From Bellilinea caldifistulae (GTDB lineage Bacteria > Chloroflexota > Anaerolineae > Anaerolineales > Anaerolineaceae): DNA of 32,000 nt. This document shows, one piece after another, positions 1 to 32,000 of this stretch. Every line of letters begins with the position of its first letter. The stretch's first letter is position 1. The notes below the pieces were generated by a model. The model was not told the DNA's origin. It made no database searches and saw only the letters and a program-made list of their open reading frames with translations. The stretch is from NCBI RefSeq assembly GCF_001306055.1, contig NZ_LGHJ01000009.1, positions 60,001 through 92,000 on the forward strand, written 5' to 3'. The position numbers and the translations under genes are program-made.

Positions 1-486
1 CAGAAAACAAGCGTTGAAGAACATATCTGTAAGGGTTTCCTCATCCATTCCGGCTTGTTGAGCAAGAGAAGCGTTGGGCACTCTGACCAGACACCAGCGT
101 GTCTTTTGCCATCGTAAGGTCGAAATTGCCCCCATTGATTTTCGCAGGAGAGCAAGTTTATCAGAAGGGATATCCCAGAACACCTCCAAATTATAGGCCC
201 CCCTCAAACCAAAATATACATCAGCCCATTCCATTCCAAAAGATTCAATTTCCGGGACCCAGCCAATTTGTTCTACCGATCCGTATTTTAAAAGTTGGCG
301 GTTCAACCCATCCGACAAGAATTGAACCTGCGGATAAGCCCCCGCCTTAATACAAGCCCGATACACCGCCTCGACTAAAGGATATGTCTCCAGCTCGATA
401 AAGGCAATCATAACTCGTTCGCCGGTTTGAACGCGGGTAGAATAATTGACCAATAAATCCCCTAATTGTTGCCATCGTTTATCCAT
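1..486 (-). CDS. Aminopeptidase, M29 (AmpS/PepS/aminopeptidase T-like) family; N-terminal part only, the 3' end runs off the left edge
   Basis: The reverse strand is open from 486 to base 1 (I translated all 162 codons and saw no stop). It reads 'MDKRWQQLGDLLVNYSTRVQTGERVMIAFIELETYPLVEAVYRACIKAGAYPQVQF...WCLVRVPNASLAQQAGMDEETLTDMFFNAC', which resembles M29 aminopeptidases. An AAGGAG RBS lies 7 nt upstream of the ATG at 486; an alternative ATG is at 492. The gene is missing from the ORF track because it has no stop inside the window. Confidence 0.6.
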   Translation of the reverse strand, partial: MDKRWQQLGDLLVNYSTRVQTGERVMIAFIELETYPLVEAVYRACIKAGAYPQVQFLSDGLNRQLLKYGSVEQIGWVPEIESFGMEWADVYFGLRGAYNLEVFWDIPSDKLALLRKSMGAISTLRWQKTRWCLVRVPNASLAQQAGMDEETLTDMFFNACFL

Positions 487-508
487 AATCATGCTCCTTT
501 AACTTAAC

Positions 509-1549
509 TCAGTCGTTTTGTGTTCGGCCCCGAACAAAGTAATTCACAATGAATATTATTATGAGGAGGATCCCCCACGCAAAATCCCTGAAAAATGAAC
601 TCCCACGTACCCCCGTCAGCAACATATGAAAACCCGTTGAGAGAACCTGTAATATCAACACTGCGATAAAAATATCAATCACTTTACCAAAACCAGGAAT
701 TACCCCCGCCAGCACAGAAATTAGGATAGTTAATAGTACATAAGTAGTGGTTCCATATTCATAAGCAGCAGACATTGTTCGGCTCATCACTAAAATACCA
801 GTAACTGCAGAGAGAATCCCACTCAAAACATATACTCCAAGCAACACTTTCCGATTTTCTACAGCAGAAAATTCGGCAGCAGTGGGATTGGTACCGATCA
901 TGCGGGTCTTGAATCCAAAGGGTGTGCCGTTGAGAATGATATAAGTCAGGAGGGTGAAAACAACAAAGATAATGAACGGAATAGGAATTCCAGCAATAGT
1001 TTTGCTTCCAATGATTGAAACGCTCTCAGGGAAACCGGTTACAGTAACTCCTTTGGTCAAGCCGGTAGAAATGCCCGTAAAAAATGTGAAGGTAGCCAGG
1101 GTTGCGAGAATGGGAGGAACACCGATATAGCCGATCATTACCCCATTCAGTACGCCGCATAAAAATCCAACTAAAATTGCAATGATAAAAGCCCCAATCA
1201 CGTACCATCCCAACAGATTCGGATCTACCTCAGTAGGAATCATGCGGGTCAAAAACAAACCAGCAACCACAGCAGCTAAATTTGAAGTAGCATTGACGGA
1301 TAAGTTAATACCACCACATAAAATGGTGATCATCATTGCCAGCGATAGTATGCCCAGCTCTGGCAATTGAAAAGCCATTGAAGTGATACTTCTTGGTGTA
1401 AAGAATTTTTGAACAGTAAAAGTAAAAAACAATGTCAAAGTGATGAAAACACCGGTAAGAAGAAGAGTCTGACCATCAATATGAAGATGTTTCAAAAAGA
1501 TGGTTACTTGTGAATTTTTTGTTACTTTGGGTGTCGATTCTTCTGTCAT
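509..1549 (-). CDS. Sugar ABC transporter permease (CUT2/RbsC-like, BPD_transp_2 type)
   Basis: 346-aa polytopic hydrophobic protein of the ribose/monosaccharide permease type. It lies in an operon with a second permease, a tandem-NBD ATPase and an SBP. Confidence 0.85.
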   Translation of the reverse strand: MTEESTPKVTKNSQVTIFLKHLHIDGQTLLLTGVFITLTLFFTFTVQKFFTPRSITSMAFQLPELGILSLAMMITILCGGINLSVNATSNLAAVVAGLFLTRMIPTEVDPNLLGWYVIGAFIIAILVGFLCGVLNGVMIGYIGVPPILATLATFTFFTGISTGLTKGVTVTGFPESVSIIGSKTIAGIPIPFIIFVVFTLLTYIILNGTPFGFKTRMIGTNPTAAEFSAVENRKVLLGVYVLSGILSAVTGILVMSRTMSAAYEYGTTTYVLLTILISVLAGVIPGFGKVIDIFIAVLILQVLSTGFHMLLTGVRGSSFFRDFAWGILLIIIFIVNYFVRGRTQND

Positions 1550-1569
1550 TTTTTCTCTCGAATAAATAA

Positions 1570-2598
1570 TTAATCTGATTGAGTTAATTGACTGGTATGC
1601 CCCATACGTTTAGCCCTCAAATTCCTCAAAGCAGGAATAGAGGTGAATAAAATCAAGATTACACCAACAACGAATCTCTGCCACTCAACCGGAATACCGG
1701 TGAGAATCAACGCCCGGTTGATAACTTGAATAACCAGCACCCCCAGCGTGGTTCCAATAATAGAGCCGCTACCGCCGGTTATTGCTGCTCCTCCCAATAT
1801 GATCGCTGCTAAAACATCCAGTGGTTGGGTAATGAAAATCACCGGGTTAAAGTATCGGCTTAGAAATGCCTGTGTAACACCGGCAATTGCCGAGAACAAT
1901 CCCATGATGCCGAAAATTACGAAGAAAATTAAGCGCACATTGAAACCAGAGCGGACGGCTACTTCGCGATTCCCTCCAATTGCATAAACCCCTCTCCCTA
2001 AGGTTGTATATTTCAGAAACCACCAGATAATTAAACCTAAACCCAACGCCAGTAAAACGGTTATGTGCAGCCCTGTTTCACCCACATTAGGGTCTTGAGC
2101 TGTGAAGACAAAAATATTGTAAAAACCAACTGTGCCTTTGGGGAGCGAGAAATTTGCCGTTGCCCCAACAAAAAACAGATTAAAACCATACCACATTGTA
2201 AACATTGCCAATGAAACATCAAAGATTGGCAACTTAAACTGCGTAACTAAAAATGCGTTTAAAAGTCCGGCTAGAATGCCCGCTCCTCCTGCAATTAGAT
2301 AATACAACAGTATGCCCCCATCATAACCCTGCTTCAAGAGGAACATGTGAGTCGCGTATGAGGTGGTTGCTGCAATGGCTACAAAAGAGATGTCAATACC
2401 ACCGGCTATTACGATTGGCAGTAATCCATACGCGAGGATCAAGAATACGATCGAAGATCGCAAAGTGTCAAACAAGGTGGATATTGTGAAAAAGGCCGGA
2501 TTGATGGCGCCTATTGTCAACGAAAGAAAAAGCAGAATTAAAAATATTACAAACTCATTTGAGCGAATTAATTTTTTAACTCGGAATCGACCAAACAT
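1570..2598 (-). CDS. Sugar ABC transporter permease (CUT2/RbsC-like)
   Basis: 342-aa polytopic membrane protein, paralogous in style to 509..1549. Its start lies 4 nt after the ATPase stop. Confidence 0.85.
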   Translation of the reverse strand: MFGRFRVKKLIRSNEFVIFLILLFLSLTIGAINPAFFTISTLFDTLRSSIVFLILAYGLLPIVIAGGIDISFVAIAATTSYATHMFLLKQGYDGGILLYYLIAGGAGILAGLLNAFLVTQFKLPIFDVSLAMFTMWYGFNLFFVGATANFSLPKGTVGFYNIFVFTAQDPNVGETGLHITVLLALGLGLIIWWFLKYTTLGRGVYAIGGNREVAVRSGFNVRLIFFVIFGIMGLFSAIAGVTQAFLSRYFNPVIFITQPLDVLAAIILGGAAITGGSGSIIGTTLGVLVIQVINRALILTGIPVEWQRFVVGVILILFTSIPALRNLRAKRMGHTSQLTQSD

Positions 2599-2601
2599 TT
2601 G

Positions 2602-4134
2602 TTAATCCTCACTCACTGCCTTTGCTTGATTCTCCGAAAAGATCAAGCGTTGATATAAATATTGTTCATCTATATCATTCCGTTGATATTCTTCAACAAT
2701 TCTGCCCGTTCGCATTAATAAAATACGATGGCAGGTTTGAAACAACTCCGGAATATCATCCGAAATTAAGATAATCCCGATTCCCTCATTAGCCAGTTGT
2801 CTGATCAGCTCATGGATTTCTGCTTTTGAACCCACATCAACTCCGACAGTTGGACCATTAAGAATTAAGATTTTTGGCATGGTTGCCAGCCATTTGGCTA
2901 AAACCACTCTCTGTTGATTCCCACCGGAGAGGGTTTTTACGGGCAACTTACCGGAGGGTGTTTTGATTGCCATCCTTTGAATCCATTGATTGGATACTTC
3001 ATTTTTCGTTTTCGACTTGATTAAACCGATTCTTGTGACCAATCGGTCGATTACGCTAATAATGATATTGTCGTTAATAGATTGATCTAAAAATAGTCCT
3101 TGTTGAATACGGTCATCAGGCACATATCCAATTTGATTCTTTACCGCCTGTTGAATACTATTGATATGGACTTCCTTCCCTTGAACAAAAATTCGCCCAG
3201 AGTCCGCTGGCAGCTCACCAAATAGCGCCAATGCCAATTCTGTGCGCCCAGAACCCAGAAGACCAGTAATGCCGAGTACCTCATTTTTTCTTAAAGCAAA
3301 AGAAACATCTACAAAACCGTGTCGTAAGCTCAGATTCTCCACTTTCAGAAGCGGAGTATGCATATCGCCGGGAGGAGAAAAGGCAATGTTGCTGCTGTCA
3401 AGTCTACGACCGGTCATGTGATATTCCATCGTGGCGATATCAATACCTCTCGCGTCTTGATCTAATACCTTTTTTCCATTTCGAATGATCACAGTTCTTT
3501 CCGCAATCTCTCTAACCTCATTCAATTTGTGACTGACAAATAAGGTTGAAATTCCCCTTTCTTTCAGGTCAATAATTACCTTAAAAAGTGCAATCACCTC
3601 TTTTTGAGTCAAGGCTGTGGTTGGCTCATCCATGATAATGAGACGGGCATCCGCCAGGATTGCTTTGGCAATAGCGATCAATTGTCTATCTGCAGTGGAT
3701 AGATTTTCAACCAACTCATCTAGGGGCAACTCGATATTGATTCGTTGCAAACCCTCTCGTGCAATTTTTTCTACTTCTTGCCAGTTGACAAGGTTTTTGC
3801 GATGAGCGAGTTGATGATTTATTGCAATATTTTCAGCAACCGTCAAATTCGGAAACAAAGAAAAGTCCTGATAAATGACCTGGATACCTTCTCGGATCGA
3901 ATCAATTGGGGTTAATTTCTTGTAAAGCTTATTGTTTAAGTAGATATCGCCTTCATCGGGAGCATAAACACCAGAAATGATTTTGATTAAGGTTGACTTA
4001 CCAGAGCCATTTTCACCCACTAAACAACAGATTTCACCGGGGAAAATCGAAAGGCTAACTTCATTTAGCGCAATTACACCACCAAATCGCTTACTGATAT
4101 TTTCGACGCGGATAATCGGTTCAGACATATGCAA
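2602..4134 (-). CDS. Sugar ABC transporter ATP-binding protein with duplicated NBDs (RbsA/MglA-like)
   Basis: Two nucleotide-binding domains. Walker A motifs are 'GENGSGKST' and 'GLLGSGRTE'. Signature motifs are 'LSTADRQ' and 'LSGGNQQ'. Walker B motifs are 'LIIMDEPT' and 'ILILNGPT'. The start may instead be the ATG two codons downstream. Confidence 0.9.
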   Translation of the reverse strand: MHMSEPIIRVENISKRFGGVIALNEVSLSIFPGEICCLVGENGSGKSTLIKIISGVYAPDEGDIYLNNKLYKKLTPIDSIREGIQVIYQDFSLFPNLTVAENIAINHQLAHRKNLVNWQEVEKIAREGLQRINIELPLDELVENLSTADRQLIAIAKAILADARLIIMDEPTTALTQKEVIALFKVIIDLKERGISTLFVSHKLNEVREIAERTVIIRNGKKVLDQDARGIDIATMEYHMTGRRLDSSNIAFSPPGDMHTPLLKVENLSLRHGFVDVSFALRKNEVLGITGLLGSGRTELALALFGELPADSGRIFVQGKEVHINSIQQAVKNQIGYVPDDRIQQGLFLDQSINDNIIISVIDRLVTRIGLIKSKTKNEVSNQWIQRMAIKTPSGKLPVKTLSGGNQQRVVLAKWLATMPKILILNGPTVGVDVGSKAEIHELIRQLANEGIGIILISDDIPELFQTCHRILLMRTGRIVEEYQRNDIDEQYLYQRLIFSENQAKAVSED

Positions 4135-4145
4135 GCCTTTGGTAA

Positions 4146-4173
4146 GTTGGGGCGGTATTTACACCGCCCCAAC
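4146..4173 (-). promoter_or_regulatory. Intercistronic GC-rich hairpin between the SBP and ATPase genes
   Basis: Perfect 11-bp stem GTTGGGGCGGT / ACCGCCCCAAC around a 6-nt loop, sitting in the 59-nt gap between the SBP stop and the ATPase start. Hairpins in this position are common in ABC operons, where they stabilise SBP mRNA or partly terminate transcription. Confidence 0.5.
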
Positions 4174-4193
4174 TATACAATGAACTTTTCTAT

Positions 4194-5273
4194 TTAGAAT
4201 GGATAATCATCCATGTTGTTGGCGTCAATCTTGATCCAAGCTGCACCATAAATTACAGGCACGCCATTTACGCCTTTGACTAATTTGATCTTTTCGTAAC
4301 CCGGCACACCCAGGTCCATACCGTCTGTGATTTCCTCACCCTTCAATACTTTGTAAGCAACTACGTTACAGGCATAACCTGCTGTCGCCGGATCCCAGGC
4401 CATGGCAAGATCTACCGCGCCGGTTTTGAGCAATTCGCCCGCATAGGATGGGATGCTTGTTCCAACCACGGCAATTTGATCTTGAAGTTTTGCTTCCTCA
4501 ATTGCACGGCCGGCACCAACAACATCACCTGCCGCCGCTCCAAGCACGCCCTTTACGTCCGGGTATGTTTTCAAAACATCCTTCATCGTGTTGTAGGCAA
4601 CCTCTTGGTCTTCTTTTGACTCATATTTGGCGATGAATTCCAGTTTGGGATAGTTTTTCTCAGCGTAAGCCTTGGCACAATCCATCCACTCATTATGAGA
4701 TGCATTGGTCAAGGAGCCCACAAACTGGATGTATTTTCCTTCTTCGCCCATGCGGGTCGCCATTTCCTTCATCATTTCTTCGCCGTAGGAGCAATTATCG
4801 AAGGCTTCAACGTCATAGTGCAATGTGCCTTCTTTAGCCGTAGCAGCTTCATGGCCGACTACAATAATCCCGCTATCAATGGCTTTCTTCTGGACAGGTT
4901 CATTTTCGGGAACACCATACGGCACATTGCAAATTGCATCAACCCCCTGAGCTATCAACGATTCAATAATCGCTACCTGAGCCGCGGAGTCAACTTGAGA
5001 GGGGCCTTCCATAAACGCCTTGACGCCATAGTCCTTTCCAAAGTCCTTGACGCCGGTTTCCATCCTCAGGAACCAGTTGAAAGCGATAGACTTTACCACA
5101 GTCGCAAAGACCAATTCTTCCTGTTCAACAACTTTGGTTGGTTCTGAAGCAGGCGGGGCTTTGGTTGGCTCTGTACCCCCTGGCGGTTGGGTGTTAGTGG
5201 CCTGCTGTGGTGCACAAGCAGCCACCAAGGCAATGATTAACAGCACAGACAGAACAAACAGACTCTTTTTCAT
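4194..5273 (-). CDS. Sugar ABC transporter substrate-binding lipoprotein (periplasmic-binding-protein type I fold)
   Basis: Signal peptide plus lipobox 'LIIALVAAC', then a Pro/Thr-rich linker ('TQPPGGTEPTKAPPASEPTK'), then a PBP1-like body. A GGAG RBS precedes the ATG. It is the first gene of the transporter operon. Confidence 0.8.
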   Translation of the reverse strand: MKKSLFVLSVLLIIALVAACAPQQATNTQPPGGTEPTKAPPASEPTKVVEQEELVFATVVKSIAFNWFLRMETGVKDFGKDYGVKAFMEGPSQVDSAAQVAIIESLIAQGVDAICNVPYGVPENEPVQKKAIDSGIIVVGHEAATAKEGTLHYDVEAFDNCSYGEEMMKEMATRMGEEGKYIQFVGSLTNASHNEWMDCAKAYAEKNYPKLEFIAKYESKEDQEVAYNTMKDVLKTYPDVKGVLGAAAGDVVGAGRAIEEAKLQDQIAVVGTSIPSYAGELLKTGAVDLAMAWDPATAGYACNVVAYKVLKGEEITDGMDLGVPGYEKIKLVKGVNGVPVIYGAAWIKIDANNMDDYPF

Positions 5274-5391
5274 TTTTTTACTCCATAGTTTCTGAGAAAA
5301 GGGATACGATCAATTGGCTTTATAGTCAGCGATATACGACAAACTTCCTCACCTTCTTCCTCTTCACCTCCTCCAAAAAATTGAAATTGAA

Positions 5392-6153
5392 CTATACGCG
5401 TAGAACCTCAACGCCCATTTTTTCGATTTGTTCAACAATCTCCAGCGGGGCTTTGGTATCCGTTAGAATGCGATCAGCAACCATCACAGGCGCGATTGAG
5501 TTCAAAGCGATTTGTCCAAACTTTGAGGAATCAGCAACGACTATGATTTCTTTGGCTCTCTTCAACATCGCTTGTTTTACGAGAGCATCCTCTAAGTTAA
5601 ATTCGGTAAAGCCAATTTCCGGGTCAATTCCACCTGCCCCCATGAATAACTTGTCAACATTGAAACCTTCGATGGTTCTTTCAGCCAGATGACCTACCAA
5701 CGATAATTCGCCTCGCCGGAGAATTCCACCAGTCAAAATCAAACGGATGCCTGGATGATCCACTAAAGCCAGTGCAATATGAAATGAGGGAGTGATGACA
5801 GTGAGATTTTGGCGATCGTATATGTTCTTGGCAATTTCAAGGGTAGTTGTGCCCACATCAAGCATGATCGAATCGCCATTCTGGATCATTTCTGCAGCTG
5901 CCTTGCCAATTCTCTGCTTTTCTTCGCTGCATTTGACGCTTCGCGATAAAAACGGCGGTTCATAACTTCTGCCACTTCCACTGATGGCCCCGCCATGCAC
6001 CCTCCGCAACAACCCTTTCCGCTCCAAAATATCGAGGTCTCTACGGATGGTTACTTCAGACACACCAAACATCGAAACCAGTTCGGTTACCTGAACCGAT
6101 TCATTTTGGTTGATTAATTCTAGGATTATTTGATGTCTCTTGTGGGAATTCAT
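5392..6153 (-). CDS. DeoR-family transcriptional repressor (N-terminal wHTH plus C-terminal sugar-phosphate-binding DeoR_C domain)
   Basis: 'RHQIILELINQNESVQVTELVSMFGVSEVTIRRDLDILERKGLLRRVHGGA' is the classic DeoR HTH, and the 253-aa length is typical. The gene sits directly upstream of the ABC operon. Confidence 0.9.
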   Translation of the reverse strand: MNSHKRHQIILELINQNESVQVTELVSMFGVSEVTIRRDLDILERKGLLRRVHGGAISGSGRSYEPPFLSRSVKCSEEKQRIGKAAAEMIQNGDSIMLDVGTTTLEIAKNIYDRQNLTVITPSFHIALALVDHPGIRLILTGGILRRGELSLVGHLAERTIEGFNVDKLFMGAGGIDPEIGFTEFNLEDALVKQAMLKRAKEIIVVADSSKFGQIALNSIAPVMVADRILTDTKAPLEIVEQIEKMGVEVLRV

Positions 6154-6205
6154 ATATCGGGGAAAATTAAATTGTTTCGATTACTTTCAAATAATACAAA
6201 ATTTT

Positions 6206-6229
6206 TGATTGTTTGTCAACAAGCAATCA
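6206..6229. promoter_or_regulatory. Candidate operator palindrome upstream of the DeoR gene
   Basis: TGATTGTTTG-TCAA-CAAGCAATCA. The arms match 9 of 10 as an inverted repeat. It lies ~55 nt upstream of the deoR-family start codon. Confidence 0.35.
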
Positions 6230-6710
6230 TTCAATCTTTAGAAATGAGTTGGGGACTCCACAATAAAAAAGGAGATTCGAAACCAATAATCTGAATTTAT
6301 AAATACTCAAACAAACAGAAGTTTCCATCGTAAAAATTTCACTTTTGTTCGTCTATGTGTGCTTCTACGAAATGATCAAAGGATCGCCGACAAAGCCGTA
6401 GAAGGTGGTTTAGCAATCCTGATAGTTCACTCGTTGCATTTTTCGGAAATTGTGGAATAGTACCCGTTAGCAGTAATGGCACTTATAAACACATTCAGCG
6501 CTTTGTGAAGTAGACCGACCCTCGAAAAAAGTCCCGGCCGTATCAGTGTTCTCTATAAATTTGGTAGGGATAGCAGTAGATGTCGGCAGCGGGAAGTACG
6601 TTGTTGACCGAAGACTCAGATCATGGATAAAATGACCATTATGAGGTATATCAATATGTACCGAAGAATGCCTGCTCTCCTCCCGCCGCCGGTCAATTTT
6701 TTACAGATTC

Positions 6711-7245
6711 GCGCATCGCACAATACAGTCGTACAATACACATTGTGAGACGCAGAAATCCTAAAAATAGCCCCAAAACCCCCATTTTTCGGGCTTAAAA
6801 CCGCCCTAAACTGCGTCGCACAATGTTTTTAGCGGGAGGAAAACGCACCCATGAACCCCATGGACGAGTATCTTGCAACCCTCACCAGTCCCCGCACCGC
6901 AGAGCGTTACCGGGCGGCACTGAGCGAATTTGCCGACTGGTACACCCAAACCACCGGCGCAAGCGTGGACTGGAACCTGCTCACCACCGTTGAGGTCAAG
7001 GACTACACCGCCTACCTGCAAACCGTCCGCAGGCTCTCACCGGCGAGCGTCAATCTGCGTTTGGCAGCCATCCGTTCGTTCCTGCGCCACCTGGGGCGTA
7101 CCTTGAAGGTAAAAGGCCCCAAGCAGGTCACGCCGCCGGTCAAGGCTCTCTCTGCCCGTGAGTTGGGCAGGCTGTTTGCCGCCGCCGAAGGCAGTACACG
7201 GGACACCGCCATCCTGAACCTGATGGCACGGGCGAGCTCACGGCT
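6711..7245 (+). repeat. Direct repeat copy A: recombination-site-like leader plus integrase 5' half
   Basis: 6711-6830 aligns with 17151-17270; the last ~57 nt differ at 3 positions. 6854-7232 aligns with 18046-18424; the encoded peptides differ at 5 of 126 residues. Confidence 0.85.
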
Positions 7246-7285
7246 GAATGATATTCAGACAACAGAGTATTCGGAGTGGCGATGA
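6851..7285 (+). pseudogene. Truncated tyrosine recombinase: N-terminal SAM-like/core-binding domain only, catalytic domain missing
   Basis: Nearly identical to the N-terminal 126 aa of the intact integrase at 18032..18862. Homology is lost after 'AILNLMAR' (~7232-7245), and an unrelated 18-codon tail follows to the stop. The R-H-R-Y catalytic half is absent. Confidence 0.8.
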
Positions 7286-7299
7286 TAAAGGCTAGAAAG

Positions 7300-7343
7300 G
7301 CTATAAAATCCCACAGGCTCACCCACACAAGTGGGTGAGCCTG
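7300..7343 (-). terminator. Probable intrinsic terminator of the minus-strand PTS operon
   Basis: Perfect 13-bp stem CAGGCTCACCCAC / GTGGGTGAGCCTG with a 4-nt loop (7314-7343), ~55 nt downstream of the EIIC stop. On the minus strand it is followed by TGGGATTTTAT. Confidence 0.55.
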
Positions 7344-7396
7344 TCAGGAAAGGAGAGACCCGATTCTGGCAACCGATAATCAAGTAGACACGGGTC

Positions 7397-8788
7397 TTAA
7401 TCAGCCGTTGCCGCCAACGCCGCGCTGCGACGCTTTTGTACATTGTAGCGAAGACGGAAAGCTGTTCCGATGGCTGCAATCACGACCATTGCTGCCAAAA
7501 CACCGCCAATTCCAATGGTCTGGAAGTTTTCACCCAGGAAGCCAGTAACCAGCATATCTTGACAGAAATACAGGAAGGTGGAGGTTGCACCGGTAACGCC
7601 CTCTACACCCTGCAGTTTAGCAACCGCATCAGCCCAAGGCGCCACAAAAATACCGGTTACAGTTGCCAAACCACCCATCAGAATGGTGGTGATGAAAGTA
7701 CGCAGCATATCACCCTTATTGGGTGCTGCTGCAAATACCCAGAAGAACAACAGAGCCGGTAGGTCAGCCAACGGTACGCTCAAGGTGCCCGGGATGATGA
7801 AAGCCCACAGAATCATCACCGGTACCATCAGCGCGGTTGTTGCCAGCACCGATGTATGCCCCACTGCAATTGCCGGGTCAACACCGATGAATAGCTGCTT
7901 GCCCTTGGTTCGGGCCTGCATAAAGGCAGCCGCTGCTTCGGAAACCGGTACCAGAGCCTGCATGACAATTCCCGACATCATGGGCAGCAACACAAGAGCG
8001 GTAGCCAGTTTGATCATCAGCATGACGATATCACCCCACCAGAAACCGGCTCCAATTCCCATCAACAGGCCGATGATACCACCCAGTACAGCCGGTTCAC
8101 CGATTGCCCCAAACCGCTTTTGCACATATTCCGGCGTGAATTTGGCGGAAGATGTGAAAGGCAGTTTATCCAGAAGGGATGAAACTGCATGGGCGAACAT
8201 GCCCCACCACACATTGAAGCCCTGATAAAAGGCAATGTTCTTAAAACCGTAGAACTTTTCCGGGTAGCCCTTGTTGGCATACCAGTCGGTCACCATCAGG
8301 TTAACCCAGCACCAACCCGCTGCCACAATCAGGGATGCCAGCACATTGTTGGTCAACGCCAGCATAATCAATGCACAGATGGTGGCTTCCCATGTATCCC
8401 AGATGTTCAGGTTGAGGGTGTCGGTCAGGTTGGTGACGATCAACAGCAGGTTGACAGCCAGACTGATGGCGATGACCGCATAGGCAATTGGGTGGCCAAA
8501 GGCAAACGCCGCATAAGCTCCCCAGCCGATGTCTGTATATGTGAAGACACCTCCAAATCGCTCGGTTAGCGCGGTGGCTGCGGGACCAACCCCGGCAAGG
8601 AAAAAGTCCACGATGATATATACACCCTGGAAACCCACTGCGATCATCAAGCCGTTACGAATGGCACGTACCGGCCCCAGCCGCACAATCAAGCCGATCA
8701 GGGTGAAGACCACAAAAATCATAAACAACGCGCCAAGATTAACGACCGGCTCTAGCAAAGCCTGAATGGTATTAAAAAATCCGTCCAT
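7397..8788 (-). CDS. PTS EIIC component, galactitol (GatC/SgcC) family
   Basis: 463-aa polytopic protein. Several blocks match my memory of E. coli GatC: 'TDIGWGA', 'NLNIWDTWE', 'KRFGAIGEP', 'LFIGVDPAIAVGHTSV'. The substrate cannot be inferred. Confidence 0.85.
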   Translation of the reverse strand: MDGFFNTIQALLEPVVNLGALFMIFVVFTLIGLIVRLGPVRAIRNGLMIAVGFQGVYIIVDFFLAGVGPAATALTERFGGVFTYTDIGWGAYAAFAFGHPIAYAVIAISLAVNLLLIVTNLTDTLNLNIWDTWEATICALIMLALTNNVLASLIVAAGWCWVNLMVTDWYANKGYPEKFYGFKNIAFYQGFNVWWGMFAHAVSSLLDKLPFTSSAKFTPEYVQKRFGAIGEPAVLGGIIGLLMGIGAGFWWGDIVMLMIKLATALVLLPMMSGIVMQALVPVSEAAAAFMQARTKGKQLFIGVDPAIAVGHTSVLATTALMVPVMILWAFIIPGTLSVPLADLPALLFFWVFAAAPNKGDMLRTFITTILMGGLATVTGIFVAPWADAVAKLQGVEGVTGATSTFLYFCQDMLVTGFLGENFQTIGIGGVLAAMVVIAAIGTAFRLRYNVQKRRSAALAATAD

Positions 8789-8913
8789 CTTGAATCCTTC
8801 CTTTGTTTTTGGAAATTGGTATTATGACTTATAGGCCGCACAGGAAAAATTCCATTATTTTGTTATTTTGTGGGTCAGTTCCTCCTCCTTCCGAATCTTT
8901 TACGGGGATGCGG

Positions 8914-9216
8914 TTAATCTTTGATCTTGGCAATTGCCTCAAAAATCTGATCAAACAATTCCTTCTGGCCAATGCCCGTCAGCAGCGGTACGCCATTGAA
9001 CACCGGCACATCATCACGCGGCGGAAGGACAGCGGTTGCTACGATGATATCGGCCTTGGTGGATTGCAGAAGGACATCAGCATCAGCAACCTTGCCTTTT
9101 TTGACTACAACCGACACATTGCGCCGCTTGGCTTCTTCTTCGATTTTGACTGCCGCCAGGGTAGAAGTGGCAATCGAAGATCCGCACATCACTAAAATGA
9201 CAGCTGCTCGATTCAT
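8914..9216 (-). CDS. PTS EIIB component, galactitol (GatB) type
   Basis: 100 aa. The N-terminal phospho-cysteine loop is 'VILVMCGSSIATST'. Size and layout resemble GatB. Confidence 0.8.
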   Translation of the reverse strand: MNRAAVILVMCGSSIATSTLAAVKIEEEAKRRNVSVVVKKGKVADADVLLQSTKADIIVATAVLPPRDDVPVFNGVPLLTGIGQKELFDQIFEAIAKIKD

Positions 9217-9222
9217 TCTTGA

Positions 9223-10365
9223 TTACATCCTTTCTGAAACAGAGGTAGATTGAAGTGGCAGTGAATTTTCTTCAAAGTAATTCCGCAACTCTTTTAGCAC
9301 ACCCAGCACATCCTCATGCGTGCCAATTGTTATGCGGAAATATTGATCACCGGGCAAGCCGCGTGCGTTGACAAAACTGCGGGTGATATAACCCTTGCCG
9401 AGCAGGTACTCATAAATTTGACTGGCTTTCAAGCCGTTTTCGACCCGAATCATCACAAAATTGGCCTGTGAGGGAATTGGATAGAAGCCGGGGAATTTTG
9501 TAAGCTCGTTATAAAGAAATTCACGATCTTCTTTGACGCGCCGCACATTTTCGCGAATGTAGTCGGCATCATCAATAGCTGCCATTGCCGCCACTTTGGT
9601 TACCAACCCAATGTTCAGCGGTGTGCGTACACGGTTGATTGCTTCAATCAATTCGGGCCGGGCAATAATCCAGCCAAGCCGAATCCCCGCAAGCCCCATC
9701 GCCTTGGAAAAAGTATGGCTGATGATCAGATTGGGATATTCATCCAGCAAATCTTCCACCGGACTGTCACCGAATTCGAAATAAGCTTCGTCAATTGCCA
9801 CCAAAATGCCTGTATCGCATAATCCACGCACCAGGTCTCGGCTGATTTGATGACCATCCGGGTTGTTGGGACGGGAGACCAGCGCCATTTTGGTCTTTGA
9901 GGTGATTTTCGATGTAAAGCTTTCCAGGGTATAGTTGAAGTCTGCATCCACCGGTAAAACGCTGACTACGGTTCCGCCATAGAGGGGTACCCGTCGAGTG
10001 TATGGGGAATAATCCGGTGTAGAAATGAGGATCTCATCACCTTCATCCAAAAATGCTTTGTACAAAAGGTCAATCACTTCCATAGAGCCATTGCCGCAGG
10101 TGATCCAATCCGCCCTGCCAGGCAGACCAACATATTCGGCCAGCTTGGCACGCAGTTCCACATCAGTATAGGGGTCTTCTGGGTAGTAATTGAGTCGGTC
10201 GGCAATCTGGCGCACTGCCTCAACCACCTTCGGCGACGGTGGGTAAACCAGTTCATTGCCCATCAGCCGGCGGTATTCAGGCTTTTGCCAACCCAGCCGA
10301 AAGTGATGCAGGTTGTAAATTTCTCCAACTTTAGCGGCTTTACTGAAAAATCTTGAGAGTTCCAT
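9223..10365 (-). CDS. Class-II PLP aminotransferase, histidinol-phosphate aminotransferase (HisC/CobD) family
   Basis: Motifs present are 'GNELVYPPSP', 'YPEDPY', 'CGNGSMEVIDL', 'RPNNPDG', 'DEAYFEF' and the PLP-lysine motif 'SHTFSKAMGLAGIRLGW'. I prefer the ATG at 10365 (MELSRFF..., AAGGA 9 nt upstream) over the track start at 10395. Confidence 0.8.
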   Translation of the reverse strand: MELSRFFSKAAKVGEIYNLHHFRLGWQKPEYRRLMGNELVYPPSPKVVEAVRQIADRLNYYPEDPYTDVELRAKLAEYVGLPGRADWITCGNGSMEVIDLLYKAFLDEGDEILISTPDYSPYTRRVPLYGGTVVSVLPVDADFNYTLESFTSKITSKTKMALVSRPNNPDGHQISRDLVRGLCDTGILVAIDEAYFEFGDSPVEDLLDEYPNLIISHTFSKAMGLAGIRLGWIIARPELIEAINRVRTPLNIGLVTKVAAMAAIDDADYIRENVRRVKEDREFLYNELTKFPGFYPIPSQANFVMIRVENGLKASQIYEYLLGKGYITRSFVNARGLPGDQYFRITIGTHEDVLGVLKELRNYFEENSLPLQSTSVSERM

Positions 10366-10411
10366 GTTGTTCGATCCTTTGCAAATGAAAATCAAAGTTA
10401 GAATGAAAAGA

Positions 10412-10870
10412 TTAGGCGCCAGCCTGCTTCAGGTGATTCAGAAGCAAACTCACCTCATTGTCCTGACGGAGTTGATGAATCTTCTCCGCATCCGAAATAA
10501 AATCTGCCAGTGCCGATAAAAAGGCGACATGATCATCCGGATCGGAGATCAATAGCAAGAACACCAGATGTGCCTGCACCTCGCCTCCCTGACCGCCCAT
10601 CGGTTCAAACGCCACCGGCTGTTGCAGGATCGCTACAATCATTCCTGGTACCAGTGTCCACTCGGCATCTGCATGGGGAATTGCAATTCCACTGCCGGGG
10701 GCATGGATACCTGTGGGATACTTTTCTTCGCGTTCCAGCAATACTTGAGTAAAACCTTCCTTAACCCAGCCATTCTGAAGGGCAGTATCCGCCAGTTTGG
10801 TGAGTAACTCGCGGCGGTCGAGAACTTGCTCAAAACGGATGATTTGCAGGGAATTCAAGACAGATAACAA
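10412..10870 (-). CDS. PTS EIIA component (PTS_EIIA_2; galactitol/mannitol/fructose type)
   Basis: 152 aa with the phospho-histidine motif 'GIAIPHAD'. It has a TTG start with a GAGGTG RBS 5 nt upstream. It is the first gene of the minus-strand operon. Confidence 0.8.
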   Translation of the reverse strand: MLSVLNSLQIIRFEQVLDRRELLTKLADTALQNGWVKEGFTQVLLEREEKYPTGIHAPGSGIAIPHADAEWTLVPGMIVAILQQPVAFEPMGGQGGEVQAHLVFLLLISDPDDHVAFLSALADFISDAEKIHQLRQDNEVSLLLNHLKQAGA

Positions 10871-11091
10871 TCGTTCACCTCAAGGTTTCAATTTTGTGAA
10901 AATACAGGAAAAGTGGGGTATCAGTTCCGAGAGCGTTCGGACTTTCTGGAATTGCTGTTTTTGATTATAGAAAAAAGCGGTTTGGTTTGTTTCATTGGTT
11001 TTTGCAAATACAACTTATGACAAAATTAGATCATTTCGACAAGTAAATCGGGTATATAAATCGCGAGCATGACACTTTATCTAGCGCAACA

Positions 11092-11128
11092 ACGTTTGAG
11101 GTAACAGGACAATAATTTCCTCAAACGT
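11092..11128. promoter_or_regulatory. Perfect 10-bp inverted repeat in the divergent PTS control region; candidate regulator binding site
   Basis: ACGTTTGAGG-(17 nt)-CCTCAAACGT, between the EIIA operon and the regulator gene. Neither side has a T-tract, so it is unlikely to be a terminator. Confidence 0.3.
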
Positions 11129-11222
11129 AAGGAGATTTACGGATTATAGTTTTGCGATCCTTTGAACTTTTCCCGAAGGCCTATCGGTAATATGAAAACA
11201 AAAAGCAAGTCATGGCCTTTGC

Positions 11223-11251
11223 TTGCCAGCGGGGGCGGTGTGGGCTATAAT
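11223..11251 (+). promoter_or_regulatory. Sigma-70-like promoter for the PTS regulator gene
   Basis: TTGCCA-17 nt-TATAAT, ~60 nt upstream of the ATG at 11311. Confidence 0.45.
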
Positions 11252-11310
11252 GCGCTGAAATTCGCAAAAAGCCAGTTAATACAAAATTGTTTTAATTATT
11301 CCAACCAGCC

Positions 11311-13395
11311 ATGCCCGGTCTAAAAATCAACATCAACCCCCGTCAGCGAACAATCATTTTTGCCCTATTAGAAAGCGATGGCCGATTGACGATTGAGCAA
11401 CTGGCCAAACGCTGCGGAGTCACCGGGCGGGTCATCCGCTACAATCTCGATACGGTGCGCGCCTGGCTACGCAATGAAGGCGTTCCCTTGCGTATCCGCC
11501 CGGGCTTTGGGATGGAGATTGAAGCCAGCCGGGTGCAGCGCAAACGCCTGCTTGCGCTCATTGACCAACCCGAAGAAGATCATCTGGTCTTTTCCAGGAC
11601 CCAACGCCATCACCTTTTACTATTTGAATTACTTTCTTCACAGCTGCCACTAACCTATAAACAACTGGCCGAAATCGGGGGAGTTTCCCGTTCAACCGTC
11701 ATCAATGACATTGAAGAAATGGAAAAGTGGCTGGCGCTGTTTTCTATCCGGCTCAAGCGGTTACCAAACCGGGGTGTATTTGTCCAATCTGGTGAGGCGA
11801 ATCGTCGCTTCGCCCTATTGAATCTGATTCGCGAAGAACTCGGCGATCGCAAATGGTACCTGCTTTGGAAACAACCGGGAGTCGGTTTTGCGGGTGACAA
11901 GTCCATCCCGCCAAGACTGGAAAAATTCCTTCGCGGCCTGCCGTTGAAGATTGCCCACATGGAGGTTGTCCGCATCGAAAACATGATTGGACGGACAATG
12001 TCGTTATATTCCAGGGTGGAAACGCTGGTTTACCTGGCAATCAGCATTGAATGTCTGCAAGGGGGCAAAGCCATCCCACCCGATCAAACTATTATTGTTG
12101 AGCACAATTTGTATTACGAGGTGGCTGTCGCAGTGTTTGGTGATTTGCGCACTCGTTACCATCTTCCCGTTACACCCGCCGAAACAGCCTTACTGGCGGC
12201 TACCCTGTGCGGTGCAAAGTGGGAATCCCCCTCGCTGGATTTGAGAGATCAGGCCAGCCGTGCCGAATTGGAAACGCTTTACCCCAGTGGAACGGCCTAT
12301 GCCAGCCAGATCACCTCAGTCTGTGCCCGTCAGCTTCATCCGCTACTTTTGCTGGATGAGGAATTATTTGCCGAACTCGCACGCCACCTTGAACCAGTGA
12401 TTTATCGCATTCGCTACCAGCTGCCCATCTTAAACGAAAACCTGCCGGAAATACGCCGCTTGTACCCGGAAATTTATCAGACTGCCCAGCAAAGCCTGCG
12501 GGAAATTGAAGAAGACCTCTATTTGACCTTTCCGCCTGAAGAAATTGCCTATATTGCCATGTACCTCCTCTCGGCGTTGAACCGTCTCAACATCAAAGAC
12601 CGCAGTAAAACCACCGTAGCCCTGGTAGGGGATGGCATCCGGGCAAAAGTATCTTTGCTGCGCGCCCGTCTTGAACGTGAATTTCCGGCTCTGAAAGTAA
12701 TTGGAATCGTCAACGGTTTCAGTAGTGAAAATGAGATACTCAACCAGGCCGATCTTATTCTTTCCACCGACCCGATTGAAATGCCCGACTATCCCATCCT
12801 AAATGTCAGCCCCTTCCTCCATCCGGCAGAAAAAAAGATGATTCAAAACTGGCTGGTGGAACGCGAGGGTCAGGCACAGCGGTATGTGCTTAGCGATGCC
12901 GAAAAACCGGAATTAATTGACTTACTGCGTCCAGATCACATATTGATTTGCGAGGAAAAACTTGACTGGCATACGGCCGTTCAAAAGGCCAGCCAGCCGT
13001 TGCTGGCAAACGGCTATATCCTGCCAGATTATGTGCAGGCAATGACGTCGATCATCAAGCAGCATGGCGCTTATATGTGGCTCGCCCCGGAAGTCCTGAT
13101 CCTGCATGCCCGGCCAGTGGATGGTGTTCTGCGGCTGTGCCTGAGTATTCTTATCCTAAGACAGCCAGTCGCTTTTGGACAGGGAACCGAACAACAGGCG
13201 CGAATTTGTCTGGTGCTGGGGGCAGTGGATGATCATGCCCACCTCAAAGCTCTGCTGGCGCTCAATCAACTGCTTCACCAGCAAAACTTCCGCGAAAAAC
13301 TGGGGCAGGCAAAATCGTCTGCCGAGGTCATTCGAATTTTCTGGTCCTCTCTGATGAATCTCAACCAGGAGGAAAACCCTGCCAGTCCCAATTAA
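11311..13395 (+). CDS. PRD-containing PTS-controlled transcriptional regulator (MtlR/LicR/ManR class: HTH, two PRDs, EIIB(Gat)-like and EIIA(Mtl)-like domains)
   Basis: 694 aa. The N-terminal wHTH reads 'QRTIIFALLESDGRLTIEQLAKRCGVTGRVIRYNL', and a second HTH reads 'LTYKQLAEIGGVSRSTVINDIEEMEKWL'. The central region is PRD-like ('ELARHLEPVIYRIRY'). The C-terminal EIIA_2-like region contains 'LILHARP'. Confidence 0.8.
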   Translation: MPGLKININPRQRTIIFALLESDGRLTIEQLAKRCGVTGRVIRYNLDTVRAWLRNEGVPLRIRPGFGMEIEASRVQRKRLLALIDQPEEDHLVFSRTQRHHLLLFELLSSQLPLTYKQLAEIGGVSRSTVINDIEEMEKWLALFSIRLKRLPNRGVFVQSGEANRRFALLNLIREELGDRKWYLLWKQPGVGFAGDKSIPPRLEKFLRGLPLKIAHMEVVRIENMIGRTMSLYSRVETLVYLAISIECLQGGKAIPPDQTIIVEHNLYYEVAVAVFGDLRTRYHLPVTPAETALLAATLCGAKWESPSLDLRDQASRAELETLYPSGTAYASQITSVCARQLHPLLLLDEELFAELARHLEPVIYRIRYQLPILNENLPEIRRLYPEIYQTAQQSLREIEEDLYLTFPPEEIAYIAMYLLSALNRLNIKDRSKTTVALVGDGIRAKVSLLRARLEREFPALKVIGIVNGFSSENEILNQADLILSTDPIEMPDYPILNVSPFLHPAEKKMIQNWLVEREGQAQRYVLSDAEKPELIDLLRPDHILICEEKLDWHTAVQKASQPLLANGYILPDYVQAMTSIIKQHGAYMWLAPEVLILHARPVDGVLRLCLSILILRQPVAFGQGTEQQARICLVLGAVDDHAHLKALLALNQLLHQQNFREKLGQAKSSAEVIRIFWSSLMNLNQEENPASPN

Positions 13396-13533
13396 TTTAA
13401 ATTTGTCACAACCATTGTTGAACAAAACCCAACAAACGATTGAACTCGCAACTATCTATAATCAATGCAGGGTAGTTCTGTAACGTTCGGTTTTTCACAA
13501 AGTCAATCATAATTCAACGGGAAGGAAAGAAAC

Positions 13534-13830
13534 ATGGAAATGGTGGAACAACAGGTGTTTGAACAAATCATAGAGGTTGAACACGAACACGGTTTGCATG
13601 CTCGTCCTGCGGACTTGTTTGTGAGGTGTTCCAATCAATTTTCCGCTTCAATTTATCTGTACAACCTGACCCGCAACAGTGATAAGAAAGCCAACGCCAA
13701 GGGAATTTTGGGGGTACTTTCTCTGGGAGTGCGTAAAGGGGATTTGATCAAGATTGTTGCTGAGGGGGAAGATGGCGCACAGGCCATCGAGGCTCTAACC
13801 GACTTGATCCGATCAAATTTTCAGGAATAA
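13534..13830 (+). CDS. ptsH: Phosphocarrier protein HPr
   Basis: 98 aa with the His-15 motif 'HGLHARPA' and the 'GVLSLGV' block. An AAGGAAAG RBS precedes the ATG. Confidence 0.9.
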   Translation: MEMVEQQVFEQIIEVEHEHGLHARPADLFVRCSNQFSASIYLYNLTRNSDKKANAKGILGVLSLGVRKGDLIKIVAEGEDGAQAIEALTDLIRSNFQE

Positions 13831-13840
13831 GGCGGCAGCC

Positions 13841-15574
13841 ATGGAGAGTTTACCGGTTATTTCGGTTTCACGCGGCATCAGCATTGCACCCATCTTCCAA
13901 TTTCGCAACACGCCGCTGGTCTACGAACGCCGCCTGATTGAAAATCCCTTGGTAGAGTGGGAACGCTATCGTCAGGCCGTGCAGGAAAGCTTGAATCGCC
14001 TGGAACAGATTTACCACCAGGCGGTTGCTGAGGTCGGGACGGATGAAGCGGGCATTTTTCACGCCCACATTTCCATTTTGCAAGACCCAGACCTGAATGA
14101 CAGCGTAAAAGACCGTATCTACGGCGAAAAGATCAATGCCGAAAGTGCGCTATATGAGGTCAGTGAAGAGTATTGCCGCATGTTGGAAGAGATCAACGAT
14201 GAGTACATCCGCGCCCGTACCACCGACCTGCGCGATGTGCGTGATGGCGTGTTGCGCATTTTACTGCATGTAGATGGTCATCATATTAAACTCACTTCAC
14301 CGGCGATTGTAGTTGCTCGTGAACTGACCCCCTCAGAGTGTCTTTTGTTGGACCGCCGGTTGGTACGTGGCTTTTGCACCATTGAAGGTGGCACCACTTC
14401 TCATACAGCCATTCTCTCGCGCAGTTTGGGCATCCCCGCTGTGGTTGGCATTCCCGAACGCCTTCTAAGCGTCCCAGATGGGATGCTGGCGATCTTGGAT
14501 GGTTATGAAGGCAAAATTATCCTGAAACCCGATCAAGAGACGATCCAGCATTATCAAGGAATGCAGTCTCGCAGGCAGCAAATTTTCGAGACCGCTTTGC
14601 GCGAAACCCACCGCCCGGCTCTGACGCTGGATGGGCACGTGGTTGAAGTATTTGCAAATATTGCCAACGATAATCCCCAAGACCTGAAAGAAGCCGTTCA
14701 AAACGGAGCCGAAGGGGTTGGTTTGCTGCGGACAGAATTCATCTATCTGGACTGCGAAACCCTACCAGACGAAGAAGTTCAATTTTATAAATATAAATCC
14801 GTGCTGGAGGCTTTTGGCAACCGGCCGGTTATCCTGCGTACGCTGGATATTGGCGGCGACAAGCAGCTACCCTACCTTGACCTGCCATATGAACTGAATC
14901 CATTTCTAGGTGTGCGCGGACTGCGATTGTGTCTGCGGAATTTAGCGCTCTTCAAAGCTCAGATTCGAGCCGCATTACGCGCCGCCTCTTACGGGAATCT
15001 GTATCTGATGTTCCCAATGGTCACCAAAGGCGCCGAGATTCAGGCTGCCAAAGCCGTGATTGCCGAATGCCGGGCTGAGCTGGAAGCCGAAGGGTGTAGT
15101 ATTCCTCCCCGTATTCCGATTGGCATAATGATTGAGATTCCCGCCGCTGCCCTGATGGCTCGTCATCTGGCGCGTGAAGTGGACTTCTTCTCGATCGGTA
15201 CCAACGATTTGACCCAGTATACCCTTGCAGTTGACCGCACCAATTCTGCTCTCACCGATCTGGCAAGCGGCTTTGACCCGGCTGTGCTGAACTTGATTCA
15301 GGCGGTGATTAATGGAGCGCATACTCAGGGCAAAAAAACTGGCATCTGTGGCGAATTGGGCGGTGACCCGTTAGCCATTCCACTGCTTGTGGGTATGGGA
15401 ATGGACGAGTTGAGCATGAACGCAGGTGAAATTCCGGCCGCCAAACAAATCATCCGCCAGATTTCGCTGAAGGATGCCCGCCTTGTTAGCCAGCAGGCAC
15501 TGGAACTGGAAACTCCCGAAGAAGTGATCGCCTTGGTTAAATCAGCCTTTCCGTTTATTGAAAACTACATCTGA
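13841..15574 (+). CDS. ptsI: PTS Enzyme I (phosphoenolpyruvate-protein phosphotransferase)
   Basis: 577 aa. The active-site His loop is 'GGTTSHTAILSRSLGIPAVVG', and the PEP-binding TIM-barrel motifs are 'GLLRTEF' and 'FFSIGTNDLTQY'. The start lies 10 nt after ptsH. Confidence 0.92.
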   Translation: MESLPVISVSRGISIAPIFQFRNTPLVYERRLIENPLVEWERYRQAVQESLNRLEQIYHQAVAEVGTDEAGIFHAHISILQDPDLNDSVKDRIYGEKINAESALYEVSEEYCRMLEEINDEYIRARTTDLRDVRDGVLRILLHVDGHHIKLTSPAIVVARELTPSECLLLDRRLVRGFCTIEGGTTSHTAILSRSLGIPAVVGIPERLLSVPDGMLAILDGYEGKIILKPDQETIQHYQGMQSRRQQIFETALRETHRPALTLDGHVVEVFANIANDNPQDLKEAVQNGAEGVGLLRTEFIYLDCETLPDEEVQFYKYKSVLEAFGNRPVILRTLDIGGDKQLPYLDLPYELNPFLGVRGLRLCLRNLALFKAQIRAALRAASYGNLYLMFPMVTKGAEIQAAKAVIAECRAELEAEGCSIPPRIPIGIMIEIPAAALMARHLAREVDFFSIGTNDLTQYTLAVDRTNSALTDLASGFDPAVLNLIQAVINGAHTQGKKTGICGELGGDPLAIPLLVGMGMDELSMNAGEIPAAKQIIRQISLKDARLVSQQALELETPEEVIALVKSAFPFIENYI

Positions 15575-15599
15575 CACACCCATTGCAAACAGCAAAACC

Positions 15600-16361
15600 A
15601 TGCGTGCTTTTGAACGCCCCGAACAGGAACGCAAAAAACTCATCTCTCGCGACAAAGAAGCCAGTTTGCCTTTCCGGCTGGTGCGCTTTTCTTTTGTACT
15701 GGGTGTAGTAGGAGTAATAGGTTTCTTTCTGGCTTTCTTCTACCAGACGGTGCTTAATCGGATAGGGCTGCCCTACCGGCAGGCTCAGGCCACCGCTATA
15801 CTGGTTGTGTTTATCGCATGGGTAATTTTTACGCTGGCTTGCCGCCACCTGGGTATCAGTACACGCGGATTGACCTACCCCAAACTAATGTCTATTCTGC
15901 GCAATGAAGTTGAAACTCCGCCGGACGAGTTCAAGGCCAGCCGCAAGCAGATAGCAGCGGCTTTCGGAAGTTTGAGCGATGACTGGTGGCTTTTTCCGGA
16001 CATTTTTGCGGATGATCCCACGCAGGTACTGCCGATGGTCCTGCTCGGGCCTGGCGGGGTGTTTGCCCTGCGGGTTAATTATCAAGACCCCCGCTCCAAG
16101 GATTTTCGCGATCCGGCCGTTCCGCTCTTAACGGGCAGTCAGATGCTGGAAAAGCGGCTTGGAGTGCCAGTTAAACCCATTTTGGCATTCAGCCGCCATA
16201 CCAAACACTACCAACCTGTTCACGAAGAGGTTAAGGTTTTTACGTTTCCAGATGCGTTGACTTATGTTACCTCTCGCGAAGCTTGGCTGGACGCTCACCG
16301 ATGCAGACAGATTGGGCAGCAATTGGCCGAACTGGCCAACTTGCCTCGTGGAGCCTTGTAA
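15600..16361 (+). CDS. Two-TM membrane protein with a NERD-like C-terminal domain (function unknown)
   Basis: The preferred start is the ATG at 15600 (MRAFERPEQ...); the track start at 15558 is a TTG inside ptsI. Two hydrophobic helices are visible ('FSFVLGVVGVIGFFLAFFY' and 'ILVVFIAWVIFTLAC'). The C-terminal 'DDWWLFPDI...VLPMVLLGPGGVFALRV' recalls the NERD fold, but I cannot see the nuclease-type acidic/Lys residues. Confidence 0.6.
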   Translation: MRAFERPEQERKKLISRDKEASLPFRLVRFSFVLGVVGVIGFFLAFFYQTVLNRIGLPYRQAQATAILVVFIAWVIFTLACRHLGISTRGLTYPKLMSILRNEVETPPDEFKASRKQIAAAFGSLSDDWWLFPDIFADDPTQVLPMVLLGPGGVFALRVNYQDPRSKDFRDPAVPLLTGSQMLEKRLGVPVKPILAFSRHTKHYQPVHEEVKVFTFPDALTYVTSREAWLDAHRCRQIGQQLAELANLPRGAL

Positions 16362-17150
16362 GACAAAGGCAAGAACTAAAAAGATACAAATATTAAGGCT
16401 ATGGCAATCAATCAGCCATATTCATTGAACTTACCCAGTTTGGCAGACCAACCGGAGATTGCCGGTAGAGAGTGAGCAGCGGAATGATAGTACTTAGCGG
16501 AGATGTTTAGATTGTCAGAAAAATATCGTGAGTTCTCTACTGATGGCAAACCTCAAACGGAGAGCAGGGGAATGTAAAACAAGAAGGGAGAATTGAAGAT
16601 AGCGGAATCTCCTTGAACCACCTGCTTATCCGTTCAAGGTTCGCTTCCATCCTAATTGCTCATTTACAAGTGCTTCTTTGTTTGACTTGCATGCCAAGCG
16701 CGACAGAAATCACTGCTGCGAATGGCCTGGAAAGGTGAGCACTCTATCCAGCTCCATTCGCTGGAAAGATACTTCAAGGTGAATTTCTGCTACCTATCTT
16801 ATGTCATCTGAAGTGGCTGGGAGTGAACTTCAAGTGCTATAACCAAACTTCGACCAGTGGTTCCGGTCTTTGAGAGGTAAGTACGAACCACACGGGCTAA
16901 ACAGGTTTTCGAATCAAATCTGATCTGCGCTATCAGTTCCGCTTGGCTGTCCATTTGAAGTTGCCAGTTTCCACATCAAATCAGCCCAGGTTCAATAGCG
17001 TACTGATGCTCCCCCACTTGTTTGAGGGTCTTCACGGCTAAGCCTTCTTTCAGCCAGGAGTAATCTTTCGCTCAATGGGAAAAAATACTCGCTGTAGGTA
17101 AGCCGAAAAATACCAACCTAACTCCTGCAGGCAGTTTTCGGTTGTGTTTG

Positions 17151-17270
17151 CGTATCGTACAACACAGTCTTACAATGGTCATTAAAGATGTAAAACACCC
17201 AAAAACAGATCCAAAACCCCCGTTTTTCGGGCTTAAAACCGCCCTGAACTGCGTCGCACAATTTTTTTAC
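17151..17270 (+). repeat. Direct repeat copy B, site-like leader; the integrase-5' part of the repeat continues at 18046-18424
   Basis: It aligns with 6711-6830 and shares the TCG[C/T]ACAA[T/C] motifs and 'CCAAAACCCCC[A/G]TTTTTCGGGCTTAAAACCGCCCT[A/G]AACTGCGTCGCACAAT'. The two halves of copy B are separated by the phd/vapC cassette. Confidence 0.85.
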
Positions 17271-17304
17271 GCGCCACAAAGGATGCTTTCTGATTGATAA
17301 GGGA

Positions 17305-17339
17305 TTGTTTTTTGGGAGGGGAGACGGTTATAATATAAC
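17305..17339 (+). promoter_or_regulatory. Promoter and operator of the phd/vapC operon
   Basis: TTGTTT-18 nt-TATAAT, with the -10 at 17329-17334. The -10 lies inside the perfect palindrome GTTATA-A-TATAAC (17327-17339), as expected for antitoxin autoregulation. Confidence 0.45.
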
Positions 17340-17370
17340 TGGTCAGACTAGTTATTTGTGGAGGTGCGCG

Positions 17371-17625
17371 ATGAATCTCTGGCAGTTGCAGGAAGCGAAA
17401 AGCCGCTTCAGTGAACTGGTTGAGCGAACTCTGCGCAACGGCGCGCAGATCGTCACCCGGCGAGGAAAGAAGGTTGTAGTGGTGCTGTCTTACGAGGAAT
17501 ACCGCCGCCTGACTAACCCCCAGCGCAACCTGGCGCAATTTCTGCTCCAATCGCCACTGGCAGGATCGGAACTCAAAATTGAGCGGGATCAAAGCCTGCC
17601 GCGTGAGGTGGATTTACAGCCATGA
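17371..17625 (+). CDS. Type II antitoxin, Phd/YefM family (VapB-role partner of VapC)
   Basis: 'MNLWQLQEAKSRFSELVERTLRNGAQIVTRRGKKVVVVLSYEEYRRL' is a typical Phd/YefM N-terminus. A GGAGG RBS lies 6 nt upstream of the ATG at 17371; the longer track ORF starting at 17305 is rejected. The stop overlaps the vapC start (ATGA). Confidence 0.85.
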   Translation: MNLWQLQEAKSRFSELVERTLRNGAQIVTRRGKKVVVVLSYEEYRRLTNPQRNLAQFLLQSPLAGSELKIERDQSLPREVDLQP

Positions 17626-18047
17626 CTTACCTGCTGGATACCTGCGTCATTTCGGAGTTCACCCGCCGCCAGCCGAACGAGCGAGTGGTGCGCTGGTTGT
17701 CCGAAGCCGATGAAGACACACTTTATCTGAGTGTCCTTTCGATTGGTGAGATTCAACATGGGATTGAGCGGTTGGAAAATTCACCACGCAAAGAAGATTT
17801 GCGTCACTGGCTGGAAAATGATTTGATCCTGCGTTTCGATAAACGCATATTGCCGTTGGACGTCCCTACCCTCTTGGTGTGGGGAGAACTGATTGGCAAG
17901 CTGGAGCGGGAAGGACGAAAACTGCCTGCTTTCGATGGGTTGATTGCCGCCACAGCGCTGGCTCACGACCTGGCGATTGTCACCCGAAACACGGTGGATT
18001 TTGAGCCTGCCGGTGTCCGAGTGTTCAATCCGTGGGAGGAAGGATAA
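17622..18047 (+). CDS. vapC: PIN-domain ribonuclease toxin VapC
   Basis: 141 aa. 'MTYLLDTCVISE' carries the first PIN Asp, and later acidic residues lie in '...EIQHGIE...' and 'TRNTVDFE'. There is a 4-nt overlap with the antitoxin gene. Confidence 0.88.
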   Translation: MTYLLDTCVISEFTRRQPNERVVRWLSEADEDTLYLSVLSIGEIQHGIERLENSPRKEDLRHWLENDLILRFDKRILPLDVPTLLVWGELIGKLEREGRKLPAFDGLIAATALAHDLAIVTRNTVDFEPAGVRVFNPWEEG

Positions 18048-18862
18048 ACCCCATAGACGAGTATCTTGCAACCCTCACCAGTCCCCGCACGGCAGAGCGT
18101 TACCGGGCGGCACTGAGCGAATTTGCCGACTGGTACACCCAAACCACCGGCGCAAGCGTGGACTGGAACCTGCTCACCACCGTTGAGGTCAAGGACTACA
18201 CCGCCTACTTGCAAACCGTCCGCAGGCTCTCACCGGCGAGCGTCAATCTGCGGTTGGCAGCCCTCCGTTCGTTCCTGCGCCACCTGGGGCGCACCTTGAA
18301 GGTGAAAGGCCCCAAGCAGGTCACCCCGCCGGTCAAGGCTCTCTCTGACCGTGAGTTGGGCAGGCTGTTGGCTGCCGCCGAAGGCAGTACACGGGATACC
18401 GCCATCCTCAACCTGCTGGCACGGACAGGCTTGCGGGTGGGTGAGGTAGTCCACCTGCGGGTGGGTGATGTCGAAATGAACGGGCGATCAGGGTGGCTGA
18501 CGGTAAGAGGCGGCAAGGGCAACAAGACCCGCCATGTACCGCTGAACGGCGAGGTGCGTCAGGCGTTGAAAGCCTGGCTGGACGAACGCCCCCAGGGAGC
18601 AGGCGATGACCTGTTCCTCTCCCGCACGGGTAAGCCGCTATCGGAGCGGGATGTCCAGCGCATGGTGGCGGAGTATGCCCGAATCGCCGCTGTCGAAGCC
18701 ACTCCGCACACCTTGCGCCACACCTTTGCCACCCGTGCCATCGAGAAGGGTGTGGATGTGGCCACTCTTGCGGCGATTTTGGGACATTCCCGGTTGGAGA
18801 CGACCGGGCGCTATCTGCACCCGACCGCCGAGCGAATACAGGAGGCGGTGGAGGGAATATGA
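18032..18862 (+). CDS. Tyrosine recombinase/integrase, small XerC/XerD-like; the only intact copy in the window
   Basis: The catalytic signature is complete: 'ARTGLRVGEV' (Arg I), 'HTLRHTFAT' (His-x-x-Arg II) and 'LGHSRLETTGRYLH' (His and Tyr nucleophile). The only in-frame start is the GTG at 18032, which overlaps the last 16 nt of vapC. Both ATG codons used in copy A read ATA here. Confidence 0.85.
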   Translation: MGGRINPIDEYLATLTSPRTAERYRAALSEFADWYTQTTGASVDWNLLTTVEVKDYTAYLQTVRRLSPASVNLRLAALRSFLRHLGRTLKVKGPKQVTPPVKALSDRELGRLLAAAEGSTRDTAILNLLARTGLRVGEVVHLRVGDVEMNGRSGWLTVRGGKGNKTRHVPLNGEVRQALKAWLDERPQGAGDDLFLSRTGKPLSERDVQRMVAEYARIAAVEATPHTLRHTFATRAIEKGVDVATLAAILGHSRLETTGRYLHPTAERIQEAVEGI

Positions 18863-18872
18863 ATTTTTCGGT

Positions 18873-19184
18873 TCAAACGGCAGTAGGGGCGCTGCGGCGT
18901 GGCCTGACCTCTCGCTCCAGACGTTCTCCCAAATGATCCAAAGCCACGTCCAGGTCGTATTCGGCTTGCAGCCCCATCCAGAATTGGGGTGAGACACCAA
19001 AGTAACGCCCCAGCCGCAGAGCGGTATCGGCAGTGATGCTGCGTTCTCCCAGCACGATTTCATTGATGCGGCGCGGGTCCACACCGATCTCAATGGCCAA
19101 ACGGTGCTGGCTCAAATTCATTGGCTTGAGGAACTCTTCCAGAAGAACCTCGCCGGGATGAATGGGGGGTAATTTTTCGGTCAT
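18873..19184 (-). CDS. higA: HigA-family antitoxin (XRE-type HTH)
   Basis: 'IHPGEVLLEEFLKPMNLSQHRLAIEIGVDPRRINEIVLGERSITADTALRLGRYFGVSPQFWMGLQAEYDL' is the canonical HigA sequence pattern. The gene lies downstream of higB. Confidence 0.9.
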   Translation of the reverse strand: MTEKLPPIHPGEVLLEEFLKPMNLSQHRLAIEIGVDPRRINEIVLGERSITADTALRLGRYFGVSPQFWMGLQAEYDLDVALDHLGERLEREVRPRRSAPTAV

Positions 19185-19195
19185 GGTCGTCCTCT

Positions 19196-19480
19196 CTATC
19201 GGTGATAATCCACGATTTCAACCTGATAAGCGTGATCTTCCTGCCAGACAAAACAAATGCGCCACTGATCGTTGATGCGAATGCTCCATTGCCCATCGCG
19301 ATCACCACTGAGTTTTTCCAGACGGTTGCCGGGAGGCACGCGCAAATCATTCAAAGAAGTGGCATTGTTCAGCATACGCAATTTTCGCAGCGCAACTTGT
19401 TGGATCTCCGCAGGCAGCTTACGGGAAGGCTCGCGGTGATAAACCTTGCGCGTTTCTTCGTCGTTGAAGCTCTTGATCAC
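19196..19480 (-). CDS. higB: HigB toxin (RelE/ParE superfamily, 'plasmid maintenance system killer')
   Basis: 'MIKSFNDEETRKVY...LRMLNNATSLNDLRVPPGNRLEKLSGDRDGQWSIRINDQWRICFVW' is the canonical HigB pattern. The start is GTG, and the toxin-first order is typical of higBA. Confidence 0.9.
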   Translation of the reverse strand: MIKSFNDEETRKVYHREPSRKLPAEIQQVALRKLRMLNNATSLNDLRVPPGNRLEKLSGDRDGQWSIRINDQWRICFVWQEDHAYQVEIVDYHR

Positions 19481-19486
19481 GATCTT

Positions 19487-19515
19487 ATTGTATAGCGTAT
19501 CTCACATGGCGTCAA
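19487..19515 (-). promoter_or_regulatory. Sigma-70-like higBA promoter; the mRNA may be leaderless
   Basis: On the minus strand the sequence reads TTGACG-17 nt-TACAAT. The -10 ends only 6 nt before the GTG start, and no SD is visible. Confidence 0.4.
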
Positions 19516-19568
19516 GCGCCAAACAAGATTACAATTTGGCAAAGTCGCATGCGCTTTGCATTGAAGTT

Positions 19569-19783
19569 TGCTAGAATACGGTCAGGAGCGGCTTACAAAG
19601 CCCGTTGGACGAATGCGAAAGCATTTGCCAACGGGTTCTTGGTTATCGGCTGGCGGATAAGCCGCCTTCTGGGTGCAAATCCCGCAGGACTGACCTGCCC
19701 GAAGGGGCGCAGTACCTTCAAAAACAAATCTTTGCCAAACCGCCCTCGCAGTCCCGCCGGTGCAACTCCGGCAGGGCGGTTTT
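19569..19783 (+). promoter_or_regulatory. Structured GC-rich leader or small RNA of unknown class, with an extended -10 promoter and a terminator-like 3' hairpin
   Basis: An extended -10 TGCTAGAAT lies at 19569-19577. A 15-bp hairpin with one bulge and a GAAA tetraloop spans 19601-19635. Smaller hairpins are GGCGG/CCGCC (19652-19666) and GCAGG/CCTGC (19684-19698). A long stem CCGCCCT...GCCGG-TGCAACT-CCGGCAGGGCGG (19740-19779) is followed by TTTT. I could not match any known riboswitch consensus. Confidence 0.3.
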
Positions 19784-20057
19784 GGCAGGGCAGTATGAAC
19801 AGGCGTCCCTCTATCCTGAGGGATGTGTACGGGAAGCGGAACTGGCCGATCCGGGTCAGACGGTCATCCACTTTGGCAAGATGAAAGACAAAAAGATTGC
19901 TGAGGTCTGGAAGACCGGCCCTGCCGGTCAGGGATGGGTGCGCTGGGCTGCAAGCACGGATGGCAAGGGCTATGACCCACAAGGCAAGCCCGAAGGCATC
20001 CACTTGCAGCGCATGGCGCGGGCATTCCTCAGCCTGCAATCCGCCTATGCGGGCTAA
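19782..20057 (+). CDS. Small hypothetical protein (~91 aa) with a weak DUF3820-like 'FGK-K-K...W' motif
   Basis: The in-frame TTG at 19782 follows the leader hairpin directly. The C-terminal part reads 'VIHFGKMKDKKIAEVWKTGPAGQGWVRWAASTDGKGYDPQGKPEGIHLQRMARAFL'. A clean intrinsic terminator follows the stop. The start codon and family assignment are uncertain, and the track ORF start at 19605 is not credible. Confidence 0.4.
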   Translation: MAGQYEQASLYPEGCVREAELADPGQTVIHFGKMKDKKIAEVWKTGPAGQGWVRWAASTDGKGYDPQGKPEGIHLQRMARAFLSLQSAYAG

Positions 20058-20071
20058 CCCCTGCGGGAACA

Positions 20072-20104
20072 GAGCCGGACTACCCAGTCCGGCTCGTTCT
20101 TTAT
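20072..20104 (+). terminator. Rho-independent terminator
   Basis: 9-bp stem GAGCCGGAC / GTCCGGCTC with a 6-nt loop, followed by GTTCTTTAT. It starts 15 nt after the stop of the small ORF. Confidence 0.6.
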
Positions 20105-20124
20105 CCTGCGTAGCGCGTTGGGAC

Positions 20125-20307
20125 GGCAAAGCTCTGCCCAGAGCGACCGCAGCAAACGTAGAGATGCTTTTCACGTCCCGCTGCGGTGGGGCGTTGACCG
20201 TTTCCGCGATGCACCGGCGGCTGGCCACGCCGGGGGATCAGGTAGGGTTGTCCGGTCTCTCAGCCCACGTCCTGCGGCACACTATTGCCAAGAATCTGAT
20301 GGACGCG
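20125..20307 (+). pseudogene. Tyrosine-recombinase C-terminal fragment (box II region only)
   Basis: The frame of track ORF 19897..20469 reads 'MLFTSRCGGALTVSAMHRRLATPGDQVGLSGLSAHVLRHTIAKNLMDA', i.e. the 'lF.s..G..ls...v......aGl....H.LRHT.A' pattern. There is no N-terminal domain, and the terminal His/Tyr motif is missing. Confidence 0.55.
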
Positions 20308-20449
20308 GTCGTTGGTGATGATTTGCTCGTCCAGCCGGTCAGCGCGTGCAGGGAGTTGCTCGCTGAACAGGCGCAGGCTGCCGTAGGTGGCAAGGAAGGA
20401 CAGCCACAATGGGCGGAAGCGGTCATCAAGGGCGGAAGGTGGGCTATTT

Positions 20450-22318
20450 TTACTCATTACGTCGGGTAGATTTGCCCTGGCTGTCGCAAGTCCAGAATTC
20501 TAATTGCTCCACAGATGCACCTTGTAATATTTTTGCAAAGTCGCCTTGCAAGTTGCCTTGCTTTGAATCTAAAACATACAGTTTCGATTTAGCCCGCGAA
20601 AGGGCAACATAAGCCAGGCGCTTGTGCAGGTCAGGCGCAGATTGACTTTTTCGAATACTATCCAAGTCAATCACAATCGCGGTATCAAACTCTAGTCCTT
20701 TGCTGCTGTAAAAGGTAGTCAGCAAAATTTGGGATTTTTGTTTGCCGAACGAGTGTAGAGCCTTGTTTTGTAATCGTTCCTTTGTAGAAACCGCTGCCAT
20801 CAATTTTTCAAATTCTTCAACGTCATCAGGGCGAAGTCTTCTGTATTCCTCTAACCTAGAACTTGTCAATACTGCCTGACAGAGTTGTTCTAACCAATCT
20901 TTGAGCAGCATTTCGCCGTTTCGAAGTGTCCAGAGTGCATGAAACAGTTCCCGTTCTATTTCAAGCCGTTTCGCGTTATCGCTTTCTCCCTCTAATTGAC
21001 AAAAGCTATTCCAAAACGGCAGTAAGTCGTAGAAATAGACTTCATCACCCGAACACCATTGTGCCACTTTTTCGAGCCATTCGATTAACTCGGTATTCGA
21101 GCCATAATCAGGATCTTTGTCAGGTCTCAAATCCATACCAAGACGCTCTAATTCTGGCAACAAATCCTCAATACTTTTTACTTTTTGTGATTTTCTTCTT
21201 TGTGACATCAGTACTGCTATATGCTTATCATTTCCCTGCTCCATTAAGATTTGGGAGACTGATTGGGGGTATGGACAGTCTTTGATTTGAATGTAATGAA
21301 TTTCGGCAAGGTGCTTTTGATTAGATTGATATGGGGTTGGGCTATCCAATACCAGATTGCTGAACTCAATCAAATTCTGCGAAGAACGATAATTTTTCTG
21401 CAAGGTAATTGGATGATTTTGACAAAGTCGTTCTACTGTATCAGATAATTCGTGGATAGTTTCCGGTTTGCTACCCTGCAAGTCTTCGTAAATACATTGA
21501 TTGGGGTCGCCAATCGCAAAGACGGATATAAGTTGTTGCTCTACAAGGTGCATGACCATCTGGTGAAACAACGGGCTGAGGTCCTGGAATTCATCCACGA
21601 ACCACCAGGGGTAGCGCGCCGTAAGCGTTCTTGCCAGTGCAGGCTTCGTTTTGAGGATGTGTAAAGCAAGCATTTCGATTTGAACGAAATCCATGCCATG
21701 GACTTGTCGCTCAAGGTAAGCATGATAATCGCCCGCTAATTGCGACCAGTCTAAACCCTGTAAAGCTCTTTGGCTGTAGTCACTTACTTTTGCGAGAGAG
21801 TTGCTGGAAAAATCCTTCTTCTCTGGTTGAAAACACCTGCGTCGGAACTTGTCCAAATCGCTCTCTATGTCTCTTATTGCCCCGTCTTTTTTGGGAAGTG
21901 ATTTCCCCTGTTTTTGTAATGCCTGGGATAAGGCATCTTTTCTTTCTTTTTCGGAAGCAATCCGAAACGGTTCTGGAATGCTCCCCGGTGGTAGCAAGTT
22001 AACTGCTGGCAGAATGATTTCTGCAATGCAAAAAGCGTGAATCGTGCCAACATACATGCGCTCAGAGTCATACACGCCCAACTCGCGCAACTCTTTGACC
22101 AACTTTTCGGCCAACTGCCGCGAAAACGTAATACAGGCAATTTTCTGCGGATAGCGCACTTTCTCTTCCAAAAGCGCCTTCGCCATTTTCATCGTTAGCA
22201 AATACGTCTTGCCTGACCCCGGTCCTGCAATGACAACTTGGCTGCCTTCCGAATAGAAAGCGGCGCGCTGGTTGTTGTCTTGCTCTATTTTGCCAAGTCG
22301 TTTCAGGTATTCAGACAT
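20450..22318 (-). CDS. gajB: SF1 UvrD/Rep/PcrA-like helicase, GajB-like partner of the OLD nuclease
   Basis: 622 aa. Motifs seen are Q-motif 'QRAAFYSEG', motif I 'AGPGSGKTYLL', motif II 'WWFVDEFQDLSP', motif III 'GDPNQCIY', motif IV 'NYRSSQNLIEFSN', motif V 'YSSKGLEFDTAIV' and motif VI 'LAYVALSRAKSKLYV'. The start lies 3 nt after the upstream gene's stop. Confidence 0.8.
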   Translation of the reverse strand: MSEYLKRLGKIEQDNNQRAAFYSEGSQVVIAGPGSGKTYLLTMKMAKALLEEKVRYPQKIACITFSRQLAEKLVKELRELGVYDSERMYVGTIHAFCIAEIILPAVNLLPPGSIPEPFRIASEKERKDALSQALQKQGKSLPKKDGAIRDIESDLDKFRRRCFQPEKKDFSSNSLAKVSDYSQRALQGLDWSQLAGDYHAYLERQVHGMDFVQIEMLALHILKTKPALARTLTARYPWWFVDEFQDLSPLFHQMVMHLVEQQLISVFAIGDPNQCIYEDLQGSKPETIHELSDTVERLCQNHPITLQKNYRSSQNLIEFSNLVLDSPTPYQSNQKHLAEIHYIQIKDCPYPQSVSQILMEQGNDKHIAVLMSQRRKSQKVKSIEDLLPELERLGMDLRPDKDPDYGSNTELIEWLEKVAQWCSGDEVYFYDLLPFWNSFCQLEGESDNAKRLEIERELFHALWTLRNGEMLLKDWLEQLCQAVLTSSRLEEYRRLRPDDVEEFEKLMAAVSTKERLQNKALHSFGKQKSQILLTTFYSSKGLEFDTAIVIDLDSIRKSQSAPDLHKRLAYVALSRAKSKLYVLDSKQGNLQGDFAKILQGASVEQLEFWTCDSQGKSTRRNE

Positions 22319-22321
22319 AGG

Positions 22322-24175
22322 TTAGAAGGAAATCTCGTCTTTAGGGTTTTGGGGCCTTTCTACCGATTCCGGCGGTAATTGCAGGTCGGTGGAAGGTTGG
22401 GGCATTTTCGCCAAAAGGTATTTGATGGCTTTCTCGATGTAAGGAGGCACGCGGTCAGCATCTACTTTTTCTGCCAGGCGTTGGGCAAAACGCCCTTTGC
22501 CCATGCCGGTTGTCTGAATACGATCAATAATCGCTTTAAAATCATTATTGGCAATTTCTTCTTCCAAGTTTTTCACTTGCCTGTCGCTGGCGCCGAGTTC
22601 TTGGTAAACCTCGCACAATTCATCTCCATACCCTGCCTGTATCAATTCCCCCTCAAGCGTGCGCTGATTAACGAAAATACCAACTTCTTCCAAACCGGTT
22701 TTAACAGCACCCCATTCTTTTTTGTTAAAACGAACTTCTATTTCTGCGTGCTTTGGCGCGTTTATTTTTTGCACCAATTCCAGTCCACGTTTTAGCCCAG
22801 GGTTTTGAGTGTCAGGATCTCCATCGGTCAAAACTGCAAATGGAATATCTAACCCTGATAGAAACTCAACATAAGGTCGGAAATCCGTGCCATACACATT
22901 GCACACGCTGATTCCTGCCCCGTCCAGGGTGTGAGATATTTTTCCAGCCTCTTTCATTTTCCTTGCAAACGCAGGGATTAAGAACATCTCGGCGTCGCCC
23001 TCAACCAGTAAGACGCCGCGCGCAAAGACCATTTCTCCGCGTGTAGCATCCAGATAGCGGCTGATATCCTGGCGCATCTTTTCATCTTTTTGAGCGAAAT
23101 TCGCCGTTGAGCGAGCTGCTGTGCCATTAGAAGTGCGTTTCAACACAACAAAATGACGCGGGTCGGCGATACTGACGATGGTCGGAGAATGGGTTGAGGT
23201 GAGCAAAAGATGCTCTTGCTTGAATACGTTTTCAAAAACCAGCCGTTGAAAATGCGGGTGCAGGTGAGATTCAGGCTCTTCGATAGCGAGCAAGACGTAT
23301 TCGGGCTTTTGGTCACCTTTGACAGGCATAGTGCGCAGACGTTTGGCATAAATCAGCCAGGTTATCAGGTATAGAATATTTGAGATGCCCAGACTGCTGC
23401 GCTCAAGCGGTAAATCCGACTCTGCAAAAATGTTGAGCAGTCGCAATAAATCTTCGGGATTCGAACCGGCAATGTTGATGGTTGGTTGAATAGATTGCCC
23501 TTCGACCAGAGTCCCTAGAAAATCGCTAATGTCTTTTTGTAAATCTTGAATGTATGGGATTTGCCCCAGTTTTTTGGATGCGTTTTGAACGCTCTGGGCG
23601 ACCAATTTGAAGTTCGCGTCATTGGTCAGGGAAATCATTTCAACCAAACGGCGCAGCGGCGAAGTACGCCAGCTTTGCATATCGCGTTCCATGTCACGCA
23701 CTGCCGGTATCACGACCAGGCGCACATATTGGCGAAGCCGTTTTGCTCCCTCTGTATTGTTCTCGTTACCACCACAGTATCGAATAAATTCGTAATCATC
23801 TTCGGTTATTGCATTTTGGGGATTCGTATCCTTCTTGGGGCGGTAAATGGCAGATATTTGATACGTACCGTTGTCTTTTCCATGACAATCATGGAAAGAC
23901 GGCAGTAAATCCTGTTCATTTTCCCAGTCGAGCCCTGAAAACCAGGCATGAATTTCGATTGTTCGTCCCCCAAATGGCTTTTTGCCGCTGCCCCGTGAGA
24001 AATCACTTTCTCCCAACGATGGGCGATAGTTCGAGTCCAGCAGGATTCGCAAGGCTTCAATGAAGTTGCTCTTACCGGCACCGTTTTCGCCTAACAGCAC
24101 AATTTTTTCGCCGAATTCAACGGTAACATCTTCCAGATTGCGGAAGTTTTTGATGCAAACTTTTGATAAGTACAT
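22322..24175 (-). CDS. gajA: OLD-family ATP-dependent nuclease (ABC/AAA_15 ATPase plus TOPRIM), GajA-like
   Basis: 617 aa. The N-terminus 'MYLSKVCIKNFRNLEDV...LLGENGAGKSNFIEAL' carries the Walker A motif. 'LLAIEEPESHLHPHFQ' gives the Walker B/H-loop. The TOPRIM domain shows 'VLLVEGDAEMFLIP' (Glu) and 'FAVLTDGDPD' (DxD). A GAGG RBS lies 6 nt upstream. Confidence 0.8.
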   Translation of the reverse strand: MYLSKVCIKNFRNLEDVTVEFGEKIVLLGENGAGKSNFIEALRILLDSNYRPSLGESDFSRGSGKKPFGGRTIEIHAWFSGLDWENEQDLLPSFHDCHGKDNGTYQISAIYRPKKDTNPQNAITEDDYEFIRYCGGNENNTEGAKRLRQYVRLVVIPAVRDMERDMQSWRTSPLRRLVEMISLTNDANFKLVAQSVQNASKKLGQIPYIQDLQKDISDFLGTLVEGQSIQPTINIAGSNPEDLLRLLNIFAESDLPLERSSLGISNILYLITWLIYAKRLRTMPVKGDQKPEYVLLAIEEPESHLHPHFQRLVFENVFKQEHLLLTSTHSPTIVSIADPRHFVVLKRTSNGTAARSTANFAQKDEKMRQDISRYLDATRGEMVFARGVLLVEGDAEMFLIPAFARKMKEAGKISHTLDGAGISVCNVYGTDFRPYVEFLSGLDIPFAVLTDGDPDTQNPGLKRGLELVQKINAPKHAEIEVRFNKKEWGAVKTGLEEVGIFVNQRTLEGELIQAGYGDELCEVYQELGASDRQVKNLEEEIANNDFKAIIDRIQTTGMGKGRFAQRLAEKVDADRVPPYIEKAIKYLLAKMPQPSTDLQLPPESVERPQNPKDEISF

Positions 24176-24192
24176 TTTTGACCTCGCGTGTC

Positions 24193-25431
24193 CTACAACT
24201 CCCCCCGGAACGCCGCCGCTAAGATGGACTGCTCCAACTGCTCGATGGCGTGCAGGTCAGCTTCGATCAACTTCTGCGCTTCCTGCACCTCTTGCTGGAT
24301 GCTCTCCAGATAAGCGACGATGCGCCGCTGCTCAGCCAGTGAACGGTCATGATCATGTAGGTAAGGTAAAGGGACAAACAAGTTTTTTATTACTACCTGG
24401 CTGATGTTGGGTTGTGCTCCCCCAAAACTTTGCACAATTATCAAGTTGCGGGCAAATCGTAAATACCAAAATAAAAATTTGTTTAGTATATGTTCTGGTG
24501 TAAAAATAGCACAAATAGCCTGATTAGTTGCGGCTTTGATACCCAAAATACCTAGTTTTCCAACGGTTGCGCCATACATAGCCATCAAAAGAGTGCCTTC
24601 AGGGAAGATTTTAGCGTTAGAATTTTCTAATCCCTGCTCTGTTATCGTTTCTTCACTTGACGTAATTATGCCGTCATTCAATTCGCCAGATTTCACCCAG
24701 GGTATCGAGCCACCAAAATAATCAGAGGTACTTCTTCTGGGAGTTCCGCCACTTGTTGTTTTACATTCATCCCCTAATCTTTTCCACTGCCACCCCTCCG
24801 GCATTGGCTGTTCCTGAGAGGGGAACACCTCCGCCAGGGCTGATTCCATCAGGCGGTTGATGTCTTGCTGCATGGTCTCGACCTGCTGGCGCATGGCTTT
24901 GACTTCCCCCAGCAGGGCTTCCAGCCGCGCCACTATGCGCCGCTGCTCTTCCGGTGGGGGTAATGGTAATGTAATTTTTTTTATCGTTTTTTGATTGATC
25001 GTTTTACCTTTTACCGCCTGTGAAGCTTCTGTTTCGAGCGGAACAACCTGTAGTACCCAAAAAAGATATTCTGGAATAACATTGTTACGATATTCCTCCT
25101 TGATTTCAAGAGATGCAATAGCCTCGTTTGTAAACAAGTCTTTTCCTGCAAAGGCTAATTTCCCGATGGTAAGTTTAAAACTCATGAGTAATGTTCCTTT
25201 TCTTACTAAACGTACTTTACCATCGGCTATAGCTTTATCAGTCACAGTTCGTTGAGACTCTGTTACAACTCGAGAATTCATATCTGATATTGAAATCCAA
25301 GTGTGAGTCCCCCCCCAATACTCTGACCTTTTAGTAGGGGGAGTACTGCCAATTTGAATGTTACAAATAGATCCTAATGAAGTTATCTCCCATTCGGAAT
25401 TCCATTTTTCTCGCGGTAAACGCTGTTCCAT
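24193..25431 (-). CDS. hsdS: Type I R-M specificity subunit HsdS (two TRDs plus two conserved helical regions)
   Basis: The start is reassigned to the ATG at 25431 (MEQRLPREKWNSEWEI...), 2 nt after the hsdM stop. The two conserved regions are 'EEQRRIVARLEALLGEVKAMRQQVE' and 'AEQRRIVAYLESIQQEVQEAQKLIE'. The C-terminal 'ILAAAFRGEL' is typical of HsdS. Confidence 0.88.
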   Translation of the reverse strand: MEQRLPREKWNSEWEITSLGSICNIQIGSTPPTKRSEYWGGTHTWISISDMNSRVVTESQRTVTDKAIADGKVRLVRKGTLLMSFKLTIGKLAFAGKDLFTNEAIASLEIKEEYRNNVIPEYLFWVLQVVPLETEASQAVKGKTINQKTIKKITLPLPPPEEQRRIVARLEALLGEVKAMRQQVETMQQDINRLMESALAEVFPSQEQPMPEGWQWKRLGDECKTTSGGTPRRSTSDYFGGSIPWVKSGELNDGIITSSEETITEQGLENSNAKIFPEGTLLMAMYGATVGKLGILGIKAATNQAICAIFTPEHILNKFLFWYLRFARNLIIVQSFGGAQPNISQVVIKNLFVPLPYLHDHDRSLAEQRRIVAYLESIQQEVQEAQKLIEADLHAIEQLEQSILAAAFRGEL

Positions 25432-25433
25432 CA

Positions 25434-27161
25434 CTACTCCTCCCCGTTGCTGACCATCTGGTGCAGGCGCTCCAGCAGGGCAGCCAGTTCGCGCTGGCGC
25501 TCCAGCAAACTGGCGGTGATCTCCGCCGGGCGGGGCAGGGCAACCCGTTCGCTCTGGTGCGGGTTGCGGGCGCTCAGGTCGTAACCGCGGGCGCGCAGAT
25601 CGTCCAGGCGTTCCACCCAGCAGGTATATGGCGGGGCTGGGCGCGGGCCCTGCGCCTCGAAGGCGCGCCGGTAATCCGGGCTGGCATCGGGTGGGCAAAG
25701 CGGGGGATCGGCTTGTTCCCCTCTTTCCAGTTTCTCGCGGTAAGCCTGCCAGTCCCAATGAGCCTGCCACTGATCGCGAATCTCACCGGCAAAGGCAAAG
25801 GGGCGCTCGCGCTTACCCTGAAGGTAGGCTTTCCATTCCTGCCAGAGGGCGCGGGCTTCGTCAAAATGCTGGTCGGCAATCGGGCTGCCCTTGCTGAACT
25901 TCTTCAGCCCTTCGGGCAGGGGCAGTTCGTAGTACCACACTTCATCGCGCGCCAGCGGATTCTTTTCCAGAATGCGATCCACCCGCTGGAAGAAGAGCAG
26001 AGCGGTCTTGACGTCCGAATAAGGCGAAAAGACGCCCGGCGGCAAACTCACCACCGCAAAAAGGTGAAAATCGTCCAGAAGAATTTTCTTGACCTCGGCA
26101 AACGCCCCGCCGCGGAAGAGCGTGCCTTCCGGCACAACCATTGCGGCGCGGGCGTTGGGGGTGTTTTTGAGTTTCTTCAGAACGTGCTGTAAAAAAAGCA
26201 GTTCGGTGGCATTGCTCTGGATGTTAAAATTGTTTTGAATGTGGGCGCCTTCCTTGCCGCCAAAAGGCGGGTTGGTGAGGATGATATCGAAGCGCTCGCT
26301 GACGCTGGTTTTGACATCTTCTTCCAGCGTGTTGCGCCGGTAAATGTTGGGGGCGGTTACGCCGTGCAGCACCAGATTCATCGTACCCAGCAAGGCAGCC
26401 AGGCCCTTCTTCTCCTGCCCGTAAAAGGTGCTCTGCTGGAGGGTTTCCTCCTGTTCCACCGTGCGCACCTGTTTTTCCATGTGCAGGTAAGCCTGCGCCA
26501 GAAAACCCGCCGAACCGCAAGCCGGGTCATAAACTGTCTCGCCGATTTGGGGGTCAATCACCTCAACCATGAAGCGAATCACCGGGCGGGGAGTGTGGAA
26601 CTCGCCGGCGATCTGGTTTTCCTGCCCCATGCGCGCCAGCAGGTCTTCATAAAAGCGGGTAATGGTGAAGAAATCATCCTCGCGTTGAAAATCAATCCGG
26701 TTAATAATGTCAATAACCTCTTTGAGGTTGTAATCCGAAGCGCAGACCGGCACATTGCGCACCACCGTTTGATCGCCGACACTCTCATCCGAAAAGAGTT
26801 TGGCAACCGTGTTCGCCAGCGGCGAGCCGGAAAGCGAAGCCAGTCCGGGCAGTAAACGTCCGCGCACAAAAGCCACCAGTTCACCGCGGCTGGAATTCCA
26901 CTTTTCGAGCGCTTCCGGGCTTGCCCAGGCGTCCCAGGCCAGGTCGCCCTGCAAAACCGGGGTGTAGGATTGGCCGCGGAATGCGGCTTCTTCGGCGCGT
27001 TTCTTTTCTTCCAGGTCGAGAAATTTGAGGAAGAGCAGCCAGGCAATGTGCTCGGTGTAGGCCATTACCCCGCCCACATTGTTGTCGCGCCGCAGAATAT
27101 CGCAGGCACGCCACATCTCATTACTCAGGTTTTCGTTGATGGGTCGAGTGGCGATGTTCAT
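25434..27161 (-). CDS. hsdM: Type I R-M N6-adenine DNA methyltransferase HsdM
   Basis: An HsdM_N-like N-terminus is present. The SAM motif is 'VYDPACGSAGFL' and the catalytic motif is 'ILTNPPFGGKEG'. The C-terminal 'CWVERLDDLRARGYDLSARNP' tail is typical. Confidence 0.92.
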   Translation of the reverse strand: MNIATRPINENLSNEMWRACDILRRDNNVGGVMAYTEHIAWLLFLKFLDLEEKKRAEEAAFRGQSYTPVLQGDLAWDAWASPEALEKWNSSRGELVAFVRGRLLPGLASLSGSPLANTVAKLFSDESVGDQTVVRNVPVCASDYNLKEVIDIINRIDFQREDDFFTITRFYEDLLARMGQENQIAGEFHTPRPVIRFMVEVIDPQIGETVYDPACGSAGFLAQAYLHMEKQVRTVEQEETLQQSTFYGQEKKGLAALLGTMNLVLHGVTAPNIYRRNTLEEDVKTSVSERFDIILTNPPFGGKEGAHIQNNFNIQSNATELLFLQHVLKKLKNTPNARAAMVVPEGTLFRGGAFAEVKKILLDDFHLFAVVSLPPGVFSPYSDVKTALLFFQRVDRILEKNPLARDEVWYYELPLPEGLKKFSKGSPIADQHFDEARALWQEWKAYLQGKRERPFAFAGEIRDQWQAHWDWQAYREKLERGEQADPPLCPPDASPDYRRAFEAQGPRPAPPYTCWVERLDDLRARGYDLSARNPHQSERVALPRPAEITASLLERQRELAALLERLHQMVSNGEE

Positions 27162-29851
27162 TCTAAATACAGTCTCCGTTGCAGTTCACTGATGGTTTCG
27201 CGCAAAGCCTCAACGCTGCCAAAGCGTTTGGCAACGCCTCTTAACTCCCCCATGGATCGGAATGGCGGCAAACGATAGACGAGCGGATCGGTCAACTGGC
27301 GCAGGCCTCCCTCGCCGTATTTTTCCAGCAGCGTTTCAATCACCACACGGCGCTCTGGGGGAAAGGCGGCCAGCCAGCCGTTTTGTTTTCGCAAAAACTG
27401 CTGCACGCGCTGGCGGCGGGTGGGGATGGGTTGCCGCTGGAAAGCCACATAACCGATCACATCCAGCGGGTCGGCATCCTGGACTTTCAGCACCTCAGCC
27501 AGCACATCGGCGTGAACATTTTCACGTTCCAACTGCTGTTGTACCTCATCGCGGCTGGTTTGCTCCTGCCATTTTGCCAGCATGGCTTGCCAGTCTGGCG
27601 CAATGGCCATAATGCGCTGGCGGGAGTAGTCAATGTACTGTTCAAGGGTAAGCGGTTCGTCCAGCCCGGCGACAACAAAGGTGGCTTCCTCAGCGATGGT
27701 CACTTCGAGGTTGCGAACCGTAATTACTTTGACTTCGTCCTCGCGGACAGGTTTTAATTCGATGTCCACCGTGACGGTTTGATAAGCCTGCGTTTGCACC
27801 TTGATTTGGCGGCGATTGAGTCTGAGCCCATAGGCAATCAGGGTCACTTCACCGGCAGGCAGATAGTCGAATCGGAAAGCGCCGTTTTGATCCGTGAGGA
27901 TCGGCCCGCGCTGGTCGTTCGGGGCGGCCATCACTGCCACGCTGGCGCCGACAATGACCTCTCCGCTTTCGGCCAGACGCACCGTGCCGGAAATACTCGC
28001 GGTCTGCTCCCGGAGGGGAACGGGCTGGTCAATGGGTGTGGGCGGACAGTCCCAGGTTTTATCCAGCAGGCGGGTGGCATTGGTGTAGTCAATGATGCGG
28101 AACCAGTACTTGCCGGTAACCGGGTCAACACGGCTGCCGCGCCCGATGATCTGCTTGAAGAGGATGGGGGATTGGATGGTTTTCATGAAGACAATGTTAC
28201 GGCAGGATGGTACATCCACTCCCGTGGAGAGCAGTTCAGCGGTCACCGCAACCACCGGGAACTTGCGGTCACTATCCTGAAAATTCGCCAGCCAGCGGTG
28301 GGCTTGTTCGCCCTCTTCGCTGACGATGGGGACGGCATAATCTTCGTCATAACCGAGGTCGGCAAATTCGTTGTTCAACAGGCGGGCAACTTCCTGCGCG
28401 TGATCCATATCCACACAAAAGACCATTGTCTTGTGGGTGGGGCCGAACTCACGCAGCAGCCTTGCCAGATGGCGCACTAAAGTTTGTGTACGGTCGGGCA
28501 AGCGGATTTCACGCTCGAATTGGGGAGTGAAATACTCCTCCCGAACGTCAGCATCTTCGGGCGCGATGACTTCGGCGCCCTGTTCGATGACTTCGGAAAT
28601 GTGCAGTCCATCGCGGTCTATGTTGGTGCGGACACGATGAACTTTGTAGGTTGCCAGAAAGCCGTCTTCGATGCCCTGTGCAAGACTGTATGAGTAAGCG
28701 GGCGGATGAATGCTGCCCTTTTCCGGGTGGTGAGGATCAAGCGGAATGGCCGGTTCTTCGGAGCAAAAGTAGGCGTAGGTATCCACATTTTCATCTTGTT
28801 TGGGGGTAGCCGTCATACCCAGGTGGATGGCGGATTCGAAGTGGTCAAGAATTTCTTTCCACGTGCCAAATCCCGAACGGTGCGCCTCATCAATAATCAC
28901 GACATCAAAGAAATCCCGAGGAAACTTTTCAAACAACCGCTTCCCCTTTTCGTCCTGGCTCCACAGGGTCTGGTAAATCCCGAAGTAGAGATCATGCTGC
29001 AGGCTCAGACGGTTGGGGTTGTCAATCATGTGGCGCGGATCGCCATGGCTGCCAGCAAAAGGACTGAAAGCATTGTAAGCCTGATTGCGTAACACAACCC
29101 GGTCAGCCAGAAAAAGCACGCGTCCGGTGCGGCCTCGATTTTGAAACAGCCACTCCGATTTGATCAGCTTCCAGACAATTTGCATGGCAGTGAAGGTTTT
29201 GCCCGTTCCAGTTGCCATGGTCAGTAGAATCCGCTTTTGCCCGCGCATGATGCGAACCAGAACCTCGCGAATGGCGACTTCCTGAAAGTAGCGGGGCATG
29301 CTCCCGCGCGTGGCTTCGGGCGGTGCGTAGGGGTGAAGAATGGGGTTGTGGGCACGGGCACGCGCCAGTGCGGCGTTGTAAACCGGGCGCAATTCCCTCG
29401 TCTGGTGAACCTCTTCCTCAATGTTCAAGCCGGTGTTGAGTTTCCAGCGATTCCACAGTTCATCCGGCGAGGGGAACTCCGCGATTTCGCGGGTGGTATT
29501 GGTAAAACCGTCCCATTCGATGATTTGATGCCCGTTGGTGGCATAGGCAAACATCAAGTGATTATCGCGGGCGTATTGTTTGGCCTGCTCTAAGCCAAGC
29601 GCAGCGGGTTCGGCTTCAGCTTTGGCTTCCACCACTGCAATGGGGAAGGCGTCGGTATAGCGCAGAAGATAATCTACCCGGCGGGGTTTTTCCCGCTCAA
29701 CTTTTCCCCCGCGCAGGATAATTCGTCCGGGCGCATACTCCCAATCCTTACGGTAATAAAATTCACGAGTAACCTGGCTTTGAGTCCAGCCAGCGCGGTT
29801 GAGTTGGGGGTCAATCAGTTGTGCTCGCGTGTCGGATTCGTTAAGGGGCAT
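27158..29851 (-). CDS. hsdR: Type I restriction enzyme R subunit HsdR (PD-(D/E)xK nuclease, SF2 DEAH motor, inserted beta-sandwich, EcoEI_R_C-like tail)
   Basis: 897 aa. The N-terminus reads 'NESDTRAQLIDPQLNRAGW' and the nuclease motif is 'DYLL...AVVEAKAE'. The Walker A motif is 'TMATGTGKTFTA'. Further helicase motifs are 'VIIDEAHRSG', 'MTATP' and 'QIIGRGSR'. The C-terminal ~190 aa resemble the EcoEI R C-terminal domain. There is a 4-nt overlap with hsdM. Confidence 0.92.
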   Translation of the reverse strand: MPLNESDTRAQLIDPQLNRAGWTQSQVTREFYYRKDWEYAPGRIILRGGKVEREKPRRVDYLLRYTDAFPIAVVEAKAEAEPAALGLEQAKQYARDNHLMFAYATNGHQIIEWDGFTNTTREIAEFPSPDELWNRWKLNTGLNIEEEVHQTRELRPVYNAALARARAHNPILHPYAPPEATRGSMPRYFQEVAIREVLVRIMRGQKRILLTMATGTGKTFTAMQIVWKLIKSEWLFQNRGRTGRVLFLADRVVLRNQAYNAFSPFAGSHGDPRHMIDNPNRLSLQHDLYFGIYQTLWSQDEKGKRLFEKFPRDFFDVVIIDEAHRSGFGTWKEILDHFESAIHLGMTATPKQDENVDTYAYFCSEEPAIPLDPHHPEKGSIHPPAYSYSLAQGIEDGFLATYKVHRVRTNIDRDGLHISEVIEQGAEVIAPEDADVREEYFTPQFEREIRLPDRTQTLVRHLARLLREFGPTHKTMVFCVDMDHAQEVARLLNNEFADLGYDEDYAVPIVSEEGEQAHRWLANFQDSDRKFPVVAVTAELLSTGVDVPSCRNIVFMKTIQSPILFKQIIGRGSRVDPVTGKYWFRIIDYTNATRLLDKTWDCPPTPIDQPVPLREQTASISGTVRLAESGEVIVGASVAVMAAPNDQRGPILTDQNGAFRFDYLPAGEVTLIAYGLRLNRRQIKVQTQAYQTVTVDIELKPVREDEVKVITVRNLEVTIAEEATFVVAGLDEPLTLEQYIDYSRQRIMAIAPDWQAMLAKWQEQTSRDEVQQQLERENVHADVLAEVLKVQDADPLDVIGYVAFQRQPIPTRRQRVQQFLRKQNGWLAAFPPERRVVIETLLEKYGEGGLRQLTDPLVYRLPPFRSMGELRGVAKRFGSVEALRETISELQRRLYLE

Positions 29852-29853
29852 AC

Positions 29854-30091
29854 TTACCGCTTTTTATCCTTGGGTGGATTAGGATCGTGACCATCACTTT
29901 CTTTATCTTGAATTATGCCGTCCTTCTTGTGAATAATCAACTCTGAACCTTTTTTTTCAGCCAATTGACGTCTGCGTTTAATAGCCTCATCCTTTTGATA
30001 ATGGATAGATGTTGGACGTTGGTTTTCTTCTTTTTTTCACTACCCCTTGATTGTCATTTGGAACAATATGTACATTTCTCTTTTTTGCCAT
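29854..30091 (-). pseudogene. DUF2188-family small protein gene interrupted by a +1 frameshift in a homopolymer
   Basis: The minus strand reads 'MAKKRNVHIVPNDNQGVVKK' and then, after an A7 run (T7 at 30032-30038 on the plus strand), continues in the -1 frame as 'EENQRPTSIHYQKDEAIKRRRQLAEKKGSELIIHKKDGIIQDKESDGHDPNPPKDKKR*'. The joined product matches the DUF2188 pattern as I remember it. The span is 238 nt (3n+1). Neither half reaches the 60-aa cutoff of the ORF track. Confidence 0.65.
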
Positions 30092-30120
30092 AGCGCTTAC
30101 CCCGAGATCCATAAATCAAA

Positions 30121-30224
30121 CCGCCCACGCATTGCGGTTCACTTGCACCCCATTCGGGGCGCTTGCGCGGGCGGCAAAAGTTTGCTATGCTTGTTTTTGC
30201 CGCAACGCGCCTTCACCGCGTTGC
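30121..30224. other. GC-rich triple-hairpin element embedded in AT-rich DNA (ncRNA, REP/MITE-like or recombination site?)
   Basis: The first hairpin is CCGCCCACGC...GCGCGGGCGG (30121-30174), with an inner stem GCACCCC-ATTC-GGGGCGC. The second is GGCAAAA...TTTTGCC (30173-30201). The third is GCAACGCG-CCTTCAC-CGCGTTGC (30202-30224). The two track ORFs over this region have no coding character. Confidence 0.35.
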
Positions 30225-30371
30225 CGTCTCAGCCTCGCCGATACCAGCGGTGGGGCTGAATTTGTCTTTCTCAATAGTATAGCAAAGTTTTCGTTTCCAA
30301 TACCGTTTTGAGGTGGCAGAATCCAATCTCACAAACTTATTACCAAAATCTTACTCTAAAAGGAGGTTGGA

Positions 30372-31234
30372 ATGAGCCCACAAAACACCATCTGTATCAA
30401 AGATGCCCTCGAGGAATTCCTCCTTTCACGTCAGGCGATGCGCTGTTCCTCAAAAACCCTTCGAACATACCAAAGCATCTTGGGACGATTTACCCAATGG
30501 TTAGAAAAAGAGGGGGTTCAAACGGCAAACCAAATGACTTCCCGGCATGTTCGCAGATTTATGTCTCAAATTTCGGGTACTCAATGGCTTTAAATGGTTA
30601 TGGCCGTGCTATTAGGACTTTCATAAATTTCCTGAGTCAAGAAGAACTGGTTGATCATAAAATCTATATAAAAGTCCCACCATCGCCCAGGTAAAACCTT
30701 CCTTTTTTGAATTCCTCTCAAATCACACAATTATTGGAAGTTTGTGATGTCCAAGAAAAAACGATTGTTCTCTTGATCGTGGATAGCGGTTCAAGGCGAC
30801 AAGAAGTTTGCAACTTGAAAATCGGAGATGTACAAATTGAAAACGGAATGATTCGTGTTGTTCTGAGCAAGGGAAATAAGGACAGGATAGTGTTTATTGG
30901 TCAGGCTACGATCAATGCAATTTTAGATTATTTACCCGATTTCAATTATCGGGACAAAGAAAGTCCCCTTTTCAAAACCAAAAACGGCAAGCCTTTCAAC
31001 GGAGACCGTATGCAAAAAATGTTTCTCCGTCTTTCAAAACAATCGGGAATCAAAGTTACTCCTCACATGCTACGACGGTCATTTGCAACATTATCTTTGA
31101 AATTTGGAATGGACATGGTCAGCCTTCAAATGCTGATGGGGCATGCCAGCATAGAGACAACCCGCAGATACATTCAGTTATTAAGTGACGACCTTCAGAA
31201 TGCACAAAAAATGCAAGCCCCGTTGATCGGTTAA
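30372..31234 (+). pseudogene. Tyrosine recombinase pseudogene with one frameshift and one in-frame stop
   Basis: The protein is spread over three pieces. The N-terminal SAM-like domain (30372..30593) reads 'CSSKTLRTYQSILGRFTQWLEKEGV...HVRRFM'. It continues in the next frame as 'ALNGYGRAIRTFINFL' up to a TAA at 30692-30694. The catalytic domain (30707..31234) carries 'DSGSRRQEV', 'HMLRRSFATL' and 'MGHASIETTRRYIQ'. The gene is AT-rich, unlike the other integrases. Confidence 0.8.
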
Positions 31235-31287
31235 ACCTGAATGTTATATCGTTTGCCTCGCACTAAAAAGGCACCTACTTCATTGAA

Positions 31288-31354
31288 GCCCCCGGTGGAT
31301 TTCTGCGTTTGCTTGCGGAGCAGAAGGTTGCAAATTCGAGCCCTGCCGGGGGCA
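31288..31354 (+). pseudogene. Decayed tRNA-like remnant (tRNA-Arg-like, anticodon position reads GCG)
   Basis: The 7-bp acceptor stem is GCCCCCG/CGGGGGC and the discriminator is A. The T-loop TTCGAGC sits in a T-stem GCAAA/CCTGC with two mismatches. The anticodon arm is TTTGC-TTGCGGA-GCAGA. The D-arm is reduced to ~10 nt and no CCA is encoded. At 67 nt it is too short and too damaged to be a functional tRNA. Confidence 0.5.
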
Positions 31355-31497
31355 CTCTGTATTTATAAGGTCGCCGACCCCATCGAGCATCAGCAGTTGA
31401 ACTTACCACCCATCACAGACCAACCGGCGGGCGATCGTTCGGCATACCGCTTTAAGATGCCAGGGGATGATGCACACCCTCGGACGCTTTTAAAGCA

Positions 31498-31526
31498 TTG
31501 ACACAAAGAAGTAATTGGATTATTCT
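31498..31526 (+). promoter_or_regulatory. Sigma-70-like promoter for the VOC-family gene
   Basis: TTGACA-17 nt-TATTCT, ~105 nt upstream of the ATG at 31631. Confidence 0.4.
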
Positions 31527-31630
31527 GGTAAAGTAAGTCAACGATAATACTTGCTTAATCCGTCATCAAAGTTACAACCGCTGAAAGGGATTTTGCCAGA
31601 ACCCAATCGTTCAATTGAGAGGAAAACCGT

Positions 31631-32000
31631 ATGATCCCAGTCCTTGAGCCGGTGGCAATTGTCCCCCACCGCATCCATCCGCAAACCCGGCCGGCTTACG
31701 TACATCTCAAAGTGGCCAATTTAAGCCGAGAGATTGACTTTTACGAACGTCTGATCGGCTTGCGTCTCAATTGGAAAAACCAGCAAAGCGCCGGGCTTGG
31801 TATCGGCGGGCGCGATATCGTCCGGCTGTCTCAAATTACCAACGGCAAGCGTTACCGCGGGGTGAGCGGACTATACCATTTTGCCATCCTCTTCCCCAAT
31901 CGCCGCGAACTGGCCCGCGCGATTGCGCGTCTGTTCGCCTACAAATGGATCAATTATCCCACCGATCACATTATGACCAAAACCACTTATCTGGACGATC
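31631..32000 (+). CDS. VOC (glyoxalase/bleomycin-resistance/extradiol dioxygenase) family protein; N-terminal part, runs off the right edge
   Basis: 'AYVHLKVANLSREIDFYERLIGLRL...GLYHFAILFPNRRELARAIARL...DHIMTKTTYLDD' matches the VOC/CatE-like pattern. A GAGAGGAAAA RBS is present. The frame is open to the window end. Confidence 0.75.
   Translation, partial: MIPVLEPVAIVPHRIHPQTRPAYVHLKVANLSREIDFYERLIGLRLNWKNQQSAGLGIGGRDIVRLSQITNGKRYRGVSGLYHFAILFPNRRELARAIARLFAYKWINYPTDHIMTKTTYLDD

Follow-up and report, generated by a model that had tools for sequence, protein, structure and literature searches.

In the 32,000-nucleotide window of Bellilinea caldifistulae DNA analysed here, a four-gene operon probably encodes a catabolic PTS that is self-contained and takes up a polyol or sugar-like compound bearing an amine; a transaminase derived from HisC would deaminate this cargo after its phosphorylation. 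The phosphorylated cargo of a PTS operon is normally taken over by a dehydrogenase, isomerase, hydrolase or aldolase. The gene content of this operon and of its relatives suggests an undescribed, transaminase-linked PTS import route for an amino-polyol-like compound; a literature search found no published description of a PTS-fed HisC-type transaminase route.

Organization of the operon and its surroundings

The operon is on the minus strand, and its genes follow the order EIIA, aminotransferase, EIIB and Gat-type EIIC. The gaps are 46 nt between EIIA and the aminotransferase, 6 nt between the aminotransferase and EIIB and 125 nt between EIIB and EIIC. The initial annotation had given the same order, with gaps of 6-46 nt around the aminotransferase, and all four genes were found where it had placed them. 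It had also described the aminotransferase as the only enzyme. Pfam and NCBIfam searches found no kinase, dehydrogenase, aldolase or isomerase in the four-gene unit or in the adjacent regulator-HPr-EI block; the description holds for the Bellilinea lineage, but not for relatives, in which additional enzymes are present. The features of the region are the following:

7313..7344, minus strand: intrinsic-terminator-like hairpin (14-bp stem and T run) closing the four-gene unit
7397..8788, minus strand: PTS EIIC, Gat family (EIIC-GAT), 463 aa (PF03611, 141 bits)
8914..9216, minus strand: PTS EIIB, Gat/Lac-Cel type, 100 aa, Cys11 (PF02302; NF007643 GatB-like, 45 bits)
9223..10365, minus strand: HisC-derived PLP aminotransferase, 380 aa from ATG 10365 (PF00155, 182 bits)
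10412..10870, minus strand: PTS EIIA, Fru/Mtl/Gat type, 152 aa, TTG start (PF00359, 97 bits; translation)
10871..11310, no strand assigned: intergenic region between the divergent EIIA and regulator genes, presumed control region
11311..13395, plus strand: MtlR/LicR-type regulator, 694 aa, with HTH, PRD and C-terminal EIIA domain
13534..13830, plus strand: module-specific HPr (PF00381)
13841..15574, plus strand: module-specific Enzyme I, EI (TIGR01417, 600 bits)
15600..16361, plus strand: conserved protein of 253 aa, two TM helices, NERD / PD-(D/E)xK-like domain (degenerate)

The open reading frame of the aminotransferase extends upstream to TTG 10395, but ATG 10365 is most likely the start codon because it agrees with the N-termini of homologues. 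A scan of the four-gene unit detected no internal terminator comparable in strength to the closing hairpin; the weak hairpins seen were two 5-bp-stem matches around 7772-7754, within the EIIC coding sequence.

The combination of a PF03611 EIIC, a PF02302 EIIB with an N-terminal Cys and a PF00359 EIIA with a phospho-His places the transporter in the Gat family (TC 4.A.5). In the translations the phospho-His motif of EIIA is GIAIPHAD, and the phospho-acceptor Cys11 of EIIB lies within VMCGSS. With 262.5 bits against TIGR00827 (cutoff 542), EIIC does not reach the score of the GatC subfamily. It belongs to a distinct subfamily, within which identities range from 44 to 98%, then fall to about 30%, and which according to the homologue lists is approximately equal in size to the clade of the aminotransferase.

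In the presumed control region a promoter-like TTGCCA-17-TATAAT, a consensus match only, was found at 11223-11251 on the plus strand. The Bellilinea genome has two more HPr/EI pairs, both outside the PTS module. The 253-aa protein gave no Pfam match, but homologues are present in eight related loci, thus it travels with the module. Atlas features indicate NERD, and the fold matches are NucS, Can2 and VC1899 (Z 7.5-8.3). That this protein is the missing sugar enzyme is implausible, as it has a degenerate NERD / PD-(D/E)xK domain with no conserved catalytic motif.

Relationship of the aminotransferase to HisC

The best NCBIfam match of the operon aminotransferase is TIGR01141 (hisC), with 269.4 bits just below the cutoff of 276.55. 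The check for a second hisC in the genome located the true gene elsewhere, within a hisG-C-B-H-A-F operon; its product scores 309 bits against TIGR01141, above the cutoff, and is 32% identical to the operon aminotransferase, which does not cluster with housekeeping HisC. In the trees, the aminotransferase clade (A+B+C, 114 rows) contained no his-operon HisC among those tested, and was supported by SH-aLRT values of 96 (LG+G4) and 98 (LG+C20 PMSF). Pattern scans of genome and metagenome contigs returned mostly housekeeping HisC, reused as his-operon controls, and four loci of the clade. No his genes were found near members of the clade, yet the remoter homologues fetched (30-38% identity) mostly adjoin hisB, hisH, hisA and hisF, some of them being in loci without a matched neighbour. 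Because the true hisC is in the his operon, the identity is 32% and the clade is separate, the operon aminotransferase is, judged from these comparisons, a diverged paralogue of the histidine-pathway transaminase and not a histidine enzyme. The analysis also indicates that the label "histidinol-phosphate aminotransferase" carried by these genes in public records is wrong. Assignment as CobD, the L-threonine-O-3-phosphate decarboxylase, was rejected (TIGR01140, 174.9 bits against a cutoff of 290.55). When the aminotransferase profile was compared with PDB, the top matches were HisC structures, with E values from 1e-65 to 1e-43, whereas C-S lyase (MalY/PatB-type) structures matched with E values of about 1e-16.

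The residues of the pocket were compared in alignments. PLP-binding Lys221, Asp192, Tyr195, Arg229 and Asn167 are invariant across the clade, and Arg329 and Arg344 are kept, but the substrate side of the pocket is remodelled. In HisC the imidazole ring is contacted by Asp85 (E. coli) or Asn103 (M. tuberculosis), and by M. tuberculosis Tyr261 from the other subunit (PMC4703992). At position 95, where 23 of 23 his-operon HisCs have Asp or Asn, the clade has Met or Ile (Met95 in Bellilinea), and at position 250 Tyr/Phe of HisC is replaced by Leu, Glu or Ser. At position 118 Asp or Glu replaces Thr. Arg125 and Arg165, invariant in the clade, are clade-specific gains, and Asp64 and Trp26 were also gained relative to HisC. 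Met95, Pro121 and Leu250 are hydrophobic replacements, which recall the pocket of the M. tuberculosis aromatic aminotransferase more than a polyol-binding site. The initial annotation had argued from the phosphoester specificity of the HisC/CobD family. The two phosphate-holding arginines are indeed kept; the argument is nevertheless weaker than it was put, because in HisC-family members acting on aromatic amino acids carboxylates, too, are bound by this conserved pair of arginines (PMC4703992), and Arg329/Arg344 are thus no proof of a phosphoester substrate.

Related loci with and without a PTS

The order EIIA-aminotransferase-EIIB-EIIC, as read and confirmed by component matches, is kept together with the regulator and HPr/EI in loci L018, L019, L020, L021, L100, L185, L192, L193 and L194. 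The MtlR/LicR-type regulator adjoins the operon in these relatives, too. L186 also keeps the four-gene order, but an MttB gene and a corrinoid gene are inserted between EIIA and the aminotransferase. Among the order-keeping loci aminotransferase identity decreases from 94% to 37%. Pairing of the aminotransferase with a Gat-type PTS, whose recurrence in other genomes was one of the checks proposed initially, was found in no fewer than 12 of the loci fetched. The linkage is deeply conserved, the aminotransferases being as little as 37% identical. Eighteen further contigs probably carry both the aminotransferase and EIIC, as contigs of the same length appear in both homologue lists. Distribution of the module is sporadic (3 of the 401 genomes of the order), and all occurrences are in Anaerolineae/Chloroflexota. 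Because the module is self-contained and sporadic, and the occurrences are related by descent, conservation of synteny partly reflects shared ancestry or block transfer.

In the relatives without a PTS, a kinase is paired with the aminotransferase in its place. The FGGY kinases of L189 and L195 are 63% identical (orthologous), though the corresponding aminotransferases fall in different sub-clades, and in L190 the partner is a gene of the choline/ethanolamine-kinase family. Sugar-phosphate enzymes are among the other neighbours of the aminotransferase: RpiB, class II aldolase, PMI, DeoC-family aldolase and transketolase. A transaldolase-like protein also occurs, and its L190 and L196 versions are 45% identical. 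HAD phosphatases adjoin the module in L018, L019 and L182, and glutamate dehydrogenase adjoins it in L184 and L185. N-demethylase neighbours are of two kinds: an MttB-family methyltransferase with a corrinoid protein (L186), and a dimethylglycine-dehydrogenase (DMGDH)-like enzyme, encoded by the first gene of the L190/L191 operon. The glutamate dehydrogenase, MttB/corrinoid and DMGDH-like neighbours may be taken as signs of amine removal. As the accessory enzymes vary by lineage, the aminotransferase family may act on several substrates.

RuBisCO-like proteins are encoded near the aminotransferase in L018 (two), L192 (two), L182, L183, L184 and L101. None of them scores above an NCBIfam equivalog cutoff (MtnW-like, 305-357 against 409 bits; OiaX-like, 208-231 against 700 bits). 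A search of the Bellilinea genome at E<1e-10 found no RuBisCO-like protein, MttB or L194-type DeoC. Methionine salvage (MtnW, MtnX-like HAD, transaminase) was considered and rejected: the PTS link persists without RuBisCO-like proteins, and no MtnK, MtnA, MtnB or MtnD was seen.

Proposed route, alternatives and known systems

In the envisaged route phosphate would be relayed from EI through HPr, EIIA (His66) and EIIB (Cys11) to the substrate crossing the Gat-type EIIC. The transaminase, encoded between EIIA and EIIB, would then deaminate the phosphorylated cargo, with 2-oxoglutarate as the amino acceptor. The product would be a keto- or aldo-sugar phosphate entering glycolysis or the pentose-phosphate pathway, so that Bellilinea would need no additional dedicated enzyme downstream of transamination. 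In relatives, it could be processed by RuBisCO-like proteins, RpiB, transketolase, transaldolase-like enzymes or aldolases, and glutamate dehydrogenase would recycle the glutamate. We infer what kind of compound the cargo is, that the route is catabolic and what it yields; serinol (yielding DHAP), 2-amino-2-deoxy-alditols and amino-polyols of the aminopentanetetrol type are candidates for the cargo. The initial annotation had proposed a transaminase fed by a PTS with a phosphorylated amino-polyol or keto-polyol; the separate clade, the recurrence of the PTS and its substitution by a kinase all argue for a transaminase of a phosphorylated amino compound, with either a PTS or a kinase as the feeding step.

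An unlikely alternative is a cargo of another class, an amino sugar acid or hydroxy-amino acid phosphorylated on its distal hydroxyl, which would undergo ordinary alpha-amino-acid transamination to a 2-keto-aldonate phosphate, with the carboxylate at Arg344/Arg329 and the phosphate at Arg125/Arg165. The two extra invariant arginines do suggest a second anionic group, the Arg pair holds carboxylates in family members, OiaX, a keto-acid phosphate enzyme, is the best or nearly the best match of the RuBisCO-like proteins of L182 and L183, and the Salmonella dga operon (see below) is a precedent. However, the transketolase, transaldolase-like, RpiB, PMI and xylulokinase-like partners indicate neutral sugar phosphates, and the choline-kinase-like and MttB/DMGDH-like partners fit amino alcohols; the neighbours seen include neither a KDPG-type aldolase nor a 2-ketoacid reductase.

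It is very unlikely that the operon works in the biosynthetic direction, with an imported ketose phosphate aminated to an amino-polyol phosphate for the cell envelope or a lipid head group, as with the serinol phosphate of Cj1437/RtxA. The known DHAP/serinol-phosphate transaminases do run biosynthetically, and the HAD phosphatases next to the module recall the phosphatase that follows Cj1437. In contrast, a PRD/EIIA activator and dedicated EI and HPr are hallmarks of inducible catabolic PTS operons. Glutamate dehydrogenase, the N-demethylases and the transketolase, transaldolase-like and aldolase partners also fit breakdown, as does a GH13 glycosidase accompanied by an ABC importer. No linked gene encodes a transferase or ligase for which an amino-polyol phosphate would be a substrate.

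Highly improbable, too, is the view that the cargo is no substrate of the aminotransferase, which would then be either a PLP protein with a regulatory or moonlighting function, as MalY is, or a co-transcribed general aromatic or hydrophobic amino-acid transaminase. The malXY operon and the resemblance of Met95, Pro121 and Leu250 to the M. tuberculosis aromatic aminotransferase pocket speak for it. Against it, all catalytic PLP residues are invariant in the clade, HisC structures are far nearer matches than C-S lyases of the MalY/PatB type, and PTS-less relatives still pair the aminotransferase with a kinase and sugar-phosphate enzymes, which is not expected of a PTS-specific regulator. Finally, a spare or condition-specific histidinol-phosphate aminotransferase is extremely unlikely: although the score is only 7 bits below the hisC cutoff and relatives bear this label, the true hisC is already present, the clade and its neighbourhoods are separate from those of his genes, and the imidazole-contacting residues are replaced.

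If deamination of a PTS-imported cargo is correct, a PTS with a dedicated, HisC-recruited transaminase would be a new entry of nitrogen-bearing polyols into central metabolism. The clade ties together RuBisCO-like proteins, non-pyrrolysine MttB, a group of divergent transaldolase-like proteins and an orphan subfamily of Gat-type EIICs; since it links families whose substrates are sought after, one biochemical assignment could annotate many genes. A more specific proposal, which we regard as speculative and doubtful, is that the natural substrates are head groups of the aminopentanetetrol type, N-methylated to varying degrees, which the lipids of methanogens and Aquificae release. Anaerolineae sharing the habitat of these organisms would take them up through a dedicated Gat-type PTS, or through a permease or ABC transporter combined with an FGGY or choline-kinase-like kinase, N-demethylate them by MttB/corrinoid or DMGDH-like enzymes, and transaminate the phosphate ester to a C5 sugar phosphate feeding RpiB, transketolase, transaldolase-like enzymes or the orphan RuBisCO-like proteins. 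This would provide functions for the orphan PTS subfamily, the orphan RuBisCO-like proteins and non-pyrrolysine MttB. The results also bear on the diet of Anaerolineae in digesters and hot springs, which has been poorly known.

PTS operons with PLP proteins are known from Salmonella and E. coli. The dgaABCDEF system of Salmonella delivers phosphorylated D-glucosaminate to a PLP-dependent enzyme of the same operon, but there the PTS is of the mannose family, the PLP enzyme differs in fold class and acts as an ammonia-lyase, and a KDPG-type aldolase comes next. In E. coli malX-malY the class-I-fold PLP protein MalY has a regulatory role. What the Bellilinea operon shares with TC 4.A.5 systems such as E. 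coli gatYZABCD is the separate Gat-type EIIA, EIIB and EIIC proteins. It differs from gatYZABCD in that neither the operon nor the module contains a polyol-phosphate dehydrogenase or tagatose-bisphosphate (ketose-bisphosphate) aldolase, and from galactitol-family operons in having a transaminase, a regulator, HPr and EI of its own, and an EIIC that is only about 30% identical to the nearest EIIC outside its clade. With HisC (subfamily I-beta; E. coli 1FG3, M. tuberculosis 4R8D, Medicago HISN6 8BJ1) the aminotransferase shares the fold and the subfamily, the Lys, Asp, Tyr, Arg and Asn that bind PLP, and both C-terminal arginines that hold the phosphate, but it scores below the cutoff, belongs to a separate clade and to a PTS operon instead of a his operon, and the imidazole-contacting Asp/Asn and Tyr are replaced. 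DHAP/serinol-phosphate transaminases (Cj1437, RtxA's N-terminal domain) use glutamate as the partner in the transamination of a small polyol phosphate (PMC11800397, PMC3222319). The chemistry proposed here would be the same but reversed, the likeness being one of described activity; these enzymes are biosynthetic and have no PTS link.

Architecture and conservation of the PTS module

The PTS operon lies on the minus strand of the window in the order EIIA, HisC-like aminotransferase (AT), EIIB and EIIC. Together with a divergent regulator, HPr, EI and a 253-aa protein it is referred to here as the module.

Genes and signals of the module
10870-10412, minus: EIIA (PF00359; phospho-His motif GIAIPHAD)
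10365 (ATG) to 9223, minus: AT, class I/II aminotransferase, 380 aa (ORF readable from TTG 10395)
9216-8914, minus: EIIB (PF02302; Cys11)
8788-7397, minus: EIIC (PF03611, EIIC-GAT)
7344-7313, minus: terminator with 14-bp stem, directly 3' of EIIC
11311-13395, plus: MtlR/LicR-type PRD/EIIA regulator, divergent from the PTS unit
13534-13830, plus: HPr, likewise divergent
13841-15574, plus: EI, likewise divergent
15600-16361, plus: 253-aa protein without Pfam match

The ATG at 10365 is preceded by an AAAGGA ribosome-binding site and agrees with where homologues (364-377 aa) begin. With this start the gaps are 46 nt (EIIA-AT), 6 nt (AT-EIIB) and 125 nt (EIIB-EIIC), which bears out the gene order and the 6-46 nt spacing around the AT reported in the initial annotation. 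The absence of an accompanying kinase, dehydrogenase, aldolase or isomerase was also confirmed, none being encoded in the PTS unit or the divergent block. A terminator scan inside the four-gene unit found none of comparable strength, only two 5-bp-stem matches, both within the EIIC coding sequence.

Relatives of the AT were examined in comparison loci (L-numbers). They are assigned below to sub-clades of the AT family, of which clade A holds the AT of the window.

Neighbourhoods of AT relatives (identity to the window AT)
L020, L021, L100, L193: clade A, 90-94%; PTS module complete, as in the window
L192: clade A, 74%; full module and two RuBisCO-like proteins (RLPs)
L018: clade A, 70%; full module, two RLPs and HAD hydrolase
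L019: clade A, 60%; full module and HAD hydrolase
L182: clade A, 52%; without PTS; YhfZ-type regulator, RLP, class II aldolase, HAD, 2-oxoacid-dehydrogenase E1/E2, AT, PMI
L183: clade A, 49%; EIIC-AT-RpiB-RLP-253-aa protein
L194: clade A, 47%; regulator-EIIA-AT-EIIB-EIIC, DeoC-family aldolase, HPr, EI
L184: clade-B AT between EIIA and EIIB; clade-A AT (46%) and RLP after EIIC; glutamate dehydrogenase alongside
L185: clade B, 39%; glutamate dehydrogenase, HPr, regulator, EIIA-AT-EIIB-EIIC, 253-aa protein
L186: clade B, 37%; EIIA, MttB-family methyltransferase, corrinoid protein, AT, EIIB, EIIC
L195: clade B; sugar ABC importer, GH13 enzyme, FGGY kinase, AT; corrinoid protein nearby

The pairing of a Gat-type EIIC with the AT, whose absence from other genomes would have spoken against a functional link, thus recurs at AT identities from 94% down to 37%. 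The EIIC forms a subfamily of its own: some 93 database clusters show 44-98% identity, and beyond them it falls sharply to 30%. Eighteen contigs are equal in length between the AT and EIIC homologue lists, which suggests that further contigs are shared by the two. The distribution is sporadic: of 401 genomes sampled from the order, 3 carry the module, and 301 genomes of the class yielded only one other PTS-linked case.

Eight related loci keep the 253-aa protein in the module (26-88% identity), with its gene placed either after EI or after EIIC. It has two N-terminal transmembrane helices followed by a soluble domain. Protein-language-model features pointed to NERD, and its AlphaFold model (pLDDT 81) matched PD-(D/E)xK nucleases, among them NucS, Can2 and VC1899, with modest Z scores of 7.5-8.3; no conserved catalytic D...ExK motif was visible among the homologues. 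These predictions point to a degenerate NERD / PD-(D/E)xK-like domain, and with such a fold the protein is unlikely to be the sugar enzyme that the operon lacks.

The module is bracketed by direct-repeat regions (6748-7150 and 17186-18343), which contain a 300-nt repeat of 97% identity corresponding to the 5' half of an integrase gene (6851-7150 and 18044-18343) and an 84-nt leader repeat of 86% identity. A sister species (L193) carries the module at the identical left junction without the first repeat copy; its flank is 91% identical to the window, the module only 79-83%. A PIN (VapC-like) gene overlaps the integrase start (17622-18047), and 20450-29851 holds a Type I R-M operon followed by genes for an OLD-family ATPase/TOPRIM protein and a UvrD-like helicase (Gabija-like pair). 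Elsewhere the Bellilinea genome has two further HPr/EI pairs, C31:54675-56741 and C28:222779-224752, about 41-44% identical to those of the module; therefore, the PTS of the window is a self-contained cassette. One extra pair lies only ~3 kb upstream of the window, and the genome has three parallel PTS phosphorelay sets in total.

Relatives associated with a kinase

Clade C, like some members of clade B, occurs without PTS. L189, L187 and L188 share one gene order: GntR/UTRA regulator, APC-type permease, metallophosphoesterase-like protein, 264-aa protein, AT and a xylulokinase-like FGGY kinase. This kinase is 63% identical to the FGGY kinase adjoining the AT of L195, the respective ATs belonging to different sub-clades. 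The 264-aa protein (L189:8923-9717), which adjoins a clade-C AT, has no Pfam or NCBIfam match and a 49% identical homologue at L191:2012-2719. The operon L190:2747-10835 encodes a DMGDH/sarcosine-dehydrogenase-like N-demethylase, a choline/ethanolamine-kinase-family kinase (best match GntI), a divergent transaldolase-like protein, transketolase and a clade-C AT. L191 has the same operon, in which the kinase was not detected, and L196 combines GntR/UTRA, AT and a transaldolase-like protein 45% identical to that of L190.

Since non-PTS relatives keep the AT paired with a kinase, PTS and kinase appear to be interchangeable as the first step. This exchange is the strongest evidence that the transaminase would take a phosphorylated product. 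The earlier proposal that the PTS hands phosphorylated cargo to the transaminase thus gains support from comparative genomics, both conserved pairing and kinase substitution suggesting it. We consider that the AT is probably a catabolic transaminase which is fed by the PTS and whose substrate is a phosphorylated cargo resembling an amino-polyol. A literature search found no paper describing a PTS with such a dedicated transaminase.

Active site, direction and alternative functions

In M. tuberculosis HspAT the imidazole and amino group are touched by Tyr25, Asn103 and Tyr127, with van der Waals contacts from Met129 and, from the other subunit, Pro260; Tyr261 of that subunit lines the pocket, and the phosphate is held by Arg337, Arg346 and Asn176 (PMC4703992). 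In clades A and B every PLP residue is conserved, and several pocket positions differ from his-operon HisC as follows.

Substrate-pocket positions (AT numbering)
95 (Asn103 equivalent): Asp/Asn in 23 of 23 his-operon HisC; Met/Ile in clades A and B
118: Thr in his-operon HisC; Asp/Glu in clades A and B
121: Met in his-operon HisC; Pro in clade A; Ala in clade B
250 (Tyr261 equivalent): Tyr/Phe in his-operon HisC; Leu/Glu/Ser in clade A; Phe in clade B

The AT clade gained the invariant residues Arg125 (clades A, B and C), Arg165 (A and B), Asp64, Trp26 and His21. Because the PLP residues are kept and several pocket positions changed, the AT is, as judged from its residues, catalytically intact with a remodelled substrate pocket, with the caveat that part of the new pocket residues are hydrophobic. 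The phosphate-binding residues, which the initial annotation had proposed to check, are conserved in clades A and B as R329, R344 and N167, but the two arginines serve as carboxylate ligands in the aromatic aminotransferase paralogue (PMC4703992), and the retained pair alone cannot prove a phosphoester substrate. An amino-acid-type cargo with a distal phosphate is the leading alternative, though an unlikely one.

The AT has two kinds of N-demethylase system among its neighbours, unrelated to each other. One is the DMGDH-like enzyme; the other, at L186:1104-3264, consists of an MttB-family methyltransferase (459 bits against a cutoff of 525 for the TMA enzyme) and a corrinoid protein inserted between EIIA and AT, and the corrinoid protein near the clade-B AT of L195 is 54% identical to the latter. 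Because of these systems and the glutamate dehydrogenase adjoining the module in L184 and L185, the neighbourhoods indicate that an amine, sometimes N-methylated, would be removed in the catabolic direction. The biosynthetic direction, in which the DHAP/serinol-phosphate transaminases Cj1437 and RtxA work (PMC11800397, PMC3222319), is accordingly rated improbable here. A MalY-like regulator, or an amino-acid transaminase unrelated to the PTS, is slightly more improbable again, the PLP residues being intact and the AT staying paired with a kinase where the PTS is absent.

The AT scored 269.4 bits on TIGR01141 (hisC; cutoff 276.55), and the distant homologues examined from other phyla (30-38% identity) mostly adjoin hisB, hisH, hisA and hisF, some being without a matched neighbour. 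The Bellilinea assembly (99.7% complete) contains a second hisC (C4:74215-75339; 309 bits) within a hisG-hisC-hisB-hisH-hisA-hisF operon, 32% identical to the AT. In a 143-row tree that combined database homologues with this hisC and with his-operon HisCs of many phyla, the AT fell inside a 114-row clade (SH-aLRT 96) with zero his-operon HisC members. A 63-row tree (LG+C20+F+G4) supported the same split at 98 and clades A, B and C at 99, 99 and 95, as values from a quick search. The phylogeny suggested in the initial annotation thus sets the AT apart from all his-operon HisCs in the trees at 96-98, and the possibility raised there, of a sole hisC clustering with housekeeping enzymes, does not apply. 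By sequence, the AT is not the histidine-pathway enzyme, and a spare HisC is very improbable.

Candidate cargoes

By their family assignments, the partners of the AT repeatedly point to the chemistry of C5 compounds or ketose phosphates: RpiB, transketolase, transaldolase-like proteins, xylulokinase-like kinase, DeoC-family aldolase and RLPs. In a sister genus two divergent, MtnW-like RLPs flank the PTS-AT module (L018:3388-4710 and 11043-12326; L192:2979-4295 and 10699-11931); these are under the NCBIfam equivalog cutoffs, which none of the linked RLPs reached. Known RLP substrates have a keto group beside CH2-O-phosphate (RuBP, MTRu-1-P, DK-MTP-1-P, 3-oxo-isoapionate-4-P). In two metagenomic loci (L183:11561-11848 and L184:14002-19035) BMC shell genes (EutN/CcmL, BMC) occur within a few kb of AT/RLP, together with genes for class II aldolase, DeoC and aldehyde dehydrogenase.

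Since no RLP, MttB or L194-type aldolase was found anywhere in the Bellilinea genome, the AT product in this organism should be a central metabolite. Candidate cargoes include 2-amino-2-deoxy-alditols, which would yield ketose phosphates. Aminopentanetetrol, a C5 amino-polyol with variable N-methylation, is an unlikely candidate. Demethylases, C5 enzymes and habitats would all agree with it, but it would have to be transaminated at a terminal amine, which is unusual for the subfamily of the AT. Aminopentanetetrol is the dominant lipid head group in Methanospirillum (PMC11346949), and its presence in hot springs is diagnostic for Aquificae (PMC4318418). Serinol is a further candidate; it would give DHAP, the reactions characterised for Cj1437 and RtxA then running backwards.

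Follow-up and report, generated by a model that had tools for sequence, protein, structure and literature searches.

Evidence for a canonical Gabija gene pair in Bellilinea caldifistulae, probably at the tail of a Type I restriction-modification operon

Two described systems are closest to the gene pair reported here. One is the Gabija system of Bacillus cereus VD045 (8sm3, 8j4t, 8jq9, 8iud), whose GajB subunit is the basis of all mechanistic work on the helicase; the active-site reference for BcGajA is E379 together with a DxD motif (PMC10781630), and BcGajB was reported to be without the N-terminal Q motif region (PMC10681800). The other comprises the class 2 OLD nucleases that Schiltz et al. 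2019 described from Burkholderia pseudomallei and from Xanthomonas campestris (6nk8, 6njv), with seven catalytic residues listed for BpOLD (PMC6755086). A prediction made from the letters of the DNA had pointed to a Gabija-like pair in a stretch of 32,000 nucleotides from Bellilinea caldifistulae (contig NZ_LGHJ01000009.1, positions 60,001 to 92,000), here called the window, and this locus was followed up computationally (Table 1). We consider it very likely that the pair is a canonical Gabija system on the chromosome, consisting of a class 2 OLD GajA and a UvrD/PcrA/Rep-like GajB, probably at the tail of an hsdRMS operon in a defence island rich in integrase and toxin-antitoxin genes.

Table 1. 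Genes and elements of the window, with the basis of each assignment
Feature	Coordinates	Strand	Basis
Phd/VapC toxin-antitoxin pair	17305-18047	+	NCBIfam phd_fam above cutoff; VapC below cutoff
XerC/D-like integrase, intact	18032-18862	+	Pfam Phage_integrase E=1.7e-40
HigA/HigB-like pair	18873-19480	-	NCBIfam HigA above cutoff; YoeB-like match below cutoff
Island context block as a whole	17305..19480		
Tyrosine-recombinase remnant, 63% GC	19897..20469	+	Weak Phage_integrase match below cutoff; abuts gajB 3' end
Small ORF, 65 aa, annotated BECAL_00792 (hypothetical)	20260..20457	-	ATG overlaps gajB stop
gajB, UvrD/PcrA/Rep-like SF1A helicase/NTPase, 622 aa	20450..22318	-	PADLOC, Pfam, PDB, AF2/Foldseek
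gajA, class 2 OLD-family nuclease, 617 aa	22322..24175	-	PADLOC, Pfam, PDB matches
hsdS, Type I R-M specificity subunit, 412 aa	24193..25431	-	Pfam Methylase_S x2; PADLOC Specificity_I E=4e-81
hsdM, Type I R-M N6-adenine methyltransferase	25434..27161	-	PADLOC MTase_I E=1.2e-129; Pfam N6_Mtase, HsdM_N
hsdR, Type I restriction subunit, 897 aa	27158..29851	-	PADLOC REase_I E=8.6e-136

Both open reading frames and the motifs quoted for them are real, as are the 3 nt that separate the stop codon of gajA from the ATG of gajB. GajA joins, on one polypeptide, an N-terminal ABC-type ATPase half to a TOPRIM plus helical domain at the C-terminus, and its Pfam domains AAA_15 (E=6.3e-31) and OLD-like_TOPRIM (E=1.3e-17) each score above cutoff. 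The PADLOC profile for GajA (PDLC00070) is matched at E=2.7e-178, residues 1-591 covering positions 1-595 of 596. Walker A extends from G29 to S36 with K35 as its lysine (GENGAGKSN, 29-37), the Walker B/D-loop LLAIEEPE occupies residues 295-302, with IEEPESHLHPHFQ inside 295-310, and H329 follows. The TOPRIM motifs are LLVEGDAEMF (389-398) and LTDGDPD (449-455). The residues E392, E396, D451, D453, T506, E508 and K560 align with E400, E404, D455, D457, T506, E508 and K562 of BpOLD, all seven being identical, and BcGajA E379 and D432/D434 fall on E392 and D451/D453; the acidic TOPRIM residues of the characterised proteins, the Glu and the DxD, are conserved. By these alignments the two-metal TOPRIM active site is complete, including the second-metal E/T/E ligands and the lysine. 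In the PDB the best matches, 6nk8 and 6njv, are C-terminal regions of class 2 OLD proteins (E about 1e-36; 2e-36), and BcGajA is matched at E=1.7e-17. A ribosome-binding site (GAGG) lies 8 nt 5' of the gajA ATG.

GajB contains the Pfam domains UvrD-helicase and UvrD_C, matches the PADLOC GajB profile (PDLC00117; E=7.7e-115) with residues 2-589 on positions 5-579 of 604, and finds BcGajB in the PDB at E=2.5e-22. With profile E-values of 1e-178 and 1e-115 the signal of the pair is far beyond chance, and these end-to-end matches, taken with the mapped catalytic residues and the constant pairing of the two genes described below, bear out the Gabija identity. The seven UvrD motifs that had been claimed for the helicase could all be located: Q17, AGPGSGKT (31-38), ITFSRQLAEKL (63-73) and VGTIHAFC (90-97) near the N-terminus, WFVDEFQD (239-246), VFAIGDPNQCIY (266-277) and LQKNYRSSQNL (306-316) in the middle, and LLTTFYSSKGLEFD (532-545) and LAYVALSRAKSKLYV (568-582) towards the C-terminus. 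In an alignment of 56 GajB sequences the invariant columns coincide with the Q motif and motifs I-VI, namely Q17, G34/G36/K37/T38, D242/E243/Q245/D246, G270/D271/Q274, N309/R311, K540 and R575, and the NTPase motifs (Walker A Lys, DExQD box, motifs III-VI) are intact. The monomer was modelled with AF2 at high internal scores (pLDDT 93.1, pTM 0.92), and Foldseek places the model on UvrD, PcrA and Rep with TMq 0.60-0.64 and on BcGajB with TMq 0.32-0.36. A housekeeping UvrD, PcrA or Rep helicase was rejected because the NCBIfam equivalogs score far under their cutoffs (PcrA 112 bits against 911, UvrD 96 against 1144, Rep 93 against 951); no model naming GajA or GajB was found in the NCBIfam search. 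The Q motif region at the N-terminus is present in Bellilinea GajB. Since this region is kept and the model superimposes better on UvrD, PcrA and Rep, details specific to B. cereus GajB may not transfer to this protein, among them an NTPase activity that is not coupled to unwinding. With this pair one of the commonest defence systems gains a Chloroflexota member; DefenseFinder or PADLOC would call it automatically.

The pair had also been described as oversized and possibly as a divergent subtype, relative to prototype lengths of ~580 and ~490 aa. These lengths were right (in the PDB, B. cereus GajA has 578 aa and GajB 494 aa), but the conclusion did not hold and was rejected. The PADLOC profiles themselves, with 596 and 604 positions, are similarly long and match end to end, and full-length relatives, down to 24% identity, mostly measure 590-660 aa, so that 622 aa is a normal length and it is the B. 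cereus protein that is short. The original prediction had also placed over 100 additional residues between motifs IV and V; the spacing N309-K540 is 231 residues against ~204 in BcGajB, a surplus of only ~27 by phmmer coordinates. The spacer between these motifs is the normal 2A/2B region found in all SF1A helicases. An insertion there was discarded on phmmer coordinates and the secondary structure of the model, which put the surplus mainly in 1B, where it is largest (~60 aa within residues 115-216, from motif Ib to motif II). Rather than forming a divergent subtype, the pair shares its branch (E=2e-36) with the class 2 OLD nucleases from Burkholderia and Xanthomonas that have been studied biochemically. 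In this branch GajB has the size of UvrD and a UvrD-like predicted fold, and the trimmed B. cereus GajB is unrepresentative of much of the family.

The pairing itself is strictly kept. In all 12 distinct loci of a small sample biased to long contigs, with GajB identities of 28-100%, gajA and gajB are same-strand neighbours that overlap or lie no more than ~11 nt apart; the Bellilinea genes are intact, and an identical copy occurs in an independent sample. Stand-alone pairs make up half of the sampled loci and include all three of the most distant relatives. As it is found with and without R-M neighbours, gajAB is a self-contained cassette. Gabija of this clade is recurrently the last element of Type I R-M operons: directly after the R-M genes, on the same strand, in six of the 12 loci (the window, L002, L003, L005, L006 and L013), with two HsdR families, the HsdR of L006 coming from another one (T1R_D3/T1RH-like_C).

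This position at the tail of a Type I R-M operon is the only mildly unusual feature of the pair. Only 17 nt separate the hsdS stop from the gajA ATG, no terminator-like site was found in that interval, and a promoter/terminator scan gave counts no better than in shuffled sequence. Judging from the spacing, gajAB is probably co-transcribed as the tail of hsdR-hsdM-hsdS, with hsdR as first gene of a putative five- or six-gene transcription unit. The hsdS start is the ATG at 25431, which has a ribosome-binding site, and in HsdR the Pfam domains ResIII, Helicase_C and EcoEI_R_C are accompanied by CarboxypepD_reg (residues 619-700). Phase variation of hsdS by a shufflon using the nearby integrase was rejected, as the window holds no extra hsdS fragments. 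Within the window no tRNA gene was found as an island boundary.

Downstream, the gajB stop overlaps the start of a small ORF in AATGAGTAA. Its ~47-aa N-terminal region is conserved and its substitutions are mostly synonymous third-position changes, while the C-terminus is variable, or truncated at the Bellilinea locus. The family has no counterpart in Pfam or PADLOC, and only 6 relatives were found among 5.8 billion proteins; a likeness to the C-terminus of IstB, seen by eye, was dropped because the motif order does not fit. The ORF is kept after gajB in L002, L003 and L006, and in L014 it stands directly after hsdS without gajAB. The similarity to relatives ends exactly at the recombinase remnant, whose residues 89-140 resemble the L002 integrase and which marks a rearrangement breakpoint of the island.

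With respect to history, the original prediction had estimated ~40% GC for the pair and argued from the contrast with its R-M neighbours that it had arrived by separate horizontal transfer. The measured value is 45.7% (gajA 47.0%, gajB 44.2%), which is the background here (chromosomal flanks 47.5% and 45.4%), whereas hsdM (59.0%) and hsdR (55.9%; together 57.1%) deviate. A compositional newcomer status of gajAB was therefore rejected, and the outliers at this locus are hsdR/hsdM and the integrase/toxin-antitoxin block. What stands is that gajAB and hsdRM have different histories. When the same genome pairs are compared, identity is 91-92% in gajA against only 71-73% in hsdR/hsdM, and gajAB keeps 42-48% GC in every host; this discordance in identity (92% against 71%) and GC argues that the cassette moves independently.

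That the pair belongs to another OLD/ABC-ATPase defence family and was misread as Gabija, be it PARIS (AriAB), Septu (PtuAB), a retron effector or a class 1 OLD, is extremely improbable. Weak N-terminal ATPase matches do exist, to AriA (E=4.7e-33, confined to residues 1-334), to PtuA (46 bits against a cutoff of 500) and to the effector of retron Eco8, but they cover the ATPase P-loop region only and fall far short of the full-length GajA match (E=2.7e-178). Moreover, the TOPRIM domain is fused to the ATPase, unlike in PARIS, and a UvrD-like helicase immediately downstream is the defining class 2 feature (PMC6755086). A role of the nuclease and helicase as a repair or replication module acting on host DNA, a possibility raised for class 2 OLD by Schiltz et al. 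2019 (PMC6755086), would agree with the predicted fold of GajB, for which the repair helicases UvrD, PcrA and Rep are the nearest matches. We think that it is very unlikely to be realized here, as the pair sits in a mosaic island of R-M, toxin-antitoxin and integrase genes, is patchily distributed with foreign GC in related genomes, scores ~100 bits against equivalog cutoffs above 900, and belongs to a type of class 2 OLD and helicase pair that is experimentally established as Gabija defence (PMC10781630, PMC12407980).

The neighbourhood raises the question whether gajAB is functionally coupled to the Type I R-M system as its back-up, being co-transcribed with hsdRMS and either triggered once an Ocr-like anti-restriction DNA mimic of a phage has disabled the R-M enzyme or fed with DNA ends made by HsdR. 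The shared strand, the short terminator-free interval after hsdS and the recurrence in half of the loci, once with a different HsdR family, are consistent with this. Secondary statements in PMC12255303 and in the preprint by Payne et al. have Ocr activate Gabija, the latter adding that embedded Gabija or PARIS could guard an Ocr-inhibited system, and GajB is reportedly stimulated by DNA termini (10.1101/2023.05.02.539174). Against it stand the stand-alone pairs, particularly those of the three most distant relatives, the discordant identities and GC that indicate independent movement, and the small sampling with its long-contig bias; defence genes are also expected to cluster in islands even without functional coupling. 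Overall we regard the coupling as rather unlikely. If it were functional, the locus would be a simple natural test bed for an anti-restriction protein that triggers a back-up defence. A speculative extension, which we consider improbable, is that in this Anaerolineae clade Gabija forms a fixed hsdR-hsdM-hsdS-gajA-gajB module with the translationally coupled small ORF, a composite system in which Gabija would either stand guard and respond to the blocking of HsdR by anti-restriction proteins, or be triggered by DNA ends that HsdR generates, and the small protein would be an accessory component or regulator.

Our analysis shows how the domains are arranged, which catalytic residues are present, that the two genes are paired and that their spacing is operon-like; for the canonical Gabija reading, complex formation, nucleotide sensing and anti-phage activity are inferred from the homologous proteins of B. 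cereus and Burkholderia. By this analogy a GajA tetramer would dock GajB to give a roughly 4:4 complex, in which nucleotide bound at the ABC ATPase domain would hold the TOPRIM nuclease off DNA. Phage replication could act as the trigger, by depleting nucleotides or by exposing DNA ends that host end-processing enzymes leave uncovered. GajA would then nick or cleave DNA by two-metal catalysis, with E392, D451 and D453 at metal A, E396, T506 and E508 at metal B, and K560, and the resulting ends might stimulate GajB to hydrolyze (d)ATP and (d)GTP, which would reinforce the response.

[quoted passage not shown] They differ in their proteobacterial hosts, whereas the Bellilinea pair belongs to Chloroflexota (Anaerolineae) and follows at the end of Type I R-M genes. 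With B. cereus VD045 Gabija the pair shares the two-gene architecture, the domain order, the Walker A lysine (K35), the TOPRIM Glu and DxD and the SF1 motifs, and no GIG motif was seen by eye in the 2B region of GajB, which we counted as a further likeness. Owing to low identity the sequence matches to the B. cereus proteins are only local (E=1.7e-17 and 2.5e-22). GajA is longer by 39 aa and GajB by 128 aa (~60 in 1B, ~27 between motifs IV and V, ~10 at the N-terminus with the Q motif, ~14 at the C-terminus), and the fit of the whole GajB model to BcGajB is poor (TMq 0.36; UvrD gives 0.64). The arrangement resembles defences inserted into Type I R-M operons or attached to them ("guilt-by-embedding", Payne et al. 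2024), such as PrrC, DarTG2 in EPEC and TgvAB in V. cholerae VPI-2, in that a second, mechanistically different module shares hsd strand and spacing and recurs in several genomes. It differs in that gajAB comes after the last hsd gene instead of between hsdS and hsdR; the pair is nonetheless bracketed by the small conserved ORF, which in L014 adjoins hsdS directly.

The two genes are a genuine and intact pair, predicted from their sequence to form a Gabija system of a quite ordinary kind. Both open reading frames are real, encoding proteins of 617 aa (GajA) and 622 aa (GajB) with 3 nt between the genes, and all motifs quoted in the original prediction are found in the two proteins. Its assignment as a Gabija pair was borne out by PADLOC, whose GajA profile PDLC00070 matches residues 1-591 of GajA (positions 1-595 of 596, E=2.7e-178) and whose GajB profile PDLC00117 matches residues 2-589 of GajB (positions 5-579 of 604, E=7.7e-115). 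[quoted passage not shown] The TOPRIM Glu and DxD proposed for checking by alignment are conserved. The class 2 catalytic set of Schiltz et al. (E400, E404, D455, D457, T506, E508, K562; PMC6755086) corresponds in GajA to the identical residues E392, E396, D451, D453, T506, E508 and K560, and E379 and the DxD D432/D434 of the B. cereus prototype BcGajA (PMC10781630) align with E392 and D451/D453.

GajB contains the Pfam domains UvrD-helicase and UvrD_C, and when it is aligned with its relatives (56 sequences) the invariant columns coincide with helicase motifs I-VI plus the Q motif. A housekeeping UvrD, PcrA or Rep was considered for GajB and rejected, as the NCBIfam equivalogs score ~100 bits against cutoffs of >900. 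The pair had been thought oversized and possibly a divergent subtype in comparison with the B. cereus proteins, whose sizes had been given correctly (578 aa for GajA and 494 aa for GajB). However, most full-length relatives (24 to 89% identity) have lengths of 590-660 aa and PADLOC profiles of the same size exist, so the pair is ordinary in size for its branch, and it is the B. cereus proteins that are compact. Nor do more than 100 extra residues lie between helicase motifs IV and V: placed by phmmer coordinates, with reference domain boundaries from PMC10681800, the surplus over BcGajB is only about +27 there (231 aa against about 204 aa), with about +60 in residues 115-216 (1B; 101 aa against 41 aa), about +10 at the N-terminus, adding a UvrD-like Q motif, and about +14 at the C-terminus. 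The AlphaFold2 model of GajB is confident (pLDDT 93.1, pTM 0.92) and superposes with a TMq of 0.60-0.64 on UvrD, PcrA and Rep, compared with 0.32-0.36 on BcGajB. This UvrD-like fit of the model is a caveat against carrying over B. cereus-specific details, and we see in it no evidence for a new subtype. BcGajB itself lacks unwinding activity.

By homology, a GajA tetramer would dock GajB, and the two-metal TOPRIM nuclease of GajA would be kept in check by bound nucleotides. Cleavage would then be licensed by nucleotide depletion in infection or by DNA ends that lack host end-processing enzymes, and hydrolysis of (d)ATP and (d)GTP by GajB, stimulated by DNA ends, would strengthen the response. 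RecBCD loading has been proposed to protect self DNA from Gabija (PMC12407980).

Coordinates of features in the window and in comparison loci (L numbers) from other genomes or contigs
Feature	Locus	Coordinates	Remarks
Toxin-antitoxin/integrase block	window	17305..19480	Phd/VapC and HigBA-like pairs
Intact XerC/D-like integrase	window	18032-18862	63% GC
Recombinase remnant	window	19897..20469	abuts gajB
Small ORF	window	20260..20457(-)	65 codons
gajB	window	20450..22318(-)	
gajA	window	22322..24175(-)	
hsdS	window	24193..25431(-)	
hsdM	window	25434..27161(-)	
hsdR	window	27158..29851(-)	
Split recombinase, N-terminal ORF	window	30372-30593	low GC (40%)
Split recombinase, C-terminal ORF	window	30707-31234	low GC (40%)
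hsdS divergent segment	window	24349..25426	
hsdS divergent segment	L001	4766..5825	
Small ORF	L002	~13675-13932	
Small ORF	L003	~11397-11585	
Small ORF	L006	9805-10092	
Small ORF	L014	989-1354	
227-aa ORF	L002	9149-9832	GC 41.7% (low)
917-aa protein and the genes after it	L002	13921-19963	
Type I R-M operon	L006	960-5928	

Bellilinea grows at temperatures near 55 C. Over its left 16 kb the window carries housekeeping genes (ABC sugar transport, PTS), and a mosaic island spans about 17.3 to 31.2 kb. It begins with the Phd/VapC pair, the intact tyrosine recombinase and the HigBA-like pair, continues with the recombinase remnant and then, on the minus strand throughout, gajB, gajA, hsdS, hsdM and hsdR, and ends with the split recombinase. 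Recombinase debris brackets the island at both sides, with the toxin-antitoxin pairs inside; the intact integrase lies on the same side as the remnant, and the window contains no tRNA gene. The start of gajA follows the hsdS stop by 17 nt and has a GAGG ribosome-binding site, no terminator-like site was found between hsdS and gajA, and co-transcription of gajAB with hsdRMS is likely. HsdR carries a CarboxypepD_reg (carboxypeptidase-regulatory-like) beta-sandwich in residues 619-700 (Pfam E=1.2e-12, above cutoff), with the helicase C-terminal domain on one side of it and EcoEI_R_C on the other. Type I restriction subunits do not usually have such an insertion, which the L001 copy shows as well.

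GajA and GajB are neighbours in all 12 distinct loci examined. In half of these, gajAB comes straight after Type I R-M genes of the same strand (the window with its duplicate L001, L002, L003, L005, L006 and L013), and it stands alone in the other six (L004 and L008-L012), among them all three of the relatives that are most distant. When the window is compared with L002 or L003, the identity is 91-92% for gajA but only 71-73% for hsdR and hsdM, and the GC content of gajAB is 42-48% at every locus while that of its neighbours is 55-63%, so the cassette and the R-M genes have had separate histories. This supports one part of the proposal that the pair arrived by horizontal transfer of its own. 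The compositional part did not hold: instead of the ~40% GC estimated originally, gajA has 47.0% and gajB 44.2% (hsdM 59.0%, hsdR 55.9%), and the pair together (45.7%) is not an outlier in Bellilinea but matches the chromosomal flanks (47.5% and 45.4%). What stands out in GC there is hsdRM (57.1%), together with the integrase/toxin-antitoxin block.

Several loci show further peculiarities. L001, from an independent sample (Logan SRR24079451), is 99.4-99.6% identical to the window over hsdR, hsdM, gajA, gajB and beyond, except in hsdS, where both target-recognition domains are replaced (39% aa identity) and the 125-nt central conserved region is retained; two nearly identical strains have thus recently come to differ by an exchange of Type I specificity. 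L002, a Chloroflexota MAG, has an unannotatable ORF between hsdS and gajA, and the small ORF after its gajB runs into the start of a protein of 917 aa with PLD and ResIII/Helicase_C domains and with PADLOC DrmD-like and 'HKD+Snf2' matches. A protein with PLD and lamin-tail domains and an integrase follow, so that the locus forms a larger defence island, some components of which are possibly novel. In L006, whose GajB is 62% identical to that of the window, the Type I R-M operon ahead of gajAB belongs to a different family, its HsdR having T1R_D3-like and T1RH-like_C domains, with two small genes between hsdS and hsdR, one a weak Rv0078B-like match, and an Mrr-like nuclease lies downstream.

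The small ORF and the stop codon of gajB overlap (AATGAGTAA). The N-terminal ~47 residues of this ORF, reading SSALDDRFRQLWxSFxATYGxLRLFSEQLPxxADRLDEQII, are conserved after gajB in L002, L003 and L006, with variable C-termini. It is probably coding, because substitutions among the copies are mostly synonymous. A search of 5.8 billion proteins found only 6 relatives, and the ORF could be assigned to no family. In L014 it directly follows hsdS without gajAB, and a perfect hairpin (TGCCTGCCGAT-TTA-TCGGCAGGCA) lies ahead of it. It seems to be part of the hsd operon rather than of Gabija, in which case hsdS and the small ORF effectively enclose gajAB.

This small conserved ORF, together with the operonic linkage to Type I R-M that recurs among the loci, is the sole lead that we consider worth pursuing. 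Defence genes inside or joined to Type I R-M operons are already well documented, as for TgvAB (PMC11411939), DarTG2 (PMC12255303) and PrrC, the latter treated with the concept of 'guilt-by-embedding' in the preprint of Payne et al. As that preprint explicitly suggests Ocr as a trigger of embedded Gabija, the linkage of gajAB to the R-M genes fits an existing concept.

Follow-up and report, generated by a model that had tools for sequence, protein, structure and literature searches.

The locus considered here raises the question of why the small DUF2188 gene at the head of a Type I restriction-modification (R-M) operon in Bellilinea caldifistulae is interrupted, and what the interruption may mean for hsdR, the restriction gene directly behind it. 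The initial annotation of the window (the whole stretch of 32,000 nucleotides that was analysed) reported a typical DUF2188 gene split across adjacent frames at a run of seven A residues, and this is borne out by a profile match and by the reading of both frames. Three explanations had been offered without a choice between them, namely a sequencing or assembly error, a genuine inactivating mutation and a slippery-run phase switch. An inactivating mutation is now favoured, an assembly error is unlikely and a phase switch fails the usual tests.

The split gene and the operon that it heads

The features of the locus are as follows.

29987-30091, minus strand: N-terminal DUF2188 piece, with ATG at 30091, 34 codons and a premature TGA at 29989-29987
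30031-30037, minus strand (T7 on the plus strand): A7 homopolymer, the frameshift site, as read from the sequence; orthologues have A6 or no run
29854-30036, minus strand: C-terminal DUF2188 piece in the +1 frame, with 60 codons and TAA at 29856-29854
29849-29853, minus strand: 2-nt spacer (29853-29852) and hsdR start codon (ATG, 29851-29849), without a Shine-Dalgarno motif at working distance
27158-29851, minus strand: hsdR, 897 amino acids (aa), intact, 91% identical to orthologues of the same length
25434-27161, minus strand: hsdM, 575 aa, its start overlapping the hsdR stop by 4 nt, without a good Shine-Dalgarno motif
24193-25431, minus strand: hsdS, with its own strong Shine-Dalgarno motif (GGAGGAG)
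30399-31234, plus strand: divergent tyrosine recombinase pseudogene, with its N-terminal domain in another frame and an in-frame stop near 30692

When one base of the A run is read through, a 78-aa DUF2188 protein results, which matches positions 1-61 of the 62 in the Pfam DUF2188 model (PF09954) with an E-value of 3.6e-16 and 59.5 bits against a cut-off of 22. The 60-aa C-terminal piece by itself matches positions 14-61 (E 7.8e-13), and the C-terminal part scores 48.3 bits in a profile search of the genome. Full-length alignment of the joined protein with six intact relatives of 77-78 aa gives 64-70% identity, and the match is therefore not due to chance. The window gene itself lacks an uninterrupted DUF2188 frame, being split at A7. 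Since TAG and TGA (30042-30037) stand immediately 5' of the run in the second frame, the two halves can be joined solely at or after the run. Past the insertion, the zero frame reads AAA AAA AGA AGA, in which AGA AGA are two rare Arg codons (AGA makes up 5.1% of Arg codons in this genome, 3.3 per 1000 codons). The run had initially been placed at 30032-30038; the run itself is present, but these coordinates were one base off. The accompanying statement that a one-base correction restores a 78-aa ORF stopping 2 nt 5' of hsdR agrees with the sequence. A second run (A8) lies in frame in the same gene at window positions 29949-29956 on the minus strand, and arose by a G-to-A change relative to orthologues, replacing Glu by Lys.

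The operon has the order DUF2188, hsdR, hsdM, hsdS, gajA, gajB, and thus combines Type I R-M with Gabija, hsdS being followed by an OLD-family (GajA-like) gene and then by a UvrD-like (GajB-like) gene. The HsdR, HsdM and HsdS domains that define Type I R-M occur within this one operon: HsdR contains ResIII, Helicase_C, EcoEI_R_C and HSDR_N domains, HsdM contains N6_Mtase and HsdM_N, and HsdS contains Methylase_S twice. On the other side of DUF2188, the displaced N-terminal part of the recombinase pseudogene is a SAM-like domain, and the recombinase is approximately 30% identical to intact recombinases at orthologous loci.

DUF2188 corresponds to PDC-S16 of PADLOC, a candidate single-gene defence system, whose profiles are matched by the window read-through (E 4e-24, 83 bits) and by an orthologue (E 1.4e-31, 107 bits); the family also matches a phage family of unknown function. 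The window gene thus resembles other PDC-S16/DUF2188 genes in its strong profile matches and in its place at the head of Type I R-M plus Gabija in a defence island, and differs from them in being frameshifted and in lacking the conserved Trp. To our knowledge, no function has been experimentally tested for the DUF2188/PDC-S16 family. Its defence link comes from genomic context only (bioRxiv 10.1101/2022.04.27.489752; bioRxiv 10.64898/2025.12.03.692087), and is credited to Burroughs and Aravind 2020 in the former source. The name PDC-S16 was not found in a literature search, and NCBIfam holds no model for the DUF2188 protein. An AlphaFold model predicts a confident beta3-alpha-beta2 fold (pLDDT 85.8) without a helix-turn-helix. 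Foldseek gave no significant PDB match (best E 0.08) and BFVD matches to uncharacterised phage proteins only, and a sequence search among solved structures found nothing for the DUF2188 protein. Approximately 80 metagenome DUF2188 loci have varied downstream neighbours with scattered defence-type genes. Among the approximately 80 tblastn matches, three contain stops, two of these at the gene end and one internal, in another DUF2188 homologue on a metagenome contig (L051:365-589).

Orthologous loci, the hsdR junction and the age of the break

The comparison set comprised ten further loci in which DUF2188 lies directly 5' of an hsdR of the same type. These were L010 and L011 from the same genus, L097 from the same family, L016 on a metagenome contig, and L117-L122 on six contigs, which carry the three closest proteins. 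DUF2188 is intact and in a single frame in all ten. Six have A6 at the site, as two AAA Lys codons followed by GAA; the other four, representing two protein types, have no run and encode the same Lys-Lys as AAG AAA or AAG AAG. A7 occurs in the window only, among the 11 loci. AAA is the preferred Lys codon of the genome (66%), the genome has 630 A/T runs of seven bases and 133 of eight, and the DUF2188 gene is Lys-rich, with other in-frame runs of A5-A8. The A tract thus follows from codon choice rather than representing a specialised device.

The junction with hsdR is conserved. In all 11 loci the DUF2188 stop lies 2-4 nt from the hsdR ATG, the gap being 2 nt in the window and 4 nt in L120-L122. 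Inspection by eye, without a scoring model, found no Shine-Dalgarno-like motif at a functional distance from the hsdR ATG at any of the 11 loci; such motifs are present before DUF2188, hsdS and gajA. A close stop and start, with a downstream gene lacking a separate ribosome-binding site, is the arrangement of a translationally coupled pair. The stretch between the premature stop and hsdR folds into no special structure (z +0.86), and no structure masking the start was found there. Since the gap is 2-4 nt and hsdR is without a Shine-Dalgarno motif in every locus, the intact DUF2188 ORF most likely brings ribosomes to hsdR by termination-reinitiation.

Elsewhere in the array, whose further gene starts lie at window positions 27161, 25431, 24175 and 22318 on the minus strand, hsdM and gajB, like hsdR, lack a Shine-Dalgarno motif and either begin 2-4 nt from the stop of the gene before or overlap it, and hsdS and gajA have strong motifs. 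To judge by these motifs and spacings, the array looks like three translational units inside a single operon.

A small ORF placed tightly 5' of a restriction gene recalls the controller (C) genes of Type II systems such as PvuII and AhdI, which precede the endonuclease gene and are co-transcribed with it. In both cases the small ORF is positioned to set the amount of nuclease. The likeness ends there, in that the DUF2188 model has no helix-turn-helix and no significant PDB match, and the system is Type I.

The break is probably a genuine and recent A6-to-A7 slippage insertion, which would have made DUF2188 a recent pseudogene with no programmed or contingency switch, weakened its probable coupling to hsdR and lowered HsdR. 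An A6 formed by two AAA Lys codons would have slipped to A7, and ribosomes would then halt after 34 codons, 135 nt before hsdR, leaving DUF2188 as a recent pseudogene. An intact small ORF would feed ribosomes to hsdR by termination-reinitiation, and hsdM would receive them via hsdR. Because ribosomes would stop 135 nt early, HsdR synthesis would be expected to fall, perhaps along with that of HsdM. In most respects this would be an ordinary homopolymer slippage pseudogene, with a single-base gain in a short run of AAA codons, a stop soon after, intact relatives and an adjacent integrase that is also decayed. It would differ in that the ORF lies 2 nt before a restriction gene without a ribosome-binding site, and the break may accordingly be polar.

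The age of the break can be judged from the constraint on the gene. Relative to orthologues, dN/dS is approximately 0.10 for the window DUF2188 copy and 0.075 for hsdR; no relaxed constraint is shown by this comparison. As the DUF2188 value is near that of hsdR, most of the divergence would have accumulated under selection, and the break would be recent. Several residues of the window copy are nevertheless unusual. Trp16, in the G-W-x-V motif of the second strand, is found in 78 of 81 single-domain relatives and in all ten hsdR-linked orthologues; the window copy has Gly. Gly22 is replaced by Glu, which no family member has at this position (0/81). Position 40 is Arg, where 78 of the 81 have Ala or Gly and none has Arg, and position 66 is Asp, where 75 have Tyr, His or Phe and none has Asp. 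On family profiles the window copy scores 15-24 bits under its close relatives. These residue changes, the low profile scores and the decayed recombinase are in keeping with constraint having been partly lost where the island begins; the unusual residues could also be lineage-specific rather than a product of decay. In addition, the DUF2188 segment (29854-30091) is far more diverged from orthologues than hsdR (27158-29851), with a dS of 1.5 versus 0.6 and an amino-acid identity of 73% versus 91%. This difference in dS suggests a recombination boundary at the junction between the two genes.

Other readings of the seven-base run

The first alternative is that the cells carry A6 and an intact gene, and that the extra A entered the consensus by error. 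Homopolymers are the classic place for indel errors, the window belongs to a draft assembly, and the DUF2188 frame has been kept with the dN/dS of a functional gene given above. Against this, GOMI-1 has been assembled twice, and no intact DUF2188 protein from either assembly is in a collection of approximately 15 billion protein sequences. The genome of the window is an assembly of 31 contigs and 3,655,684 bp, 99.68% complete by marker genes, a figure that itself speaks against error. HsdR and HsdM sequences identical to those of the window each occur on two contigs, the longer being 3,698,317 bp, and B. caldifistulae GOMI-1 has been published as a single 3,698,317-bp scaffold, obtained by Illumina MiSeq sequencing (2x250, 180x) and SPAdes assembly (PMC4574363). 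Consensus indel error at seven-base runs is low with this chemistry. That collection contains the read-through protein with neither start, and the nearest protein that a similarity search gave is 70% identical; had the other assembly carried an intact 78-aa gene, its product would most likely have been predicted and have turned up there. Genome-wide, a crude and noisy screen counted 268 frame joins at long homopolymers versus 202-234 at random control sites, which is no clear excess. The argument from the second assembly is indirect, as it relies on no intact protein having been called there rather than on its DNA. With no read-through protein in the collection, no clear homopolymer excess and Illumina chemistry, an assembly error is unlikely, and the extra A is inferred to be present in the cells themselves.

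A second alternative accepts the extra A and supposes that +1 ribosomal slippage, or slippage of RNA polymerase, still yields useful full-length DUF2188 protein at a low level. From the run on, the +1 frame is free of stops up to its TAA, and the slippery Lys codon is followed by the two rare AGA codons. In E. coli, frameshifting is more frequent at tandem AGA_AGA or AGG_AGG, +1 shifts are favoured where a slippery codon precedes tandem rare Arg codons, and indels compensated by low-level frameshifting have been documented (PMC5009743). A little full-length protein could thus conceivably leak through, given slippery AAA and tandem AGA at the run. However, a programmed frameshift would show a conserved two-frame arrangement with a shift site, and all ten orthologues are in a single frame; nothing programmed is therefore indicated. 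Moreover, efficient transcriptional slippage needs approximately nine A or T residues, tandem rare-codon frameshifting drops sharply at low mRNA levels (PMC5009743), and the conserved Trp would be missing from the product regardless. The G7 run of the herpesvirus thymidine kinase gene, an example of an indel compensated by low-level frameshifting (PMC5009743), is similar in that a seven-base run has gained one base and slippage could restore a little product; for the window, the DNA sequence by itself gives no sign that a product is made or needed. Useful leaky decoding is accordingly considered very improbable.

The weakest alternative, a phase switch in which A6/A7 variation within the population toggles DUF2188 and, via coupling, HsdR, is least probable of all, since tract length, conservation and the lack of any other OFF allele all tell against it. 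What speaks for it is that six related loci hold A6 at the exact site where the window has A7, that the placement of the ORF lets its reading frame matter for hsdR, and that simple-repeat phase variation is well known in Type I systems; variation of a G7 tract has also been reported (PMC7383803). Mononucleotide tracts in Type I loci are, however, customarily counted as phase-variable from nine bases upward (PMC7383803), and this tract has seven. It is one of the 630 A/T runs of that length and is not special among them, and an A6 arising from Lys-Lys is expected by chance at the AAA usage of this genome. Nor is the tract kept across orthologues: comparison of orthologous loci had been proposed beforehand as a check on the switch, and the four loci in which the same Lys-Lys is encoded without a run, in two orthologue types, count against it, although six retain A6. 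The runs at those six are all in frame, with no OFF allele among them. A metagenome scan with the flanks of the run, at tract lengths of 5-9, found no near-identical locus. In phasevarions, where repeats lie in hsdS, hsdM or hsdR (PMC7383803), tract length likewise sets the frame, but the window tract has only seven bases, lies outside the hsd genes, is missing from some orthologues and belongs to a set of tract-bearing loci showing no length variation except in the window genome. The host is also a free-living digester anaerobe and not a host-adapted species rich in contingency loci.

A structured leader upstream and the meaning of the break

Upstream of DUF2188 lies a putative structured leader, with two features.

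30112-30263, minus strand: leader of four helices, the last being a GC-rich hairpin (30121-30174) followed by a T-rich tail (30111-30120)
30276-30284, minus strand: extended -10-like motif TGCTATACT, 5' of the leader, identified by eye and kept in most copies

The T-rich tail ends approximately 20 nt 5' of the DUF2188 ATG. A consensus promoter scan did not pick up the TGCTATACT motif, and Rfam covariance models gave no match in window 29800-30800 at E-values up to 1. The element, of approximately 130-150 nt, is present in four copies in this genome and also in several other Anaerolineae genomes. Other copies are at C17:29487-29618, C20:5922-6072 and C1:9786-9915 of G000, and at L010, L011, L012, L016, L097, L100, L105, L106 and L111. 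The operons 3' of the copies are of different defence types and comprise DUF2188-hsdR, DUF2188 alone, WYL-WCX, NERD-helicase, HSDR_N_2 with an N6 methylase, an SNF2 helicase and DUF4007, and a divergent tyrosine recombinase lies 5' of the leader in most copies. At L105 (G037 C111:93285-93418 and 93519-93646), tandem leaders approximately 100 nt apart precede the DUF4007 gene. An integron reading of the recombinase-leader-cargo layout was set aside, the recombinases being Xer-like and of 255-324 aa.

The four helices are supported by a sequence-based alignment of 17 copies. Compensatory change was found in 16 of 34 leader pairs versus 6.6 ± 1.8 in shuffled alignments (0 of 500 reached the observed value), and the covariation score was 0.192 versus at most 0.088 in slid controls. 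These values include diverged copies found with a structure-aware model, which favours compatible sequences; with close copies alone covariation was not above controls, and it became clear after the diverged copies were added. The 5' arm of the last helix overlaps the 3' arm of the third. From its predicted structure and its distribution, the element looks like a transcription-attenuating, riboswitch-like leader common to defence operons, and is a candidate new cis-regulator of them. A more far-reaching proposal is that the DUF2188 ORF is the first translated reader of a new structured leader heading at least six kinds of defence operon beside tyrosine recombinases in Anaerolineae, that its translation brings ribosomes to hsdR, and that restriction has been naturally uncoupled from this control by the A6/A7 change, or is switched by it very slowly. 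This is speculative and, taken as a whole, unlikely.

Taken alone, a recent slippage insertion in DUF2188 is a routine frameshifted gene and mainly an annotation matter, and the B. caldifistulae gene should be annotated as a pseudogene. A leader common to unrelated defence operons could be a new cis-regulator of anti-phage systems. For the organism, lowered restriction would make its Type I system a possible low-restriction variant of natural origin. For the family, a conserved gap of 2-4 nt with no ribosome-binding site points to DUF2188 (PDC-S16) serving at least partly as a coupling ORF for the nuclease subunit, a proposed role that would belong to the ORF and not to the protein.
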